Of a stretch of 64,000 nt of DNA, positions 1 through 64,000 are shown one piece after another (the stretch's first letter is position 1; every line of letters begins with the position of its first letter). This stretch comes from Candidatus Poribacteria bacterium. Its GTDB lineage: Bacteria > Poribacteria > WGA-4E > WGA-3G. Made by a program: the position numbers and the translations under genes. Where the stretch lies: contig OZ243938.1 in assembly GCA_965214095.1 (NCBI GenBank), positions 2,464,001-2,528,000 of the forward strand. The letters are read 5' to 3'. Below the pieces are notes generated by a model. The model was not told the DNA's origin. It worked only from the letters and a program-made list of their open reading frames with translations, and did no database searches.

Positions 1-2
1 TT

Positions 3-488
3 GAAGGTGAAGAGGTCGGGAAACTCTCTGATAATAGGTTAGCTGATATACGAAATAAAAAAATCGGCTTTGTATTTCAATCCTTCAATCTTCTGCCACG
101 GACGAGTGCGCTCCACAACGTTGAATTGCCGCTTATCTATTCAGGTTTAGGTAGAAAAGAACGCAAACGTAGAGCCTTTGAATCTTTGGAGGCGGTTGGA
201 TTAGCCGACCGTGTTGACCACAAATCAACTGAACTTTCTGGTGGACAGGTTCAACGTGTTGCGATTGCACGTGCACTTGTAAACAAACCATCAATGATCT
301 TTGCAGATGAACCGACAGGAAACTTGGATACGCGTTCTGGTGCCGAAATCCTTGCGATCTTTGACCGCCTAAATGATGATGGTAATACGATTATCATGGT
401 GACACATGAACCAGAGGTGGCAGAACATGCACGACGTGTCCTCCACATACGGGATGGACTCATTGAGCAAGATGAAAGGCGAGACTAA
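3..488 (+). CDS. ABC transporter ATP-binding protein, LolD/MacB family (5' partial)
   Basis: Frame is open from the window edge ([31 protein letters not shown]); signature [15 protein letters not shown], Walker [13 protein letters not shown]-loop MVTHE. Confidence 0.93.
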
Positions 489-1458
489 AACTGCAATCAA
501 AGAAGTCAGAATTACCACTCCCTCCAGACTTCATTTTTCATTGATAGATTTGAACGGTCAACTCGGACGGATTGATGGCGGGTTCGGGTTAACCATCAAT
601 GAACCGAACTTCCAAATTGTTGCTGAACCATCAACTGAAATCCTAGTTGAGTCTGATACATATCATGATCGGGCATGTGAGATTCTCACACGACTACAAA
701 AATCCTATCAGTTTCCAGGTATCAATCTGAAATTGACCTCTGAAATACCAACACATAGTGGCTTCGGTTCAGGAACCCAACTCTCTCTCGGTATCGCTTC
801 TGCCGTGAACACCCTTTACAATTTGAATTTAGATGTCTTGGAATTAGCCGAGGCAGTTGGACGTGGTGGCACATCTGGTATCGGTGTCGCGGCGTATGAA
901 ACTGGCGGTTTCATTGTAGATGGTGGACATCGATATCCTGAGCAGAAGTCCTCCTTTCTACCATCCGCCGCTGCAGATAATATTTCTCCTCCGCCGATTT
1001 TATCCCGACATACATTTCCTGAATGGCAACTCCTCATTGTGCTACCCAATTGTTCTCGTATTTACGGTGAGGAGGAATTAGACCTGTTCCGGACGCTCTG
1101 TCCTCAACCCGCATCTGTTGCACCGAAGTTGTCCCATCTTCTGCTTTTTAAAATATTGCCAGCAATTCTTGAAAATGATATGAACAGTTTTGGTGAAGCT
1201 TTAAACGAGATTCAAACATTCGGTTGGAAAAAGGTGGAAATTGATGCACAAGGTCCAGAATTGCAGCAAACACTTGAATTTTTACAAACCAACGGAGCGT
1301 TGGGGGCAGGTGTTAGCAGTTGGGGACCGGCTATCTGTGCTGTGAGCGAGGATATTGAAGGGTTGAAACGGAAAACAGAAATATTCTTGGGAGAGTTACC
1401 GAGTGGTGGGACTTGCTTTGTCACAACTGCGAATAACAGAGGCGCGTACATAAAATAG
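472..1458 (+). CDS. beta-ribofuranosylaminobenzene 5'-phosphate (RFAP) synthase family, GHMP kinase fold
   Basis: N-terminal [30 protein letters not shown] motif [37 protein letters not shown] and C-terminal ANNRGA. Start placed at ATG 472, overlapping the upstream gene end. Confidence 0.85.
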
Positions 1459-1568
1459 TTGGCTAAAGCATGAATGCTCCAACCAACTATCCTACAATCA
1501 ACAATTGAAATCTAACAATATGCAGTCTACTTTCTGCTATATTTCATAAGTGCGTTTGAACGCCAAGT

Positions 1569-1793
1569 TTACATACGCTCGAATTCTGAAAGCGTATTTT
1601 GTTTGACTCCTAACTCAGCCTGAAGATTACCAATGCTATTTTCCAAGTCTGCAATACTCTTCTGCTTATTTACAAAATCCTGCTCAAGTTGAGAGAAAAG
1701 TGTTTCAACCTCGAATAAATTGTTTTGTCTACCTCTTAGTCCATCCTCAAAATTTGTGATAATTTCTTGCAGGTTGGTTATACATTCTTTCAA
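1569..1793 (-). CDS. small coiled-coil hypothetical protein
   Basis: Heptad-rich E/Q/K/L composition; ATGA overlap with the upstream gene. Confidence 0.5.
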   Translation of the reverse strand: MKECITNLQEIITNFEDGLRGRQNNLFEVETLFSQLEQDFVNKQKSIADLENSIGNLQAELGVKQNTLSEFERM

Positions 1794-2077
1794 CCATGCT
1801 TTTTTTCATCTGAAGTTGTATCATGCATTTGACTTTGGAGCAGCTCTTGTTCCGATTTTTTTTCATCTATTACGTCTTGAATTTGATTGATGGAGTTTTG
1901 AAACTTGGTTTCCATTTCAGTTCTTTTCTTTATTTTTTCCTCTTGAAACGTCGTGTTCAATTCTTCCAACTTTAATTTCATCGCAGTTTTTTCAGCTATT
2001 GCGATTCGAATCTGGTAGATGGATTCTTCTAATTCAGCAATATGCTGAGTCATCTGCATATCTTTTTCAGTTGCCAT
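1790..2077 (-). CDS. coiled-coil hypothetical protein
   Basis: GGAG RBS upstream of ATG 2077 (MATEKDMQ); heptad pattern. Confidence 0.6.
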   Translation of the reverse strand: MATEKDMQMTQHIAELEESIYQIRIAIAEKTAMKLKLEELNTTFQEEKIKKRTEMETKFQNSINQIQDVIDEKKSEQELLQSQMHDTTSDEKKHG

Positions 2078-2124
2078 CGTCTCATCTCCATTGAAATGAT
2101 ATGCATACTGAAGCAAGAGATAAC

Positions 2125-2739
2125 CTATCCTTCCGCAGAAGCATAATAAGGATTAGTTCCTGATGCATGGTCGGTAGTATCAATGACCTGTGTGATCTCA
2201 GGAAACACTTCCTGTATCATCGCTTCAATACCATGTTTGAGCGTCGCATTCGCCATTCCACAACCTTGGCATCCACCACCCATGTGTATATAGATTGCAT
2301 CATCTTCAACGTTTAGCAATTCAATTTGTCCACCGTGCGCTGCAACTGCCGGGTTAATTCTTTCATCAATGAGTTCTTGAATCTTTTGTGCCTTTGGATT
2401 GTCCCAAGTTGGCTTATTCGGATTTTCTATCTTAAAGCCGCTGGAATTGAGATCTTCTACATAGTCAATAACTGCACCTTTAAGATCTGGGGCACTTTTT
2501 GCATCAACTAAGACCTTAAAAGCATCCATTTCAATAACAATGTCGTCCTCCTCGGTATCCGTTGCCAAACCGAGGCTATATTGGAAATCGGAAGCACTGC
2601 GACCTTCAATACCGATCCGCAGTCCCTCCACTTCCACTTCTTCTGCATCAATAACTTCTTGAATCTTATCTTGCGCGGTTTTTGTTACCGCCAACAAAGA
2701 GGCTTCAGACCCCGCAAGTTTTTTAAATAGATTCTTCAT
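2125..2739 (-). CDS. nfuA: Fe-S cluster carrier NfuA (degenerate A-type domain plus NifU C-terminal domain)
   Basis: HesB-like N-half (GFKIENPN) plus INPAVAAHGG and MGGGCQGC CxxC, ending DTTDHASGTNPYY. Start uncertain (2739 or 2760). Confidence 0.88.
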   Translation of the reverse strand: MKNLFKKLAGSEASLLAVTKTAQDKIQEVIDAEEVEVEGLRIGIEGRSASDFQYSLGLATDTEEDDIVIEMDAFKVLVDAKSAPDLKGAVIDYVEDLNSSGFKIENPNKPTWDNPKAQKIQELIDERINPAVAAHGGQIELLNVEDDAIYIHMGGGCQGCGMANATLKHGIEAMIQEVFPEITQVIDTTDHASGTNPYYASAEG

Positions 2740-2762
2740 AAGTTTCCTTTGGGTTTCCAAAT

Positions 2763-3731
2763 TTAAGCTGCTGTTTTGTCAGCATTATAATCTGTTCGGA
2801 ATTCACCCATTTCGTTGTAAAGGTTGCTTAATTGCGAAATTGCATAGATTTCTAACTGCCGAATTCGTTCCCGTGTGACATCAAGGGCATCTCCGATTTC
2901 ACGTAACGTTTTACGTTCTCCATCTTCAAGCCCAAAACGCATTTTAAGAACTTGTTGTTCACGTTCAGACAATTTGCTGAGGAACTGTTGTACCAAATCA
3001 TGTGTGATCAATTGAGCAATCGCACCATCTTCTGAAGTTGTTGAGGGGTCTTCAATCAAATCCCCCAGTGTAGCTGAACTTCGGGATGAACGTTCATCAC
3101 CCAATGGTAAATCCATTGAAATGGTATCAGCATTAAAAGTAAGAATTTCTTCTACTTGTTGTACAGTTAGGTCAAGTGCTTCAGCGATTTCAGCACGGGT
3201 CGGTTCTCGCTGAAGTTCTTGGCATAGTGCAGCATAAGTTGCATCAAACTTGTTCATCTTCGCAACGATATACGCCGGTAAGCGAATAGAGCGTGCAAAG
3301 TTATCAAGTGTCCGCATAATTGATTGTTTAATCCACCAGATTGCGTAGGTGCTAAACTTAAAGCCTTTCCGATAATCAAATTTAGTCGCAGCCTTAATTA
3401 AGCCGATATTTCCTTCTTGAATTAGATCTTCAAGCGGGACTTTGTTTCCTTGATACCTGACCGCAATCGAAATGACGAGACGCAGATTAGCCTGAACCAA
3501 CTCGTCGCGCGCAGCTGTATCACCAGCTTCAATCCGTTTTGCTAATTCAACTTCTTCTTCGCGGGTTAATAATCGATGTCCCGCAACACTCCGTAACCAA
3601 CTCGTTAGTGCACTTCTGTCGCTACCTTTGTAGTCATTTGCATATTCTGTTTCTTCCGAAGGATACACCTCATCTATTAATGTGTCAACACCTTGGATAT
3701 CTTCTGTTTCACCGAAGAACTCGGTTTCCAT
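2763..3731 (-). CDS. RNA polymerase sigma-70 family factor (RpoD/RpoS-like, short N-terminus)
   Basis: LLTREEEVELA (region 1.2), ANLRLVISIA, DLIQEGNIGL, GFKFSTYAIWWI (region 2), TLREIG...VTRERIRQLE (region 4). Confidence 0.95.
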   Translation of the reverse strand: METEFFGETEDIQGVDTLIDEVYPSEETEYANDYKGSDRSALTSWLRSVAGHRLLTREEEVELAKRIEAGDTAARDELVQANLRLVISIAVRYQGNKVPLEDLIQEGNIGLIKAATKFDYRKGFKFSTYAIWWIKQSIMRTLDNFARSIRLPAYIVAKMNKFDATYAALCQELQREPTRAEIAEALDLTVQQVEEILTFNADTISMDLPLGDERSSRSSATLGDLIEDPSTTSEDGAIAQLITHDLVQQFLSKLSEREQQVLKMRFGLEDGERKTLREIGDALDVTRERIRQLEIYAISQLSNLYNEMGEFRTDYNADKTAA

Positions 3732-4328
3732 TCTTCTCCTCTCCTTATATAAAATTAAAAAATAAAATCTGCCAAAAAATTATATTACAATATACTATAA
3801 CGTTTTGTCAAGCAAATTGTTTAAAAAAAATGACTATATTTGTCAAAATTTGACGGGAAACACTTGAAAACACCATTTTTCACTACTTTTTTCACAAATT
3901 GCGAACTTAAACAAGGTTCTTTAGTCTAAATAGAAAATTGGATTTTGTGATCTCACTAAACTTTAATCGACCTGAGATATGTTGCATTTATAGGTGGATG
4001 TTATCCGAATAAATCCAATTTCAGTTATTTTACCTTAAAATGGGTTATATTGTGGGGAAATTAAACTATTTGGCATTCCATATCGTCTATAATAGATAAA
4101 TTCAAGAGATAATATATACAGATATCCATTCCGAAACTTAATTGAGAAGTTTCTTCAATCCCCACATGATACTACATTTCTTCGTGATAAACCACACCCG
4201 TGGCAATATAGATAATACATCGGTTAGACCAGCAGCTATGTATAGCGTGACTTGTTGATTTAAACTTATTAGGTTTTCCTGCGTCAAAAAACACTGATAA
4301 TCAGCAAACCAATGAGGAAGAATAAATT

Positions 4329-6206
4329 ATGTATGGCACTCCAGTTAAGAAATCGCTCGTAGAAGTGTTACGTGAAGCAAATCTGATTTCAGATCAGGAT
4401 TATCAAGAAATTCATGAAAAAATACTTGAAGGTTGGGTGAGTAAGCCGGTCCAATCGGATGTTGATGTGAATGATGATGATCAGGCGGGATTGCAAAGTT
4501 ACCACCAAATTCTTGATGAAATAGAAAAGGCTGGCGAATCTGAGGAGTTAATTATATCCGAATACGTGTCCCCGAAAATTATTGAACTTGCCAAAAAAGG
4601 ACGCGAATTCGGAACGGCTATAACTCATTTGAATGATATCAATCCAGAAAAGGAAGTTCTTGACAAGGTACAACCCAGTTTCGCTAATCGCAATAAAGTT
4701 TTTCCAATACACCTTGAAGACAATGTCCTTACTTTAGCAGTAGCAGATGTTCAAGATGTGATGCTAATTGACCAAATTCGGTATTTCACCGAGTGTGAAC
4801 TGAATCTTCTGCTTGCCGATGAAGACGAAATTACAGATGCTATCGTTCGGTTTTATGGCAAAGACGCTGCATCAATCTTAAGTGCAGGTATCAAAGGCCC
4901 GGTTGGTGCTGCTGCTGCAATTGAACGTGCCAGTATTGATGACTTTGGTATTGATGAAAAGGATCTCAGCGAAGACCCAACAGTTGTTGACGCTGTTTAT
5001 CAGATGATAATTGACGCAGTACGTGCGGGGGCAAGTGACATCCATATAGAACCCTATCCGAGTGAACTTAAGATACGTTATCGTGTTGACGGTGTATTGG
5101 AAGATCAACCACAACCACCCGCGTATCTCCAGTCTGCAATTACCTCTCGTATCAAGATTCTTGCGGAGATGGATGTGTCAGAACGTCGTCGTCCACAAGA
5201 TGGCAAAATCAGTATGGAGATCGCTAGTCTTGGTGGTCGTCAGATTGACCTTCGTGTGTCTACAGTGCCTACTGTTGCCACACAACATAGTGAAAGTGTT
5301 GTGCTCCGTATTCTTGACCGTCAATCTATTGAATTTGGATTAGCGCAACTCGGTCTTACACACAATAATTTTGATCTTTTCCAACGTATGATACATAAGC
5401 CGCACGGCATTATTCTCGCAACTGGTCCTACTGGTAGTGGAAAAACCACATCACTTTATGCGTGTTTGAAAGAGATTAACACGCCACATGTTAAAATCAT
5501 AACACTTGAAGACCCTGTTGAATATGAATTGGAAGGGATCAACCAAGTTCAGGTTAATCCTGAGATCGGTTTTTCATTTGCCAATGGTTTACGACATATT
5601 TTACGGCAAGACCCTGACAAGGTATTGGTCGGTGAAATTCGTGATGAAGAAACAGCTGAAATGGCAATTCATACATCGCTTACAGGTCACCTTGTCTTTA
5701 GTACACTACATACAAACGATGCACCTGGTGCTATCACACGTCTGATTGATATGGGGGTTGAACCGTATTTGGTTGCGTCAACATTAGAAGGTATCATAGC
5801 CCAACGTTTGGCAAGACGGGTTTGTCATTCATGCTGTGAAATGTATAAGCCAAGTGAAGAGGAAATTTCTGGTTTCTTTAGCAGCAATGATGTCAATGTG
5901 TCAACAGACCTTGAAATCCCACTGGCTAACGATGATGGTTGTAATGAATGTCGTGGTAGAGGGTATAGAGGTAGGATCGGTATTTTTGAAGTTATTTATA
6001 TGTCTGAGGAATTACGGACACTCGCCCTTGAACGTCCCTCAACAAGTGAACTACGTCAACTCGCGATGAAAACGGGGATGAGGAGTCTACGCGATGATGG
6101 ATGGCAAAAGATCACCGATGGACAAACTACCATTGCAGAAGTGGCTCGCCTTACACAAGAAGATGTTTACGATTTTGAAGAGGATGATACATCCAACCCT
6201 GAATAG
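4329..6206 (+). CDS. gspE: GspE/PilB secretion ATPase
   Basis: ASDIHIEP, GPTGSGKTT, TLEDPVEY, LRQDPD, STLHTND, tetra-Cys zinc motif. Confidence 0.95.
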   Translation: MYGTPVKKSLVEVLREANLISDQDYQEIHEKILEGWVSKPVQSDVDVNDDDQAGLQSYHQILDEIEKAGESEELIISEYVSPKIIELAKKGREFGTAITHLNDINPEKEVLDKVQPSFANRNKVFPIHLEDNVLTLAVADVQDVMLIDQIRYFTECELNLLLADEDEITDAIVRFYGKDAASILSAGIKGPVGAAAAIERASIDDFGIDEKDLSEDPTVVDAVYQMIIDAVRAGASDIHIEPYPSELKIRYRVDGVLEDQPQPPAYLQSAITSRIKILAEMDVSERRRPQDGKISMEIASLGGRQIDLRVSTVPTVATQHSESVVLRILDRQSIEFGLAQLGLTHNNFDLFQRMIHKPHGIILATGPTGSGKTTSLYACLKEINTPHVKIITLEDPVEYELEGINQVQVNPEIGFSFANGLRHILRQDPDKVLVGEIRDEETAEMAIHTSLTGHLVFSTLHTNDAPGAITRLIDMGVEPYLVASTLEGIIAQRLARRVCHSCCEMYKPSEEEISGFFSSNDVNVSTDLEIPLANDDGCNECRGRGYRGRIGIFEVIYMSEELRTLALERPSTSELRQLAMKTGMRSLRDDGWQKITDGQTTIAEVARLTQEDVYDFEEDDTSNPE

Positions 6207-6252
6207 GATTGTAAGTATCAACTTATGAAATCATTTTGATGAGAGATAAACA

Positions 6253-7473
6253 ATGCCAAGATTTCAATATGAAGCTATGACCAGTGGCGGACAAACGGTC
6301 AACAACACCTTAGAAGCAGATTCCAGAGGAGAGTGTATTTCCCTACTGCAACAGATGGGATACTTTCCCACGAAAGTTGAAGAAGAGGGAGAGGTGCTTG
6401 AAGCCAAAGCAAAACGGTTATTTAGCATCGGTACTGCGAAAATCAAGCCGGCTGAAGTTGAGTTCTTCACATACCAATTGGCAGCCTTAGTGAATGCTCA
6501 CGTTGCACTTCCGCGTGCAATAGAGGTGACATTAGAACAGATTTCAAATCCAGAGTTAAACCGCGTTGTCTCCCAGGTCAAATACGATGTTGAACACGGC
6601 GCAACTTTTAACGATGCATTGCAAGAACATCCCAAAGTCTTTTCTGAACTCTATGTTAACATGGTAAAAGCGGGAGAAGCAGGGGGTGTATTAGGAGAGG
6701 TATTAGAACGTTTGGCAGAATTCGCTGAAAAGCAGCGAATTCTCAAAAACCAGGTCGTTTCGGCTCTGTTTTATCCGGCTATTCTCTTCGGACTTATGAT
6801 GTTATCCGTTGCTGTTTTGATGATCTTTGTCATTCCGAAGTTCACGATGATGTTTGATGACCTTGGTGGTGAATTGCCACTTCCAACTCTTATCCTTATC
6901 GGTATTTCAGATACATTGGCAAGTTATTGGTGGATAGGGATTTTAGTCGCTGCGCCTATTTTTATATTACTCAGAAATTATTTGCAGACAGATAACGGCA
7001 GAATGCAATTTGATAAATTAAAGACAAAGTTACCACTTGTAGGTGAAATATTTAGCACCTTTGCTATCGTCCGATTTACGCGTACATTAGCAACGCTTTT
7101 GGAAAACGGTGTCCGCATGCTTCCTGCCCTAAATGTTGTTAAAGATACAATCGGTAACAAGTTTTACAGTAATATTATTGCTGAAACAGAAATAGAAGTG
7201 GAACAAGGATCAACACTTTCACGCGAACTTGAGCAACGAGAAGACTTTCCTACACTCGTCACACACATGATCGCTGTCGGTGAGGAATCTGGTGAACCTG
7301 TTACAATGTTAACAAAATTGTCTGATTACTACGACATGGAGATCAAGAAAAGTCTTGAACGGGTGACGGGTTCAATCGGTCCTTTAGTTATTCTGATAAT
7401 GGGTTTACTCATCGGATTTATCGCTGTAGCAATGATTCTACCTATATTTGAGGTAAACAAGTTGATAGAATAG
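6253..7473 (+). CDS. gspF: GspF/PilC inner-membrane platform protein
   Basis: Two T2SSF domains (AGEAGGVL; VGEESG), three TM segments, C-terminal AMILPIF. Confidence 0.95.
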   Translation: MPRFQYEAMTSGGQTVNNTLEADSRGECISLLQQMGYFPTKVEEEGEVLEAKAKRLFSIGTAKIKPAEVEFFTYQLAALVNAHVALPRAIEVTLEQISNPELNRVVSQVKYDVEHGATFNDALQEHPKVFSELYVNMVKAGEAGGVLGEVLERLAEFAEKQRILKNQVVSALFYPAILFGLMMLSVAVLMIFVIPKFTMMFDDLGGELPLPTLILIGISDTLASYWWIGILVAAPIFILLRNYLQTDNGRMQFDKLKTKLPLVGEIFSTFAIVRFTRTLATLLENGVRMLPALNVVKDTIGNKFYSNIIAETEIEVEQGSTLSRELEQREDFPTLVTHMIAVGEESGEPVTMLTKLSDYYDMEIKKSLERVTGSIGPLVILIMGLLIGFIAVAMILPIFEVNKLIE

Positions 7474-7607
7474 TCCGACAGATGTTACGGTTTTCAAGGT
7501 TAATTATCTAAACTATCACAGTAAATATGTGTCTAAACACAGACAAGTTTTACAAATAACCTAAATACAAGAATGTGTGCACTGCACAAACATAAGGAGT
7601 GAGTTAC

Positions 7608-8066
7608 ATGTTTAAAAAACTTAGAACAGACGAATCAGGACTAACACTGATTGAACTAACGATCGTAATAGCGATCTTAGGTATTTTGGCTGCATTTATA
7701 GCACCGCGGGTAATAACTGCAATTGACGACGCTAAGGTCGGAAAAGCACGCACAGAAATTGCTAATCTCAGAGTATCTTTATCTAAATTTTCAGTAGATG
7801 TTGGTAGATATCCATCATCTGAAGAGGGATTGGATGCATTGTGGCGTTCTCCGAGCCAAGAACTTACAAGTTGGAGAGGACCTTACGTGGAAGACCCAAT
7901 ATCCGTTGATCCATGGAACAACGAATACATCTATAGGTTCCCTGGAACACACTATGGATATGATTACGACCTGATGTCTTACGGTCGAGATGGTAAACTT
8001 GGAGGTGAAGATCTTGATAAAGATATCACCAACTGGGTTGAAGAACAGGAAGCTGGCACCCAGTAG
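7608..8066 (+). CDS. gspG: major pseudopilin GspG
   Basis: Class III signal ESG|LTLIEL; DVGRYPSSEEGLDAL, WRGPY, DPWNNEYIY, SYGRDGKLGG, DITNW. AAGGAG RBS before ATG 7608. Confidence 0.95.
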   Translation: MFKKLRTDESGLTLIELTIVIAILGILAAFIAPRVITAIDDAKVGKARTEIANLRVSLSKFSVDVGRYPSSEEGLDALWRSPSQELTSWRGPYVEDPISVDPWNNEYIYRFPGTHYGYDYDLMSYGRDGKLGGEDLDKDITNWVEEQEAGTQ

Positions 8067-8097
8067 ACCTTTGTTTTTAAATATAATAAATCCACAC

Positions 8098-8727
8098 ATG
8101 ATGAAAGGTTCTCTGAGACGAACCTCCTATAATACTGAAGGTGGTTTTAGTCTTATGGAAATCATGGTGGTATTGGCGATTATTGCCGTATTGTCCTCAA
8201 TATCTGCACCTGCTTTACGAGGGTTTGCCGCAACACGTCGTTTAAAGACCGCTGCAGAGGCTGTTGCTGATACACTCACATTCGCTCGTGACATGGCAAT
8301 AACTGAACGCAATACACACCTGGTTGTTTTTGATATGGATGCAAATAGATATTGGTTAGCATCCAGTGAAACTTTTGACATACAAAATCCAGCAGCTTCA
8401 GCGGGAAGAACCATAGAAACTAATCAAGCAAATGGTCAACAAATGATGGTCTCACGGACTGATGGAGTCATGGGAATCCCAAGACCTCTAAATCGAGGTG
8501 TTTCCATTTCGTCTTTCGTTACAACACATAACGGCGTGAGCCAGCAGATTATTTCTGGTGTGGACTACGTTTATTTTACGCCGACAGCAACATCGGTAGA
8601 TGCTGTTGTGTATTTACAAAACCTTAATGATGTTGTCATTGCAATTACTGTGGAGGCAGCCACTGGACGATCCAGTATAGAGGAACTGTCACCGCAACAA
8701 ATTCAAACCTTGGGATTAGGAAACTAA
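8098..8727 (+). CDS. minor pseudopilin, GspH/FimT-like
   Basis: Prepilin motif EGG|FSLMEIMVVLAII followed by ARDMAI. Confidence 0.85.
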   Translation: MMKGSLRRTSYNTEGGFSLMEIMVVLAIIAVLSSISAPALRGFAATRRLKTAAEAVADTLTFARDMAITERNTHLVVFDMDANRYWLASSETFDIQNPAASAGRTIETNQANGQQMMVSRTDGVMGIPRPLNRGVSISSFVTTHNGVSQQIISGVDYVYFTPTATSVDAVVYLQNLNDVVIAITVEAATGRSSIEELSPQQIQTLGLGN

Positions 8728-8734
8728 ATGTATC

Positions 8735-9142
8735 ATGTCTAAACAACATGCTTACTCTCGTGAAGAGGGTTATACACTCGCAGAAATACTTGTAACCATA
8801 GCAATTATGGCTGCTATCTTGCCGGCACTGTTAAAGGTCTTTAGTGACACCTCAAGCAACATCGGCAGATCTGATCACCGTATCACTGCTCTCTATCTGC
8901 TCCAATCTAAGATGGCAGAGATTGAAGCAAACGGTTTCCCAGAAGTCGGTCCAGAGAATGATGTGTTTGGTGGCACCTCTATTTTTGAATGGCAATCTGT
9001 CGTATCAGATATAGAAACTGAGGAAATGTTGCCACTGCGAAAGGTTGAATTAACTGTTTCTTGGGAACATTTGAACAAGGTGGATTCAATTAGTGTGTTT
9101 ACCTATATGGCAGACCGAGCAGCTCAACAACAGGAACAATAA
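8735..9142 (+). CDS. minor pseudopilin, GspI-like
   Basis: EEG|YTLAEILVTIAI and LRKVELTVSW; position in the operon. Confidence 0.82.
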   Translation: MSKQHAYSREEGYTLAEILVTIAIMAAILPALLKVFSDTSSNIGRSDHRITALYLLQSKMAEIEANGFPEVGPENDVFGGTSIFEWQSVVSDIETEEMLPLRKVELTVSWEHLNKVDSISVFTYMADRAAQQQEQ

Positions 9143-9189
9143 ATAAAGTGTCTGTAGCAATACAAGACTGTTACTGTGGTAAAAGTATT

Positions 9190-10062
9190 ATGAGAAACCT
9201 GCTAAAGAAGTGCGAAAGTGGACTTACACTCGTTGAGATGCTGACAGCAGTTAGTGTCATTATAATTATGGGTGGTGCCTCTTACGCCGTCTTCAATACA
9301 GCAATTGATACATATCATCTTGCAGAGTCTAAATTAATTCAGGCACAACGTGTCCGTTTCGCCTTAGACAAGATAACTAAAGACTTAAGCCAGATACAAG
9401 CAGATACATCAGATGAAATGTTAGCAATCTTTTCCCAAGACTCGCCTACTGCTGCAGGTGATACGGATATACTTAGTGTTGTCACATTGGTTAAAACAGA
9501 CCCGGAATTGTTTGCCGAACAGATACGCGTTAGGAGAGACTCAACACAGAAACCGACTTTGAGCGATGTTAGACGTGTGGTGTATTATGTAGGGACGAAG
9601 ATACCTATAGAGATGAGACAAAATGAGTCATATATTCCGCCCCCTTATACGGCTTCTCAAGTAACCGGACAAAACGCCTCTGCACCAGACTCACTAACAC
9701 TTTACCGTATCGTAACGACTGCATTAGACCCTGAATTAGTTGTTGACGCATTTATGAATTCTGGAACGATCCCACAAGTTGATGAAAGTGGTGCACCGCT
9801 TCACTTTGAAGTAACACCAATAGTTAATGGTATCGTTAACTTTGATCTTAAGTATTATGATGCAGAAGCTCCTTATGATATGTGGGAACAGACAGATGCG
9901 ATACCTCTTATCGTTCAAATATTCATCAGCGTGATTGATGAAGAAGCGAGACAAACTGCACAAACACAAACTCTTGTTCAAACTCCAGGAGAAATACCAT
10001 CAGACGCGTTAACTCAATCAATTATGGTGCATCTGCCGCCAAGCGCAAATGCTTCTGAGTAA
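9190..10062 (+). CDS. minor pseudopilin, GspJ-like
   Basis: ESG|LTLVEMLTAV, ITKDL, C-terminal FDLKYYD...W...IP. Start at ATG 9190 (GTG 9148 is an alternative). Confidence 0.82.
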   Translation: MRNLLKKCESGLTLVEMLTAVSVIIIMGGASYAVFNTAIDTYHLAESKLIQAQRVRFALDKITKDLSQIQADTSDEMLAIFSQDSPTAAGDTDILSVVTLVKTDPELFAEQIRVRRDSTQKPTLSDVRRVVYYVGTKIPIEMRQNESYIPPPYTASQVTGQNASAPDSLTLYRIVTTALDPELVVDAFMNSGTIPQVDESGAPLHFEVTPIVNGIVNFDLKYYDAEAPYDMWEQTDAIPLIVQIFISVIDEEARQTAQTQTLVQTPGEIPSDALTQSIMVHLPPSANASE

Positions 10063-10074
10063 CAAAAGGATAGG

Positions 10075-11673
10075 ATGCATAAATTAACTTCTCGTCCTCA
10101 GTTTGAATATTCCAATTTCGGGTTGACCTGTTTACGAAATACGAATGGGTTATCGCTGATTTCAACACTATGGATTCTGACCGTCCTTTCTGTTTTGGCG
10201 ATGCAGATGTTGTATTCTTACGAGCTTGAGAATAAAGCACAACGGAACTTTTTTGACAGAGTTAAACATCATTATGCAGCAAAGACAGGTTTTGAGTTGG
10301 GTGTTGCAAAATTAGCCGTAGATGAAACCAATTTTGACTCAACCGGAGAATCGTGGGCTGAACCGATCCAACAGCAAATTGAGGATGGTATACAACTTGG
10401 TGGATTCATTAACTATCAGGTGAACATTACAGATGAAGGGACAAAGATTAATCTCAATGCGGCTGAAGAAGATCAGATCCGCAATCTAATCTCGTTTTTA
10501 GGAGCACAACCAGAAATCAATGAATTAGGCGACCTTGCAACACGAATTATTGAGGGACGACCCTACCGTACTATCCGAGATGTAGCACGTGTACAAGGAA
10601 TGACAGACGAAATACTTTACGGATTACAACAACAAGCTGCAGCGGAAGAAGCGACAAGTGGGACCGCATCTATGCCAAGTGGATCCGCAACCCTAACAAA
10701 TACTCCCGATACTGTACTTCCACCAACGTTAACAATGACAAGTGCCGGTGGTCTTGTGAATGTTGCGACCGTCAGTTCCGTTGACACGAACACAGATGCA
10801 AATGGGGAACAACGCGTAAATATCAATTCAGCAAATGCAAATCAGATACAGCAGATTCAATCTAATAACAATCAGAATGTTTTTTCACAAGGTGAGGCAA
10901 ATGCAATTATTCAGAGTCGTAATCACAGCGGGATTTCTGCTTTGTTAGATGTCCAAGTTGTATCTGACAATGTATTTAATAACATTCAGAACCAAATTTC
11001 TGTTCAAGATACTGCCAGTAGTAATGATTTTGGTTTTGGTGGTGGAGATGATTTTGGTTTTGGTGGTGGAAGAAATAACAATAACTTTGAAGAAAATAGT
11101 GGAAATTCAAATGTTAATATCAATACCGCAAGTTCACAAGACCTTCAGGAACTTAATGGCATTGATAGTGGCATCGCTGACAGGATTATTGCCCACCGAA
11201 ACTCTCAAGGTAATTTCCAAAACATAGATGCAATTAAACAGGTAAGGTTACTAACTGTTCGTGAACTCGCAAATATCGCTGATAAAGTAACAACAAGAGA
11301 CGGAGATACGGTAAATGGATTAATCAATATAAATACCGCACCTGTTGAAATATTGCAACTTTTACCGGGAATGGATCAGACGAAAGCACAAGCAATTGTT
11401 GCTCGACGTGAAGAAGAAAACCCAGAAATACAAGAGCAATATGAAGGAACAGTTAAAGGTAACCCGTTCAGTGACATTGCCCAACTATTGGATATTGATG
11501 AAATTGATGATCAAACCTTCCGAGAAGTGGTGGATTGGGTTACATATCGTTCACACGGATATCGTATTGTATCCTCTGGGATTGATGCAAGTGGGAAAGT
11601 AGTAGCAACATGTGTAGGAATCGTTGTGCGAAATGGGGACCAATTAACTATTCCATATTGGCGGCAAGACTAA
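10075..11673 (+). CDS. gspK: GspK-like pseudopilin with multiple helix-hairpin-helix (ComEA-like) repeats
   Basis: TNG|LSLISTLWILTVL lacks E5, as expected for GspK; ESWA, ITDEGTKINLN; four IN(I/L)NxA-type repeats. Confidence 0.85.
   Translation: MHKLTSRPQFEYSNFGLTCLRNTNGLSLISTLWILTVLSVLAMQMLYSYELENKAQRNFFDRVKHHYAAKTGFELGVAKLAVDETNFDSTGESWAEPIQQQIEDGIQLGGFINYQVNITDEGTKINLNAAEEDQIRNLISFLGAQPEINELGDLATRIIEGRPYRTIRDVARVQGMTDEILYGLQQQAAAEEATSGTASMPSGSATLTNTPDTVLPPTLTMTSAGGLVNVATVSSVDTNTDANGEQRVNINSANANQIQQIQSNNNQNVFSQGEANAIIQSRNHSGISALLDVQVVSDNVFNNIQNQISVQDTASSNDFGFGGGDDFGFGGGRNNNNFEENSGNSNVNINTASSQDLQELNGIDSGIADRIIAHRNSQGNFQNIDAIKQVRLLTVRELANIADKVTTRDGDTVNGLININTAPVEILQLLPGMDQTKAQAIVARREEENPEIQEQYEGTVKGNPFSDIAQLLDIDEIDDQTFREVVDWVTYRSHGYRIVSSGIDASGKVVATCVGIVVRNGDQLTIPYWRQD
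11024..11071 (+). repeat. 24-nt in-frame tandem duplication (DFGFGGG x2)
   Basis: atgattttggttttggtggtgga(g/a) occurs twice back to back. Confidence 0.9.
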
Positions 11674-11714
11674 CAACCAATATTCATTATTGTTCATAAT
11701 AGAGGCAATCATAA

Positions 11715-13469
11715 ATGGCAAAAAATCAGGTTGTAGCAATAGACATCGGTAATACAAACGTAAAAATACTCTACATTGAGAAAACACCTGAAGGATTACG
11801 TTTGGCTGGGGCAGGTGTTTCTTCTATCACGAACCCTGAAAACATAGAACAAACAGCTGCTACCATCAAAGAATTATGGAACCGTCTCGGTATTAAGCAA
11901 AACATATTCAACAAGCATAGAATGGAAGTTGCAATTTCTCTACCCAGAGGTTCTGTAGTTACGAAACGTTTACCTAATTTACCCGCTTCAACAACAGATG
12001 CTCAGTTGCCTTCAATAATTGAAATGGCTGCTGAAACAGAACTTCCTTTTCAGCCAGATGAGTCTGTCTTTACATACCACGATGTTCAACGTTCAACAGA
12101 AAGTGTCTCTGTTGAATTGGTTTCAACGCGGCGCGATACAGTAACACGGTATACAGAAACAATCGCAGCAACTGGTAATACTCCCTCAGCAATTATTCCT
12201 TCCATGTTAGCCATCGGAACAGTTGCCCGTGATGCATTAACTAATCCAGAAGCGCGAACAATTATCGTAGACGTTGGGGCAGGACATACAGACTTCTGTT
12301 TAATGAATGGTAATACACTGCAATTTTCACGCGGATTTTCTGTCAGTGGTAACCATCTGACACGAACCCTTATGACAGAACTCCAGGTTGACGCAGAAAC
12401 GGCTGAACAAGAAAAACAAAACATTCCAGCTAATCAACTGCCTACCCGAACCTGGACGAGAAATTTCATCGCAGAAATAGAACGTTCCATCGCTGCAGCG
12501 CAACGCGAAATAAACGATGAGCAATTTGGTGAAATTGATGAAGTATGGTTATGTGGTGGTGGGGCAAGAGTACCAGAATTAGTCGAAACATGTCAGGAAC
12601 AACTCCAAATACCAACAAGACGCTGGAATCCCCTGCAAGCGGGTGTTCTGGATACAAGTAGCATCGATTCATCAATACTTGAAACCTATGGTGACACACT
12701 GGCAATACCATTAGGGATTGGACTACATGTATTAGAAACTGAAAAACCTATATCACTGTTGCCAACAGAGGTAGGTGCAAAACGCGCAGAATCTACCCGA
12801 AAACACCAACAACTTATCGCTGCCGGAATTACTGGCTTTGTTATTCTCGTGTTAGTACTTAGCGGAATTACATTTAGCAGATCACAAAAATCCAAAGAAG
12901 ACTTTTTAGATCAACGGATAGCCACTTATACAATGCTTCAAAATGATGCAAGCAGGCAACTTGCACGTGAACTAATATTAGTAGACAAATTGACACATCA
13001 AATTTCACCGATAGATGTATTACATGCACTCAGCACACTCTTTAATGATAGAACGAAAGTCGCATGGAAAACATTTGAAATAAGCAATTTAGATGACCTA
13101 GAAAAAGCAAGGATTTCATTTAGTCTACAAGCAAATTCACACGATGCAATTAACTCTATGCCAGAAATCCTAAATCGGACAAATCTGTTTAGCAATATTG
13201 AGACTGGTGAAGTTACGACAACGGGGGATGAAAGGAGACCAACGTTTGAAGTTAAAATCACATGTCGATTGACAAATGAAGCGATCCAATTGTTTGCACA
13301 GAAACGGCATCCGAAACCTGTTATTGAATTCAATGAGGTAATTCCAGAAGACATTAATGAGGAGGTTCCAGATGACATTGATATATCTCCGCCTTCTGAT
13401 CAAATTGAACCGACAGATGAACCTGATGATACGACAACTGATGAAGGAAACGAAGCAGAGGAAGAATAA
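11715..13469 (+). CDS. PilM-like actin-fold protein fused to a TM segment and PilN/GspL-like periplasmic domain
   Basis: VAIDIGNTNVK, IVDVGAGHTD, LCGGGARVP, WNPL; then ISLLP, a TM helix, a ferredoxin-like region and an acidic tail. Confidence 0.82.
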   Translation: MAKNQVVAIDIGNTNVKILYIEKTPEGLRLAGAGVSSITNPENIEQTAATIKELWNRLGIKQNIFNKHRMEVAISLPRGSVVTKRLPNLPASTTDAQLPSIIEMAAETELPFQPDESVFTYHDVQRSTESVSVELVSTRRDTVTRYTETIAATGNTPSAIIPSMLAIGTVARDALTNPEARTIIVDVGAGHTDFCLMNGNTLQFSRGFSVSGNHLTRTLMTELQVDAETAEQEKQNIPANQLPTRTWTRNFIAEIERSIAAAQREINDEQFGEIDEVWLCGGGARVPELVETCQEQLQIPTRRWNPLQAGVLDTSSIDSSILETYGDTLAIPLGIGLHVLETEKPISLLPTEVGAKRAESTRKHQQLIAAGITGFVILVLVLSGITFSRSQKSKEDFLDQRIATYTMLQNDASRQLARELILVDKLTHQISPIDVLHALSTLFNDRTKVAWKTFEISNLDDLEKARISFSLQANSHDAINSMPEILNRTNLFSNIETGEVTTTGDERRPTFEVKITCRLTNEAIQLFAQKRHPKPVIEFNEVIPEDINEEVPDDIDISPPSDQIEPTDEPDDTTTDEGNEAEEE

Positions 13470-13528
13470 CAGACAAATTCGCACTTCGTTGCACAAACCA
13501 ACCTACACAAGTAGGTGAGGATATAATC

Positions 13529-14878
13529 GTGAAATTTGATTTTGAACTTACAAACCAAACGAAATTATTGCTCGGAATTCTGTTAGTTGCACTGATAGCA
13601 GCAATAGCAACACAATGGGGACCAGGCATCTATAAACTTGTCTCAAATCCCGCGATGAAAACTAAGAGAGAAACTCTTAAAACATCTAAAGATTTAGTAG
13701 ATGCATCTAAAATACTGAAACCTATTGAGGCAGGGCTGTACCAAAAAACTGGGCTTGCAGATGAGGGAGAAGCTGTCACAATATTTGATGGGAATTACCC
13801 CGCATCAGTCGTGCGTAAGAAAATAGATGGAATCGTAAAAAATGCTGGAATACCTGCAAATTACCAAATAAATTATGAAGTTGTTCCCGGTAAGAAATCT
13901 GAGAGAATCTCTCCTCAGGCACGCGGAAATCTTGCTGTGTTTGCATATCGGCAAAAATTGGAAGCAGAAAAGGTTGACCTCAATGCCGAAATTGCTGCAT
14001 TTGAAGCTGAACTTCAAGCACAATCCGATGCTGATATGGATGTTGAAAGTGATGCCATGGATATGTTTCTTGATGCATGGTTAGATGAGGCAGATGTGGA
14101 ATCCGAAGAATCTAAAGAAACGGAAAAGTCTGAAGATAAAGTTTATGATGAAAAAGAGAAAACCACAGAAACAACTGATGAACAAAAACAGGAAACACCA
14201 GAAAAACCGTCTGATGTTGAGGATGATGTGTCTGATACCGAAAATGATAAGGAAGAAACTCCAGAACCATCTGAAGAATCAGACAAAAATCAAAATGATG
14301 TTGATCTCTTAGCAGATGATAATGTTGAATGGAAATTTGAATCATTACCCGATTCCATGCCAATTTCAATTAGGATTGAACTTATTGATCTCATTTTACC
14401 AATGATAGAACAACATCTCGTTGGAGCTGAGAAAACACTTTTTGAAAAACATTACTTTAAAACTCAAACGAGAACGTCCTCCGGGTTCTTTGGTATCGGT
14501 GCTAAGGAAGCTACGAATGAGATTAGTTTTCGTCCGAATAGCGATGTTCTTGCCAAACTTACAAATCTCATTGATACTTATGGGGAAGAATTAAATAAAC
14601 AACAACTTAGAATTGATTTCCTTGAATATATGGATAGGATTCAATCTCAAATTGAGGAACTCACCCAGAAGTTACAATTGGCACCTACTGTCTATACGCC
14701 AGAAAGTTATTCTGTAAAAATGAAATTTAAAGCGGAAATCGATAAACTCGTTAACTTAAACAAGATAATCGAAACCACAAGCAAATGGTTGATGGTCCGA
14801 GATTTACAAATTTCCACAGATAACAAAGATAATAAGATTAATGTAGAAGTTCTAATGATTGCGAGGGTTTACCAATAA
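13529..14878 (+). CDS. probable GspM/PilO-like membrane-anchored protein with a long acidic insertion
   Basis: N-terminal TM, coiled coil, C-terminal YSVKMKF...WLMVRDLQIS...INVEVLM; lies between the PilM/N-like gene and the secretin. Confidence 0.6.
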   Translation: MKFDFELTNQTKLLLGILLVALIAAIATQWGPGIYKLVSNPAMKTKRETLKTSKDLVDASKILKPIEAGLYQKTGLADEGEAVTIFDGNYPASVVRKKIDGIVKNAGIPANYQINYEVVPGKKSERISPQARGNLAVFAYRQKLEAEKVDLNAEIAAFEAELQAQSDADMDVESDAMDMFLDAWLDEADVESEESKETEKSEDKVYDEKEKTTETTDEQKQETPEKPSDVEDDVSDTENDKEETPEPSEESDKNQNDVDLLADDNVEWKFESLPDSMPISIRIELIDLILPMIEQHLVGAEKTLFEKHYFKTQTRTSSGFFGIGAKEATNEISFRPNSDVLAKLTNLIDTYGEELNKQQLRIDFLEYMDRIQSQIEELTQKLQLAPTVYTPESYSVKMKFKAEIDKLVNLNKIIETTSKWLMVRDLQISTDNKDNKINVEVLMIARVYQ

Positions 14879-17874
14879 TGAAAATGTGCAGAAACGTTGT
14901 TTGTTCAAAGTGGATACATAAACTGAATACTTACATGGTTATTCTGGTGTGTTTAGGTACATTCCTCCTTATTCCGGGAGACCTATTCGCACAACGGGGT
15001 GGTCAGAGTACAATGGAAGTTGCTGAACGGGATGAGGAAACTGGTGAACCCTTAACGTTTAACTTCAACTTCACCAGTGATGAACTCAAAAATGTGTTTG
15101 AATGGCTTTCACGAGAAACCGACCTTACGATTATCGCAAGTGAAAACGATATTCAAGGGAAAAAATTCGCATTAATTAACCTCAGAAACGTCACGCTTGA
15201 TGAAGTCATAGAACATGTCAAAACGATTCTCGCTCAATATAACTTAACATTTGTTAAATCCAATAGCACCCTCATTGTGACTACTTTTGAAAAAGCTACT
15301 GTGATGAATGTACCGGTGAAAGTTATACAGGCAGATCCAGAACAAGTAGAAATGACTGATGAAATACAGACTTACATTATCCAATTGGAAAATGCCGCCG
15401 CAACAGAACAAGCCGGGGTTTTGAAACCTTTATTAAATAGACAGGCAAACATCTTTGCAGATTCAATGACAAACGCACTTGTCATCACAGATGTGTCATC
15501 TAACGTTCACAGAATCGTTTCAATTTTGCAATTCGCAGATGAAGGTGACCCTTCTCCATTAAAAATAGCTTTAATCCCACTTGCTTACGCGGACGCTGAA
15601 TCTCTAAAACAAACATTTGACAAAGTATTTGATGATAGCAATGAAGATGACACTCCCCCAGGAAGACAGGTTGCTATGAGTCCCGAGGAAATTAGGCAAG
15701 CTATTGAAGATGGCATTGGAATACCATTAGTTGAGGGAATGGTCAAGGTGGAGGCAGATAGCAGTTCAAATACGCTTATTATCAAAGCAGCTGAAGAAAA
15801 TATAACACTACTTAAAGAAATAATTCTTCATCTTGATAAAGCACCAACCCTTTCAACAGATATTCGCACATTTCGTCTCGAATATGCAATAGCAGAAGAT
15901 GTTGCCACAACACTTGAAGAGATAATCACTGGAGATAATATACAAGGTGGTGGGAGAAGAAGTTTTGACAGAGAAGATATTTTAGAAATGATGACATATC
16001 GCAGAAACCAAGGTAACACAAGTGATATTTTTCAAGGTATTGTTGGCTTGGTAAACATCTCTTATGACGAACGGTTGAACATCGTTATTATCTCTTCTGA
16101 TCCCCGCAATTTCACCATTATTGAGAAAATCATTGAAGTACTTGATCAACAGCAGACAGAAAATGAGTTCAAGATGTATCTGCTTGAATTTGCAGATGCT
16201 GTAACCCTAAAGGAGAACCTAACCCAACTGTTTGAAGGTGAGGATACAGGCGGTGGTAGCAGCCGAAGTTGGTGGGATTGGGATAGAAGGTCATCATCCA
16301 ACCAAGATACCGGTTTTGGGGTACAAGGCACTGTTCACATGGTTGAAGATATTAGACTGAATGCATTGCTCATTTCTACTTCTGCTCAGAATTTTGCAAT
16401 GATTGATGATCTGATCAAAAAACTTGATGTCAACCTACCTGACCAAGAATGGGGGTCAAAGATCTTTTATCTCAAATATGCTGATGCTGAAAATATCGCA
16501 AATCTAATAAACACACATTATCAAGGAAACCAAGACGATTTTAGTGGTGGAGATAGTTACTATTATTACAGATATACTCTGCCGCAACGTCAATCAACCC
16601 CGCAAGCACAAGGCTCACTCGCAGGTAATGTCGCAGCACAACCTTTAGCGAGTCACAATGCACTCATTGTTTCAACAGGAACAAAACGAAACTTTGAGAT
16701 GGTAGAAAGCTTTATTAAACAACTGGATATACCGACACCTCCGCCGATGGCTGAAGTTACTCAAATCATTCGTCTTGAATACGCAACGGCGGATGCACTT
16801 GTTCAGGTGCTTGAACAAGTGTGGCAAGAAGTGCAATCTGAGGATGAAGGTTCTGGTTTTCGAAGGTTTTTCAGTTCAAGATTTGGTGAGGAAGAACCGA
16901 CTGATATAAATTCACTCTTCGGTAAAGTCACTATTTATGCCGATCCAGATACAAACTCACTTGTTGTCACCACCCGCCGTCGTTATCTTGATCAGGTGAA
17001 AGCACTTATAAAAAGACTTGATTTCGTTAGAGGACAAGTGCGGATTGATATTAAAATCCTTGAAGTTACCCTTGATGAAACGACAAAACTCGGTATTGAA
17101 ATGGCTGCTAATGAAAAGAAACTTGGTGGTCTTGAACTCAGTCCGATTAACCCACTTATTGGGGATGCAAATGCTGAACTTGGACTTGCACAAGAAATTT
17201 CTGGTTTCAATTATAGTTTGGTTACCAAAGAATATATGGCACTGCTTCACACACTTATCCGTGAAAATAAAGTCAAAACACTTTCTACACCAACGATCAC
17301 GACACGCGATAGCCATGCTGCTACATGGAGCAGTGGACGCAGAATCCCATATCTCCAAAGCGTTGATACCAATAGTATCCTTGGAGATACCGCTACACAA
17401 CCGCTTTTCAACTACGATTTTATCGATCCACCTGTCGGTATTAACATATCACTCATACCTTATATCGCAAGATCACAAGCAGATGAAAATGGAAAACGAA
17501 CAATCGGATTAGATATTACAAATATCAGTGCCAGTAACTTTATTGAATTCACAGATTTTAATGCCCCAATAACAGATGATAACTCACTCAGTGTCTATAT
17601 TGACGTTGAAGATGGACAACAACTTATCGTCGGTGGTATTATTCGCAAGAAACAGAAACAGGTGGAAAACAAAGTGCCTATACTTGGCGATATTCCTTTA
17701 CTCGGAAGGCTCTTCAAAAGCACAGAAACCGAAGTTCAAGATACTGAGATTGTGTTCATTATTACACCGCACATCATAGATATAAAGAACCCTGCTGACC
17801 TTGAAAAACTGAAGCAGAAAGAGGCAGAGTGGCGAAAAAATGGACAGATTGATTTAGAGGAATCAACGAAATAG
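14878..17874 (+). CDS. gspD: secretin GspD, copy 1 (998 aa)
   Basis: Signal peptide, N0 domain, repeated LxYAxA NolW-like domains, QVRIDIKILEV, LSTPTITT, KVPILGDIPLLGRLFKS, IVFIITPHII. Confidence 0.93.
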   Translation: MKMCRNVVCSKWIHKLNTYMVILVCLGTFLLIPGDLFAQRGGQSTMEVAERDEETGEPLTFNFNFTSDELKNVFEWLSRETDLTIIASENDIQGKKFALINLRNVTLDEVIEHVKTILAQYNLTFVKSNSTLIVTTFEKATVMNVPVKVIQADPEQVEMTDEIQTYIIQLENAAATEQAGVLKPLLNRQANIFADSMTNALVITDVSSNVHRIVSILQFADEGDPSPLKIALIPLAYADAESLKQTFDKVFDDSNEDDTPPGRQVAMSPEEIRQAIEDGIGIPLVEGMVKVEADSSSNTLIIKAAEENITLLKEIILHLDKAPTLSTDIRTFRLEYAIAEDVATTLEEIITGDNIQGGGRRSFDREDILEMMTYRRNQGNTSDIFQGIVGLVNISYDERLNIVIISSDPRNFTIIEKIIEVLDQQQTENEFKMYLLEFADAVTLKENLTQLFEGEDTGGGSSRSWWDWDRRSSSNQDTGFGVQGTVHMVEDIRLNALLISTSAQNFAMIDDLIKKLDVNLPDQEWGSKIFYLKYADAENIANLINTHYQGNQDDFSGGDSYYYYRYTLPQRQSTPQAQGSLAGNVAAQPLASHNALIVSTGTKRNFEMVESFIKQLDIPTPPPMAEVTQIIRLEYATADALVQVLEQVWQEVQSEDEGSGFRRFFSSRFGEEEPTDINSLFGKVTIYADPDTNSLVVTTRRRYLDQVKALIKRLDFVRGQVRIDIKILEVTLDETTKLGIEMAANEKKLGGLELSPINPLIGDANAELGLAQEISGFNYSLVTKEYMALLHTLIRENKVKTLSTPTITTRDSHAATWSSGRRIPYLQSVDTNSILGDTATQPLFNYDFIDPPVGINISLIPYIARSQADENGKRTIGLDITNISASNFIEFTDFNAPITDDNSLSVYIDVEDGQQLIVGGIIRKKQKQVENKVPILGDIPLLGRLFKSTETEVQDTEIVFIITPHIIDIKNPADLEKLKQKEAEWRKNGQIDLEESTK

Positions 17875-18001
17875 GTGTTGATTTCATTTAAATCAAGCCT
17901 TGAAAGCAGACTGTTTTAAATAATGCTAACGCAACCTGACATGCTAAGATTTATCAAAACTATATCAATTTTTAAGTTCGAATAATTACGAGGAACTATT
18001 A

Positions 18002-20992
18002 ATGACATTGAAATTGCCTAAATTCTTGAATGCCTTACCTAAACAAAACCGCATATTAAGCATCTTTGTTCTGGTGTGCATCGGGTTATTCGTCCTTATA
18101 CCAGGGGATCTGTTTGCACAACGTGGTCAGGGAACAATGGAAGTTGCTGAACGGGATGAGGAAACTGGTGAACCCTTAACGTTTAACTTCAACTTCACCA
18201 GTGATGAACTCAAAAATGTGTTTGAATGGCTTTCAAGAGAAACTGACCTTACGATTATCGCAAGTGAAAACGATATTCAAGGGAAAAAATTCGCATTAAT
18301 TAACCTCAGAAACGTTACGCTTGATGAAGTCATAGAGCATGTCAAAACAATACTCGCTCAATACAACTTAACTTTTGTTAGATCCAATAGCACCCTCATT
18401 GTGACAACTTTTGAGAAAGCAAAAGTAATGAATGTACCTGTCAAAATCATAGAGGCTAATCCTGATCTGGTTGAAATGACCGATGAAATACAAACATATA
18501 TCATCCAATTAGTAAATGCATCAGCATCGGAACAAGTAGACAAATTGAAACCTTTATTGAATAGACAGGCAAACATCTTCGCTGACTCAACGACCAACGC
18601 ACTTATTATTACAGATGTGTCATCAAACATCCGTAGAATCGTCTCAATTTTGCAATTTGCAGATGAAGGCGACCCTTCTCCATTAAAGATAGCTTTAGTT
18701 CCACTCGCATACGCGGACGCTGAATCTCTACAACAAACACTTGAACAAGTATTTGAGGATAACGATGAAGATGACATACAACCAAGAGGTCAAGTCGGTA
18801 TGACCCCTGAGGAGATTAAACAAGCTATTGAACAAGGTTTAGGTGTGCCATTGGTTAAGGGAATGGTTAAAGTGGAGGCAGATAGCAGTTCAAATACCAT
18901 TATTCTTAAAGCCGCCGAAGACAATCTAATAATCCTTAAAGAAATAATTCTGCATCTTGATAAATCTCAAGGACTTCAGACAGAAATTCGCACTTATAGA
19001 CTACAGTATGCAATCGCAGAGGATGTCGCCACAATACTTGATCAGATTATTGTTGGTGAAAGCGATGCAGGTGATAGAGCAAGATTTGACAGAGAGGATA
19101 TGTTTAGATTACGCAGAGAACGCAGAGAACGAGGTCTATCAGTTGACCTTTTCCAAGGGATTATCGGACTTGTAAATATCACCAGTGATGATCGGTTGAA
19201 CATTGTAATTGTCTCTACTGACCCGCGGAATTATACTATCATTGAGAAAATTATTGAAGTGCTTGATCAAAAACAAACAGAAAATGAATTCAAGATGTAT
19301 CTACTTGAATTTGCTGATGCTACAACTCTCAAAGAACAATTAACCGCCCTGTTTGAAGGTGAGGATACGGGTGGTAGCGAACGGAATTGGTGGGATTGGG
19401 ATAGTAGATCATCATCAAATCAAGATACCGGTTTCGGTGTACAAGGAACTGTTCACATTGTAGAAAATATTAGACTCAATGCTTTGCTCATTTCTACTTC
19501 TGCTAACAATTTTCCGATGATAGATGATTTAATTGAGAAACTTGATGTTACCCTTCCCGACCAAGAGTGGGGGTCAAGAATCTTTTATCTCAAATATGCT
19601 GATGCTGAAAATATCGCAAATCTGATAAATACACATTACCAAGGTAACCAAGACGATTTTAGTGGCGGTAGTAGTTACTCCTACTACAGATATTATCTGC
19701 CACAACGTCAATCAACCCCACAAGCACAAGGTTCACTCGCAGGTAATGTCGCTGCTCAACCTTTAGCAAGTCATAATGCACTCATCGTATCTACAGGAAC
19801 AAAACGAAACTTTGAGATGGTAGAAAGTTTTATTGAGCAGCTTGATATACCCACGCCTGAAGAACAGGTAGAAGTCACCGATATAATTCGCCTTGAATAT
19901 GCAACTGCGGATTCTATTGCACAGTTGCTATCACAAGTTTGGCAGGACCAACAAGCTGAGGATGATGGGTTTGGTTTCTTTTTCTTTTATGACGATGATA
20001 ATCGCAATCAGGATGAATCGAGTGACATTAATTCACTTTATGGTAAGGTGACAGTCTATGCTGACCCAAATACGAACTCGCTTGTTGTTACGACTCGCCG
20101 CCGCTATCTTGAGCAGGTGAGAGCACTCATTAAACAACTTGATTTCGTCCGAGGGCAAGTGCGCATTGATATTAAGATCCTTGAAGTCACCCTTGATGAG
20201 ACAACAAAACTCGGTATTGAAGCAGCTGCCACTGAGAAGAGACTCGGTGGTCTTGAACTTAGTCCAATTAACCCACTCATCGGTGATGCCAATGCAAACC
20301 TTGGACTCGCGCAAGAAATTTCAGGTTTCAATTATAGTTTGGCTACGAAAGAATATATGGCACTACTTTATACACTCATCCGTGAAAATAAAGTCAAGAC
20401 GCTTTCAACACCGACAATCACAACGCGTGATAGTCGTCCGGCAACATGGAGTAGTGGACGCCGCATTCCATACCTACAAAGTGTAGATACCAATAGCATC
20501 CTTGGAGATACCGCCACACAACCGCTTTTCAACTACGATTTTATTGATCCACCAGTTGGTATTAATATTGCACTTACACCTCATATTGCAAAATCACTGG
20601 CTGGAGAAGACGGCAAACGGACAATCGGTTTAAATATAACAAATATCAGTGCAAGTAACTTCATTGAATTTACAGAGTTCAATGCGCCGATAACAGACGA
20701 CAATGCACTAAGTGCGTACGTTGATGTTGAAGATGGACAACAACTAATTGTAGGTGGTATCATTCGTAAAAAGCAGAAACAGGTAGAAAATAAAGTGCCT
20801 ATACTCGGAGATATTCCATTACTCGGACGGCTTTTCAAAAGCACAGAAACCGTCGCTGAAGATACAGAGATCGTCTTTATAATAACACCCCATATAATAG
20901 ACATCAAGAATCCAGAGGATATAAAAAAGTTGAGACAGACTGAGGATGATTGGCGAAAAAATGGAATGAACGAATTTGAGTACTCTGAATAA
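18002..20992 (+). CDS. gspD: secretin GspD, copy 2 (996 aa), tandem paralog
   Basis: Collinear with and highly similar to copy 1; same secretin motifs. Confidence 0.93.
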   Translation: MTLKLPKFLNALPKQNRILSIFVLVCIGLFVLIPGDLFAQRGQGTMEVAERDEETGEPLTFNFNFTSDELKNVFEWLSRETDLTIIASENDIQGKKFALINLRNVTLDEVIEHVKTILAQYNLTFVRSNSTLIVTTFEKAKVMNVPVKIIEANPDLVEMTDEIQTYIIQLVNASASEQVDKLKPLLNRQANIFADSTTNALIITDVSSNIRRIVSILQFADEGDPSPLKIALVPLAYADAESLQQTLEQVFEDNDEDDIQPRGQVGMTPEEIKQAIEQGLGVPLVKGMVKVEADSSSNTIILKAAEDNLIILKEIILHLDKSQGLQTEIRTYRLQYAIAEDVATILDQIIVGESDAGDRARFDREDMFRLRRERRERGLSVDLFQGIIGLVNITSDDRLNIVIVSTDPRNYTIIEKIIEVLDQKQTENEFKMYLLEFADATTLKEQLTALFEGEDTGGSERNWWDWDSRSSSNQDTGFGVQGTVHIVENIRLNALLISTSANNFPMIDDLIEKLDVTLPDQEWGSRIFYLKYADAENIANLINTHYQGNQDDFSGGSSYSYYRYYLPQRQSTPQAQGSLAGNVAAQPLASHNALIVSTGTKRNFEMVESFIEQLDIPTPEEQVEVTDIIRLEYATADSIAQLLSQVWQDQQAEDDGFGFFFFYDDDNRNQDESSDINSLYGKVTVYADPNTNSLVVTTRRRYLEQVRALIKQLDFVRGQVRIDIKILEVTLDETTKLGIEAAATEKRLGGLELSPINPLIGDANANLGLAQEISGFNYSLATKEYMALLYTLIRENKVKTLSTPTITTRDSRPATWSSGRRIPYLQSVDTNSILGDTATQPLFNYDFIDPPVGINIALTPHIAKSLAGEDGKRTIGLNITNISASNFIEFTEFNAPITDDNALSAYVDVEDGQQLIVGGIIRKKQKQVENKVPILGDIPLLGRLFKSTETVAEDTEIVFIITPHIIDIKNPEDIKKLRQTEDDWRKNGMNEFEYSE

Positions 20993-21030
20993 TAAATAAT
21001 AAAATGTAGACATTGATTTATCCTTAGATA

Positions 21031-21060
21031 TGGGACGGGTGCTTAACTCGTCCCAATTTT
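21031..21060 (+). terminator. probable intrinsic terminator of the secretion operon
   Basis: TGGGACG(G)GT...ACTCGTCCCA hairpin followed by ATTTT. Confidence 0.6.
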
Positions 21061-21064
21061 CATT

Positions 21065-21260
21065 TGTAGTAAAAACCATAATTATTTACACACGACGGTA
21101 GGTTCGGTTTCCTAACCGAACCTTATGCGTCAATTTAGCGTCCTTCCAAGTGCCGGTAGGTTCGGTTTCCTAACCGAACCGGTGTTTGTTCAGTATCATA
21201 GATGCGGTTAGGAAACCGCATCTACCGAGGAGTGTGCACCTATTTTTGCATTTCACTATA
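21065..21260. mobile_element. composite REP-containing MITE-like element, copy 1
   Basis: Ends TGTAGTAAAAACC...ATTTCACTATA; two direct GTAGGTTCGGTTTCCTAACCGAACC hairpins plus one inverted copy; homologous to 49038-49266. Confidence 0.75.
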
Positions 21261-21281
21261 TAATGTAGAAATAATTATTTC

Positions 21282-21310
21282 TTGACAAATTTTATCACAC
21301 TTGCTATACT
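21282..21310 (+). promoter_or_regulatory. sigma-70 type promoter
   Basis: TTGACA-17 nt-TATACT upstream of the gene at 21538. Confidence 0.7.
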
Positions 21311-21537
21311 ACTGACTTGCATTGCTTGATATAGGATTTACTTGCCTCAGAAAATCAAGCAATTCCCATAATGAAATCGCGGCTACTCAATAAAATGCTT
21401 GTAATAGTCGCATTTTCCAATTAATACATTTTTACTATGGGATATCCATAAATAAAACTTCGATTTTCCATAGAAAAAACATTGAAATTTTATAGGTTTG
21501 ACACCTATATGCTATTTTTAAAGGAGATCTGATTTAA

Positions 21538-22410
21538 ATGAAAAGTTATATTGGTATTGTCATTGTTGTGCTTATGTTAAGTGCGACAATAGTTACAGCA
21601 AACGATCTTGCTATCTATTCTGGTCCCACAAATCCTGATTGGATTTCTGCTGGTGCTGTTGAGGAAAATACTGAAACAGTTATGACCGACGCTGGTGTAA
21701 AAGCACTCTTTAATAAGATTGAAAACTTTGGCGATGGTGACGAAATGGGTGATGACTCTCCACTTGGACAGTGGTGTGTTGAACACACAGGAAATGGACA
21801 GCAGGATGTTATTCTCCTTGCATGTGGTACATCTCCGAGTGCGCTATATCCGTTTCCCAATCTCAAACCAGATGGGTCAAACGTAGAGAACTTTATTGAA
21901 GCAGGAAACGTCGTTATCAACGTCGCTGACTGGATCTTCTACATGAGTTATGAAGGTGGTGTCCGCAGTGCAGATAACGCGGCAGCTGGTGCTGCAAATG
22001 TCTTTGACATCCCAGGATTAGATTTTGGTGAACGCGGTCAAGGAACTTTCGCTATGAAACCCACCGATTTAGGTGAAAAGTATATCCCTTCCCTGGCAAA
22101 TTTTAGTTCTAATCGACCATGGCATGTTGAACAGTTTGCCAATACAGACTGGGATTTAGTTATTTTTGCCGAAGCAGATGCAAATAACGCGGATCCCGCG
22201 GTTGCTATTAGCAAAGAATCTGGTGAAGATGGAACTGGTATGATTGCTGCGATGTGGCAGGCTGCAATACCGGTTTGGCAGGGGACAGACCCGCGTGGTA
22301 TCGGTGTAGTAGAATTCATCACGAATTGGTTATCTGAAAATGCGACATTGGATGTGCATGCAAATAATAAGTTGTCTACAACTTGGGGACACATCAAACA
22401 AGGTCGGTAA
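21538..22410 (+). CDS. secreted hypothetical protein with KLxTTWGxIK C-terminal tail
   Basis: AAGGAG RBS, Sec signal ending ...IVTA, ends LDVHANNKLSTTWGHIKQGR. Confidence 0.85.
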   Translation: MKSYIGIVIVVLMLSATIVTANDLAIYSGPTNPDWISAGAVEENTETVMTDAGVKALFNKIENFGDGDEMGDDSPLGQWCVEHTGNGQQDVILLACGTSPSALYPFPNLKPDGSNVENFIEAGNVVINVADWIFYMSYEGGVRSADNAAAGAANVFDIPGLDFGERGQGTFAMKPTDLGEKYIPSLANFSSNRPWHVEQFANTDWDLVIFAEADANNADPAVAISKESGEDGTGMIAAMWQAAIPVWQGTDPRGIGVVEFITNWLSENATLDVHANNKLSTTWGHIKQGR

Positions 22411-22425
22411 ACTGATTCATCTTAT

Positions 22426-22459
22426 GCGGGGACAGTGGTTGAACTGTTCCCGCTTTTTT
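22426..22459 (+). terminator. intrinsic terminator
   Basis: GCGGGGACAGT...ACTGTTCCCGC followed by TTTTTT, between convergent genes. Confidence 0.75.
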
Positions 22460-22464
22460 AATTC

Positions 22465-23136
22465 CTAACGTATATTCCGATATAGTTTCGCAAGTCTATC
22501 CAATGAGAACCCTATAGAATAAAGAAAGGTGATTAGCCAATTTTTTGCTGTTGTGTTGATAATACCGTTTCTTTCCCATCTGCGTGCAGAGATATGAATA
22601 TGCGGTTTCACCATTTTTGTCTTTCCTAACCTTCGCAACTCTTTAGAAAAACCCATCTCCTCCATAATCGGGACATCTGGAAATCCACCAATTTTTTGAA
22701 AGTCTGTTCGCCGGACGAAAATGCCGCTATCTCCGTAGAAAATCTTTAGATACTTACCACGCATGTTTGCAGATAACTCAATGAGACGATATAGTAAACT
22801 TTTCCCATCAATCTTTTGAAGAAATCCCCCACCAATGTACCCCGATGACAACGCTGCTTCTACTGCATTGAATGCTCCTTTTTCAAGCCAAACATCTGCG
22901 TGTAGGAAGATGAGGATATCGCCATTTGCTGCGTTTACGCCTGCATTTAATTGTTTTGCGCGTCCGCGTTCGGATTTGATTACTTTCCCATATTTTTCAG
23001 CAATTTGGACAGAATTGTCTGTGCTTCCACCATCAACAACAATGAGTTCATGTCCTTCCAATTCTGGTTGAAGTTGAGATAACGTTTTATCTAAAATCTT
23101 TGCTTCATTCAGGACGGGTATAATAACTGAAATCAT
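22465..23136 (-). CDS. GT2 glycosyltransferase (TIGR04283-like)
   Basis: ISVIIPVLNE, VVDGGSTD, GRAKQLNAG, FLHAD, YGDSGIF, GGFPDVPIMEE, SARRW. Confidence 0.88.
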   Translation of the reverse strand: MISVIIPVLNEAKILDKTLSQLQPELEGHELIVVDGGSTDNSVQIAEKYGKVIKSERGRAKQLNAGVNAANGDILIFLHADVWLEKGAFNAVEAALSSGYIGGGFLQKIDGKSLLYRLIELSANMRGKYLKIFYGDSGIFVRRTDFQKIGGFPDVPIMEEMGFSKELRRLGKTKMVKPHIHISARRWERNGIINTTAKNWLITFLYSIGFSLDRLAKLYRNIR

Positions 23137-23148
23137 TTTTCAACACTA

Positions 23149-23251
23149 TATAGTGAATTATAAATATAAGTTGACACTTTCGACCCACGGTAGGCGAGGT
23201 TTCCTAACCTCGCCGATGCAGAGTGTTCAAGTAATTTCAAAATCTACTATA
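23149..23251 (+). mobile_element. 103-bp TATAGT-ended MITE carrying one GTAG REP, copy 1 of 5
   Basis: ~30-bp imperfect TIRs (TATAGTGAATTATAAAT.../...ATTTCAAAATCTACTATA) around GTAGGCGAGGTTTCCTAACCTCGCC. Confidence 0.88.
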
Positions 23252-24965
23252 TCACGGCATTATTGATATATTGATTCAGTGCCAATATTGGAAAAACAGA
23301 AGCGTAGATTGGATCACCGTATCCCCCGATTACTTCCCAATAAATACCGACACAACTTTCTTGCCATGAACCTTCTTCTCGCTGTTGTTCAAGGAGAAAC
23401 TGAATGCCTTTTTGGGCTGCAGAACTATTTGCATCAACAAGTAACAATGCATAGGAACACCATGCGGTTTGCTCAACTGTGGTTCCAATCGGATTGCCAA
23501 ACATATCTTCTCCCCAACCACCGTCCTCATTTTGGGTTAGTTTTAGCCACTGCACCGCTCGTGTAATTTCAGGTGCGTCTTTGCATCCTGCTTTTACAAG
23601 TGCTGCAAGCGCGCATGCTGTCCCGTAGGTTCGCTTTGCTAACCAAAGGTCATCCCAATAGCCATCCTTATGTATGTTAGACCGAAGCCATTTTATTCCG
23701 TTGTCAACATAAACCTGACTTTCACCATGCACGAGTAACGCTTCAATGGCATGTGCTGTGATACTCACACATCCGACATCACCTTGTCCAGGTTGATATG
23801 TACTCCAACTTCCGTCTGTGCCTTGGTTCTGTTTTAGCCATTCGATTCCACGTTGAACAGCACTTTTAGCATCATCGGATTGTAGGTTTGCTCGTATGAT
23901 AGCGAGGGTAGCTAAGGCTGTGTCGTCTGCATCGCTTGGAAGTGTACTGTCGCGCATCCCAGAAAATGCCCATCCGCCGTTGTCATTTTGATGGTCAACA
24001 AGCCACTGTGCTCCTTTCTGGATTACTTCTGGATTGCCGTTATATCTTGTGTCTGCCTCCGTCAAAGCGATAATGCTCAAGCCTGTATCCCATACATTAA
24101 GGTTCAGTGCCTCTCGACAACCACCATCGGGATTCTTAGTATTCTGTAGCCATTCAATTCCCTTTTCAATCAATGCGGAAATATCGGAGTCTACATCCAT
24201 TTTTTTGCTGAGTTCAATGAGTGCTAAAACAGATAATGCGGTGATATAATTGACACGAAACCAACTGCCATCACTGAGAACCCGTTCTTTTAGCCAAGCC
24301 ACTAAAGCATTGATTATATCGGAACGTTCTGTGGTGTTTAGTTCTATCAGGATAAAAACCGGCACTAAGGTGTGTTGCTCAGCAATAAATAACTCATCAA
24401 ATAGTGATGTGTTGAACATGTCTACGGGTGGTAGTTTGTTTCGGGGCGGTTTCAGGACAGCACGCAATGCGGGGATCCGTGTAAGAAACTTAACAAATTT
24501 CATCAATGGCAATGCATTTTTTGAAACGGTCAATTTCTCCCAGTCATAACGATTGAATGCTGCATAGGCGAGTTTGACTAAAGCGAGATCAAGTGGATAA
24601 ATCGGTATACGTGATATACATTTCTCAAGCTGTGGTGTAGATTCGTTTTCACTGACCTGTTCCAAGATCAATCGGGAAAACAACGTAGCTTCAGAGTTCG
24701 TCTGATTTGCAGCATCCAATCCCCATGAACCGTGTTCGTTTTGGTTTTTTATGAACCAGTCAACTAATGTCGGTTCTGGCATTTCACCTTGGGCAAGTTG
24801 GATCCATGCATACGCACAAGATGGGAACGTGCTTGAGGAAAGTTGTCCTTCAAAGTTTCCATTCGGCTGCTGTTGTGTGAGCAAAAAGTCAATACTGCGT
24901 GTTAATGCAGATGTTGCTTGTTGGTTTATATCTGAGTTGGGTTGTGGTTTCTGTTCTTGATGCAT
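23247..24965 (-). CDS. squalene-hopene cyclase-like class II terpene cyclase (prenyltransferase/QW-repeat protein)
   Basis: About nine QW-type repeats (QNEHGSWG, QNDNGGWAF, QGTDGSWS, QNEDGGWGE, QREEGSW), NVWDT, and DADDTA (DxDD). Start at 24965 or 25007. Confidence 0.8.
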   Translation of the reverse strand: MHQEQKPQPNSDINQQATSALTRSIDFLLTQQQPNGNFEGQLSSSTFPSCAYAWIQLAQGEMPEPTLVDWFIKNQNEHGSWGLDAANQTNSEATLFSRLILEQVSENESTPQLEKCISRIPIYPLDLALVKLAYAAFNRYDWEKLTVSKNALPLMKFVKFLTRIPALRAVLKPPRNKLPPVDMFNTSLFDELFIAEQHTLVPVFILIELNTTERSDIINALVAWLKERVLSDGSWFRVNYITALSVLALIELSKKMDVDSDISALIEKGIEWLQNTKNPDGGCREALNLNVWDTGLSIIALTEADTRYNGNPEVIQKGAQWLVDHQNDNGGWAFSGMRDSTLPSDADDTALATLAIIRANLQSDDAKSAVQRGIEWLKQNQGTDGSWSTYQPGQGDVGCVSITAHAIEALLVHGESQVYVDNGIKWLRSNIHKDGYWDDLWLAKRTYGTACALAALVKAGCKDAPEITRAVQWLKLTQNEDGGWGEDMFGNPIGTTVEQTAWCSYALLLVDANSSAAQKGIQFLLEQQREEGSWQESCVGIYWEVIGGYGDPIYASVFPILALNQYINNAVI

Positions 24966-25119
24966 TTCTTGATATTCTAAAAATAAAATCTGTGTGAAGT
25001 ATATCATATATGGTTGAGATAGACAACTTTATTCTCTAAGTAACCCTAACAACAATTTTGAAATACTTGTCAAGCAACAGAATATGTGGTATGATTTTAT
25101 CTATGAAAGGAGTCATAAA

Positions 25120-26172
25120 ATGGCGATAGGATTAGGTGTTATTGGGATCAATCCGACCAATATGGGATCAACGGCAGCACTGCTTAAAGATGTACCGGAC
25201 CTTGATTACGAACTTCGTGGTATCTGTGCGAAACGTCCGGATGTGCTTGAAAACTATGCTAAGCAGATTGGTGTCGATTTTTGGACGACTGATTACCGTG
25301 CGTTGGTGCAGCGAGAGGATATTTCTGTTGTTGCTGTATATTCCCCTGACCATCTGCATGCAGAACATTGTATTGCTGCAATTGAAGCAGGAAAGCATGT
25401 AGTCTGCACAAAACCGATGGTAACATCCTTGGCAGATGCACAGAAGTTGGTAGATTTAGTCAGAAAGCACGGTGTCAAATTTCTTGTCGGTCAGACGATG
25501 CGTTTTGATCTGCAGTTTCTGACAATGAAGCGACTTTTTGACGATGGTGATTTGGGTGACATCATGGTTGCGGATGCATATTATGTTCATGACATGCGTG
25601 ATGTCTACGATTTCACACCGTGGCGACTCCAAGTGCCACAAGACCTTATGTTTGGTGGTGTTGTGCATCCTGTTGATATTTTACGCAGTTTTCTCGGTGA
25701 TGTTGAGGAGGTGCATGCCTACGGCACGAAAGGCACACTCACACCTGAATATCCGATTAATAACAACTTCTTTCTCAATCTGAAATTTGAAAGCGGACAG
25801 ATTGCAAGAGCGATGGGACTTTATGATGTCGTTCATCCACCGATGCCGATGATGCAGGTTTCCATTTACGGCACGAAAGGCACAATGATTGGCGACTTTA
25901 CAGATAATAAGGGTGGTCAGGTAAAATTGATGCTGGACAAGATGTCCGCGAGAGAACCTTTTGAGATGGCTTGTCCTCCTGAATTAGACACAAGTGTTTA
26001 TGGACATGGACAAACGGTAATACGATATATGCGTCATTTTCAACAGTGTCTTGAACAAGATTTGGAACCATCTCCGAATGTGGTTGATGGTGCAAAGTCT
26101 ATCGCAGTAGGGGTTGCTGCATGGGAGTCGGTTGAAACGGGTAAACCTATGAAAGTGTTTAACGATTTTTAG
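25120..26172 (+). CDS. Gfo/Idh/MocA family oxidoreductase
   Basis: SPDHLHAEH, AGKHVVCTKPM, VGQTMRF, GVVHPVD; AGGAG RBS before ATG 25120. Confidence 0.9.
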   Translation: MAIGLGVIGINPTNMGSTAALLKDVPDLDYELRGICAKRPDVLENYAKQIGVDFWTTDYRALVQREDISVVAVYSPDHLHAEHCIAAIEAGKHVVCTKPMVTSLADAQKLVDLVRKHGVKFLVGQTMRFDLQFLTMKRLFDDGDLGDIMVADAYYVHDMRDVYDFTPWRLQVPQDLMFGGVVHPVDILRSFLGDVEEVHAYGTKGTLTPEYPINNNFFLNLKFESGQIARAMGLYDVVHPPMPMMQVSIYGTKGTMIGDFTDNKGGQVKLMLDKMSAREPFEMACPPELDTSVYGHGQTVIRYMRHFQQCLEQDLEPSPNVVDGAKSIAVGVAAWESVETGKPMKVFNDF

Positions 26173-26184
26173 TATAGACATTTG

Positions 26185-26308
26185 TAAGCAATATTAAATA
26201 ATAATCTTCCGACTTTTTCGGCAGATGACGACACCGAGTTCGTAGGGGCCGGGTTTCCCCGCCCGCTATCAATGGACAATGTGCATATCTAATATTCAAA
26301 CTTGCTTA
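26185..26308. mobile_element. MITE-like element with TAAGCAA ends carrying a GTAG REP
   Basis: Left end TAAGCAATATTAAATA versus right-end reverse complement TAAGCAAGTTTGAATA; internal GTAGGGGCCGGGTTTCCCCGCCC. Confidence 0.55.
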
Positions 26309-26340
26309 AGAGCATTTCTAATAGAAAACGCCACATTTTT

Positions 26341-26364
26341 GTAGCATAAACTGCCAGTTTGTGC
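26341..26364 (+). repeat. GTAG REP hairpin (CACAAACT type)
   Basis: GTAGCATAAACT-GCC-AGTTTGTGC; same type as 52056 and its inverted partner ending at 52226. Confidence 0.55.
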
Positions 26365-26448
26365 AATCCTTCAAGACATCCTTAACAAATGTTAATGGGA
26401 TAAACATTTATAGAAATGGTATAACTATAGATCAAGGACGTTATATTT

Positions 26449-28203
26449 ATGAAATTATTGTTTTATTCACTTATTTTTATTCTTATATCTACAATTTCTG
26501 TTGCTGAGGAAGCAGATTCTTTTGGGACTCCACCGTGGCAACCTGCAGGTAAATATACACATAGCGACATCCGTGAAAGTTCCGGAATCGTTGCAAGTCG
26601 GCAGTTTGATGGTGTCTACTGGACATTGAATGACTCGGGTAATCCTGCCGTCCTTTATGCGACTAAACGGAATGGTGAATTAATCCAAGAAATAAAAGTG
26701 CGTGGTACACGCAATTTCGACTGGGAAGCACTCAGTATTGACGACAAAGGACAACTCTGGATCGGTGACATCGGCAACAATAGCCGAATGCGATTTGACT
26801 TGAATGTGTCTGTTGTGAAGGAACCAAATCCGTTCACTGAAACAGAAACAGAGATCATTGCAAAATATCCTTATAAATATCCTGACAAAAATGTAGATGC
26901 AGAAGGTCTGTTTATTGTTAATGGTATACCTTATATTGTCTCTAAAGAACAATCAACTGCGGTCCTTCACCGTTTCCCCGCCTTGAAAGCAAACGAGAAA
27001 CAGGTATTAGAACGTGTCGGTGAATTTGCTGAAGCAAGATTAGTTACAGGTGCAGGTATCTCAGAGGACGGGAAGCAGTTAGCTGTCTGCACCTACAATT
27101 CCTTATGGGTGTATGATGTTACCGGTGATAACTTAGCACAGACGATTAAAGGTAAACCTTGGATATTGCCACACAATTTTCAAGGAGAAGCAATTTGTTT
27201 TGAGGGTCACAATCTCTATCTAACAAACGAAGCACGGGATATTTATGTCCTTCCACAATTTTGGTATGAAAAGCAGTGGAAATTGCCACCAAAGAACACT
27301 CAATCGGCTATATCCCTTTTAGTCAAAGAAAACTCGGATGGATATAAGTTGGAAAACTATCGTGATGCGGGTATTGATATAGATGGAGGACATGTTGCAT
27401 TGAATGCGAAAGCAGTTGGTGCTGAAGTACATCATAAGATTGAAATTCAGCACAGAAACATATACCAAATCAGTGCAGTTATGACTCAAGGACCTGAATA
27501 TGGACTTGCAGAACTCACAGTAAATGGCAAAGTAGTTGGACAACCTAATGATTACTACCATCCTAAACTGGTTGCGGGGACGTTGGTAGTATTTGGCAAA
27601 GTCCCGTTGAATCAAGGTGAGAATCAGATAGTCCTGAAGAATGTTGGGAAATCAACCGAGGCGACAGGATACAAAATTGGTGTCGATTCCTTTCAGATAT
27701 TACATGCCTCTCCGTTCGTGCGGAAATACATGGTTTTAGGTCCATTTCCAAAGGCAGATGCGGCCCCGACTGTTCCATCGGTTTCATCTGAAAAACACCT
27801 AAACTTGAACGACACTTACGCAGGATTAGATGGAAAGACAATTCGTTGGCGTGAGGCAGAGACCCGAACGAGTGGCATGCTGGATTTACGTTCAAACATC
27901 GGTATGAATACAGGAGTTGTTGGATATACGGTTACTTACATCTATGCGCCAAAAGCGATGGACACTACCATGCTGTTAGGTAGCGATGAGACGGTTACGG
28001 TTTGGTTAAACGGTACAGAAATCCACAGAAAACGCGTCTACCGTCGTATCACACGGGATGCAGATGTCATTCCATGCAAGTTGAAGTCAGGATGGAACGA
28101 GGTATTGTGTAGTGTTGAGCAGAACAGTTGGACATGGGCACTGTATCTACGTTTTACAGATGTAGACGGTGTGCTGAAATATAGTCCGCATCCCAACGAT
28201 TAG
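26449..28203 (+). CDS. secreted multidomain protein (propeller-like N-terminus, beta-sandwich/PA14-like C-terminus)
   Basis: Signal peptide; ESSGIVAS...WTLNDSGN, DWEAL, IGDIGNN, DAEGL, QGEAI; C-terminal LGSDETVTVWLNG...LKSGWNEV. Confidence 0.75.
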   Translation: MKLLFYSLIFILISTISVAEEADSFGTPPWQPAGKYTHSDIRESSGIVASRQFDGVYWTLNDSGNPAVLYATKRNGELIQEIKVRGTRNFDWEALSIDDKGQLWIGDIGNNSRMRFDLNVSVVKEPNPFTETETEIIAKYPYKYPDKNVDAEGLFIVNGIPYIVSKEQSTAVLHRFPALKANEKQVLERVGEFAEARLVTGAGISEDGKQLAVCTYNSLWVYDVTGDNLAQTIKGKPWILPHNFQGEAICFEGHNLYLTNEARDIYVLPQFWYEKQWKLPPKNTQSAISLLVKENSDGYKLENYRDAGIDIDGGHVALNAKAVGAEVHHKIEIQHRNIYQISAVMTQGPEYGLAELTVNGKVVGQPNDYYHPKLVAGTLVVFGKVPLNQGENQIVLKNVGKSTEATGYKIGVDSFQILHASPFVRKYMVLGPFPKADAAPTVPSVSSEKHLNLNDTYAGLDGKTIRWREAETRTSGMLDLRSNIGMNTGVVGYTVTYIYAPKAMDTTMLLGSDETVTVWLNGTEIHRKRVYRRITRDADVIPCKLKSGWNEVLCSVEQNSWTWALYLRFTDVDGVLKYSPHPND

Positions 28204-28417
28204 TACAAATTCACCAAATTAGACCTTTTTCCGCTTTAATTCCACAAAATTCTAATAATTACCCAAATTTTTGACATTTTGAACTTGATTTTTTTGGACA
28301 GGGTTTGGTATAACCATTCTATGTCCTGCATGTAACAGGCGATTCTAAATGAAGTTTATTGCTTAATGTGATTTACCTTTTCATCAGACATATTCCAAAT
28401 AGTAAGAAGGTATAAGC

Positions 28418-29122
28418 ATGTATCGTGATTTTTTGACCAGTAAGTGGGTTCTTGGCGGGTTTGCTTTCCTGATAGTGTTTGGCGTATCATGTGTCTTCTG
28501 GTATCATTATGATACTGCCCCCTACAAACGAGATGCAGCTGAAACTGCTGAACTCATGAATCAATTAAAGCAATCAAGAAATGTTCAAAAGGAGGTTAAG
28601 TCTACACCAGTTTCCCCTCCTATTGAAAATAGGGTTGATAATATAAATGAAGAAAAACAAGAGACTACAGTGGATGCAGTTGGCAAAACCGAACAATCTT
28701 CCCTACCCAAAAAGAAAAATGCAAAGGTGCGAATGTCACCGCACGGTTTTGGGGCTTATCCTCAAATTCCTGATGGGGCACCGGTTGCGGAATTTGAGGA
28801 AACTGATAGTGTTAATATGGAACTTCTCGGGCGTGTAATAGTTAAAGCATGGAATGATGGCAAAAGATTTGAAGGCGCTTTTATTGATGGTGATACAGGA
28901 AAGGTTTATCTAAATTACTCTAACGTCTTGTATGTCGAATATTCTGAAGATATAGACGAGGAGACAGGTGAAGTTACGATAGAGATTAGCAGTGTCACTG
29001 GTGCAGCTTCTACGCAAGAAGCTAGTAGATTAGTTCTTGATGGTTACACACCACCAGGATATACACTTATTGATATTACTGAAGTAGGTATCAATCCTTA
29101 TGATTATTTAGATTTACATTAG
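28418..29122 (+). CDS. membrane-anchored hypothetical protein
   Basis: Single N-terminal TM, low-complexity linker, MSPHGFGAYP...GINPYDYLDL domain. Confidence 0.75.
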   Translation: MYRDFLTSKWVLGGFAFLIVFGVSCVFWYHYDTAPYKRDAAETAELMNQLKQSRNVQKEVKSTPVSPPIENRVDNINEEKQETTVDAVGKTEQSSLPKKKNAKVRMSPHGFGAYPQIPDGAPVAEFEETDSVNMELLGRVIVKAWNDGKRFEGAFIDGDTGKVYLNYSNVLYVEYSEDIDEETGEVTIEISSVTGAASTQEASRLVLDGYTPPGYTLIDITEVGINPYDYLDLH

Positions 29123-29142
29123 ACAGTAAAAGGAGTAATAAA

Positions 29143-29705
29143 ATGTTTAAGAAAAATTTGGTAAGTTTCTGTATATTTGTTCTGACAATTAGTTTGTTCA
29201 CTGTACAAGCACACTGGGTTGAGGATCCCGGTCCAAGCATCATTGAGGGTGATGAGAACAACCTTCATCAATCTGATGGTGGCGTTTTTTCGGTGGTATG
29301 ATGCAGTCAGAATGGAAAATTGCTGATCTCAACGATGCAATTGATGATTCTGAAGGTTTTGAATCATTAACTGCTCAAGTTTACTTCAGGAAATCGACTG
29401 ATATTAGTACGATTCCAGACGAAACTAGAGGGAAGGCTTACTGTCAAGTTTGGTGTGCCAAGGAAGTCAGCGATGGTATTACTAAAGGTAGTTATGATGT
29501 TCACGCTAAAGCACGCGGACGGCTTTGGTGGCGAGGTGACAGGCATGATGACGAATTTCAAGGTGGCATTAGCAAGCAAGCCGAAAGGGAAGCAGTACAC
29601 AGAAGATATATAGGACGTCCTACCTATAGCGGTGTACACCTTTGGGGAAAAGCATTTGTTAAGTGTCAAGCAGGTGAACTTGAACTTGAAATGGAATGGC
29701 ATTAG
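29143..29705 (+). pseudogene. secreted hypothetical protein apparently split by a frameshift (52-aa signal-peptide ORF 29143-29301 plus ORF 29298-29705)
   Basis: AAAGGAG RBS then MFKKNLVSFCIFVLTISLFTVQA; one extra T in the T6 tract at 29285-29290 would fuse both frames. Confidence 0.55.
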
Positions 29706-29802
29706 AAGACCAATCTGTATATGAGGAAACCTTATGCCGTAAATGTAATACCATTTCTAATAGAGAATATCTCATTATTGACAATGAATAACAAAGTCAA
29801 TT

Positions 29803-29850
29803 CTTTTGTGGAACGCGGATGACTATTAATACATCCGCGTTCCACAAAAG
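29803..29850. promoter_or_regulatory. perfect 19-bp inverted repeat abutting an RBS
   Basis: CTTTTGTGGAACGCGGATG-10 nt-CATCCGCGTTCCACAAAAG; the 3' arm runs into AAGGAG. Confidence 0.7.
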
Positions 29851-29860
29851 GAGTTTCCAC

Positions 29861-30886
29861 GTGTCACAAAAATATAGCAACCATAAATCCCTTTATAGTG
29901 TCTCCAAGGTATTTATTGTAATTTTTCTCCTTTTCCCCATGGTTTCTCATTCAAAGATTGTCTTTTCATCAAAACGCAGCGATGGTAAAACCCGACATCT
30001 TTATGTTATGGAAGACAATGGCACAAATGTTCAAAAAATTACGAACTCAAAATTCTATGACAGATCCCCTCGTTGGTTTCCAGATGGAAAACAGATCCTT
30101 TTTGAAAGAGACTTAACGTTTGGTAATGGTGGCAAATTTGATGCACAGATATTTAAAGTAGATGCAAACGACCGTTATGAACAATTGCTTATTGCTGATC
30201 ATCCGAGTAACAGACAACCTGCAATTTCCCCGGATGGCAAACTCATTGCCTTTAATAGCAAACGTACAGGTGAATGGGATATTTTTCTACTGAACCTTGA
30301 AAATCAACAACTGACACAATTGACAGACAACCTTGGAAAGGGATGGTCCAATAGGATGGATTGGTCTCCAGATGGAAAAAAGATAGTTTACGAACATGAA
30401 GGTGACGATGGTGAAACTATTCATATAATGAATTCCGATGGCACGGGAAAGAAGAGGTTAAGTCCACGACGACCAGGCACTTTTTTTCTGGGTGCACCAC
30501 GTTGGTCGCCATCCGGTAAATATATTATGTATCCAGAAATGGAAAGGACAAGGGATCTTAAAAACATAGTTCGAATGGACCTCATAATTCTGAATGTATT
30601 ATCAAAGAACTTGGATGTCCATGAATTTCCAAGAGAGAGTCTTCTTGCTTACACTTGTTGGATGGGAGACGACCAGACTGTCCTATTATCTCTCAAGGAT
30701 GATTGGACTAATCCAGAATCCAATTACGAAATCTACCAATATGACCTCAACAGTAAAAGACTCACAAACCTAACCAATGAACCTAGTGGAGATTATGCAC
30801 CGAGTTGGATTAGTGGACCTCTCACGGTTTTAGCATTGGACAAACTGACTATTCGTTGGGCACAACTCAAAGCCATTTATAAATAG
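29861..30886 (+). CDS. TolB-like (PD40/WD40) beta-propeller protein with C-terminal KLxxxWAxLK tail
   Basis: Repeated PxWSPDGK motifs; GTG start after AAGGAG; ends LTVLALDKLTIRWAQLKAIYK. Confidence 0.87.
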   Translation: MSQKYSNHKSLYSVSKVFIVIFLLFPMVSHSKIVFSSKRSDGKTRHLYVMEDNGTNVQKITNSKFYDRSPRWFPDGKQILFERDLTFGNGGKFDAQIFKVDANDRYEQLLIADHPSNRQPAISPDGKLIAFNSKRTGEWDIFLLNLENQQLTQLTDNLGKGWSNRMDWSPDGKKIVYEHEGDDGETIHIMNSDGTGKKRLSPRRPGTFFLGAPRWSPSGKYIMYPEMERTRDLKNIVRMDLIILNVLSKNLDVHEFPRESLLAYTCWMGDDQTVLLSLKDDWTNPESNYEIYQYDLNSKRLTNLTNEPSGDYAPSWISGPLTVLALDKLTIRWAQLKAIYK

Positions 30887-30968
30887 ACCTGAGTGAAAAA
30901 AATATGTGGATGCATATAGTTATTCATCAACATACGCTGCTAAAGTGATATCAAATTACCCCATGATA

Positions 30969-31835
30969 TCACATTCCAAAGTCAATCCTATCACTCTTCA
31001 GGTTTCCCCATGTTGTCGCATATTTCCCATCGGGTTCAACATTGAGAGGTTGTGCAATCTTCGCGAAATCTGCTTCATCAAAAGCCGAATTATATACGAG
31101 GACATCGTCAATGATGCCTTCAAACCAACCGACATTGCTTAGATCTTCAACACCATCGTGGTAAATGGTTTTCTGGGTAACATAGCCGATTGAAGTATCG
31201 TTAGTGTGTGAAAACAACTGACCACCAGATTCTTTCCCGACAAGTTTACCGTCTAACCATATTTCAAACTTATCATTTTCAACTTTATCAGTAGTATCAC
31301 GTAGGACTAAGGCAACATGGTGCCAGCGATCTGCTTTAATTTTCTTTGACATCCAGGCACCGTCCCAGTTATATTGGGCACGATTCCAACCCCCTACATA
31401 TACTTCCCCTTTATGGACATAGACACATAATCCGCGTGTTGCGCCACCTTCTTGAAAGATGACTTGCTTCTCGTTCTTACTGATGTCTCTACAGTTGAAA
31501 AAGGCTGACACTGTTCGATCACTATATGGACCACCTGTGTTGATAAATGGCGTATCTGGGAATTTAATACCATCGTCAATGCCATCAAACTCCAATGCTT
31601 TGTCGTAAATACCTTCAACGGCATTGGGTTGTCCGACAATTTGCCCGTTTATCTTGTTTCCTGATATATCATTTACACTTCCATCATCAAATGTCCATTG
31701 TGCTGCGACCGTTGCTTCATCTCTTTCTGCTTCCACACGCGTAATAGGGTGAATAACTAATACAACAGCAATAATACAGAAAAGAATTGTGAATGGAAAC
31801 TTATTGTTCTTGCGTTTAGTAATTTGATGAACCAT
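30969..31835 (-). CDS. LamG/concanavalin A-like jellyroll protein with C-terminal KxATTWGxLK tail
   Basis: WTFDDG, ALEFDG, WHHVALV, IWLDGK, FEGIIDDV; ends LNVEPDGKYATTWGNLKSDRIDFGM. Confidence 0.88.
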   Translation of the reverse strand: MVHQITKRKNNKFPFTILFCIIAVVLVIHPITRVEAERDEATVAAQWTFDDGSVNDISGNKINGQIVGQPNAVEGIYDKALEFDGIDDGIKFPDTPFINTGGPYSDRTVSAFFNCRDISKNEKQVIFQEGGATRGLCVYVHKGEVYVGGWNRAQYNWDGAWMSKKIKADRWHHVALVLRDTTDKVENDKFEIWLDGKLVGKESGGQLFSHTNDTSIGYVTQKTIYHDGVEDLSNVGWFEGIIDDVLVYNSAFDEADFAKIAQPLNVEPDGKYATTWGNLKSDRIDFGM

Positions 31836-32066
31836 CTTTTTTCTCCTTTAGAACATATACAGACTCTTTATTCCTGTTTCGGTTCGTTAGACATAAGTTA
31901 CAAATGGAATAAGCAACAAAACCCATAAGGAAGTGAACATGTCTTTGGGTAATATTCTATTTGATGCACTACTTTTCGTCAATAAGTAGGTGTAAATGTG
32001 TAAATGCAGGGTTAGTTTTAAGTATTTTCCAAAATAGAGATTTACTAAAAGTTAATACCCAAGCCG

Positions 32067-32090
32067 GTAGGTGCGGTTTCCTAACCGCAC
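32067..32090 (+). repeat. REP hairpin / left target copy
   Basis: GTAG-GTGCGGTTTCCTAACCGCAC; the 20-mer recurs at 33579-33598 and an inverted partner lies at about 33674-33693. Confidence 0.85.
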
Positions 32091-33578
32091 CATAGGCGTC
32101 AATTTAAGGATGCACCAAGACCGATAAGTGTCAACTTTTAATCAGAGGAAGTATAAATTATGAAATAAAACTTCTGTAAAAATGAAAACACCTCATATAT
32201 AATGTAGATATAGATTTATTATGGTCTACAAAGAGGTGTTTCCTAATGAATACATTATCACAAGTTCCCAAAGAAATGCAACATATTCTTACAACTATAG
32301 CCAATGATGCAGCTCTCAATACAGGTTTTGTCAAAAGAAGTTGTAAACTCAACGGTAGTCGTTTTGCTCAAATACTCATTTGGACTTGGTTAGAAAACCC
32401 AGATGCCACCTATACACAACTTGCGCAAACCGCTGGTGTGCTGGGGATTTCAATCTCACGACAAGCCATTGAACAACGATTTACATCTGAAGCAGCAGAG
32501 ACCCTGAAAGTTATCCTTGATGCTACTGCGTCCAAGGTTATTTCTGCCGACCCGCAAACGCTTCCGCTCCTTGAAAAGTTCACTGGTGTCTATTTACAAG
32601 ATAGTTCTTGGATTACACTCCCTGATGTGCTCCACGAAACTTGGGAAGGTGGAAGCAAAAAGAATAAACCGAACACAGCTGCCGTGAAACTCCACCTGCG
32701 TTTTGATAGTGCCACAGGCACTTTTGAACACTTTGAACTGACCAATGGTATCACCGCTGATAGTGCTATTGAAAAGCAGATTGACATGCTACCCGCCGGC
32801 AGTTTGCGCCTCGCAGACCTCGGCTATTATTCACTTGATACCTTCAAAAGACTTTCCGATGCAAACGTCTTTTGGATATCACGCTACAAAGTCCAGTGTT
32901 TTCTCTATGATGAAACAGGTGACCCTTTTTGTTTGCTAAAATGGCTCAAGAAGGGTTCTAATAACTTCAAGGACAAACAAATCTTTATAGGTAAAAACAA
33001 GCGTCTCAAAGCACGATTAGTTGTTCAAAGACTTTCAGAAACAGAAACCCAACAGCGTATTAAGGAGATAAAACATCGTGCAAAGCGGAAGTATACGAAA
33101 CCTTCACCAAAACGACTTCAGCTCGCAAGATGGAATATCTACATTACTAATATAAAAGTAGACCATCTGACTGCTGAACAGATTTGTGCTGTCGCACGCA
33201 TCCGATGGCAGGTTGAGTTGATGTTCAAGTGCTTCAAAAGCATTGGAAAAGTTGATACCTCCCGTAGCGACAAGCCATATAGAATCTTATGTGAGTTATA
33301 TGCAAAACTCATCGTCGCAATTATGCGGCACTGGATCATGTTAAGGGTCGGTTGGCGATGTCTAAAACATAGTCTAACAAAAACAGCAGAACTTATTAGC
33401 ACCTTCGCACGCACACTTGCAATAGGTTTCCGCAAGTCTATAATGTCTTTTCGGCAAACTTTTGATGAAATAAAACACGCTTTCCAAAATGGGTGCTACA
33501 TTGAGAGACGTGCTAATAGAGACACAACATTAGAACACCTTGAAAATGCAGCAAAAAATCACTAAATTGACGCCTATG
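32091..33578 (+). mobile_element. IS4-family insertion sequence
   Basis: Perfect 16-bp TIRs CATAGGCGTCAATTTA (32091-32106) and TAAATTGACGCCTATG (33563-33578); flanked by a direct 20-bp repeat. Confidence 0.92.
32246..33565 (+). CDS. IS4-family DDE transposase
   Basis: LQDSS (D1), LADLGYYS (D2), ARIRWQVELMFKCFKS (YREK-like motif with E); stop codon lies within the right TIR. Confidence 0.92.
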   Translation: MNTLSQVPKEMQHILTTIANDAALNTGFVKRSCKLNGSRFAQILIWTWLENPDATYTQLAQTAGVLGISISRQAIEQRFTSEAAETLKVILDATASKVISADPQTLPLLEKFTGVYLQDSSWITLPDVLHETWEGGSKKNKPNTAAVKLHLRFDSATGTFEHFELTNGITADSAIEKQIDMLPAGSLRLADLGYYSLDTFKRLSDANVFWISRYKVQCFLYDETGDPFCLLKWLKKGSNNFKDKQIFIGKNKRLKARLVVQRLSETETQQRIKEIKHRAKRKYTKPSPKRLQLARWNIYITNIKVDHLTAEQICAVARIRWQVELMFKCFKSIGKVDTSRSDKPYRILCELYAKLIVAIMRHWIMLRVGWRCLKHSLTKTAELISTFARTLAIGFRKSIMSFRQTFDEIKHAFQNGCYIERRANRDTTLEHLENAAKNH

Positions 33579-33763
33579 GTGCGGTTTCCTAACCGCACCG
33601 GAACCCACAAGAAAACTGACTATGAAAGGTTTTATCACAAAGTCGCCAGAATATGCGTGTGGTATTTTGCATTGGTTAGGAAACCGCACCTACCAGCTTG
33701 AGGCATTTAGCATTTGTGAAAAAATACAAGAAAAACCGAAAACTAAATAACCCCCTCTGCATA

Positions 33764-34003
33764 CAGGGTTATTTAGTTTTCGGTAATTCTGATAGATTTG
33801 TTCACATATCAATATAATGCAATGCAAAGTAGTAGGCGCACTCCGTGTGCCGTATACATTAGAACACAATATAGACGGCACACGGAGTGTGCCTACTACC
33901 ATGAACATTTATGAAGAAAAGGAGAGTGGATCTAAACACGACTCACAATATAAACTTTCAGTCATGCCGTTCAGTTGATATTTCTTAAAACTAAATAACC
34001 CTG
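33764..34003. mobile_element. 240-bp MITE with CAGGG ends (ISAs1-like) carrying an inverted REP pair
   Basis: Perfect 17-bp TIR CAGGGTTATTTAGTTTT; 9-bp TSD CTCTGCATA at 33755-33763 and 34004-34012; internal GTAGTAGGCGCACTCCGTGTGCCGT and its inverted copy (33829-33899). Confidence 0.88.
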
Positions 34004-34021
34004 CTCTGCATATAATCTCTC

Positions 34022-34050
34022 TTGACAAAATAACACATATACATTATACT
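34022..34050 (+). promoter_or_regulatory. sigma-70 type promoter of the helicase gene
   Basis: TTGACA-17 nt-TATACT, 30 nt before ATG 34081. Confidence 0.72.
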
Positions 34051-34080
34051 ACATGATAAATTCATAGTGTAGAGGGTTAG

Positions 34081-36534
34081 ATGGAGTATAAAGGGTTAAC
34101 GTTGGATCTATTTCAAGAGGAAGCGATTGAAGCGATAAATCGAGAACAATCAGTATTAGTTACTGCTCCTACGGGTGCTGGTAAAACACTCATCGCAGAA
34201 TACGCAGTTGAGAAATGTCTTGAGACGAACAGACGCGTTATTTATACTGCACCGATTAAAGCACTAAGCAATCAAAAATATAGAGACTTTCAAGCCGAAT
34301 ATGATGATAAAATCGGTATTGTCACTGGGGACGTAGTCTTAAATCCGTTTGCGCAAGTCCTATTGATGACGACCGAGATATTTCGAAATACAATCTTTGA
34401 TGATATAGACAGATTACAAGATGTGTCTTATGTTATCTTTGATGAAATACACTATATCAATGACATTGAACGTGGTACGGTATGGGAAGAGAGCATTATA
34501 TTTGCCCCGCAGCATATCAAGTTTGTTTCCCTGAGTGCGACGATTCCGAATATCGCCTCCTTTGCCGAATGGATGCAAAGTGTCCGGGATATTGACATCA
34601 AAGTCATTGAAGAGTTGGAACGTCCTGTTCCATTAGAACACCACACATATTTCAACGGATTCGGTATAGGAAAAGTAGATCATCTGCGCGATCTACGATT
34701 TGTTTTAAAACGTGAGAAGCGGCAACGTGAGAAAATGAGATGGAGTGATGATAAATCTGCTGAAAAAAATAAAAGTAAAGAGTCAAATACAAAACGGACA
34801 GAAATACCAAAAGAGATAATTAATGTCGATTTAATACCCTATCTCCAGAAAAAGAGACGACTTCCGTGTCTCTATTTTTGTTTTAGTCGAAAGAAGTGTG
34901 AAGCTAACGCCAAAAATTATGCTCTTTACACTAAACGTAATTTGCTTGATGAAGAGAAGCAGAAACAGATTTTGGAGATGTTTGATAAACTTTGCGCACA
35001 ATATGATATTGATGAAGAGAGCGTGATTAACGATTTTCGGAAACTCATCGCCTGTGGAATTGCCTATCATCACGCGGGCATGTTACCAACACTCAAAGAA
35101 GTTGTAGAACGGTTGTTCACTTCAGGATTAATTCAACTTCTGTTCACGACTGAGACGTTTGCTGTAGGGATCAATATGCCTGCATGTACAGTAGTCTTTG
35201 ATAGTCTTGAGAAATTTGATGGAGTTAGTTTCCGTTACCTTCAAGCACGTGAATATCATCAGATGGCAGGTCGGGCAGGTAGACGTGGGATTGATCCTGT
35301 TGGCTATGTGTACGCAACGGTTGATCCGATGTATGCTACCTTATCGGATGTCCAAAAAGCCGTTTCTGATAAGATAGAACCGATCGCAAGTCAATTCAAC
35401 CTTTCATATTCCAGTATCCTCAACCTATACGAGAAATATGGTGATGACATATATGATGTATACACGATGAGTTTGAGCAACTATCAGAATAAAAAACGGA
35501 TCACAGATCTCAATGCACATATTGAACAATTAGAAAAAGAACTTGAATCCTTACCTGTTCCTGTCTGTATCCATGACAACATCAACGGTATGAAACAGAT
35601 TGAGAAATATTATCGCCACAAGCGAAGAAATAATCAGAAACGTGACAACATACATGCAGAGATAACAATGGCAAAATCTCGCTCTTCACGGAATAAATCC
35701 AAAAAAGCACGAAATAAAAAGTTGAAATTAGAATATAATAAGTTGAATAACCTGCAAAAAGAACTGAACACTAATCTCTGCCATGACTGTTACAAGAAGG
35801 AAGAATGCTCTGAAAGGTACCAAGCAATCAGAAAAATGGGAGAGAATATAATTAAAAGAAAAAACCGACAGACAAATGTAGAGGATTATCAACGTAATCA
35901 GATAGCAGCGCGGCTTAGTGTACTTGAAACACTCGGATATATTGAAGAATTGACGCTTCTGCCACGCGGTATTACTGCAACAAATATCTACGGTTATGAA
36001 TTGCAATTGACACAACTCCTCTTTAGCGGATTTTTTGAAAGGTTGAATGAGGATGAAATTAATTGTCTGATCATAGCAATCGTTTCTGAACCACGGAAAG
36101 ATGGTTATTACAAGAAAATAAAAGATAAAAGGATGTTGTCAATAATTGGTGCTGCGATGAACGAAGTTACTGATGTTCAACGTGTAGAAAATCAGCATAA
36201 CGCTTCAGATTTAACACCGCTGTTGGAATTGCATTTATGTTCTGCGATGTGGGCTTGGAGTCGGGGTTGCGAGTTTGATGATTTATATAAATATGCGGAT
36301 CTTGATCCGGGAGATTTTGTGAGATCATTTCGGCTTGTGATTGATCAACTACGTCAAATCCGGCGCGCAACGCCAACACACACGGCTCTTGTTGATAAGT
36401 TAAATCGTTGTATTGGTAAAATAAATCGTGATGTTGTTGATGCTGAACGTCAACTGCGAATTGGACAGGAAGAACCGTCTGAAAATGAAGAGGAAACCAA
36501 ATTAGAACAGAATAAAGGAGAAATTCATGGATAA
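34081..36534 (+). CDS. Ski2/HelY-like SF2 DEXH helicase with DSHCT C-terminus
   Basis: APTGAGKT, PIKALSNQK, DEIH, SAT, TETFAVGINMPA, QMAGRAGRRG; C-terminal W..G..F...GDFVR. Confidence 0.93.
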   Translation: MEYKGLTLDLFQEEAIEAINREQSVLVTAPTGAGKTLIAEYAVEKCLETNRRVIYTAPIKALSNQKYRDFQAEYDDKIGIVTGDVVLNPFAQVLLMTTEIFRNTIFDDIDRLQDVSYVIFDEIHYINDIERGTVWEESIIFAPQHIKFVSLSATIPNIASFAEWMQSVRDIDIKVIEELERPVPLEHHTYFNGFGIGKVDHLRDLRFVLKREKRQREKMRWSDDKSAEKNKSKESNTKRTEIPKEIINVDLIPYLQKKRRLPCLYFCFSRKKCEANAKNYALYTKRNLLDEEKQKQILEMFDKLCAQYDIDEESVINDFRKLIACGIAYHHAGMLPTLKEVVERLFTSGLIQLLFTTETFAVGINMPACTVVFDSLEKFDGVSFRYLQAREYHQMAGRAGRRGIDPVGYVYATVDPMYATLSDVQKAVSDKIEPIASQFNLSYSSILNLYEKYGDDIYDVYTMSLSNYQNKKRITDLNAHIEQLEKELESLPVPVCIHDNINGMKQIEKYYRHKRRNNQKRDNIHAEITMAKSRSSRNKSKKARNKKLKLEYNKLNNLQKELNTNLCHDCYKKEECSERYQAIRKMGENIIKRKNRQTNVEDYQRNQIAARLSVLETLGYIEELTLLPRGITATNIYGYELQLTQLLFSGFFERLNEDEINCLIIAIVSEPRKDGYYKKIKDKRMLSIIGAAMNEVTDVQRVENQHNASDLTPLLELHLCSAMWAWSRGCEFDDLYKYADLDPGDFVRSFRLVIDQLRQIRRATPTHTALVDKLNRCIGKINRDVVDAERQLRIGQEEPSENEEETKLEQNKGEIHG

Positions 36535-37069
36535 TAAAGATTTTGACTTAAAAGGATCAATCATTGTCCGATCTGCTACAGAGGACGATGCTGGTAATTT
36601 ACAAACACATTGCTTCACAGACAAATCTAAAGAAGAGATAGTTGAAGAATTAAAGGCTGACTTGGCTTCTGATAGTCAAACGACCCGTCTTGTTGCTGAT
36701 TCCAGCGGATATGCTGTCGGTCATATCTCTGTGAAAAAGCATCCGTTGGATGATACGGTTGGACAGATTAACAATCTGGCAGTATCAGGTCCATTCCGTC
36801 TCTTAGGGGTTGCAGACCATCTTATTGATGCTGCCGAGGCAGCAGCTGCTGAAAACGGTTTGACTATCATCGAAATTGAACTTACACCTTCTGATAAGTC
36901 TGTCATTCAAAGGTATAAAGATTGGGGATTCTCTGAAAAACCTATAGTCACACTTCAAAAGTCTGTAGGTGCTGAGGTGGAGGAAACCGTTGAAGAAGAG
37001 ACTGAACCAGAGACTGAAACTGAGGAAACTGATGACGCATCTGTAGAACAGCCACAACTATTGGAATAG
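36527..37069 (+). CDS. GNAT-family acetyltransferase-like protein with acidic tail
   Basis: IIVRSATEDDA, NLAVSGPFRLLGVADHLI, RYKDWGF; AAGGAG RBS. Confidence 0.75.
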   Translation: MDNKDFDLKGSIIVRSATEDDAGNLQTHCFTDKSKEEIVEELKADLASDSQTTRLVADSSGYAVGHISVKKHPLDDTVGQINNLAVSGPFRLLGVADHLIDAAEAAAAENGLTIIEIELTPSDKSVIQRYKDWGFSEKPIVTLQKSVGAEVEETVEEETEPETETEETDDASVEQPQLLE

Positions 37070-37106
37070 GTTGATGCTTGTAAAGTTAATGTGTGATTAA
37101 TCACAC

Positions 37107-37209
37107 TATAGTGAATTATAAATATAAGTTGACACTTCCGACCCACGGTAGACGAGGTTTCCTAACCTCGCTGATGCAGAGTGTTCAAGTAATTTCAAAA
37201 TCTACTATA
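37107..37209 (+). mobile_element. 103-bp REP-carrying MITE, copy 2 of 5
   Basis: Near-identical to 23149-23251. Confidence 0.88.
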
Positions 37210-37231
37210 CATAATTTTAAGGTAGGAATTG

Positions 37232-38134
37232 ATGAAGCGGTATTTGATAAACATTTTTCTTTCTTTAGGAATTGTCTTTCTAATTGCAAGTTGTGGGAAT
37301 CAGAATGAACATCTTGCGAAAGGCAAAGAATTAATAAAATCGGATAAACGTCGGAAAGAGGAACGCGCTGTCCGTGAGTTCAAACTTGCCATTCAACAGG
37401 AGAGTGACAATGCTGAAGCACATTACCTACTCGGTTTCTACGATTCACAGGACTTCTACGAAGCTAATCAACCTGAATGGCATCAAGCATCTATTGCACA
37501 GAGAGGACAACACATGTTCAAGGCGTATCAGAATAAGTCTCGGGAATACCTTGAAATCTTGGTCTTTGATACTCTACGGGACGATGATGTTAATGTGCAA
37601 AACGCAGCGTTAGAGGCATTGACGTTAGTTTATCAACAACAAGGTGATCGCAAACAACTACTCAATCAACTTGAGAAAGCAATTAAGTCCAAAGATAATC
37701 GTGACAGACACGATGCACATTGGGTGATGTCAAACATCGGTAAATCCGATCCAACAACGATGGTACCCATTTTGGTCGATCTGTTGCAACACAATCAGAT
37801 GGGAACGCGTCTGAATGCTGTGAAGGCACTTGGTGAAATTGGCAGCGAAAAAGCAATTTCTGTGCTTGCAGAATTGATTGAATCGGGTTCAGCAAAACGT
37901 GAAGGAGATCGTGAGGTTGCAGAGGTAAGACAGATGGCAGTTGCTGCATTGGGAAAAATCGGTGGAAAAGCCGTTCCTGAACTTGTCAAAATCACACAAA
38001 ACAAAGGTTCTTCGCTTCGAGTTGATGCAATCCGAGCATTATCTTCACTCGGTGATGAAAAAGCTGTGCAGCCACTATTGGATGCTTTAAAAGAGAAAAG
38101 CAGCAGAGAGATCGTTGTTAATTTGGGAAGATAA
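37232..38134 (+). CDS. TPR/HEAT-repeat lipoprotein
   Basis: Lipobox IASC; AEAHYLLG (TPR); RLNAVKALGEIG, RQMAVAALGKIG and RVDAIRALSSLG (HEAT). Confidence 0.82.
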   Translation: MKRYLINIFLSLGIVFLIASCGNQNEHLAKGKELIKSDKRRKEERAVREFKLAIQQESDNAEAHYLLGFYDSQDFYEANQPEWHQASIAQRGQHMFKAYQNKSREYLEILVFDTLRDDDVNVQNAALEALTLVYQQQGDRKQLLNQLEKAIKSKDNRDRHDAHWVMSNIGKSDPTTMVPILVDLLQHNQMGTRLNAVKALGEIGSEKAISVLAELIESGSAKREGDREVAEVRQMAVAALGKIGGKAVPELVKITQNKGSSLRVDAIRALSSLGDEKAVQPLLDALKEKSSREIVVNLGR

Positions 38135-38137
38135 CAT

Positions 38138-38238
38138 TATAGTGATATAAATATAAGTTGACACTTTCGACCCACGGTAGGCGAGGTTTCCTAACCTCGC
38201 CGATGCAGAGTGTGCAAGTAATTTCAAAATCTACTATA
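38138..38238 (+). mobile_element. REP-carrying MITE, copy 3 of 5 (101 bp)
   Basis: Near-identical to 23149-23251 with a 2-nt deletion in the left TIR. Confidence 0.88.
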
Positions 38239-38255
38239 CTATATCGCCAAAAGGA

Positions 38256-39686
38256 ATGAGAATGTCTAAGAATATATTGTTGGTTTTATTCTATATCATC
38301 GTGCTTGTTGCCCTCGGGTGTGATAATGTCTATTACGATGAACACTTGAAAATGGAAGTACAACAACTTGATAGCGATCTTGAAAACCGATGGTCTACTA
38401 CAGGCGTTGTTGTAAGTTCTATCACAACGAACGGTCCTGCCGAAAAAGCGAATCTCGTAGAAGGTGAACTCATTTCTTATGTAATTGGGGAATATCCTAT
38501 TCAGAATGCAAATGACTTCAATAAAGCAGTCAAAAAAGCAATGGAAGACGACAATAACATGCTACTCTATCTCAAAGATAAGAAACCAATTCGTATTGCA
38601 ACACGGAAATTGGGGGATAAAGTTGGTTTAGAGGTAGAGAATGTTGACGTTGTTCGCATTAAGAATATTATGTCTGGAACACCCGCTGCAAATACCGGTA
38701 TCATTCAAGTCGGTGATATTGTTGAAAAGATTGTGGATGAAAGGAAAATTCAAGGTTTAGATGATTACAAAAAATCTGTGAATGAGTTTGTAGAATTAAA
38801 TGCAGCACTTACTTTCCGTACAACTGAACTGATTGGCGTAAAAATCGCTGCTGTTACTGCACTCGGCAATTTAGGCGATGCTCGCGCCATCGATCCGTTG
38901 ATTAACATACTAAAGAACACCCGTGAACTCGCTCTTCGTAAAGCTGCTGCGCGGAGTTTAGAACGGCTTGTAGCATTGAGTGAACTCAGTCCACTCTTTC
39001 AGCAATTCCAAGAACAAGATTTAAATCAACTCCCCGCAAATACACTTGATAGTGAGCACCTCGCATCCGCAGAGATCCTGGGATTACTGCTTATAGACGT
39101 TAAAGCAAATACAGCGACACTTGAAGCACCTTTCGGAATTCAATTCCGCCACCGATCTGAAGCACTACATCAGAAGGTCAATGAAGGGCAACTTGTGGAA
39201 CTCACAGAACAATATATCCAAAAGGTATATGAACCCGAACAAGAAATTCGACGCGCGTGTCTCTCTATGATTGCAAACCTTAAACCTGTATCTGCCATTG
39301 AACCACTTGTTCAAGTGCTCAGGGATGAGGACGAAATACCCGGTATCCGATTCCAAGCGGGGTTAGGGTTGAGTCGGATCGGCACACCAGCAATTGATGC
39401 ATTGATCGCAGCGTTTAATGAGACAGATGCCACAGCACAAGACATCGCCGCATCAGCACTTGGTAATATCGGTGGAACACAAACACGCGACTTCCTCATA
39501 ACTGCTTTGGAAACTACAAGCAATCCCGCAACACAATTAACGCTTGTGGATGCAATTGCAAAAATTGGTGATGAACCGTCGCTAAGTGCACTTGAACGCC
39601 AGAGACAACGTTTTCAAGGAGATAATTCCGCTATCCGTATCTTTCTTGATGAGGTATTTAGCAGCTTGACAACATCATCAGAATAG
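38256..39686 (+). CDS. PDZ and HEAT-repeat lipoprotein
   Basis: Lipobox ALGC; two PDZ-like segments (GVVVSSITTNGPAEKANL; IMSGTPAANTG...VGDIV); HEAT repeats. Confidence 0.8.
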   Translation: MRMSKNILLVLFYIIVLVALGCDNVYYDEHLKMEVQQLDSDLENRWSTTGVVVSSITTNGPAEKANLVEGELISYVIGEYPIQNANDFNKAVKKAMEDDNNMLLYLKDKKPIRIATRKLGDKVGLEVENVDVVRIKNIMSGTPAANTGIIQVGDIVEKIVDERKIQGLDDYKKSVNEFVELNAALTFRTTELIGVKIAAVTALGNLGDARAIDPLINILKNTRELALRKAAARSLERLVALSELSPLFQQFQEQDLNQLPANTLDSEHLASAEILGLLLIDVKANTATLEAPFGIQFRHRSEALHQKVNEGQLVELTEQYIQKVYEPEQEIRRACLSMIANLKPVSAIEPLVQVLRDEDEIPGIRFQAGLGLSRIGTPAIDALIAAFNETDATAQDIAASALGNIGGTQTRDFLITALETTSNPATQLTLVDAIAKIGDEPSLSALERQRQRFQGDNSAIRIFLDEVFSSLTTSSE

Positions 39687-39689
39687 CCA

Positions 39690-39926
39690 CTAGTGGAGTG
39701 TCCATTCTAAAATTACGGGTATGTGATTTGGAAGAGGGCGAGGTGACCTCACCCCTACGATCATATTACCCTTAAAATAAAGGTAGACAGAACACTAGTG
39801 GAGTGTCCATTCTTATATTGTAGGTCGGGTAGAGGCACGAAACCCGACTTTATTGATGATAAATGGATGCATGTCGGGTAGAGGAACGAAACCCGACCTA
39901 CAAGATTAGTGTAGACAGAACACCAG
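39690..39926. mobile_element. two tandem CTAG-bounded MITEs with different REP cargo
   Basis: Unit CTAGTGGAGTGTCCATTCT...GTAGACAGAACAC(T/C)AG at 39690-39798 and 39795-39926. Confidence 0.72.
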
Positions 39927-40153
39927 TTTCTATTTATAGTGAAATCTGAAATTAACAATACACTTTACATTTAGAAAAACGCGTTTGTAGTCGCGCAATT
40001 CATTGCGCCTCTTACATTATATAAATAAGTAATTGGGATAGTATGTCTCATTAATTGTCCGTTTTACCATAGTCAGCAATCTTTGTATACCAACTATATT
40101 CAGTTATGAAGTCTGATCCTACGAAACAAAGAAATGTCTGATCATTAAGACTT

Positions 40154-41002
40154 ATGAAAATTGGACTGATCTCAGACTTGCATACTGATTCTACTGATGC
40201 AAATAGGGCAATCGTTCCCCACATTATCAACGTTGTTAGAAATGCTAATCTTGATGTTTTTGTCCTTGCAGGTGATATAACCCCCAACTTATCTGAATTT
40301 TACGAAATACTCGGTGAATTTGCTAATGCAGATTTGACCTGCCAGAAGTTGTTTGTACCGGGAAACCATGATATTTGGGTCGGTAAAAATGCAAACATGA
40401 CCAGTGAACAAAAATGTGGTGTAATTTCAGAAATATGTCAAGACCATGGGTTTCATTCCCTTATAGATACACCTTATGTGGTTGATAAGATAGGTTTCTG
40501 CGGTACAATCGGTTGGTATGATTATACGTTTGCTTCGGATGCGATTGACTATTCAACTGAACAGTATGCGGAAAAACAGTTGATGAGATCAGTCTGGAGC
40601 GATAAACTATATGCGAAATGGAGTGATACAGACGAGAATATAGCACACCGATTTGAGAAAGAACTTGAGCAACAGATCCATTCTGTAAAGAACACAGTGC
40701 AACATATCATCGTTGTGACGCATCACGTTCCTTTTCGTGAGTGTATACGGTATCGTGGGGAATTGCCTTGGGATTATTTCCGTGCGTTTATGGGAAGTGA
40801 AGGTCTTGGCAGGATATGTTTACAGGAACCGTTGGTCTCACACATCCTCTTTGGTCACACACATTATGTTGTCAACCAACAGGTTGAGAACGTTAGGGCA
40901 ATCTGTGCACCAATCGGTTATCTGCATGAAATACCATTAGAAGAACTTCAGGCTTTTGCTGAACAAAGATTTACCTGTTTCTCTTTATCAAATGAATCCT
41001 AA
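40154..41002 (+). CDS. calcineurin-like metallophosphoesterase
   Basis: SDLH, AGD, PGNHD, VTHHVP, FGHTH. Confidence 0.9.
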   Translation: MKIGLISDLHTDSTDANRAIVPHIINVVRNANLDVFVLAGDITPNLSEFYEILGEFANADLTCQKLFVPGNHDIWVGKNANMTSEQKCGVISEICQDHGFHSLIDTPYVVDKIGFCGTIGWYDYTFASDAIDYSTEQYAEKQLMRSVWSDKLYAKWSDTDENIAHRFEKELEQQIHSVKNTVQHIIVVTHHVPFRECIRYRGELPWDYFRAFMGSEGLGRICLQEPLVSHILFGHTHYVVNQQVENVRAICAPIGYLHEIPLEELQAFAEQRFTCFSLSNES

Positions 41003-41026
41003 AAAAGAAATATACAGGAGAACATA

Positions 41027-41386
41027 ATGGATATAACGTTAACAAATAGTAACGAAGCTGGAGCACTTGAATTTCCATGGGGTGCAATAAAATGGTTATG
41101 TAACGATCAGATTGATCCAGAAGCAGAGATGACATTCGGTGTTGTCTACATTAATGCAGGTGAAGGAAATCCCACCCATTACCATCCGAACTGTGAGGAG
41201 TTGATCTATGTGTTATCTGGTGAATGCGACCATAAATTGGGAGATGAGACAATTCCGCTCAGACCCGGTATGATGTTGCGTATTCCGCGCAACGTCAAAC
41301 ACAATGCTGTCAACACAGGATGGCAACCCGTGACGATGATTATCTGCTATTCTGACGCTGATAGACAGACCGTTTTCTGTGAATAA
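41027..41386 (+). CDS. cupin domain protein
   Basis: HYHPNCEELIYVLSG...IPRNVKHN. Confidence 0.88.
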   Translation: MDITLTNSNEAGALEFPWGAIKWLCNDQIDPEAEMTFGVVYINAGEGNPTHYHPNCEELIYVLSGECDHKLGDETIPLRPGMMLRIPRNVKHNAVNTGWQPVTMIICYSDADRQTVFCE

Positions 41387-41405
41387 GGAGAGGATGTGAT
41401 ACATT

Positions 41406-42095
41406 ATGTCTGAAGAAACAAGGTGCAAAGTAAAAATCTGCGGCATAACATCAATCCACGATGCATGTCTTGCTGCTGATGCTGGTGCAGATTACATCGG
41501 TGTATTGGTTGACGTTACAGCATCTGAACGAACGATGAAAACGACACAAGCAGTAGAAATCGCAAGTGGTAGTCCTATTCCAACGGTATTGTTGCTATAC
41601 AACCGCACAACATCCGATATACAAGACGCAGTCTCACAAATACAACCTTTTGCGGTGCAACTGCTTGGACAGGAAACACCTGAACAGGTTGAGGAACTCA
41701 AACGTGATGCCACATGTCAATTCTGGAAATCTGTCTATCTCCCTGCAGGAAGTCCAGAAAATGTTGATAGATCAGCAGTACATGCACAAATGCAAGCATA
41801 CTGCAATGCTGGTGCGGATTATCTCCTGTTTGATACAGTTGACATTAGCGTAAATCCACCTCGCTATGGTGGTACGGGTAAAAGATATGATTGGGGACTT
41901 GCTGCAGAACTTATTTCTGAAAGTCCATTGCCTGTTTTCTTAGCGGGAGGGATTCGTCCCAATAATGTTAAAGCTGCTATTGAAAACATAAACCCTTACG
42001 GGATAGATCTCTGTTCTGGTGTAGAAGCATCAAAAGGTGTTAAAGACAAACAAAAACTTGATCACCTTATGGAACAAGTGGGAAATACCAATTGA
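41406..42095 (+). CDS. trpF: phosphoribosylanthranilate isomerase
   Basis: KVKICGIT, GADYIG, VQLLGQE, GGTGKRYDW, FLAGGIRPNNV, GIDLCSGVE..KGVKD. Confidence 0.92.
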   Translation: MSEETRCKVKICGITSIHDACLAADAGADYIGVLVDVTASERTMKTTQAVEIASGSPIPTVLLLYNRTTSDIQDAVSQIQPFAVQLLGQETPEQVEELKRDATCQFWKSVYLPAGSPENVDRSAVHAQMQAYCNAGADYLLFDTVDISVNPPRYGGTGKRYDWGLAAELISESPLPVFLAGGIRPNNVKAAIENINPYGIDLCSGVEASKGVKDKQKLDHLMEQVGNTN

Positions 42096-42232
42096 AAGAA
42101 TGTGGGTTTCAATTCATAAAACTCTTGAAATCAGACAGGATAATAAGATATACTGATAGCGTGTTTACGATGTGAAAAACGCGAATTTCCTGAGTATATT
42201 ACAAACTATTTTCATAACCTAAGGAGACTTTC

Positions 42233-43000
42233 ATGAAGATTAATGCATTTCAGTTGATTATTATATTTCTTATTATAGGCGTAATTTCTATTTTCGCACC
42301 TTCTGTGGTTCTTGCAGATGCACACGAGACGGAAGGTGAGATGGCACCCGAAGCCGAAGCAATGGAAGAAAAACCGGGTGTGTCAGGATGGTTCCAGATT
42401 GACATTGATAGTTTAGGCAGCTATTTCTTGATTGGCGCGAGCCATCCAGTCGGTGGTATCTCAATCGCTTCAAATATTTATGTAAATGAAAAACACGACT
42501 ATAATTTTGTAGATGGTAGTCACAGTCACAGATACTTAGGTGAATTTGATCTCGGCGTGACAGTTCCTGTTGTATCTTCTGATAGTTTATCATTAGCATT
42601 GCAGCCGATGGTAGGTATTGGTTTCGATTATACTGGAGCAGATGGACCTCATGCACTTTATCCACAGGTTTTTGCTTTCCTTAATGCAGGTGATTTCTTC
42701 CTCTTCCACTGGACCATCAGTACGTTCTATTCCATATTTGAGGAAGATAGTATTGATGAATTATACAATCGAACTTATCTTACCTATTCTCTGAATGATA
42801 CGATTGCAATTGGACCTCAGGTTGAATCAGTTCTCGGCCTTGGAGAAATGGGGGACTTGTGGGCATTCAATTTGGGGGCACGTCTCAATATCGCCTACGG
42901 CACAGCGAATTCGCTTGGAATATATGTCGGTTATGAAACAAAGAAAGGTGATGATGAAACGGGACTTACTGGTAGAATGAACTTTACCCGTTTCTGGTAG
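42233..43000 (+). CDS. putative outer-membrane beta-barrel protein, paralog 1
   Basis: Signal peptide, alternating aromatic/Gly strands, C-terminal ...GRMNFTRFW; paralog of 44784-45521. Confidence 0.7.
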   Translation: MKINAFQLIIIFLIIGVISIFAPSVVLADAHETEGEMAPEAEAMEEKPGVSGWFQIDIDSLGSYFLIGASHPVGGISIASNIYVNEKHDYNFVDGSHSHRYLGEFDLGVTVPVVSSDSLSLALQPMVGIGFDYTGADGPHALYPQVFAFLNAGDFFLFHWTISTFYSIFEEDSIDELYNRTYLTYSLNDTIAIGPQVESVLGLGEMGDLWAFNLGARLNIAYGTANSLGIYVGYETKKGDDETGLTGRMNFTRFW

Positions 43001-43038
43001 CAAAAATTTGAATAGAGGCGCGGTTTTCCATCGCGTCT

Positions 43039-44469
43039 CTATTTGCTTAATAGATAAATATGTATCGTCCTATCCTTAGCCCGTGAGAATGCAGGGAATG
43101 TCTCTACCATGCGTCCTCTCTGACGAATCCAATTACGGACTGCCTTATCCGCATCAAAAACGTTAAAATTTGCAACGTCAACGATAAACCACAGACGTTC
43201 CATCTGAGCAGATTCCCACTTCTCTTCAAAACCTTCCTTATCATCTAACAACTCTCCAACATAAACTATTTCCATTTCCATTTCCGGCAGATAAAATACT
43301 CCCATTCGCGGTTCCGAAAGGACTATCTTATCTGTTGATTGCTTCTGCATTTCAACAAATTCGAATGCTTCTCTCCATTTAGGTCGCCCACCATTTTCAT
43401 TTTGATAATAGAGATAATCCTGTGATAACAACACAAGGATAAGCAGAGAAGGTAAAAGTGCTTTAAATAGATTGTGTCTGTTTGAACCCATAGCATCCCA
43501 GACTTGTTCACAGGTAACTGCAGCAAGAATGAAATACGCGGGAGTTGTCCAAAACAGATAATAACCAGCAACATTCTGCAGTTGAGATGCGATCAATAGT
43601 AGTCCCAAAGGCACACCCGCAAAACAGATTAAAAACCTTGTAGAACGGTTCTGCCAATTTACAATAGCACCAAAAAATGCAGCAACGGCAATCGGTATGC
43701 TAACTCCCTGAACGATTGTTAGTATCACATAAAGAGGACTACGTCCCCATTCATTGTGTCCCCATCCTGATGAAATATAACCACGAACTTGTGGTAGTAC
43801 CAGCATGAGCACAGGAACGGTAAACGGAAGGAAGAATATAATAAGATTGACTAACCTTTTTCTGTTACGATTTTCTAAGAGTTGCAATATGGCATAGGCA
43901 GCCAACGCAGGAACAATCGCTGTAGCCAAGAGATGGGATAAAATAAGACAGATACTGGAAAAGAGAGCACCTATAGTTAGAAGTGTTGAATCCTTATCAA
44001 AGGAGCGGTAGAAAAACCAAGCTGCCAACGCACCAAACAGAAAGGTGAGGATGTATGAACGCGCATTTTGCGACCAGAACAGATGCCAGTTTGACAAGGC
44101 AACAAAAACCGATGCAAATAAACCAACTCTATTGTTGTATAAAGTTTTACCCAAACTAAAGACTATCGGTATTGATATAATACCCACGATACAGAAGATA
44201 AGACGACTATTCCACTCACTACCTCCATCAAATATAAAAGACAGGTTTTCACCCAAAATTACAGAAAACTTCGCTGCAATATAAGGAATTGGATTAATAG
44301 GAGAATTATTGAGAGAGAAAGCTTTTGCATCAAGTACGGTAAGCACTTCATCAATCCAAAAACTCCACTTACCAAGATGCCAAAATCGTAGGAGTGCACC
44401 GATACTGACGATACAGACAAGTAATATATGCTTATTTTTTAGGCAGTTTTGTGATGAAAATTTCAGCAT
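43039..44469 (-). CDS. GT-C (PMT/ArnT, GT39/GT83-like) membrane glycosyltransferase
   Basis: LRFWHLGKWSFWIDE, SQNARSY, about 11 TM segments, soluble C-terminal domain. Confidence 0.85.
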   Translation of the reverse strand: MLKFSSQNCLKNKHILLVCIVSIGALLRFWHLGKWSFWIDEVLTVLDAKAFSLNNSPINPIPYIAAKFSVILGENLSFIFDGGSEWNSRLIFCIVGIISIPIVFSLGKTLYNNRVGLFASVFVALSNWHLFWSQNARSYILTFLFGALAAWFFYRSFDKDSTLLTIGALFSSICLILSHLLATAIVPALAAYAILQLLENRNRKRLVNLIIFFLPFTVPVLMLVLPQVRGYISSGWGHNEWGRSPLYVILTIVQGVSIPIAVAAFFGAIVNWQNRSTRFLICFAGVPLGLLLIASQLQNVAGYYLFWTTPAYFILAAVTCEQVWDAMGSNRHNLFKALLPSLLILVLLSQDYLYYQNENGGRPKWREAFEFVEMQKQSTDKIVLSEPRMGVFYLPEMEMEIVYVGELLDDKEGFEEKWESAQMERLWFIVDVANFNVFDADKAVRNWIRQRGRMVETFPAFSRAKDRTIHIYLLSK

Positions 44470-44625
44470 TTTTACCAGAAACCAATCTGTATAAACTATG
44501 GTATATCGCTATCTGTATATAGTTTAGAGATAAAATCTTATGAAAGGGGATACATAAGGATAAAACTACTGTTTATCTTATCTATAAGACATCTCAACAT
44601 AGTAAAATACCCTTATACGCTTAAT

Positions 44626-44641
44626 TGGCACACATATTGCT
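44626..44641 (+). promoter_or_regulatory. sigma-54 (-24/-12) promoter
   Basis: TGGCAC-ACATA-TTGCT, an exact TGGCAC-N5-TTGC consensus upstream of the barrel and amt genes. Confidence 0.8.
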
Positions 44642-44783
44642 TTAACACAAGCAGTGCAACTAAGCACAGATTTTATCATAGGTTGATGTCAGAATCAAGC
44701 ATAAGCGTTCACAAACTGGCATAAACTCTCTTTTTGCACGATGAAAATACGTGCTGGAATTAAATAAATCTAAGGAGATTTAA

Positions 44784-45521
44784 ATGAAAATTAAAGCATT
44801 TTGGTTACCTGTATTACTTGCAATAGTTGGTATGCTCGCAGTTGGTAGCGTTCCGATGGTTTACGCTGACGCACACGGAGCGGGTGAAGAGATGGAAATG
44901 GAAATGGAAGAGGAATCAGGTATTGGCGGTTGGTTCCGTACCGATACTGATAGTCTTGGAACACAAATCTGGTTTGGTGGTAGTTATCCTGCTGGAAGTG
45001 TATCTATAGATAGCGACATATATGTTGTTGGAACTTTCGCAGAATTCGACCTTGGAATTGGAATTCCAGTTGTTGATGACGAATCAATGTCACTTACTTT
45101 CCTGCCGATGGTAGGTATTGGATTTGATTATGCATCAGCGAACGGTCCTAATTCTATAATTGCACCGCAGCTGTTTACTTATCTTACTGCTGGGTCCATC
45201 TATTTTGAATCTTGGATTCAAGGCTTCTTCAATACTTCATTTGATTATGGAGATGATTCATTATATACACGAGATTTTATCCTCTATTCAGTGACGGATA
45301 ATATCGCTATCGGTCCACAGGTAGAAGTTAGTCTCACCCTAAGTGGTTTAGAGGAAGAAACCGAAACAGGTTTGAGTAGTTTGGTAGTTGGTGGACGGAT
45401 CAATATGGCTTACGGTGAAAACAATACGCTCGGTCTGTTTGTCGGTCTTGAAACCCAAATGGAAGAAGATTCGGAAGATTCAGGACTTACCGGTAGAATG
45501 ACATTTGTTCGTACTTGGTAG
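44784..45521 (+). CDS. putative outer-membrane beta-barrel protein, paralog 2
   Basis: Signal peptide; shares GWFxxDxDSLG, EFDLG, PMVGIGFDY, IAIGPQVE and GLTGRM with paralog 1; ends in W. Confidence 0.72.
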   Translation: MKIKAFWLPVLLAIVGMLAVGSVPMVYADAHGAGEEMEMEMEEESGIGGWFRTDTDSLGTQIWFGGSYPAGSVSIDSDIYVVGTFAEFDLGIGIPVVDDESMSLTFLPMVGIGFDYASANGPNSIIAPQLFTYLTAGSIYFESWIQGFFNTSFDYGDDSLYTRDFILYSVTDNIAIGPQVEVSLTLSGLEEETETGLSSLVVGGRINMAYGENNTLGLFVGLETQMEEDSEDSGLTGRMTFVRTW

Positions 45522-45695
45522 TTAATTGTATAAAAACAGCAACCGTGCTGTTTTATCTATAGAATACATCGCGAATCTATGGTATACAACACTATTATGG
45601 ATTCGCGATGAAACAATATATCATTCAACGTATAACATCTCTCAGTTCTTCAAAGTATTAAAAAGCAGTTTTATTGAAAATATAGGAGATATTAA

Positions 45696-47075
45696 ATGAC
45701 AAAAAAGGTTATTGTAACAATCTTTGTCCTCACCTGCTTGGTTAGTATTAACGTCTTTGCTCTCAACGGGTTGATAGAAGGTGATGACGGAACACTCACA
45801 AAGGTTGAGGATTCAAAGTATATGGGAGACACACTATGGGTGCTGGTCGCTGCATTTCTTGTATTCTTTATGCAGGCTGGTTTCGCTATGGTGGAGTCTG
45901 GGTTCACACGGGCAAAAAATGCTGTTAACATTCTCATGAAAAACTTGATGGACTTCTCAATGGGGTCAATCGCTTATTGGGCAATCGGCTTTGCAATAAT
46001 GTTCGGTGCGGGTAATGCGTTCATGGGAACAAGTGGTTGGTTTGTTCCTTCCGAAGAACTTTCTGCTGGCGCAGCAGCCAGTTCCAGTGTGTTTAGTTCG
46101 TTAGAATGGAGTTCTGTGCCAACCTATGCAGCGTGGTTATTCCAACTTGTATTCGCCGCAACAGCAGCAACTATCGTTTCTGGTGCAATGGCAGAACGGA
46201 CACAGTTCAAGAGTTATCTTATTTATAGTGTATTTATCACAGGTCTCATCTATCCCGTAGTCGGTCACTGGGTTTGGGGTGGCGGTTGGTTATCAAGTTT
46301 AGGTATGTCTGACTTTGCTGGTTCAACCGTTGTTCATTCAACAGGTGGTTGGCTTGCATTGACAGGTGCTATCGTCTTAGGGCCACGTCTTGGCAAATAT
46401 GATGGCGAAGGCAAACCGAGACCGATTGCTGGTCACAATCTACCACTTGCAGCACTCGGTGTCTTTATTCTCTGGCTCGGTTGGTTCGGATTCAATCCGG
46501 GTAGTCAGATGGGGGCAGATGCATTAGATATTTCCAAAATTGCAGTTACAACGAATATCGCAGCTGCAGCAGGTGCTATTACGGCAATGATTACCGCTTG
46601 GATAATGCTTGGTAAACCCGATGCAGGTATGTCGCTCAACGGTGCCCTCGCAGGGTTGGTAACTATTACCGCAGGTTGTGCTTCTGTTAGTCCGACATCC
46701 GCTGCGATAATGGGAGCAATTGGTGGAATCGTCGTTGTTCTAAGCGTCTTGTTGATTGAAAATCTACGTATTGATGATCCGGTCGGTGCTATTTCAGTTC
46801 ACGGAACGTGTGGCGCATTAGGCACACTACTCCTTGGATTCTTTGATAGTTCATCCGGAGTTTTCTTTGGCGGTGGATTTGAACTTCTATGGGCACAGTT
46901 CGTTGGTGTCGTTGCTGTTTTGGCATGGTGTCTCGTTACAGGCTTTATCCTCTTCTATGCAATCAAAGCAGCCACAGGCTTACGTGTTACACAAGAGCAA
47001 GAACAAGCTGGACTTGACTATGAAGAACATGGTGCAAGTGCATATCCAGACTTCAATGTCTCTTCAATACGTTAG
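45696..47075 (+). CDS. amt: ammonium transporter (Amt1-type clade)
   Basis: LVFFMQAGFAMVESG, FAATAATIVSGAMAER, DFAGSTVVH, LWLGWFGFN, DDPVGAISVHG. Confidence 0.96.
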   Translation: MTKKVIVTIFVLTCLVSINVFALNGLIEGDDGTLTKVEDSKYMGDTLWVLVAAFLVFFMQAGFAMVESGFTRAKNAVNILMKNLMDFSMGSIAYWAIGFAIMFGAGNAFMGTSGWFVPSEELSAGAAASSSVFSSLEWSSVPTYAAWLFQLVFAATAATIVSGAMAERTQFKSYLIYSVFITGLIYPVVGHWVWGGGWLSSLGMSDFAGSTVVHSTGGWLALTGAIVLGPRLGKYDGEGKPRPIAGHNLPLAALGVFILWLGWFGFNPGSQMGADALDISKIAVTTNIAAAAGAITAMITAWIMLGKPDAGMSLNGALAGLVTITAGCASVSPTSAAIMGAIGGIVVVLSVLLIENLRIDDPVGAISVHGTCGALGTLLLGFFDSSSGVFFGGGFELLWAQFVGVVAVLAWCLVTGFILFYAIKAATGLRVTQEQEQAGLDYEEHGASAYPDFNVSSIR

Positions 47076-47290
47076 TGATTTTTTAGAAAACCTTCAATAT
47101 TTAGGTTAAGGTTACAAATCAATTAGGTTCGCCCACAGGAAGTCTAACATATCCCTGAGTTATACATCCTGACATGTGGGCGTTCCTATCTTACTGTCTA
47201 CAGTATGCCATTGCAATTGCTTGATACCAACACCATGTTTTGATAAAATGCTTTACCAATACTTGAAGAATTGAGATTTTTGAGAGAAGT

Positions 47291-47393
47291 TATAGTGAAT
47301 TATAAATATAAGTTGACACTTTCGGCCCACGGTAGGCGAGGTTTCCTAACCTCGCCGATGCAGAGTGTTCAACTAATTTCAAAATCTACTATA
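47291..47393 (+). mobile_element. 103-bp REP-carrying MITE, copy 4 of 5
   Basis: Near-identical to 23149-23251. Confidence 0.88.
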
Positions 47394-47507
47394 ACAAGTT
47401 AATCTAATTTTGCGTAATGAATAGGAAATGATAGATTGGCAATGTTGTCAATCTTTATGGTTACAATAAACAAGCAAAATTGCTTGTAAGAACAAAGGAG
47501 GCTAAAG

Positions 47508-48956
47508 ATGCCACAACGAAGTGCATCGCATTGGACAAAGAAGCGTTTTAGTTATCCACTAATTGGAACGCTTATACTAATATTACTAATATCTGGTGTG
47601 TTGAGTCTCATGTCAACTTATGATGTGTTTGCAGACCAACATGAAACAACTGAAATGGAGTCAGAAGCACCTTCTGAAGAGGCTGAGGATGAAGATGCCG
47701 CAGAAGCAGAATCTGCTATAGATTCTGGTGATACTGCGTGGATGCTTACCTCAACAGCCCTTGTGTTGTTTATGACTATTCCCGGACTTGCCCTTTTCTA
47801 TGGTGGACTTGTGCGTGTCCAAAATGTCCTCTCTGTATTGATGCAATGCTTTGCATTGACAGGGATAATCACGATTATTTGGATTGTCTGTGGGTATAGT
47901 CTGGCATTCAATACCGCAGGTATGGAGGCTGGGAAAATAACATTTAACTCATTCGTTGGTGGATTAGGAACGATTTTCTTGAAAGGTGTTACCACAAGCA
48001 GTGAAAGTGGAACTATCCCTGAAACCGTTTTTATTGTCTTCCAAATGACATTTGCAATTATCACCCCCGCATTGATTGCCGGTGCATTCGCAGAACGGAT
48101 GAAGTTTTCTGCTATGCTCATTTTCTCTGTTTTATGGTCAATAATCGTTTATGCACCACTATGCCACATGGCATGGGCAGGAGACGGCTCTTTGTTTGGT
48201 GATGTTATTGGAGCAAAAGACTTTGCGGGTGGTAACGTAGTTCATATTAATGCAGGTATCGCGGCATTAGTTGCTGCAATATTAGTCGGAAAACGTCTCG
48301 GTTATCAGACAACAGCAATGCCACCGCATAGTTTGACGATTACCGTCGTCGGTGCGTCAATGCTGTGGGTAGGTTGGTTTGGATTCAATGCTGGTAGTCA
48401 ACTTGCAGCCGATGGAGGTGCTGGTATGGCTATGCTTGTTACACAAGTTTCAACAGCTACCGCAGCAATTACATGGATGTTTATTGAATGGATCAAACAC
48501 GGTAAACCAAGTGTTCTCGGTATTGTTACGGGTGCTGTTGGCGGTTTGGTTGCAATCACACCTGCATCGGGTACAGTTGGTCCAATGGGGGCACTCGTTA
48601 TCGGATTCGCATCTGGAGCCGTCTGTTTCTGGGGTGCTACCAGTTTGAAATCGAAACTCGGTTATGACGATTCATTGGATGCGTTTGGTGTTCACGGGAT
48701 CGGTGGAATTGTCGGTGCACTCTTGACTGGTGTTTTCACAGCAAGCGCATTAGGCGGTGCTGGTATGGATGTCAGTATCGGTGTGCAGGTTTGGAAACAG
48801 TTCCTTAGCATTGTTATTACTATCGTTTGGAGTGGTCTGCTTTCATTTATTATCCTTAAAATCGTTGACGCTATTGTTGGCTTACGCGTTGAAGAGGATG
48901 ATGAACGGATGGGTCTTGACCTATCGCAGCACAATGAACGTGGTTATAACCTATAA
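47508..48956 (+). CDS. amtB: ammonium transporter AmtB-type with extended acidic N-terminus
   Basis: GDTAWMLTSTALVLFMTIPGLALFYGG, FQMTFAIITPAL, DFAGGNVVH, DDSLDAFGVHG, GLDLSQHNERGY. Confidence 0.96.
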   Translation: MPQRSASHWTKKRFSYPLIGTLILILLISGVLSLMSTYDVFADQHETTEMESEAPSEEAEDEDAAEAESAIDSGDTAWMLTSTALVLFMTIPGLALFYGGLVRVQNVLSVLMQCFALTGIITIIWIVCGYSLAFNTAGMEAGKITFNSFVGGLGTIFLKGVTTSSESGTIPETVFIVFQMTFAIITPALIAGAFAERMKFSAMLIFSVLWSIIVYAPLCHMAWAGDGSLFGDVIGAKDFAGGNVVHINAGIAALVAAILVGKRLGYQTTAMPPHSLTITVVGASMLWVGWFGFNAGSQLAADGGAGMAMLVTQVSTATAAITWMFIEWIKHGKPSVLGIVTGAVGGLVAITPASGTVGPMGALVIGFASGAVCFWGATSLKSKLGYDDSLDAFGVHGIGGIVGALLTGVFTASALGGAGMDVSIGVQVWKQFLSIVITIVWSGLLSFIILKIVDAIVGLRVEEDDERMGLDLSQHNERGYNL

Positions 48957-48970
48957 CAATTCTATACATT

Positions 48971-48996
48971 GTAGGGCGGGGTCTCTGTGCCCCGCC
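48971..48996 (+). repeat. GTAG REP hairpin downstream of amtB
   Basis: GTAGGGCGGGG-TCTCTGT-GCCCCGCC. Confidence 0.6.
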
Positions 48997-49037
48997 ATGT
49001 TTTATCATACGGTTAGAATTTTGTCAGTCCAAACTCT

Positions 49038-49266
49038 TATGGTCAAAACCATAATTATTTACACACTACGGTAGGTTCGGTTTCCTAACCGAACCATGGG
49101 CGTCAATTTAGTGTAAATTAGGCGTTTTCCCCAGGACGGTAGGTTCGGTTTCCTAACCGAACCGGATCCTACGCGAGAACCTCTATGAAGGTATTTGGCA
49201 CAAAGACGGTTCGGTTAGGAAACCGCATCTACCGGGAGTGTGCACGGATTTTTACATTTCACTATA
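49038..49266. mobile_element. composite REP-containing MITE-like element, copy 2
   Basis: Shares AAAACCATAATTATTTACACAC, two direct plus one inverted REP, GTGTGCAC and ATTTCACTATA with 21065-21260. Confidence 0.75.
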
Positions 49267-49273
49267 AACTAAT

Positions 49274-51283
49274 CTATTCTTCCACTATCCTCCCGGCTAT
49301 TTCAGCATCTGGCATTATATCCTTCCTAACAAGTAGATTCTGTTTTACACCAAGATTTTTATATACATCTTCAATCCATGATGTGTTGAATACATCTCCA
49401 GTGTTATGAATAATCAAATTACGTGGTGCGACAAGTGTTCCTGCTGTGCGGAAATCGCCTACTCTACGCAAACTCGGAATCGGTAAATTATTCAGATATG
49501 CCTCTTGGTTCGTGTTTTCCAACTGTGCTGCATCAACGATGACGTTCTTAATATTCGTGAATCCTGCAGCAAGCAGTGCCCACAAACCTGCATTGCCTAT
49601 TCCGATGAGGCTAACCTCAGAAACATCGCCTCTGGTTGTAAAATAGAGCAGTGTTGTTACAATGTCCTGAATACGCAACGCTGCTGTTGTTCGGTTATAG
49701 GTAGTGAAGTAATTCGTCTCTTCTGATCTCTCATAGTCTCCATGTTCGCCTGTTTCAAACACATCAATAATTAGCACTTTACGATCAGCATTTATCAACT
49801 CTTTGATTATTGGTATAGGTTGTCCTGTTTCAGGATCAATCAATTTTTCTTTTCCTTCGGGATGCACAACGACAACAACTGGATCGTGTCCAACTAAAGG
49901 TTCGGTACGAAATAGAATGGCAGGAATTGCATCACCTACTCCTTCCCTTCCAATGACAACATGACGCGCAGAAAAGTCTGGGTGATAAGTTGTGGGAAAA
50001 GCACCTTCTGGTTCCACAAGTGTTATCTCACTGCTATCTGGCAAGTGTAATCCAAGGGAGTGTTGTAAAGCACTTCCCATTTCTTCTTTAAACTGATGAT
50101 GTTCATCTTCATTTGTCGGTTTACGTTTCTCAATTGCTTTGTTAGATAACATCGTCCAAGCACGTAGGATGTCGTCCTGTTTCAATGCATGCTCTGGTAT
50201 ATCTCGATCAGAGAAAACCAATAGATCTTCATCGGATTCAACTTCATAAGGTGCTTCTTTATATTTGGATGTGCCATCATCATTAAGAAACCATTTCGCG
50301 AACCATGCATATACTGCTTCACGGCTTTCTTTATTGTAGTTGTGTTCTGCGTCTACTTGAACTTGATGGACCTTATCTTCTGCATCAAAATGTGCATAAA
50401 TGCTTCGGATAGCGGGATACTCTACAGTTGGTGTATTTGATGTCCAATCACCTGTGCAAGACACAAGCAGTAGAGGACGTGGTGCCATCAATGCACCTAT
50501 CTCAAGATTACTGCCTTCCAACCGCAAATTCGGTGCGTTTTCACATAGACAACCACCCTGCATCGTTGCAGAAATCATATTGACAGGTGCTGAGACCTTG
50601 ATACGTTCATCAACAGCGGTTAGAATGAAAGTCTGTGATCCACCACCCGATGCGCCTGTACATCCGATACGTTCTTTGTCCACATCAGGCAAGTCTTGTA
50701 AGAAATCAATGGCACTTATCCCATTCTGAAGTTGCAGTCCCATTGCACTCAATCCCCATAATGCTTCTTTCGCACCACCATAACGATGTTCTATCTGCTT
50801 GCCGCTGTCGTTGTAACCTATCATATCATAAGCAAAGATGACATAACCCTGTTTAGCGAAATTGATACATCTGCCAGGAATTGAACCACGTTCTATATCT
50901 TCTAACCGTCCACGTCCCCAATGTCCATGTGGACTTACAATGGCTGGGAATGGTCCGGTTTTTCCTTTTGGACGATAGAGATTTCCTGTTGTGAAGAAAC
51001 CGGGGAAGGGTTCAAAATGCACCCTTTCTACGGTATAATCTTCCCGTTCAATTTTTCCAAAGATTTGTGCGTTGATAGGCGTTGGTTCATGGGATGGTAT
51101 CAAACCGTTTGCTACGCGTATCTGTTGCCGTAGCACTTCGGCTTTTCCAGTCCACTCCTCTTTGGTGTAGTTTGGAAAGGTGTAAGGAGTGTTTAGATCG
51201 CGTGATGCGGCACCCCGTGCATCGTTGACAGTTTGTGATTGGTCGGTGAAAACATGTGCAAGTTCGTGGTGTTGTTCAGCCAT
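49274..51283 (-). CDS. alpha/beta hydrolase, acetyl xylan esterase-like (two-domain)
   Basis: PHGHW, YDMIGYNDS, IGCTGASGGGSQT nucleophile elbow, GGCLCEN, APRPLL, HNYN; degenerate second domain. Confidence 0.85.
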   Translation of the reverse strand: MAEQHHELAHVFTDQSQTVNDARGAASRDLNTPYTFPNYTKEEWTGKAEVLRQQIRVANGLIPSHEPTPINAQIFGKIEREDYTVERVHFEPFPGFFTTGNLYRPKGKTGPFPAIVSPHGHWGRGRLEDIERGSIPGRCINFAKQGYVIFAYDMIGYNDSGKQIEHRYGGAKEALWGLSAMGLQLQNGISAIDFLQDLPDVDKERIGCTGASGGGSQTFILTAVDERIKVSAPVNMISATMQGGCLCENAPNLRLEGSNLEIGALMAPRPLLLVSCTGDWTSNTPTVEYPAIRSIYAHFDAEDKVHQVQVDAEHNYNKESREAVYAWFAKWFLNDDGTSKYKEAPYEVESDEDLLVFSDRDIPEHALKQDDILRAWTMLSNKAIEKRKPTNEDEHHQFKEEMGSALQHSLGLHLPDSSEITLVEPEGAFPTTYHPDFSARHVVIGREGVGDAIPAILFRTEPLVGHDPVVVVVHPEGKEKLIDPETGQPIPIIKELINADRKVLIIDVFETGEHGDYERSEETNYFTTYNRTTAALRIQDIVTTLLYFTTRGDVSEVSLIGIGNAGLWALLAAGFTNIKNVIVDAAQLENTNQEAYLNNLPIPSLRRVGDFRTAGTLVAPRNLIIHNTGDVFNTSWIEDVYKNLGVKQNLLVRKDIMPDAEIAGRIVEE

Positions 51284-51300
51284 TATAATTACCTCTGTTC

Positions 51301-51705
51301 CTAAGTTGACTCTGATTCAGCCAATTGTGTCTGTTCATTTGCGAATTTCGAAATTTCCCTTTCTCCAGTGGGTTCGATGTAAGATGACATGTCTTCATCT
51401 ATTTTTGGTTCAATTGAAAGTCGACATCCAAGCGCAGTAAGAATAGTTGCAAGTGTATCAATCCGTGGTGCTTTCTCACATGAGAGTGTTTTTGAGAGCA
51501 TTTCCTCATCTATGCCGGTTTTCTTGGCAAGTTCAGCAATCCCACCCTGCGATTCTACAAATGTTCTAAGTGCCAACAAAAATACAGTAGTGTCCCTATC
51601 AATTTGGTATTCTTCCATTGCGAATTGGATATAGTCACATGCAGCATCCCAGTCGATGGCAAGTTGTTCTATTACTATCTCTCGCCATTTTCGGTATTTT
51701 CTCAT
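51301..51705 (-). CDS. addiction-module antidote protein (HTH, TIGR02684-like)
   Basis: FLLALRTFVESQGGIAELAKKTG...PRIDTLATILTALG; ATGA overlap with the toxin. Confidence 0.85.
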   Translation of the reverse strand: MRKYRKWREIVIEQLAIDWDAACDYIQFAMEEYQIDRDTTVFLLALRTFVESQGGIAELAKKTGIDEEMLSKTLSCEKAPRIDTLATILTALGCRLSIEPKIDEDMSSYIEPTGEREISKFANEQTQLAESEST

Positions 51706-52040
51706 CGCTGTTCCTCCTTATATTCTAACCAATAGGTTTTCGCGCGTTGGATGTCCCGTGTTTGTGTTGACTTATCCCCGCCACAGAGCAAAAGGACGAT
51801 TGTTCTATCCACTTCACCAAAGTAGATGCGATAACCTGGTCCAAAATGCAGCCGCAGCTCAAAGATGCCGCTACCAATAGATCCGCAATCGCCTAAATTT
51901 CCTTTTTCAAGCCGGTCAAGTCGTCTTCGAATTCTGGTTTGTGTTCTTACATCTCGAATTGTGTTAAACCATTCCGTGAAAGGTTCACGCCCGTTTTGCG
52001 TTCGGTAGGTTTCTATTTCCCGTGGCTGTATGTTATGCAT
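51702..52040 (-). CDS. addiction-module toxin, RelE/ParE superfamily (TIGR02683-like)
   Basis: PFTEWF, RLDRLEKGNLGD, ELRLHFGPGYRIYF, LLLCGGDKSTQ..DI..AK.YW. Confidence 0.92.
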   Translation of the reverse strand: MHNIQPREIETYRTQNGREPFTEWFNTIRDVRTQTRIRRRLDRLEKGNLGDCGSIGSGIFELRLHFGPGYRIYFGEVDRTIVLLLCGGDKSTQTRDIQRAKTYWLEYKEEQR

Positions 52041-52069
52041 TAATGATTTCTTTATGTAGCACAAACTTT

Positions 52070-52184
52070 ATGAAGATTAATTTATTAAACGGGTAATTCT
52101 CATTTACCCAAACCCGGTAGGTGCGGTTTCCTAACCGCACTGGACTTCTCAAGGAAATTACCTGATTTATTTCTTAATCTTCAT
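52070..52184. mobile_element. MITE with ATGAAGATTAA ends carrying a REP, inserted into the loop of another REP
   Basis: ~29-bp imperfect TIRs; internal GTAGGTGCGGTTTCCTAACCGCAC; flanks GTAGCACAAACTTT and TCAGTTTGTGTC. Confidence 0.72.
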
Positions 52185-52476
52185 TCAGTTTGTGTCATAA
52201 GGACGCAAACTAAAAGTTCACGCTACAAAATATTGGCTAATTATCAGTCCTTTTCACTAAAAACAGAGTTTCCATGTCTAAAACTTATAGGTAGCAACTT
52301 GGGTTAAAATAATATAACAGAATTCTTTACGATTATCAACCAAATAGAAATGAACTGGTGTGTTAAGATTTTTGCGCAAATACGACTGTACCATCTTATA
52401 GAGTCTAAAAACGTTAATACTATTCGCGCATTTAGCAATACATAAAGTTTTATAAGATACGTTCCAGACTGTTTTG

Positions 52477-54630
52477 TTAATCTATATTCGTCCAATGTTC
52501 GGTAGGTTCATCTAAATCAGCAAGAACCTTTGTGCCAACTTCAAGATATTTGCCATTGAGCATCACAAATTTGTCTCCACGCAAAAACAGAAATTCTCCC
52601 TTAAATTCAATCTCTTGTTCAGAATCAGAAGTTGACATCTCAGCATAGCCATCGTCTGAGATGAGAAATATATCTATTACACCATCGGATTTGACCGTAA
52701 AACCTGTAGCCAATACATCTTCATCAGCACTGACAGAAATTGATTGAACCGTCGGGGTTTCTTCAACATCAGGTTTCATAGGTAGCAGCACAACATTCAG
52801 GACGGTTGGTAGTTCACGTTGTGAGGAAAAAGTCAACACCTTGCCATCTAAGTGAATGGATAGATCTTCAGCTTTTGCAGCACCGATAAAGATATTGCTT
52901 AATCCTGAATCCTGCGTCCATACCTGCTTCTCATTCTGCATGATGTGAGGTGTGGTAAGGTTAAAAATCTGTTCCAGCGAATGTTCTCCTTCACCGAGAA
53001 CGGTATCATGAAGAATATAATATTCACCCTTCACATAAAAAATAGAACGTTTGTGATGATATTCCGATGCCTTATACCAACCTTCAACATAATCATAGGC
53101 AACCGTTGCAATCCAATGTGTATCTGGGTCAGGAATTATTCCGGTTTCTATTGGTTGTCGTTTTCCATCAATCAGAATCACGCTAAATGACTTGTTTGTT
53201 CCTAACGTTTCATCACCGCTGTTTCTCTCAAGGTTGTGTGTAATGAGTTGCCGTCCATGTCCGGACAACACAAAACTCAACTTATCTTCGTATCCCAGTT
53301 TTCCCAGAGGACCACTGTCAAAACACAGATATTGTGCCTCACTTTCCCAACTATCCCTCATAACATAGTAACCAGTATAAGGCAATGCGTGTGAAAACAC
53401 CTTTTGTTCACTATCTTTCATAATTACATCACCAATATCGTCTTTCTTAACAAAGTCTAACTTGTCTGTGACGTTATCAGTAACAAATGGTGGGAATGAC
53501 AGATCGGGTTGACTAAGGTATATGCAGGCTTTCGTCTGTTCGGCTAAAGACTTCTTCATCTCTGCGATATTCTCATGATAGACGTGCTGTTGCGTTTTTT
53601 CGTAAGTATGTAGAAATCTGGAAAAATCTGACATTGCTTCGGCTTGTGAACACAGCAATAGGTCTTTATGAAAACCGTCAGGATAGAAGAACGTGTTTTC
53701 TATCCATTTGTAGCGACGAAATGCGAACCAGAGTAGTTGTTCACTAATACGAAATTCTGGAAAGAGAAACGCAGCAATACCGATTTCTGTTGTCGCATAA
53801 ATTGGCGGTGTCGGATAAATGGAGAGTTTTAGCAGACAATTGAGATACTGTTTTGAAGAAATAAAATCATTGGTTTTTTCTATATCTGATGTGAGTTCAA
53901 GAGTCTCTATAAAATTCACACGAAACTTTGTATACTCAGATTTTGCAGTAGATAAGTCCTCTTGTAAATATGCAGATTTTACATCTCCTAATCCATCCAA
54001 TTCCAAATTAAGATACTCAAAAAACTCATTATCACTTAGTGGAAACTTTAGACAATTGGAATGTACCAAATTATAATTAAGCGTTGTGTTATAGCATTCA
54101 ATTGCAGTTTGCAAGAGGGGTAAATTGAGCGTATCTGCAAGCTGAAATGCCGCTGTTATCGGCTGTAGGATATGTGAATCGGATGGTGAAGGTGACGCAT
54201 CGCTAAGATTTATCGCAATGCGACCAAACCCAGAAAGTCGCCAAAGTTCGGATTGGGGTAGTCCATTGCATACACAACTTGCCAATGCCAACGCACTTGC
54301 AGCTGCGAGTCTTTCACGTGCTGTTAGCGCATCGGTATATGTATAGAGATATTCTATATGTTCTAAAAGTATTTTTGCTAACGCTTCCCATTCCGTTTTA
54401 TCAAGAGTTTCGTGTGAAGCGATTGCAAGTGCTTCAATTACCCGTGCAGCCACAGATTCCAACTGCCAAGCGGGATGTTGTCCAGCAAATTCAACAGGTG
54501 TGGCGTTTGCTTCAGCAAAGGTAGTAAGTTCTTCAAAATCGGCAATTGGTTCAAATTGGCTGATTATCGGTAACTTTCGTTTTGCGAGTTCTGATGCTAA
54601 CAACGCAACATATTCGGAGTGTACTGTCAT
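52477..54630 (-). CDS. heparinase II/III-like protein (divergent)
   Basis: FYPDGFH, PDLSFPPF, TGYYVMRDSW, FDSGPLG...DKLSFVL..HGRQLI, HKRSIFYV...YILHD. Confidence 0.7.
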   Translation of the reverse strand: MTVHSEYVALLASELAKRKLPIISQFEPIADFEELTTFAEANATPVEFAGQHPAWQLESVAARVIEALAIASHETLDKTEWEALAKILLEHIEYLYTYTDALTARERLAAASALALASCVCNGLPQSELWRLSGFGRIAINLSDASPSPSDSHILQPITAAFQLADTLNLPLLQTAIECYNTTLNYNLVHSNCLKFPLSDNEFFEYLNLELDGLGDVKSAYLQEDLSTAKSEYTKFRVNFIETLELTSDIEKTNDFISSKQYLNCLLKLSIYPTPPIYATTEIGIAAFLFPEFRISEQLLWFAFRRYKWIENTFFYPDGFHKDLLLCSQAEAMSDFSRFLHTYEKTQQHVYHENIAEMKKSLAEQTKACIYLSQPDLSFPPFVTDNVTDKLDFVKKDDIGDVIMKDSEQKVFSHALPYTGYYVMRDSWESEAQYLCFDSGPLGKLGYEDKLSFVLSGHGRQLITHNLERNSGDETLGTNKSFSVILIDGKRQPIETGIIPDPDTHWIATVAYDYVEGWYKASEYHHKRSIFYVKGEYYILHDTVLGEGEHSLEQIFNLTTPHIMQNEKQVWTQDSGLSNIFIGAAKAEDLSIHLDGKVLTFSSQRELPTVLNVVLLPMKPDVEETPTVQSISVSADEDVLATGFTVKSDGVIDIFLISDDGYAEMSTSDSEQEIEFKGEFLFLRGDKFVMLNGKYLEVGTKVLADLDEPTEHWTNID

Positions 54631-55075
54631 AAATTCGCCTAATCCCAAAGGCTTTCAATTGTCAAAATTAAATCAGGTTATATCATATATGTCATGTCTT
54701 TTACACTCGTCTGATGTCGGATACCGTATTATATCAACACAGATCATGAAGTGCGCCTTAGCAACACAGCCAGATCAGAAATAACCCTTGTTACAACCGC
54801 ATTTAACCCTCTTTTTTCGCGAAGGTTTTTGTTATCATTTTTTCCAAAAACACCAAATTATAATGCAATTAATGCAAAATGTTTTTAAGGATACCATATT
54901 TTCAACCCAAAACACAACATAACATCCTGTAAGGTCTGTTCTTGCATTTGAAGCAACCTTTTCACTCTTTGAGTAATTTATAACCTAACTCATAAATCGT
55001 AGATGGGGTTTCAAACCACGATTTACCGGACACTCGATCAGGTGATTTCGGACAAATTGCATTTATGAAACACGC

Positions 55076-55194
55076 TGTAGTAAAGTTTAGAATTAAAAAG
55101 ACATTTCAATGCACTTGCAAGCACCACAAGTCCCGTAGGGGCGAGGTTTCCTCGCCCTCTGAGACGTGTCCTATTAATTGTAAATTCCACTATA
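55076..55194. mobile_element. TATAGT-ended MITE variant carrying a GTAG REP
   Basis: Left end TGTAGTAAAGTTTAGAATTAAAAAGACA versus right-end reverse complement TATAGTGGAATTTACAATTAATAGGACA; internal GTAGGGGCGAGGTTTCCTCGCCC. Confidence 0.7.
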
Positions 55195-55253
55195 GTTTTA
55201 GCTTTTTCTGCTCTATTTCATTACAAACGTTAATGGTTTTGAGATACGATATG

Positions 55254-55319
55254 GTAGTAGGCACGCTCCGCGTGCCGTCCACACAGATTGGGTTACGGCA
55301 CACCGAGTGTGCCTACTAC
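55254..55319. repeat. inverted REP pair (REPIN-like)
   Basis: GTAGTAGGCACGCTCCGCGTGCCGT...ACGGCACACCGAGTGTGCCTACTAC; same family as 33829-33899. Confidence 0.8.
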
Positions 55320-55368
55320 TATGCATCACTACAATTCCATAATGCAGGTTAATTCTAAAAGCTACCAT

Positions 55369-55471
55369 TATAGTGAATTATAAATATAAGTTGACACTTT
55401 CGCCCCACGGTAGGCGAGGTTTCCTAACCTCGCCGATGCAGAGTGTTCAAGTAATTTCAAAATCTACTATA
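55369..55471 (+). mobile_element. 103-bp REP-carrying MITE, copy 5 of 5
   Basis: Near-identical to 23149-23251. Confidence 0.88.
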
Positions 55472-55563
55472 ATGCTTCTATCCGTATATTTTTATGCGTT
55501 TTTACCTGTTAATGTGATATACTAAATTATTATGAAATCAATTCAAGACCAAAGGAAATAAGC

Positions 55564-56373
55564 ATGATTCAAGTAGTAGTTAACGGTGCATGTGGACGGA
55601 TGGGGAGATTAATTACACAAGGTGTCGCACAACAAGACGATATGCAGCTTGTTGGTGCAACTGAATACGCTGCACATCCAGAAATTGGTGCTGATGTTGG
55701 AGTCGTAGCAGGTATCGGTGAACTCGGTATTGTAATCACAAGCGATCTCAAAGATGTGATTGCAGATGCTGATGTTGCAATTGAATTTTCAACTCCCGAT
55801 GCATCATTAGAACATCTTAGACAAGTTGTAGATGCAGATAAGGCAATAGTTCTTGCAACGACAGGATTCAACGCAGACGAATTAGCAGAAGTCCATAAAC
55901 TTGCTTCAAAAATAAAATGTGTCATGGCACCGAATATGAGCCTTGGTGTGAACGTCATGATTCAGGCTTTGGAATTGGTTGCAAAGGCACTTGGCGATGA
56001 TTATGATATTGAAGTAATTGAAGCACATCACAATCATAAAGCAGATTCTCCGAGTGGCACAGCACTGAGGTTAGCAGAGACAGTCGCCGCAGCCGTTGGA
56101 CGTGATTTGGATGAAGTGGGTATCTATGGTCGCCACGGTATCATCGGTCCGCGTCCGGAAAAACAGATTGGTATACATGCTATTCGTGGTGGAGACATTG
56201 CGGGGGATCACACTGTCATGTTTGCAACAGAAGGTGAAACACTCAGTGTAGTACACCGAGCACATAGTCCAGAGGCGTTTGCAAAAGGTGCTATCCGTGC
56301 CGCGAGATGGGTGGTAGATGCCCCCCGAGGATTACACGATGTTAGCGAAGTCCTTTTCGGTAAAAAGCAATAA
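55564..56373 (+). CDS. dapB: 4-hydroxy-tetrahydrodipicolinate reductase
   Basis: GACGRMG, ATTG, APNMSLGVN, EAHHNHKADSPSGTA, IRGGDIAGDH, FAKGA. Confidence 0.96.
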   Translation: MIQVVVNGACGRMGRLITQGVAQQDDMQLVGATEYAAHPEIGADVGVVAGIGELGIVITSDLKDVIADADVAIEFSTPDASLEHLRQVVDADKAIVLATTGFNADELAEVHKLASKIKCVMAPNMSLGVNVMIQALELVAKALGDDYDIEVIEAHHNHKADSPSGTALRLAETVAAAVGRDLDEVGIYGRHGIIGPRPEKQIGIHAIRGGDIAGDHTVMFATEGETLSVVHRAHSPEAFAKGAIRAARWVVDAPRGLHDVSEVLFGKKQ

Positions 56374-58405
56374 GTCCGCAAATAGAATACTTACATGTCT
56401 CTTCCTGTTACATCTTGTCGCAATTTTATCAGTTCTCGGATGCCAAAACACACCGAAACACACTATAGGTATATGGAAAACAGTTTTAGAAGGAGACTGG
56501 AGTGCACGGCTATATGATGTCCATTTTATCTCTGAAACACATGGATGGGCAGTAGGCAATTCAGTCGGGTTAGTATCAGATCACAACATCAATGAATCCG
56601 ATAATTCCTACACCGATGGTGCAGAGAGTATTATCCTGCATACTGAGGACGGAGGAAAAAATTGGCATAAACAACATAGTACAGTTTTTGGAAATCCACT
56701 GAGGAAAGTGTTCTTTCGCAATAGTAAGGAAGGATGGTCTGTTGGTGAAGGCGGTGTTATTATACGGACAACCGATGGTGGAAAAACGTGGCTAAGGATT
56801 GAATCAGGAACAGAACACGATTTACACGGTCTCTATATCGGGAAAGAAACCTGCTGGATAGTTGGGGATTGGGGGACACTCCTCAAATCAGTAGACGGTG
56901 GAAAAACTTATGAAATCCTTGGAACCAGTTTTGGAAGAAAATCAATAAAAGGGATTCAGTTTATTGATAACACAAACGGTTGGATTATCACCTATAGTAC
57001 ACCGAATGACTCAGAGAATTCAGGTTATATCTACCACACCCAGAATGGTGGACAGACATGGAAAGAACAATTCAAAACCAAATCCGCACTCTTCAGTCTA
57101 CATTTCATTGATAGGATGATGGGTTGGGTTGTCGGTGATAGACGGAGCATCTATGTAACAACCGACGGTGGACAAACTTGGAGATTCCTCACAGAAGGAA
57201 GCAACCAACGACACACTGAAAAATACGGACAACCCGAATATCTTGGCAATGAACCATTACACACCTTTACGCTCTATGATGTTGACTTTGCTGACAATCA
57301 GCACGGGTGGATTGTGGGAGATTTGGGTGTAATTCTCCATATTGCATCAGGTGTGAAGAAAGATGGCAGCCGTCTATGGAAACACCAACGTGGTGGTCCG
57401 CGTTTTCACAACAGTGCCGATGCACTCTTATTAGGTGTTGACTTTGTTTCTCATAAACTCGGTTGGGCAGTTGGTGAAAACGGAACGATATTGCATACAC
57501 GCAACGGTGGTATAACATGGGATTCCCAATCAAGTCCAACACATCTACTTTTTGATATATGCATCACTGCAGACAATAAGGGATATGTCGTGGGGGATCG
57601 AGGTGCCATTTTACAAACAGAGGATAGCGGTTCTAATTGGCAACCCCAGGATAGCAGAACTACTGAGTGCTTCGGAGGGACGCACTTTGTAACACCGAAA
57701 AAGGGGTGGGCAGTTGCAGAAGCAGGTGTGATTTTACACACAACAAACGGTGGTGTAGTTTGGCAACGGCAAACCTCTAACACAGAACAAGACCTACTTG
57801 CCGTGTTCTTTGTTGATGAAAATACAGGTTGGTGTGTAGGGAGTACGGGGGAAATAGTACATACTTCCAATGGCGGAAAAACTTGGTCTCAACAAAAAAG
57901 TGGTGTTTCATTTAACCTATTTGATATTCATTTTACGTCTAAAACTGAAGGATGGGTAGTAGGGTTATTTGGAACGCTTTTATACACGAATGATGGCGGT
58001 AAACGGTGGCAACTTTCTACACTCACACGCGAACTCAAGAGAATGAACACTATGCAGAATGCATGGTTAAACGCTGTCTATTTTGTGACTTCACAAATAG
58101 GATGGGTGGTCGGTGTGGATGGTTTGATATTTCACACCAATGATGGTGGCAAAAGTTGGACACGACAAAATAGCAATACGTTAAACTTTCTCTACGATGT
58201 GTTTTTTATCTCAAAAGAAGAAGGATGGATTGTAGGAAAAGAAGGACTTGTTTTACATACAAAAGATGGGGGGACGAACTGGAGACCCCAAAGAACAAAT
58301 ACACGAACAGACCTAACGGCTATACACATGAGCAGTCCCAACTCAGGATTAGTTACAGGACAAGGTGGAACTATTCTAAAATATGAGGTGCTTGAACTCG
58401 AATAA
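56339..58405 (+). CDS. YCF48/BNR-repeat beta-propeller lipoprotein
   Basis: Many L.DV.F....GW.VG..G.I.HT.DGG..W repeats; lipobox VLGC. Start uncertain (56318 or 56339). Confidence 0.88.
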   Translation: MLAKSFSVKSNKSANRILTCLFLLHLVAILSVLGCQNTPKHTIGIWKTVLEGDWSARLYDVHFISETHGWAVGNSVGLVSDHNINESDNSYTDGAESIILHTEDGGKNWHKQHSTVFGNPLRKVFFRNSKEGWSVGEGGVIIRTTDGGKTWLRIESGTEHDLHGLYIGKETCWIVGDWGTLLKSVDGGKTYEILGTSFGRKSIKGIQFIDNTNGWIITYSTPNDSENSGYIYHTQNGGQTWKEQFKTKSALFSLHFIDRMMGWVVGDRRSIYVTTDGGQTWRFLTEGSNQRHTEKYGQPEYLGNEPLHTFTLYDVDFADNQHGWIVGDLGVILHIASGVKKDGSRLWKHQRGGPRFHNSADALLLGVDFVSHKLGWAVGENGTILHTRNGGITWDSQSSPTHLLFDICITADNKGYVVGDRGAILQTEDSGSNWQPQDSRTTECFGGTHFVTPKKGWAVAEAGVILHTTNGGVVWQRQTSNTEQDLLAVFFVDENTGWCVGSTGEIVHTSNGGKTWSQQKSGVSFNLFDIHFTSKTEGWVVGLFGTLLYTNDGGKRWQLSTLTRELKRMNTMQNAWLNAVYFVTSQIGWVVGVDGLIFHTNDGGKSWTRQNSNTLNFLYDVFFISKEEGWIVGKEGLVLHTKDGGTNWRPQRTNTRTDLTAIHMSSPNSGLVTGQGGTILKYEVLELE

Positions 58406-58417
58406 GGAAATAGAATT

Positions 58418-59161
58418 ATGACTGGTGAACAAAAATATCTATTTGATTTACAAGGGTACATTGTCTTGAAAGATGTTGTGCCTCCTAATGTCGTTGAGGC
58501 ATGCAACGCGGTGCTTGACAAGTATGAAAACATGAACCCAAGTGATTACCCGAACCCATTATGCTTGGGTACGGAACGTACTGAAAAAGAACTCTACATA
58601 TCAAATATTTTGGAAGCAGACAGTGCCTTGAATGCACTCGTTGATATTCCTGAAGTGCTCAATGTAGTTGCGGGGGTAACCGGTGGACCGTATCGCCTAA
58701 ACCATACCTATACAATATATCGCTGGGGTGGTGGTTATACCGGTTTGCACATGCATGGAACACCTATTATTCCAAAGTGTCAGTATCACTGCAGAAATGG
58801 TGAGATGGTATCTACTTTAACCAAGGCAGTATTTCCTATGCTTGATTGTGGTGTAGATGACGGTTGTTTCGCTGTTATCCCAGGCGCACATAAGAGCAAC
58901 TTTCCGAAACCGTGGGGAAGTCATCCAGATGAAAACCCTGTGCTGATGCCCATTCCCGCTAAAGCAGGGGATGCAATCATTTTCACCGAAGCACTTACAC
59001 ACGGATCCGTCATCAATGTATCAGAAAAACCGCGCAGAACACTCTACTACTGTTATAGCGTAGGTTATATGCCCGATTGGGGTGGTCAAGGTTTGCATTT
59101 CAGTCCCAACGTCATGAACCAACTTAATGAAACACAACAAGCTATCTTACATCTTAAATAA
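58418..59161 (+). CDS. phytanoyl-CoA dioxygenase (PhyH) family Fe/2OG enzyme
   Basis: YLFDLQGYIVL, GCFAVIPGAHK, AGDAIIFTEALTHGS, RRTLYYCY. Confidence 0.88.
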   Translation: MTGEQKYLFDLQGYIVLKDVVPPNVVEACNAVLDKYENMNPSDYPNPLCLGTERTEKELYISNILEADSALNALVDIPEVLNVVAGVTGGPYRLNHTYTIYRWGGGYTGLHMHGTPIIPKCQYHCRNGEMVSTLTKAVFPMLDCGVDDGCFAVIPGAHKSNFPKPWGSHPDENPVLMPIPAKAGDAIIFTEALTHGSVINVSEKPRRTLYYCYSVGYMPDWGGQGLHFSPNVMNQLNETQQAILHLK

Positions 59162-59179
59162 TAAGGAAAGGACATTACT

Positions 59180-60358
59180 TTGATTACAATTGCAGAACGG
59201 TTACAAAAACTTCCACCCTATCTTTTTGTGGATTTACGACAAAAAATGATGGCCGCCAAAGAACGAGGCGTTGATGTCATCAGCCTTGGAATCGGCGATC
59301 CTGATTTTCCTACACCCGACCCGGTAGTGCAAACTTTATGTAGCTCAATACAAGACACTGAAGACCCTGATAGACATCGTTACGGATGTGATAGTCCTGT
59401 AACAGAATTTCCGCAGGCTGTGAGTGCGTTCTATCAAAATCGCTTTGGTGTTTCCTTAGAAGAGAATCAGATCGTTACGACACTCGGTAGCAAAGATGCA
59501 ATTGTCAAAATGGCATTAGGCATATTAAATCCTGGGGATATAGGTATTGCTGCAAGTCCAGGATATCCAACATATAACATCGGACATGTATTTGCAAGTG
59601 CAACCACATACTATGCTCCGATCTTAAGATCAAACGATTTCTATGTTGACTTTGATGCTATTCCTGTTGAGGTGAAACGTCTTGCCAAAGTTCTTTGGAT
59701 TAACTATCCAAACAATCCTACTACGGCAGTTGCTGATTTAGACTTTTTCAAACGGGCAGTTGAATTTGGCAGACAGAACAACATACTCATCGCGCATGAC
59801 AACGCATACAGTGAAAATACCTATGATGGATACAAATCACCAAGCATACTTCAAGTGGATGGAGCCGATGAAGTCGCCGTTGAATTCTTTTCATTGAGCA
59901 AAGCATTCAATATGACAGGGTGGCGATTAGGATTTGTCGTCGGTAATGCTACTGCTGTTGAAGCTGTGAAAAAGGTAAAGGACAATATTGACAACGGTTC
60001 ATTACGCGCATTACAATTCTCAGGAGCAAAGGCACTTTCAATCGCAGACGATGTTACATCACAACTCAATAACATATATCAAAAACGTAGAGACACAGTG
60101 GTTGATGCACTAAAACAGAGTGGGTGGTCTATTGAAAAACCGAAAGCAACTATGTATGTATGGGCACCAGTACCAGAACGTTTTGACGGTTCAAGTCGAG
60201 CTTTTGCTACTGCGCTCCTTGAAGATGCGGGTGTCGTTGTAACTCCCGGACTCGGTTATGGACAATGGAGTGAAGGTTATTTCAGGATTTCATTGACATA
60301 TCCGGACAATGTAATTGAAGAAGCGATTACGCGAATTAGAGATTTTTCCTCACAATAA
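59180..60358 (+). CDS. dapL: class I/II PLP aminotransferase, probable LL-diaminopimelate aminotransferase
   Basis: LPPYLF, SLGIGDPD, NYPNNPT, HDNAYSE, FSLSKAFNMTGWRLG; in the same run as dapB; TTG start. Confidence 0.75.
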   Translation: MITIAERLQKLPPYLFVDLRQKMMAAKERGVDVISLGIGDPDFPTPDPVVQTLCSSIQDTEDPDRHRYGCDSPVTEFPQAVSAFYQNRFGVSLEENQIVTTLGSKDAIVKMALGILNPGDIGIAASPGYPTYNIGHVFASATTYYAPILRSNDFYVDFDAIPVEVKRLAKVLWINYPNNPTTAVADLDFFKRAVEFGRQNNILIAHDNAYSENTYDGYKSPSILQVDGADEVAVEFFSLSKAFNMTGWRLGFVVGNATAVEAVKKVKDNIDNGSLRALQFSGAKALSIADDVTSQLNNIYQKRRDTVVDALKQSGWSIEKPKATMYVWAPVPERFDGSSRAFATALLEDAGVVVTPGLGYGQWSEGYFRISLTYPDNVIEEAITRIRDFSSQ

Positions 60359-60375
60359 ACATGAGGTGGTTTATT

Positions 60376-63300
60376 TTGATTCGATTGCTAAAATTTGTTC
60401 ACATTTTATCATTGATTTTCTGCATTAATATTGTTGAATACGCTGCAGCATTTGAACAGATGAAAAGTTACACTGTGGCAGATGGGTTGGTAGGTCCTAT
60501 AGTACCTATTATTTATCAAGATAGTCGCGGTGTGCTTTGGTTTGGTTCAGATAGAGGAGGTGTCAGCAAATATGACGGAAGTAGTTTTGTGCCATATACT
60601 GAGATTGTTCATAATGAGCAAACTGAGGAGTTCCACGGCAGAACCAAAACTATTGTTGAGGATAAGTGGGGGTATATTTGGTGTTTGAGTCAACATCCTG
60701 CTGAAGGTAGCGGTGTTGTGAGTCGGTACAATGGAAAAACTTTTGAATATATCACAGATGGAAATTGTCTGACAGTAGATAATAGTGGAGATATTTGGGT
60801 TGGTAAAGACAATGCATTTACACGTTATAAATCACTAAGCATTCAAGACCTGCCACAAGCCTTTCCACAGACTATTACCGGTGTTTCCGTTGCCATAATA
60901 AATGTTATTTTTCAAAGTAAAGATGACACATACTGGATAGGTGGCCACGATGCAAATGGGGCACTTATTATGAAGTTCCAAACTGATGTGAGTATGTGGC
61001 AAATTAAGAACTTGGAACGGATGGAAAATATCCCAAGTGTGCCAAAAGATCGCGAAGTACAGGTAATTATGCAAGACCGGAATGATCTGCTTTGGTTTGG
61101 GGGACAATCACTACTATTTAGTTATGATGGAAATGAATTCAAGGACATACTTAGGACATCTACAGAAACACAGAATAGAAGTGTAAAGTTACAAACTGCT
61201 AATGACCGGAATGTAACGGTAAAGAGCGATGTATATGGAAGAATATGGTTTAGTGATAACCGACAGGTGAGTTGGTGGAATGGTAATACACTAAATCGCT
61301 TTAGAAGAATTACGCCAGATTCAAACCAATATATCAACATGCAAGGTTCCTTTGAAATTGAAGATGCTTGGAACAATCTATGGTTTGCAACTGAAATGGG
61401 AGCTCATGCATACAATACGAAGTATTTTGAAAATGAAATCAACAATCTTTTTCAATTGGATGAATCACAAACTGTTTCCACAGAACTACAACAGAAAGTA
61501 TACGGCGTTGACCATGGACTTGGTAGTGACAATATATTCACAATCTATGAATCTTTGGACGGTAAAATCTGGTTCGGTCATGACAACGGTGTGACGACTT
61601 TTGAACAGAAACCGGTCATTGTAAACCACACCACCCGAACAATACTAGGCAGCAATAGTGTCAGATTGTTGGAATCAGATAGCACTGGAACCCTATGGCT
61701 AAGCATTCCTGGCGGCGTAGCACAGTATCTTGAAAATGATGAGTTACTCACACAACACAATCTAACAAACTTTGCTTATAAAACCGAGTCATTCAGTATT
61801 GAGATTAGATTTGATAACAATCCGAATTTAAGTAGACGCGCAGAAATATCACACATTTTTGAAGCAGACGGTTATATCTGGTTTCTTGATAAACCTATTC
61901 TGCTACAAGATCCATTTACCGTTTACAGAATCTTCCGTTATAAAGATAAGAAATTTGAAAGGCATTCACTTCTTATACAGGCTGATATCGGTCCAGGTGG
62001 GGAAAAAATTTACATTAATTCAGAACCAATTGTTACTTCAAGAAAAGACCCCTGGATTGTATTAGGTGGATGGGTTTTCCTTCCGAGAAGAGACGGGCTG
62101 CACCGTCTTTTATCAGATGGGAAAATACGAAGAACATCATTTAATTCAACAGAATCATTAACCTCACCACCTGCAGCAGTAACTGCCCTCCACACTGACA
62201 AACAAGGTAGATTATGGTGTTATTATGACAATAGAGATGTTAAACGATTCTCAAATATAAGGATTAATGCAAATTACGTGGGAGGCAATATCCATACCGA
62301 AGTACTGCAACTCAAATCTGTAATTCCTGCTATAGGGAATTCTACAGAAAATGTAGTTCAATGGTTCTACAATATTGAGAGTGGACAGTTAATGTATTGG
62401 CAGAATCCTGACATCATAAATACATTGACTGAACTTCCCGGAGCAGCAAGTGGGGCACCGCTTCTGACTATTCACAACACTCCTTCTTCTCAAGACGAAT
62501 CAGAATCAGCCACTTTAGTTTTTCACGATAGTATTAAAACATATCAAGGGACAGAATTGAGAAACGCTGTTACTGTGGCAATTGAAAAGGTAAACGGTTC
62601 AATCACATCCTCTGATGGTGATCTTTGGTTAGCAACATCACAAGGAGCAATTCGGTATAATGGACAGGAAGCCATAACATATACAACAACAACTGACCAT
62701 TTCCTTGTAGATGACTTACGTGATGTGCATGAAGACCGGTGGGGTAATATATGGTTTGCTACATGGGGTGGTGGCGTTGTCAGATATGATGGCAGTTCAT
62801 TCCAATCTGTTACCACCAAGGACGGTCTCATTCACAATAATGTGTCAAGTATCCATGCGGCAAACGAAAAGGAATTGTGGTTTGGTACTGAAGGCGGTGC
62901 AACGCAGTATCGGGCAAATCTTGGGGCATTACCGTTTTGTCGTATCGTTTCTGTTGACGCAGGTAAGTCATTCACCGAACCGTTTAGTTTAGAAGCAGGC
63001 AATCAGAAAATTACTGAAATTACAGAACTGCTTCCAGCACGCCTTAAAAACATGACTATTCACTTTCAAGGTGTTAACCCGCTTAGAGATGAAATGGAAT
63101 ATAGATTTAGGTTAATTGGGCTTGATGACATTGCATGGACGCGCATTTCGTCTGATACGGAGCAATCTGTTAGTGAAACAACTTTAGGTAACGAAGTAAA
63201 GCAATTCTATCAACCACAACAAGTAGGGGAAGATGGGAGTTTGCCACATATCCGTTATGAAGGCCTAAAATCAGGGAATTATACCTTTTTGATAAAGGCG

Positions 63301-64000
63301 TTTCGTAAAGGGTGGCCCTATACACAACAACCAGCGGTCCTAAATTTTACCATTGACCAACCAATTTGGTCTCGCTGGCGTAATTATCTACCAACTTTGA
63401 TTTTTGTGGCAGCAGTTGGTTCATTGCTCTTTAGATTGATTGTTAATAGAAGACATACCGCTCAGTTACGCCTTGAAATGCGGGAAAAAGAAGAGGCGGA
63501 AGTTCAACGGATACGCGCGGAGTTGAATGAAGCACAAAATATACAAATGGCTCTCCTACCAATAGAAGCACCGGATACAAGTGATTTTGATATTTCTGGC
63601 AGATCTATTCCAGCAACACAAGTCGGAGGAGATTTTTTCGACTATGTGACGGTGGCAAACGGACAAACTGCAATCGCTGTCGCTGATGCCGCTGGAAAAG
63701 GTATACGTGGCGCAATGAATGCTGTGTTGACAAACGGCATGTTACACGAAGTCGCACGCTATAAATCTGAGGCTGATGTCATATTGACCGATCTCAATGC
63801 TGGCTTGTCACCACGTATGTATGGTCCCAGTTTTATCGCACTCAACCTAGCAGTCCTAGATGAATCCGGGAAAAGCGTTGATTATGCAAACGGTGGACAA
63901 CCTTATCCTATTCTCAAAAGAGGAGATCAAATCATTGAAATTGAAATTGCCGATCTTCCTCTGGGAAGTAGGAAAAACGTCGAATATGAATCTACTACAT
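60376..64000 (+). CDS. membrane sensor: two-component-regulator propeller repeats, Y_Y_Y-like domain, TM and PP2C/SpoIIE phosphatase (3' partial)
   Basis: Frame +1 from 60361/60376 (GAGGTGG RBS): YTVADGL, QDSRGVLWFG, EDRWGNIWFATWGGGV; then ELNEAQNIQMALLP, VGGDFFDY, VADAAGKG. Absent from the ORF track because no stop falls in the window. Confidence 0.88.
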   Translation, partial: MIRLLKFVHILSLIFCINIVEYAAAFEQMKSYTVADGLVGPIVPIIYQDSRGVLWFGSDRGGVSKYDGSSFVPYTEIVHNEQTEEFHGRTKTIVEDKWGYIWCLSQHPAEGSGVVSRYNGKTFEYITDGNCLTVDNSGDIWVGKDNAFTRYKSLSIQDLPQAFPQTITGVSVAIINVIFQSKDDTYWIGGHDANGALIMKFQTDVSMWQIKNLERMENIPSVPKDREVQVIMQDRNDLLWFGGQSLLFSYDGNEFKDILRTSTETQNRSVKLQTANDRNVTVKSDVYGRIWFSDNRQVSWWNGNTLNRFRRITPDSNQYINMQGSFEIEDAWNNLWFATEMGAHAYNTKYFENEINNLFQLDESQTVSTELQQKVYGVDHGLGSDNIFTIYESLDGKIWFGHDNGVTTFEQKPVIVNHTTRTILGSNSVRLLESDSTGTLWLSIPGGVAQYLENDELLTQHNLTNFAYKTESFSIEIRFDNNPNLSRRAEISHIFEADGYIWFLDKPILLQDPFTVYRIFRYKDKKFERHSLLIQADIGPGGEKIYINSEPIVTSRKDPWIVLGGWVFLPRRDGLHRLLSDGKIRRTSFNSTESLTSPPAAVTALHTDKQGRLWCYYDNRDVKRFSNIRINANYVGGNIHTEVLQLKSVIPAIGNSTENVVQWFYNIESGQLMYWQNPDIINTLTELPGAASGAPLLTIHNTPSSQDESESATLVFHDSIKTYQGTELRNAVTVAIEKVNGSITSSDGDLWLATSQGAIRYNGQEAITYTTTTDHFLVDDLRDVHEDRWGNIWFATWGGGVVRYDGSSFQSVTTKDGLIHNNVSSIHAANEKELWFGTEGGATQYRANLGALPFCRIVSVDAGKSFTEPFSLEAGNQKITEITELLPARLKNMTIHFQGVNPLRDEMEYRFRLIGLDDIAWTRISSDTEQSVSETTLGNEVKQFYQPQQVGEDGSLPHIRYEGLKSGNYTFLIKAFRKGWPYTQQPAVLNFTIDQPIWSRWRNYLPTLIFVAAVGSLLFRLIVNRRHTAQLRLEMREKEEAEVQRIRAELNEAQNIQMALLPIEAPDTSDFDISGRSIPATQVGGDFFDYVTVANGQTAIAVADAAGKGIRGAMNAVLTNGMLHEVARYKSEADVILTDLNAGLSPRMYGPSFIALNLAVLDESGKSVDYANGGQPYPILKRGDQIIEIEIADLPLGSRKNVEYESTT

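Follow-up and report, generated by a model that had tools for sequence, protein, structure and literature searches.

A short C-terminal tail recurs on structurally unrelated exported proteins throughout the Poribacteria, and we propose, at a probability of about 0.35, that it acts as a minimal, CTD-less sorting signal of a surface-sorting route resembling type IX secretion (T9SS). That the tag exists, is portable and terminal, and spans the whole phylum is directly observed; judged from structure predictions, it would be a stand-alone, intrinsically disordered short linear motif, and we hold this view with the same reservation as the sorting reading of which it is part.

Three proteins of the window end in the same tail

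The window, that is, the whole stretch of 64,000 nucleotides analysed here, contains the following features of interest:

4329..20992, + strand, T2SS-like operon, given as context and, as far as tested, outside the tag system
21031..21055, + strand, terminator-like hairpin 3' of the second secretin gene (consensus scan only)
21282..21310, + strand, promoter-like site before tail gene 1, TTGACA-17-TATACT, 11/12 (consensus scan only)
21538..22410, + strand, tail-bearing exported protein 1, 290 aa, without Pfam/NCBIfam family
22348..22407, + strand, tail of protein 1, last 20 aa, LDVHANNKLSTTWGHIKQGR
29819..30886, + strand, PD40/TolB-like beta-propeller tail protein, 355 aa if counted from the first start codon (29861 being an alternative start in the same frame)
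30821..30883, + strand, tail of the TolB-like protein, comprising its final 21 residues, with A instead of G after W
30969..31835, - strand, LamG (Laminin_G_3) tail protein, 288 aa
30972..31046, - strand, tail of the LamG protein, comprising its final 25 residues, 8 of them past the invariant K

The TolB-like ORF terminates in ...LTVLALDKLTIRWAQLKAIYK and the LamG ORF in ...LNVEPDGKYATTWGNLKSDRIDFGM; Pfam identifies PD40/TolB-like repeats in the former and Laminin_G_3 in the latter, and all three proteins carry an N-terminal hydrophobic stretch, as judged by eye and by a heuristic. The first-pass annotation had claimed that three differing signal-peptide proteins share an end of about 20 aa, and both the ORF ends and a profile built from the tails bear this out. 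The common core of the three ORFs reads L-x-V-(E/S/D)-(P/A)-x-x-K-L-T-T-T-W-(G/A)-x-(L/I)-K and is followed by 1-10 residues, the conserved positions (about 17) running from the V to the last K. The true motif is longer than the version given earlier, with V(-10), P/A(-8) and K(-5) relative to W also belonging to the tail.

Among 149 aligned tails from this genome, W and the last K are invariant (149/149), and the K is followed in tail-only proteins by 1-10 residues (mode 3, never 0). These residues are mostly polar or basic, with R, K or Q as the final residue in 95 tails and Y or F in 20, and do not form the succession of TM helix and basic cluster, in agreement with the earlier statement that the tail is no TM helix. 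In AF2 predictions, tails modelled alone remained without secondary structure (pLDDT 34-40), and in the model of the LamG protein a folded jelly-roll is accompanied by a disordered tail.

The tail is terminal, portable and phylum-wide

A six-frame regex search for the tail core across the whole genome (5.2 Mb, Poribacteria-type, 94.5% complete) gave 217 matches, 169 of them in ORFs 100 aa or more in length; 147 of the latter lie at most 15 aa from the stop, and 124 of those 0-4 aa from it, a terminal clustering far above chance. Using an HMM built from the tails (ORFs counted at E<1e-3), the genome-wide count suggested by the first-pass annotation yielded 152 ORFs, with the match ending 0-7 aa from the C-terminus in 150 and a hydrophobic N-terminus, by the heuristic, in 134, compared with 917/2620 control ORFs. 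Four internal matches in a 1054-aa protein (P0040) were rejected as false positives, the repeat in that protein covering only the first half of the profile.

The 152 bearers fall into 25 sequence groups, among them LamG (62), PD40/WD40 (26) and LRR/metallopeptidase/LTD (16), with beta-helix, PA14, CBM9, CBM4_9, DUF1349, DUF4960 and more among the other passengers. The earlier claim of a portable C-terminal tag (for export, anchoring or cleavage) on unrelated signal-peptide proteins is thus upheld. Across the phylum, the tail was present in 151/151 sampled genomes, with about 100-300 first-look candidates per genome. Orthologues of protein 1 (270-340 aa) keep the tail-only form throughout the phylum, this form being stable in 81/101 genomes; no clear switch to a tail-plus-CTD form was found among them, three longer orthologues being weak matches. 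Neither Pfam nor NCBIfam contains a model matching the tail, and a literature search found no description of it.

Among the neighbours of the 152 tail genes a single family is enriched: a secreted repeat protein, about 550 aa long and present in multiple copies, of which 7/10 homologues lie at most two genes from a tail gene. Rather than reading the tail, this protein probably works together with the passengers.

The tail module precedes type IX CTDs

The only two internal tails in the genome each stand immediately ahead of a TIGR04183 CTD, and the module was located immediately ahead of QNYPNPFNPETWIP in 4/76 CTD ORFs of this genome. Tail-only proteins end at the point where the CTD would start. 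Extending the survey to the best 30 loci from 101 phylum genomes, we obtained 29 CTD-bearing ORFs, of which 26, drawn from genera g1, g2, g7, g8 and g9, carry the module with an ungapped spacing between K and CTD. In 14 of these 26 the W is replaced by L or F, as compared to 0/149 tail-only proteins, a loss that fits a tail whose job is partly redundant with that of the CTD.

The tail is not itself a CTD. TIGR04183, PF18962 and FlgD_ig did not match any of the three window proteins at E<=0.1, whereas the same models match 77-79 other ORFs in the genome (77 above the TIGR04183 cut-off). Ahead of a CTD, the module is again predicted to be poorly ordered (pLDDT 52-56 versus 79-94 for the CTD itself), and disorder in both settings is what would be expected of a motif read in trans.

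T9SS-like components and a proposed sorting route

The genome encodes three PorU-like C25 giants, each bearing its own CTD and scoring 422, 353 and 368 bits with the PorU model (cut-off 420). A PorV/PorQ-family gene adjoins one of them (96.9 bits, cut-off 90), and a SprA-like ORF of 2196 aa reaches 145 bits, under the cut-off of 200. A PorU-like orthologue with invariant catalytic His and Cys was found in 41/41 sampled phylum genomes. Models of the motor components GldL and GldM matched nothing in this genome, in a search that had no matching positive control either, and to this extent the local T9SS is itself atypical. Tail genes do not adjoin the SprA-like or PorU/PorV-like genes, the nearest being about 10-16 kb off. 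A single complex prediction pairing the PorU-like C25 catalytic domain (16-row alignment) with tails (23-row) scored 0.01 (mark 0.32), which speaks neither for nor against binding.

PorU is described as a sortase-like CTD peptidase (PMC4560394), and a cleavage-site motif is placed at the N-terminal edge of CTDs (PMC11969387). In the model that we favour, a tail protein would be exported by Sec, and a component whose usual task is the passenger-CTD junction would recognise the tail in trans, with the PorV-family shuttle and a C25 sortase of PorU type as leading candidates; the protein would then be delivered to, or kept at, the cell surface; cleavage would probably occur behind the invariant Lys and release the variable stub of 1-10 residues. 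We infer that T9SS-like parts read the tail, and likewise the cleavage and the final location of the protein. A narrower version, in which a motor-less T9SS-like apparatus uses its PorU-type C25 transpeptidase to read the tail, cut behind the invariant Lys and couple the protein to the surface, appears rather unlikely; the tail would then represent a new minimal-signal class of diderm bacteria, disordered, of about 17 residues and without membrane helix or folded domain.

T9SS export as described in PMC11969387 depends on a CTD that is folded, spans about 60-100 aa and carries motifs B, D and E; the tail, of 17-25 aa, has neither this Ig-like fold nor these motifs, so that the known T9SS leaves the outer-membrane crossing of tail-only proteins unexplained. 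Moreover, PorU cleavage in P. gingivalis was reported to be sequence-independent (PMC4804311), in which case the known mechanism needs no dedicated motif, a point that counts against our preferred reading.

A related tail in other phyla

A variant of the tail, TWGxIKxLYR-stop, occurs commonly among MAGs that carry the label Eisenbacteria, Krumholzibacteria or Latescibacteria, its very end (LYR-stop) being fixed in 68/80 cases. We consider the two tail types to be kin because their profiles match each other (hhalign probability 93.7%). Searched against the present genome, the HMM of the other-phyla tail matched nothing at E<0.01 (best 0.061), and 46 of its top 100 matches are tail ORFs. A strict tail-plus-CTD DNA pattern had 0 matches in five other-phyla genomes, which is weak evidence as the pattern fixes the spacing.

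Genomes with the related tail encode C25 peptidases in 5/5 cases and, in a second phylum comprising 112 tail-positive and 9 tail-less genomes, in 121/121; PorV-family proteins likewise occur in 121/121 genomes of that phylum, none of them over the PorV2 cut-off. As both families are found in all 121 genomes, they do not discriminate presence from absence of the tail and single out no reader.

Alternative explanations

The tail could instead be a T9SS-independent tag for non-covalent docking or retention, binding uncleaved to an envelope receptor, a cell-wall polymer or LPS and so holding lectin-like binding proteins in place. An invariant W and K within a disordered peptide are typical of a binding motif, the passengers mostly have glycan- or protein-binding folds, and the fixed LYR-stop of the variant looks more like a free terminus that is read than like a leaving group. 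However, docking after CTD removal should preserve the W ahead of CTDs, where it is lost in about half of the ORFs surveyed, and no receptor-like partner recurs near tail genes, the sole enriched family being the secreted repeat protein described above. On balance, we regard docking as a serious though somewhat doubtful alternative.

The first-pass annotation had suggested that the neighbouring T2SS-like machine, with its long secretins, might read the tail as a linear signal. The operon encodes GspE, GspF, GspG, three pseudopilins, a GspK-like and a PilM-like protein, an unassigned ORF of 449 aa and, in tandem, two secretins each about 1000 aa long, and tail gene 1 starts 545 bp downstream of the second secretin. 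In family f1, 3-4 tail genes form a conserved array that lies 0.3-17 kb downstream of the secretin, and in a survey of secretin-downstream 20-kb stretches from 20 genomes, 27 tail ORFs were found in 11 f1 stretches. The other families lack the array, their 9 stretches containing 3 tail ORFs where about 5 would be expected, and an orthologue of protein 1 was found in 0/18 genomes of family f3, although secretin and tails are present there. Within the window, the terminator-like and promoter-like sites part the secretin from tail gene 1, and three tail genes versus 1.85 expected from genome density do not amount to an enrichment (Poisson P(>=3)=0.28). The profiling against the long secretin that had been suggested is uninformative within the phylum: tail (151/151), long secretin (150/151) and PorU-like gene are all universal there, so that no correlation can be seen, and the near-universal secretin leaves room for a T2SS role in Poribacteria. 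Outside the phylum, if both types of tail are taken to be signals of one kind, 72/112 tail-positive genomes of the second phylum, tail-rich ones included, lack a match to T2SS GspG (PF08334), as do 4/5 further genomes reached via loci on long records. The distribution of the tail thus does not track a T2SS cluster, and its reading by the T2SS-like operon, which had been proposed on adjacency now seen to be confined to f1, is improbable.

Lysines of pilin motifs serve as acceptors in Gram-positive pili. By analogy, the invariant Lys could be an acceptor to whose side chain a sortase-like PorU ligates the new C-terminus of CTD cargo; the K is indeed present in every aligned tail, and PorU is described as using various amines as nucleophiles, with peptides and medium glycine becoming attached (PMC4560394). 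However, the terminal position and the placement before CTDs would be left unexplained, and tail-only proteins would have to reach the surface anyhow, which renders this reading very improbable.

Hardly credible, finally, is a tag that a tail-specific protease of the periplasm would read for degradation or quality control, or else a relic without function that CTD loss left behind. Tail-only proteins do stop exactly where truncation would leave them, but conservation of the tail is stricter where no CTD follows than where one does, the tail-only form of protein 1 is stable across genomes, the numbers of candidates throughout the phylum show no decay, and the C-terminal residues are polar or basic, unlike the non-polar C-termini favoured by Prc-type proteases. 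The purifying selection seen on the tail likewise contradicts a relic.

Significance

C-terminal sorting signals fix the destination of whole classes of surface proteins, and every such signal discovered so far has brought a further processing machine to light (sortase, exosortase, rhombosortase, PorU). The tag described here is found on about 3% of predicted proteins in a major sponge-symbiont phylum, and its related form, in several uncultured phyla of soil and sediment, on hundreds. Most of its bearers are lectin-like or repeat proteins, which probably serve to establish contact with host matrix or polymers. Identifying the reader would reveal how these bacteria display binding proteins, and a T9SS-type pathway might prove able to work with a signal much shorter than all known CTDs. 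If the unlikely PorU-coupled version were true, the tail would be an equivalent of the sortase motif, acting on 100-300 proteins per Poribacteria genome and, as a variant, in Eisenbacteria-, Krumholzibacteria- and Latescibacteria-like phyla. The tail HMM would already flag a large, coherent set of envelope proteins now named 'hypothetical' or 'LamG domain protein'.

Comparison with known systems

Two known types of C-terminal signal were rejected: a T1SS signal, in view of the hydrophobic N-terminal stretch of most bearers, and the beta-signal of outer-membrane proteins, given that few tails end in Y or F and that the passengers are soluble folds. With T2SS substrates, for which no linear signal is known, the tail proteins share Sec export of folded passengers and, for one gene, a T2SS-like operon next door; they differ in that tail-positive genomes of other phyla mostly have no GspG match.

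The tripartite signals of LPXTG/sortase, PEP-CTERM/exosortase and GlyGly-CTERM/rhombosortase likewise consist of a short motif near the C-terminus followed by basic residues, have many substrates per genome and are portable between folds. Unlike them, the tail has no hydrophobic TM segment past the motif, and exosortase PF09721 had no match in this 94.5% complete genome. A short C-terminal leaving group past a fixed residue is also known from the motifs of clan CD transpeptidases, namely legumain/butelase (Asn-His-Val) and GPI transamidase; C25 peptidases (PorU, gingipains) are members of this clan as well, the gingipains cleaving after Lys or Arg. For the tail, this likeness extends to a proposed cleavage.

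The T9SS type A CTD (TIGR04183/PF18962) differs from the tail in length (about 60-100 versus 17-20 residues), in its Ig-like sandwich, where the tail is predicted to be disordered, and in its motifs B/D/E and HMM match; GldL and GldM of the known T9SS were not found here. Both signals nevertheless occupy the extreme C-terminus of signal-peptide proteins with many unrelated passengers of diverse folds, the tail co-occurs with PorU-like, PorV-family and SprA-like genes, and elsewhere in the same genomes the tail module stands at the exact passenger-CTD junction.

A common C-terminal peptide on three exported proteins

As had been claimed in the first-pass annotation, three ORFs of the window end in a common peptide of ~20 residues (the tail; core V-(E/S/D)-(P/A)-x-x-K-L-T-T-T-W-(G/A)-x-(L/I)-K), and we could confirm both the ORFs and their ends. 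All three (3/3) additionally possess a hydrophobic N-terminal stretch.

Tail genes in the window
21538-22410, + strand: tail protein 1, 290 aa, no Pfam or NCBIfam family
29819-30886, + strand: PD40/TolB-like tail protein, 355 aa, from the first start codon (29861 is an internal start in the same frame)
30969-31835, - strand: Laminin_G_3 (LamG) tail protein, 288 aa (Pfam/NCBIfam scan)

No Pfam or NCBIfam model covers the tail region of these three proteins (E<=0.1) or that of 20 scanned bearers, no exosortase was found, and the literature searched (Poribacteria/Eisenbacteria sorting signals, type IX secretion, PorU2/PorV2, the PorU cleavage site and the motif strings) yielded no description of the tail. 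Between the three genes lie those of a GT2 glycosyltransferase, a squalene-hopene-cyclase-like protein and a Gfo/Idh/MocA oxidoreductase, all unrelated. A 584-aa signal-peptide protein with a weak phytase-like match (26449-28203) is likewise encoded between them and lacks the tail, indicating that tagging is not universal among local exported proteins. On its far side, the LamG tail gene is adjoined by a DDE_Tnp_1 transposase gene (32246-33565).

A terminal tag throughout the genome

The window spans positions 2464001-2528000 of contig C1 in the host genome (5.2 Mb, G+C 41%). Six-frame translation of this genome yielded 217 matches to a tail-core regular expression, 169 of them in ORFs of at least 100 aa, and 147 of these 169 sit no more than 15 aa before the stop. 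Using an HMM built from 145 tails (E<1e-3), we determined that 152 ORFs carry the tail, with the match 0-7 aa from the C-terminal end in 150 of them. A hydrophobic N-terminal stretch is present in 134 of the 152 bearers, compared to 917 of 2620 control ORFs (at least 250 aa); the 18 bearers without it are mostly short fragments or have a listed start too far upstream. The 32-kb contig C2, which differs from the chromosome in G+C content (64% versus 41%) and may be foreign or mis-binned, holds no tail gene.

Residue conservation in 149 tails (numbering W=0)
-12: L 71
-10: V 125
-9: E 57, S 31, D 22
-8: P 84, A 44
-5: K 134
-4: L 107
-2: T 103
0: W 149
+1: G 101, A 44
+3: L 83, I 51
+4: K 149

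The invariant K(+4) is followed by an R-, S-, K- and Q-rich stub of 1-10 residues (mode 3, never 0). Stripped of their tails, the bearers fall into 25 single-linkage groups, the biggest three with 62, 26 and 16 members. A domain scan of 20 ORFs (19 group representatives and one further large member) identified as passengers LamG, PD40/WD40 propellers, LRR-metallopeptidase, LTD giants, beta-helix/PMP, PA14, CBM9, CBM4_9, LDL-B, DUF1349 and DUF4960, several others being without a family.

Tail genes are clustered, 82 of the 152 having another within 3 kb. Often encoded near them are secreted repeat proteins of one family, ~550 aa long and resembling FG-GAP/VCBS repeats on visual inspection (examples on contig C1: 276375-277988, 1045418-1047082, 2414057-2415706 and 4470427-4472127). 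Seven of 10 homologues are no more than two genes away from a tail gene, often directly upstream on the same strand in an operon-like arrangement.

In the AF2 model of the LamG protein of the window (12-row alignment), the jelly-roll is folded, with blocks at pLDDT 65-88, and residues 261-288 are without secondary structure at pLDDT 34-40. Similarly, in the model of an end combining a tail-like module with the type IX secretion (T9SS) C-terminal domain (CTD; 25-row alignment), the CTD reaches pLDDT 79-94 and the module 52-56. In either setting the tail thus acts as a free linear motif and contributes a strand to neither the passenger nor the CTD.

Distribution of the tail

All 151 sampled Poribacteria genomes carry the tail (34-346 first-look candidates per genome). 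A 34-position tail profile, run against 1.84 billion representative proteins, finds 410 at E<=1e-3. Almost all of the best 150 align at their extreme C-terminus, and short metagenomic fragments are common among them. Of 32 database matches read, 27 are true C-terminal bearers, and in four (P0039, P0107, P0113 and P0148) an internal tail is followed by unrelated sequence. A further match, P0040, was rejected as a false positive.

A variant ending was searched across a species-genome collection with a degenerate DNA pattern for T-W-G-x-(I/V)-K-x-L-Y-R, which gave at least 130 loci against an estimated chance expectation of ~0.1. With few exceptions, those listed come from MAGs that bear the labels Eisenbacteria, Krumholzibacteria, Latescibacteria, Gemmatimonadota or Fibrobacteraceae. 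We read 80 loci: at 68 of them the ORF stops immediately behind LYR, and at 78 the stop comes no more than 6 aa later. Alignment of the two tail types by hhalign (probability 93.7%, E 1.8e-7, 17 columns), together with the lack of any significant match of a plain HMM of one type on the other, makes their common origin likely but not proven.

The T2SS-like operon and its relation to the tail

The first-pass annotation had proposed that the tail is possibly read by the T2SS-like machine encoded next to tail gene 1.

T2SS-like genes in the window
4329-20992: T2SS-like operon with GspE, GspF, GspG, three pseudopilins, GspK-like, PilM-like, a 449-aa ORF without assignment and two tandem secretins
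10075-11673: GspK-like minor pseudopilin (74.8 bits, under the cut-off of 130), fused, unusually for a T2SS component, to two ComEA-type helix-hairpin-helix repeats
14878-17874 and 18002-20992: tandem secretins of ~1000 aa, each with STN, six Secretin_N repeats and a Secretin domain

The two secretins are 82% identical to each other. Most of the genomes sampled from the genus of the window share this duplication; in a sister genus a single copy prevails, and 2-3 matches occur in some other genera.

Several results argue against the proposed link. The window holds three tail genes where genome density predicts 1.85 (P=0.28), and the interval between the secretin stop and gene 1 contains a terminator-like hairpin and an 11-of-12 promoter-like site, both being consensus matches only. 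When the 20 kb downstream of the secretin were scanned with the tail HMM in 20 genomes, the 11 stretches of family f1 contained 27 tail ORFs, arranged as a conserved array with 3-4 genes on one strand at a distance of 0.3-17 kb from the secretin, while the nine stretches of other families contained 3, versus ~5 expected from the density in the host genome. The array being confined to f1 among these stretches, the secretin-tail adjacency represents family-level synteny. An orthologue of gene 1 was likewise not found in family f3 (0/18), though this family has both the secretin and tails.

Within the phylum, the long secretin occurs in 150 of 151 genomes (the sole miss being 73% complete), so that its correlation with the equally pervasive tail cannot be computed there and the comparison is uninformative. 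Outside the phylum, one of the five tail-positive genomes matches PF08334 (GspG), and the secretin ORFs of these genomes measure 388-709 aa. In a second phylum, that of tail-positive genome G153, 112 of 121 genomes have the tail and 42 of 121 a GspG match, the latter divided into 40 of 112 with and 2 of 9 without the tail. We conclude that the tag is not tied to the T2SS of the window; as a mere exit route, in Poribacteria alone, the T2SS is still conceivable.

A tail-like module precedes the CTD of some T9SS-type cargo

The host genome encodes a T9SS-like set.

T9SS-like genes on contig C1
2569438-2576028, 2636073-2643639, 2779829-2786311 and 3092996-3098221: SprA-like ORF, three PorU-like C25 giants and a PorV/PorQ-family gene

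The SprA-like ORF (2196 aa; 145 bits, under the cut-off of 200) lies 41 kb past the window end. Each PorU-like giant combines Propeptide_C25, Peptidase_C25 and a terminal FlgD_ig/TIGR04183, and one is adjoined by the PorV/PorQ-family gene; the catalytic His and Cys are invariant across 16 PorU-like sequences. TIGR04183 gives 77 matches over cut-off, and CTD cargos number ~76. The GldM and GldL models matched neither this genome nor any control genome, and its T9SS may be motor-less or divergent. Peptidase_C25 is strongly expanded in the five tail-positive genomes of other phyla and in the second phylum (2 to >14 matches per genome, 121/121 genomes), mostly in ORFs of 1100-2000 aa.

Both internal tails of the host genome (2/2) are directly followed by a CTD. 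The module stands directly before the CTD start motif Q-N-(Y/F)-P-N-P-F-N-P-E-T-W in 4 of 76 ORFs with that motif, and in two of these four W is replaced by L. Starting from the 131-aa tail-plus-CTD end of one such protein, we further searched 101 genomes of the phylum. The 30 best loci yielded 29 CTD ORFs, of which 26 match the tail HMM (21 at E<1e-3 within this small set) and 3 are ordinary CTDs. As the query contained the tail, 26/29 is not a frequency, the unbiased figure being the 4/76 of the host genome. W is kept in 12 of the 26 modules and is L or F in 14, and the alignment shows no gap between K and the CTD. The module thus recurs regularly where passenger and CTD meet in some T9SS-type cargo with WD40 and FG-GAP-like passengers. 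The tail-only proteins end at the point where a CTD would begin.

A tentative model for the tail

What the data show is a portable, disordered tag at the C-terminal end of exported proteins. It has its sequence in common with the CTD-cargo junction module, and its conservation is stricter where no CTD follows. From the loss of W in modules that precede a CTD, we infer that the job of the tail overlaps with that of the CTD; it would consist in engaging one and the same sorting machinery, and not in a function that is required once the CTD has been removed. We hold this T9SS-pathway reading tentatively, at a probability of roughly 0.35. It leaves the outer-membrane crossing of CTD-less proteins without explanation, and neither co-variation nor gene adjacency points to a reader. 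The main rival, a plain docking tag, we regard as somewhat less probable.

Within the T9SS-pathway reading, a clan-CD peptidase would cleave behind K. To judge from the sequences, the invariant K, the stub of at least one variable residue and three catalytically intact PorU-like C25 enzymes fit such cleavage, a step that we consider less probable than the pathway itself. PorU cleavage in P. gingivalis is reported to be sequence-independent (PMC4804311), a point against the T9SS-pathway reading. PorU is described as a sortase-like CTD peptidase (PMC4560394), and Prevotella intermedia CTDs carry a cleavage-site motif at their N-terminal edge (PMC11969387).

Follow-up and report, generated by a model that had tools for sequence, protein, structure and literature searches.

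The window, the whole 64,000-nucleotide stretch of DNA that we analysed, contains an intact and probably recently active insertion sequence (IS) that lies within a REP element and is flanked on both sides by the complete 20-bp REP hairpin. We consider it likely that the lineage to which this IS belongs cuts its target about two helical turns apart at paired half-sites, and that REPs serve as its hot spots and are regenerated by insertion. The two 20-mers are identical and in the same orientation on either side of the 1488-bp element, so the duplication of a whole hairpin described in an earlier note on this DNA was confirmed. The parts of the locus are as follows.

32067..32070, + strand: GTAG leader of the REP element (the genome-wide REP consensus is CGGTAG followed by the hairpin, in 551 copies)
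32071..32090, + strand: left copy of the target duplication (20 bp), which is an entire REP hairpin, GTGCGGTTTCCTAACCGCAC, with an 8-bp stem and a 4-nt loop
32091..33578, + strand: insertion sequence of 1488 bp, one of 13 copies in the genome that are 98.3-100% identical
32091..32106, + strand: left terminal inverted repeat, CATAGGCGTCAATTTA, which fits the IS231-subgroup end signature CAT-------AA--TAA as given in passages of PMC2266710
32246..33565, + strand: transposase gene, 439 aa, with D119, D191 and E324 catalytic by alignment
33563..33578, - strand: right terminal inverted repeat (TAAATTGACGCCTATG on the + strand)
33579..33598, + strand: right copy of the target duplication (20 bp), again an entire REP hairpin, in the same orientation as the left one and followed by CG
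33670..33694, - strand: degenerate inverted partner REP (GGTTAGGAAACCGCAC, then CTACC) of the repeat unit entered by the IS, a unit that also occurs in paralogous copies

The termini of the IS are a perfect inverted-repeat match (16/16), and the element has a single open reading frame without a frameshift, short terminal inverted repeats, and 5'-CA ends, in keeping with the IS4 hallmark (the terminal repeat begins CAT). There are 13 full copies of the IS on the 5.2-Mb contig to which the window belongs. The 20-mer GTGCGGTTTCCTAACCGCAC occurs nine times in the window when up to three mismatches are allowed, against 0.01 occurrences expected, and a census of the contig at the same threshold yielded 551 REP copies with the consensus CGGTAG-[G/A]T[G/T]CGGTTTCCTAACCG[A/C]A[C/T]-C. 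Stem variants are compensatory (GTTCGG..CCGAAC in 264 copies, GTGCGG..CCGCAC in 82, ATGCGG..CCGCAT in 70, and GAGCGG..CCGCTC in 7), and GGTAG precedes the hairpin in approximately 500 of the 551 copies. The target is a GTAG-type REP, being a short imperfect palindrome that follows GTAG, has a compensated stem, and is present in hundreds of copies. Its hairpin has a folding energy of about -9.3 kcal/mol (-9.2 for 32071-32090; DNA parameters). Separately, the genome holds five matches to Y1_Tnp.

An exact 20-bp direct repeat flanks all 13 IS copies genome-wide. In 10 of the 13 the duplicated segment is a REP hairpin in exact register, with both the GTG and the GTT stem variants among the targets; the duplicated hairpin is oriented one way in nine cases and the other way in one. 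The remaining three copies lie at unrelated, non-palindromic sites, where the duplication is also 20 bp (GGTATGATTATATAACGCAC, GTGTTGATGTGCCTAGTACC, and GAGAGCATTAGCATATTCAC). First, these sites identify the 20-mers as target DNA rather than element ends. Second, they place the ends of the element at CATAGG...CCTATG, which fixes the repeat at 20 bp rather than 22 bp; the earlier note had left open which of the two applied, and the outer bases at the three non-REP copies differ from the terminal C/G of the element. Lastly, a 20-bp duplication at non-palindromic sites indicates that no hairpin is needed for this length.

Because the orthologous intergenic DNA is unconserved, paralogous repeat units stood in for empty sites. 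The IS lies in a repeat unit of approximately 235 bp, and in three paralogous copies of this unit the flanks on either side match those of the IS but enclose just a single 20-bp hairpin. The REP at 52121-52140 of the window is a normal single copy. This bears out the expectation that removal of the IS restores one normal REP. A candidate orthologous empty site was rejected: the genes flanking the IS are syntenic in two genomes (G093 and G080), but the intergenic DNA is unconserved there and is without the REP doublet. The flanks of the IS copies in paralogous units are far more diverged than the elements themselves, which marks these copies as separate insertion events.

Many short elements of approximately 171 bp, with the same ends as the IS and an internal REP, are also present in the genome. 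A repeat of 19-21 bp flanks 24 of the 48 pairs of left and right ends that we identified; it is exact in 13 and has at most two mismatches in 11. Thirteen of these 24 lie in REPs, all with repeats of 20 bp, and the other 11 lie in non-REP DNA with repeats of 19-21 bp. The remaining 24 pairs have no flanking repeat of 19-21 bp, and several of them are nested or tandem.

Relatives of the transposase (E<=1e-20) occur in 53 of the 176 genomes of the phylum that were searched, including that of the IS itself, at 43-90% identity and often in multiple copies. The sample comprised 126 loci, and ends were placed in 120 of them by a search for conserved motifs, a procedure that misses aberrant copies (6/126). 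Flanking repeats were exact in 76 of the 120 copies (17 bp in 6, 18 bp in 7, 19 bp in 35, and 20 bp in 28), carried one mismatch in 8, and were lacking in 36; duplications of 17-20 bp are hence present in 84/120, at hairpin and non-hairpin sites alike. The modal length differs by lineage: it is 20 bp in the closest relatives (G093, G091, and G100), 19 bp in many others, 18 bp in G103, 17-18 bp in G101, G081, and G084, and 19-20 bp in the most distant ones (G021 and G023, 43% identity). One genome, G098, has four exact 19-bp duplications at non-REP sites. The 36 copies that lack a repeat are flanked by non-identical REPs on both sides (22), by a REP on one side (10), or by none (4), and we attribute the missing repeats to what was probably recombination between copies; Tobes and Pareja ascribed the same flank pattern to recombination between copies of ISRm22 in passages of their paper (PMC1525189). 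In 22 of the 120 copies another element's end adjoins across the flanking repeat, and an array in this genome has element ends 20 bp apart at C1:635481/635501, which together indicate that a duplicated REP has been reused as a target. Orientation relative to the REP is unbiased among the relatives (18 forward, 20 reverse), as expected from symmetric recognition.

Outside the phylum, the nearest annotated relatives recovered by tblastn are IS4-family genes on plasmids of Herpetosiphon aurantiacus (34.8% identity) and Chlorohelix (33.8%), and IS231 of Bacillus comes next, at 27-28% identity over approximately 84% of the protein. The single Chlorohelix copy has a 20-bp repeat. Read as CATAGG...CCTATA from junctions that were inspected by eye, the element has 19-bp repeats in all five Herpetosiphon copies (three exact, two with one mismatch); counting the invariant C and A as target bases would lengthen these repeats to 21 bp. 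A second match on the Herpetosiphon plasmid was set aside as a truncated, divergent copy. Of two relatives in Clostridium (26-28% identity), each present as a single copy, one has a damaged end; the one IS231B copy taken as a control for a duplication of approximately 11 bp has flanks that are inverted, not direct. Long duplications are thus found at non-hairpin sites, in relatives within the phylum, and in Herpetosiphon and Chlorohelix, and the long duplication is therefore a property of the transposase lineage and not of a cruciform. At non-palindromic sites, where ordinary duplications of approximately 10 bp would have spoken against the earlier note, the lengths are 18-21 bp.

We then considered what sets the exact length of the duplication and the position of the cuts. 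Some elements are found at both a shorter and a longer site, and in 17 of 19 such events the length of the duplication matched that of the site; these events come from the 1470-bp element of G173, the 1469-bp element of G148, the 1451-bp element of G105, and the elements of G108; the exceptions are L064 and L071, the latter a 19-bp duplication on a 20-spaced site. For REPs of the main, GTGCGG type there are 22 events with 19 bp on 19-bp hairpins and 32 with 20 bp on 20-bp hairpins, L064 again being the exception, and 53/54 events have their cuts at the two ends of the hairpin. The classes used here (REP type A, REP type B, and non-REP) were assigned by regular expressions and are approximate, such that one locus counted as non-REP is REP-like (L097) and another is a palindrome (L111). 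Among 44 half-sites from 22 non-REP events, an end motif is visible with G at -1 in 27/44, G at +1 in 32/44, G or T at +2 in 35/44, and G at +3 in 26/44, a weak consensus (60-80% per position) that pools several related lineages and not independent ones. The ends of the REP carry this same motif on both sides, taG|GTG ... CAC|Cgg, with the bar marking the cut. Our conclusion is that the enzyme recognises a pair of inverted half-sites, whose spacing may vary by approximately one base, through what would be a two-turn ruler.

It is possible but unlikely that an undescribed Tn5-like subgroup, spanning Poribacteria-type genomes, Herpetosiphon, and Chlorohelix, joins its ends two turns apart and has a self-regenerating target, but on REPs also reads an extruded hairpin or a sharply distorted duplex, such that the stem ends and not the ruler set the cuts there. 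In the earlier note's proposal, the transposase cuts the REP at the base of an extruded cruciform; the structure, cruciform or hairpin, would then be what the enzyme recognises, and hairpin length would itself determine duplication length. The duplication does equal the stem-loop exactly on the main REP type (L064 excepted), one and the same element gives 19 or 20 bp according to the hairpin in G173 and in G148, the hairpin is stable, and extrusion would bring sites 20 bp apart close together; an enzyme that reads structure also predicts cuts at hairpin ends, as seen in 53/54. Against this, equal lengths are found at non-palindromic sites in three of the 13 IS copies and in 11 short elements, and 16 events among relatives were classed as non-REP (with L111, the palindrome, and L097, the REP-like locus, among them). 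In type-B REPs, which have a 7-bp stem (GTCGGGT/ACCCGAC) and a 13-nt loop, the duplication (GGTAGAGCGAAGCGAAACC) begins 4 bp inside the stem, and the duplicated segment alone hardly folds (-1 to -2 kcal/mol). The 18-bp duplication of G103 is placed asymmetrically about the dyad of its palindrome, L071 has 19 bp on its 20-spaced site, and two of the Herpetosiphon duplications are offset from the local hairpin. Cutting at the base of a cruciform is consequently a reading to which we give little credence, and that structure contributes to targeting on REPs at all seems to us distinctly doubtful. Of the earlier proposal, the tracking of site length by one base holds up in the 17/19 events, and the derivation of the long length itself from the hairpin does not.

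It could be argued that the element does not target REPs at all, that insertion is random, and that survivors are found only in harmless, REP-rich intergenic DNA, since REPs are intergenic, insertions are tolerated there, and non-REP insertions exist. Selection cannot, however, produce exact register, which was found in 10/10 REP insertions in this genome and in 53/54 events on the main REP type overall, and the non-REP sites carry the same end motif. Under a model with 551 REPs that confines insertions to an assumed 0.6 Mb of intergenic DNA, the probability that at least 10 of 13 insertions fall in exact REP register is P ~1e-28. Random insertion is accordingly very improbable, and the REP, taken as the target in the earlier note, is indeed a strongly preferred one, in exact register in 10/13 copies. 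Scarcely credible is the reading of the 20-mers as the element's own long, imperfect terminal repeats including the hairpin, to which the 36-bp inverted repeat with four mismatches formed by the near-palindromic hairpin and the terminal repeat, and the 22 relatives' copies with non-identical REPs on both sides, might seem to point: three IS copies and 11 short elements adjoin unrelated non-REP repeats of 19-21 bp at their CATAGG...CCTATG ends, the paralogous empty sites hold one hairpin, and the flanking 20-mers vary (GTG or GTT, with either loop orientation) around an element that is 98-100% identical, so that a true target duplication, as first suggested, is upheld.

The transposase is of the IS4-type DDE class, as had been recognised from the sequence. 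It matches Pfam DDE_Tnp_1 (PF01609) with an E value of 1.9e-22 and scores 195.9 bits against the NCBIfam profile NF033592 (transpos_IS4_1; cut-off 115), while the IS1634 profile gives 29 bits against a cut-off of 100. We assigned the catalytic residues through alignment with IS231B: D119, D191, and E324 are invariant in this alignment (A1), and their spacings of 72 and 133 fall within the IS4 pattern D(60-110)D(100-150)E. R320, E324, and K331, the R-E-K of the YREK signature, are invariant as well, but the full Y(2)R(3)E(6)K signature is absent in that position 317 is alanine in place of tyrosine. Ten of the 12 aligned members of the lineage have A, V, T, or L at this position, and tyrosine is present only in L035 and L137, in addition to IS231B. 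A phmmer search against PDB sequences gave 0 hits at E<=1, and a fold search was therefore needed to link the transposase with Tn5. Using an AF2 model built from 42 relatives (pLDDT 85.3, pTM 0.84), the five best PDB matches in Foldseek were all Tn5 transposase (E 2e-8 to 1e-6, best 2.2e-8; TM ~0.45), and the protein is thus predicted to have a Tn5-like fold, that is, an RNase H fold with an insertion domain. None of the best 120 of 786 homologous proteins bears an IS name, and three are labelled only 'hypothetical protein'.

Passages of De Palmenaer et al. 2008 (PMC2266710) give duplications of 7-13 bp for all IS4 subgroups and treat a duplication of about one helix turn, together with YREK, as hallmarks of the family. 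The present lineage agrees with the IS4 family in its profile matches, DDE spacing, single open reading frame, and CA ends, and departs from it in the one-turn duplication (20 bp in 13/13 copies; 17-20 bp in 84/120 among relatives) and in YREK. Its nearest named relative is the IS231 subgroup (IS231A and IS231B, of the Bacillus cereus group), with which it has the end signature, the single open reading frame, the DDE spacing, and R..E..K in common. IS231 duplicates 10-12 bp according to the same passages (PMC2266710), whereas the lineage here duplicates 17-21 bp; IS231B has the YREK tyrosine, which most members of the lineage lack, and IS231 is hosted by Bacillus, whereas this lineage is found in Poribacteria-type genomes and Chloroflexota. 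Although the end signature fits, the 20-bp repeat and an identity to IS231B of only 26-28% place the element outside the IS231 subgroup. IS231A itself reportedly favours a symmetric target, GGG-N5-CCC, that coincides with the two ends of its duplication, a finding ascribed to Hallet and colleagues in 1994.

Other insertion sequences are known to target REPs. In the portions of PMC1525189 that deal with them, ISRm22 (IS4 family), ISPsy8, ISPa11, ISPpu9, ISPpu10, and IS1397 have a fixed insertion position in REP palindromes, and they break the REP with direct repeats of 0-6 bp, ISRm22 producing 6 bp at the axis of the palindrome. Unlike these, the element described here copies the whole hairpin, leaves two intact REPs, and also uses non-REP sites; the explanation of hybrid flanks by recombination between copies is one that it would have in common with ISRm22. 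The best structural match, the IS50/Tn5 transposase (4dm0 and 1muh, E ~2e-8, TM ~0.45 over approximately 415 columns), has the DDE and R-E-K residues in common with the element's protein at only 12-13% sequence identity, and according to passages of PMC2266710 it makes duplications of 8-9 bp, unlike the 20 bp here. Long duplications are described elsewhere: those of the IS1202 group are 16-28 bp in excerpts of PMC10132070, which assign to this long-TSD group an unrelated, TnsB-like transposase, TGT...ACA ends, and a target given as unidentified. The ends here are CAT...ATG and the fold and profiles are those of Tn5 and IS4, so the element lies outside that group. IS1634 and IS1549 (IS1634 family) are IS4-related, and their atypically long duplications are highly variable (8-514 bp) in passages of PMC2266710, whereas the length here is fixed to within one base per element. 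We found no IS4-type element with a duplication of approximately 20 bp in the literature, and a search on exceptionally long duplications made by DDE elements turned up only IS1202 and Mutator; ISfinder and TnPedia were outside the scope of this search, and an entry there is possible. The element is best described as belonging to a lineage that is related to IS231, has a Tn5 fold, duplicates two turns of its target, and regenerates its own REP hot spot.

These results suggest a mechanism in which a Tn5-fold DDE transposase, of a lineage distantly related to IS231, would work by cut-and-paste, presumably with dimeric Tn5-like chemistry. It would make 5'-staggered cuts in the target with an offset of approximately two helical turns, which amounts to 20 bp in this element and to 17-21 bp in the lineage as a whole. 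Paired inverted half-sites, each with the sequence G|G(T/G)G when followed from the cut towards the interior, would determine where the cuts fall, and their spacing could vary by approximately one base. Capture of the target as duplex DNA is suggested by a single observation, the use of non-palindromic sites. A GTAG-type REP (...taG|GTGCGG...CCGCAC|Cgg) would offer two perfect half-sites at the right spacing, and the abundance of REPs with such half-sites at exactly this spacing is what would make them hot spots. Staggered cuts at both ends of the stem, followed by gap repair, would then copy the entire hairpin. As both REP copies are left intact, the target would be regenerated and could be hit again, giving rise to the IS-REP-IS and IS-REP-MITE arrays, and recombination between copies may subsequently produce the hybrid flanks.

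The geometry of the strand-transfer complex is mirrored in the length of the target duplication, a feature by which IS families are defined. Duplications of 17-21 bp, about double the usual length in the IS4 family, are unexpected for a Tn5 fold, and a Tn5-fold lineage that reliably makes them implies a target-capture architecture unlike that of the solved Tn5 complexes. There could also be practical interest in a Tn5-like enzyme whose stagger is defined, at 20 bp, and whose target is simple and symmetric. For the genomes that carry it, the element indicates that a DDE transposon can live on REPs without destroying them, since every insertion leaves one REP more than before and restores the hot spot. 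This regeneration helps to explain three features of these sponge-symbiont-type genomes: their IS-REP-IS arrays, their REP doublets, and their hybrid flanks, which are frequent and point to genome rearrangements.

The insertion sequence (IS) sits within a repeat unit of ~235 bp (window 32012-32070 and 33599-33753), which contains one REP together with a degenerate inverted partner, a pairing that resembles the arrangement of a REPIN or BIME. We found several copies of this unit that are 84-98% similar, including the following paralogs on the main contig (C1):

C1:274981-275214, paralog of the ~235-bp unit
C1:1022908-1023143, paralog of the ~235-bp unit
C1:4923148-4923378, paralog of the ~235-bp unit

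In some sister genomes, the majority of IS copies are bordered by non-matching REPs on the two sides (six of the seven copies in genome G162; examples are loci L029, L105-L109 in G162, and L072-L074 in G105). Such mismatched flanks suggest frequent inversions or deletions through recombination between IS copies in these genomes.

Five matches to Y1_Tnp (PF01797) were detected in the same genome as the window, four of which are open frames of 141 aa; these could be either candidate RAYTs flanked by REPs or ordinary IS200-type genes:

C1:81623-81976, Y1_Tnp match
C1:4230081-4230434, Y1_Tnp match
C1:2385609-2385962, Y1_Tnp match
C1:2170036-2170389, Y1_Tnp match
C1:2666075-2666299, Y1_Tnp match

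The second contig of this genome (C2; 32,066 bp) may be foreign or mis-binned, given its G+C content of 64% compared to 41% for the main contig. The main contig also holds a tandem array of four repeats with a 58-bp period (C1:2057240-2057414), each unit consisting of a 20-bp REP and a 38-bp right-end fragment of the IS.

Short non-autonomous elements of ~171 bp, with the same ends as the IS, occupy about 48 sites on the main contig. They carry an internal GGTAG-REP, and their flanking repeats of 19-21 bp occur at both REP and non-REP sites. Two examples are:

C1:1338912-1339083, short element
C1:5144649-5144821, short element

Direct REP doublets, in which a 38-bp or 48-bp spacer separates two identical 20-bp hairpins, were recovered within the window:

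window 21102-21179, direct REP doublet
window 49075-49162, direct REP doublet

Their spacers begin with the IS left end (CTTATGCGTCAATTT or CATGGGCGTCAATTT) and finish with GGTAG. Each doublet resembles what would remain of one of the short elements after a deletion between its internal REP and the flanking duplicated REP. This family of elements therefore appears to be a source of additional REPs.
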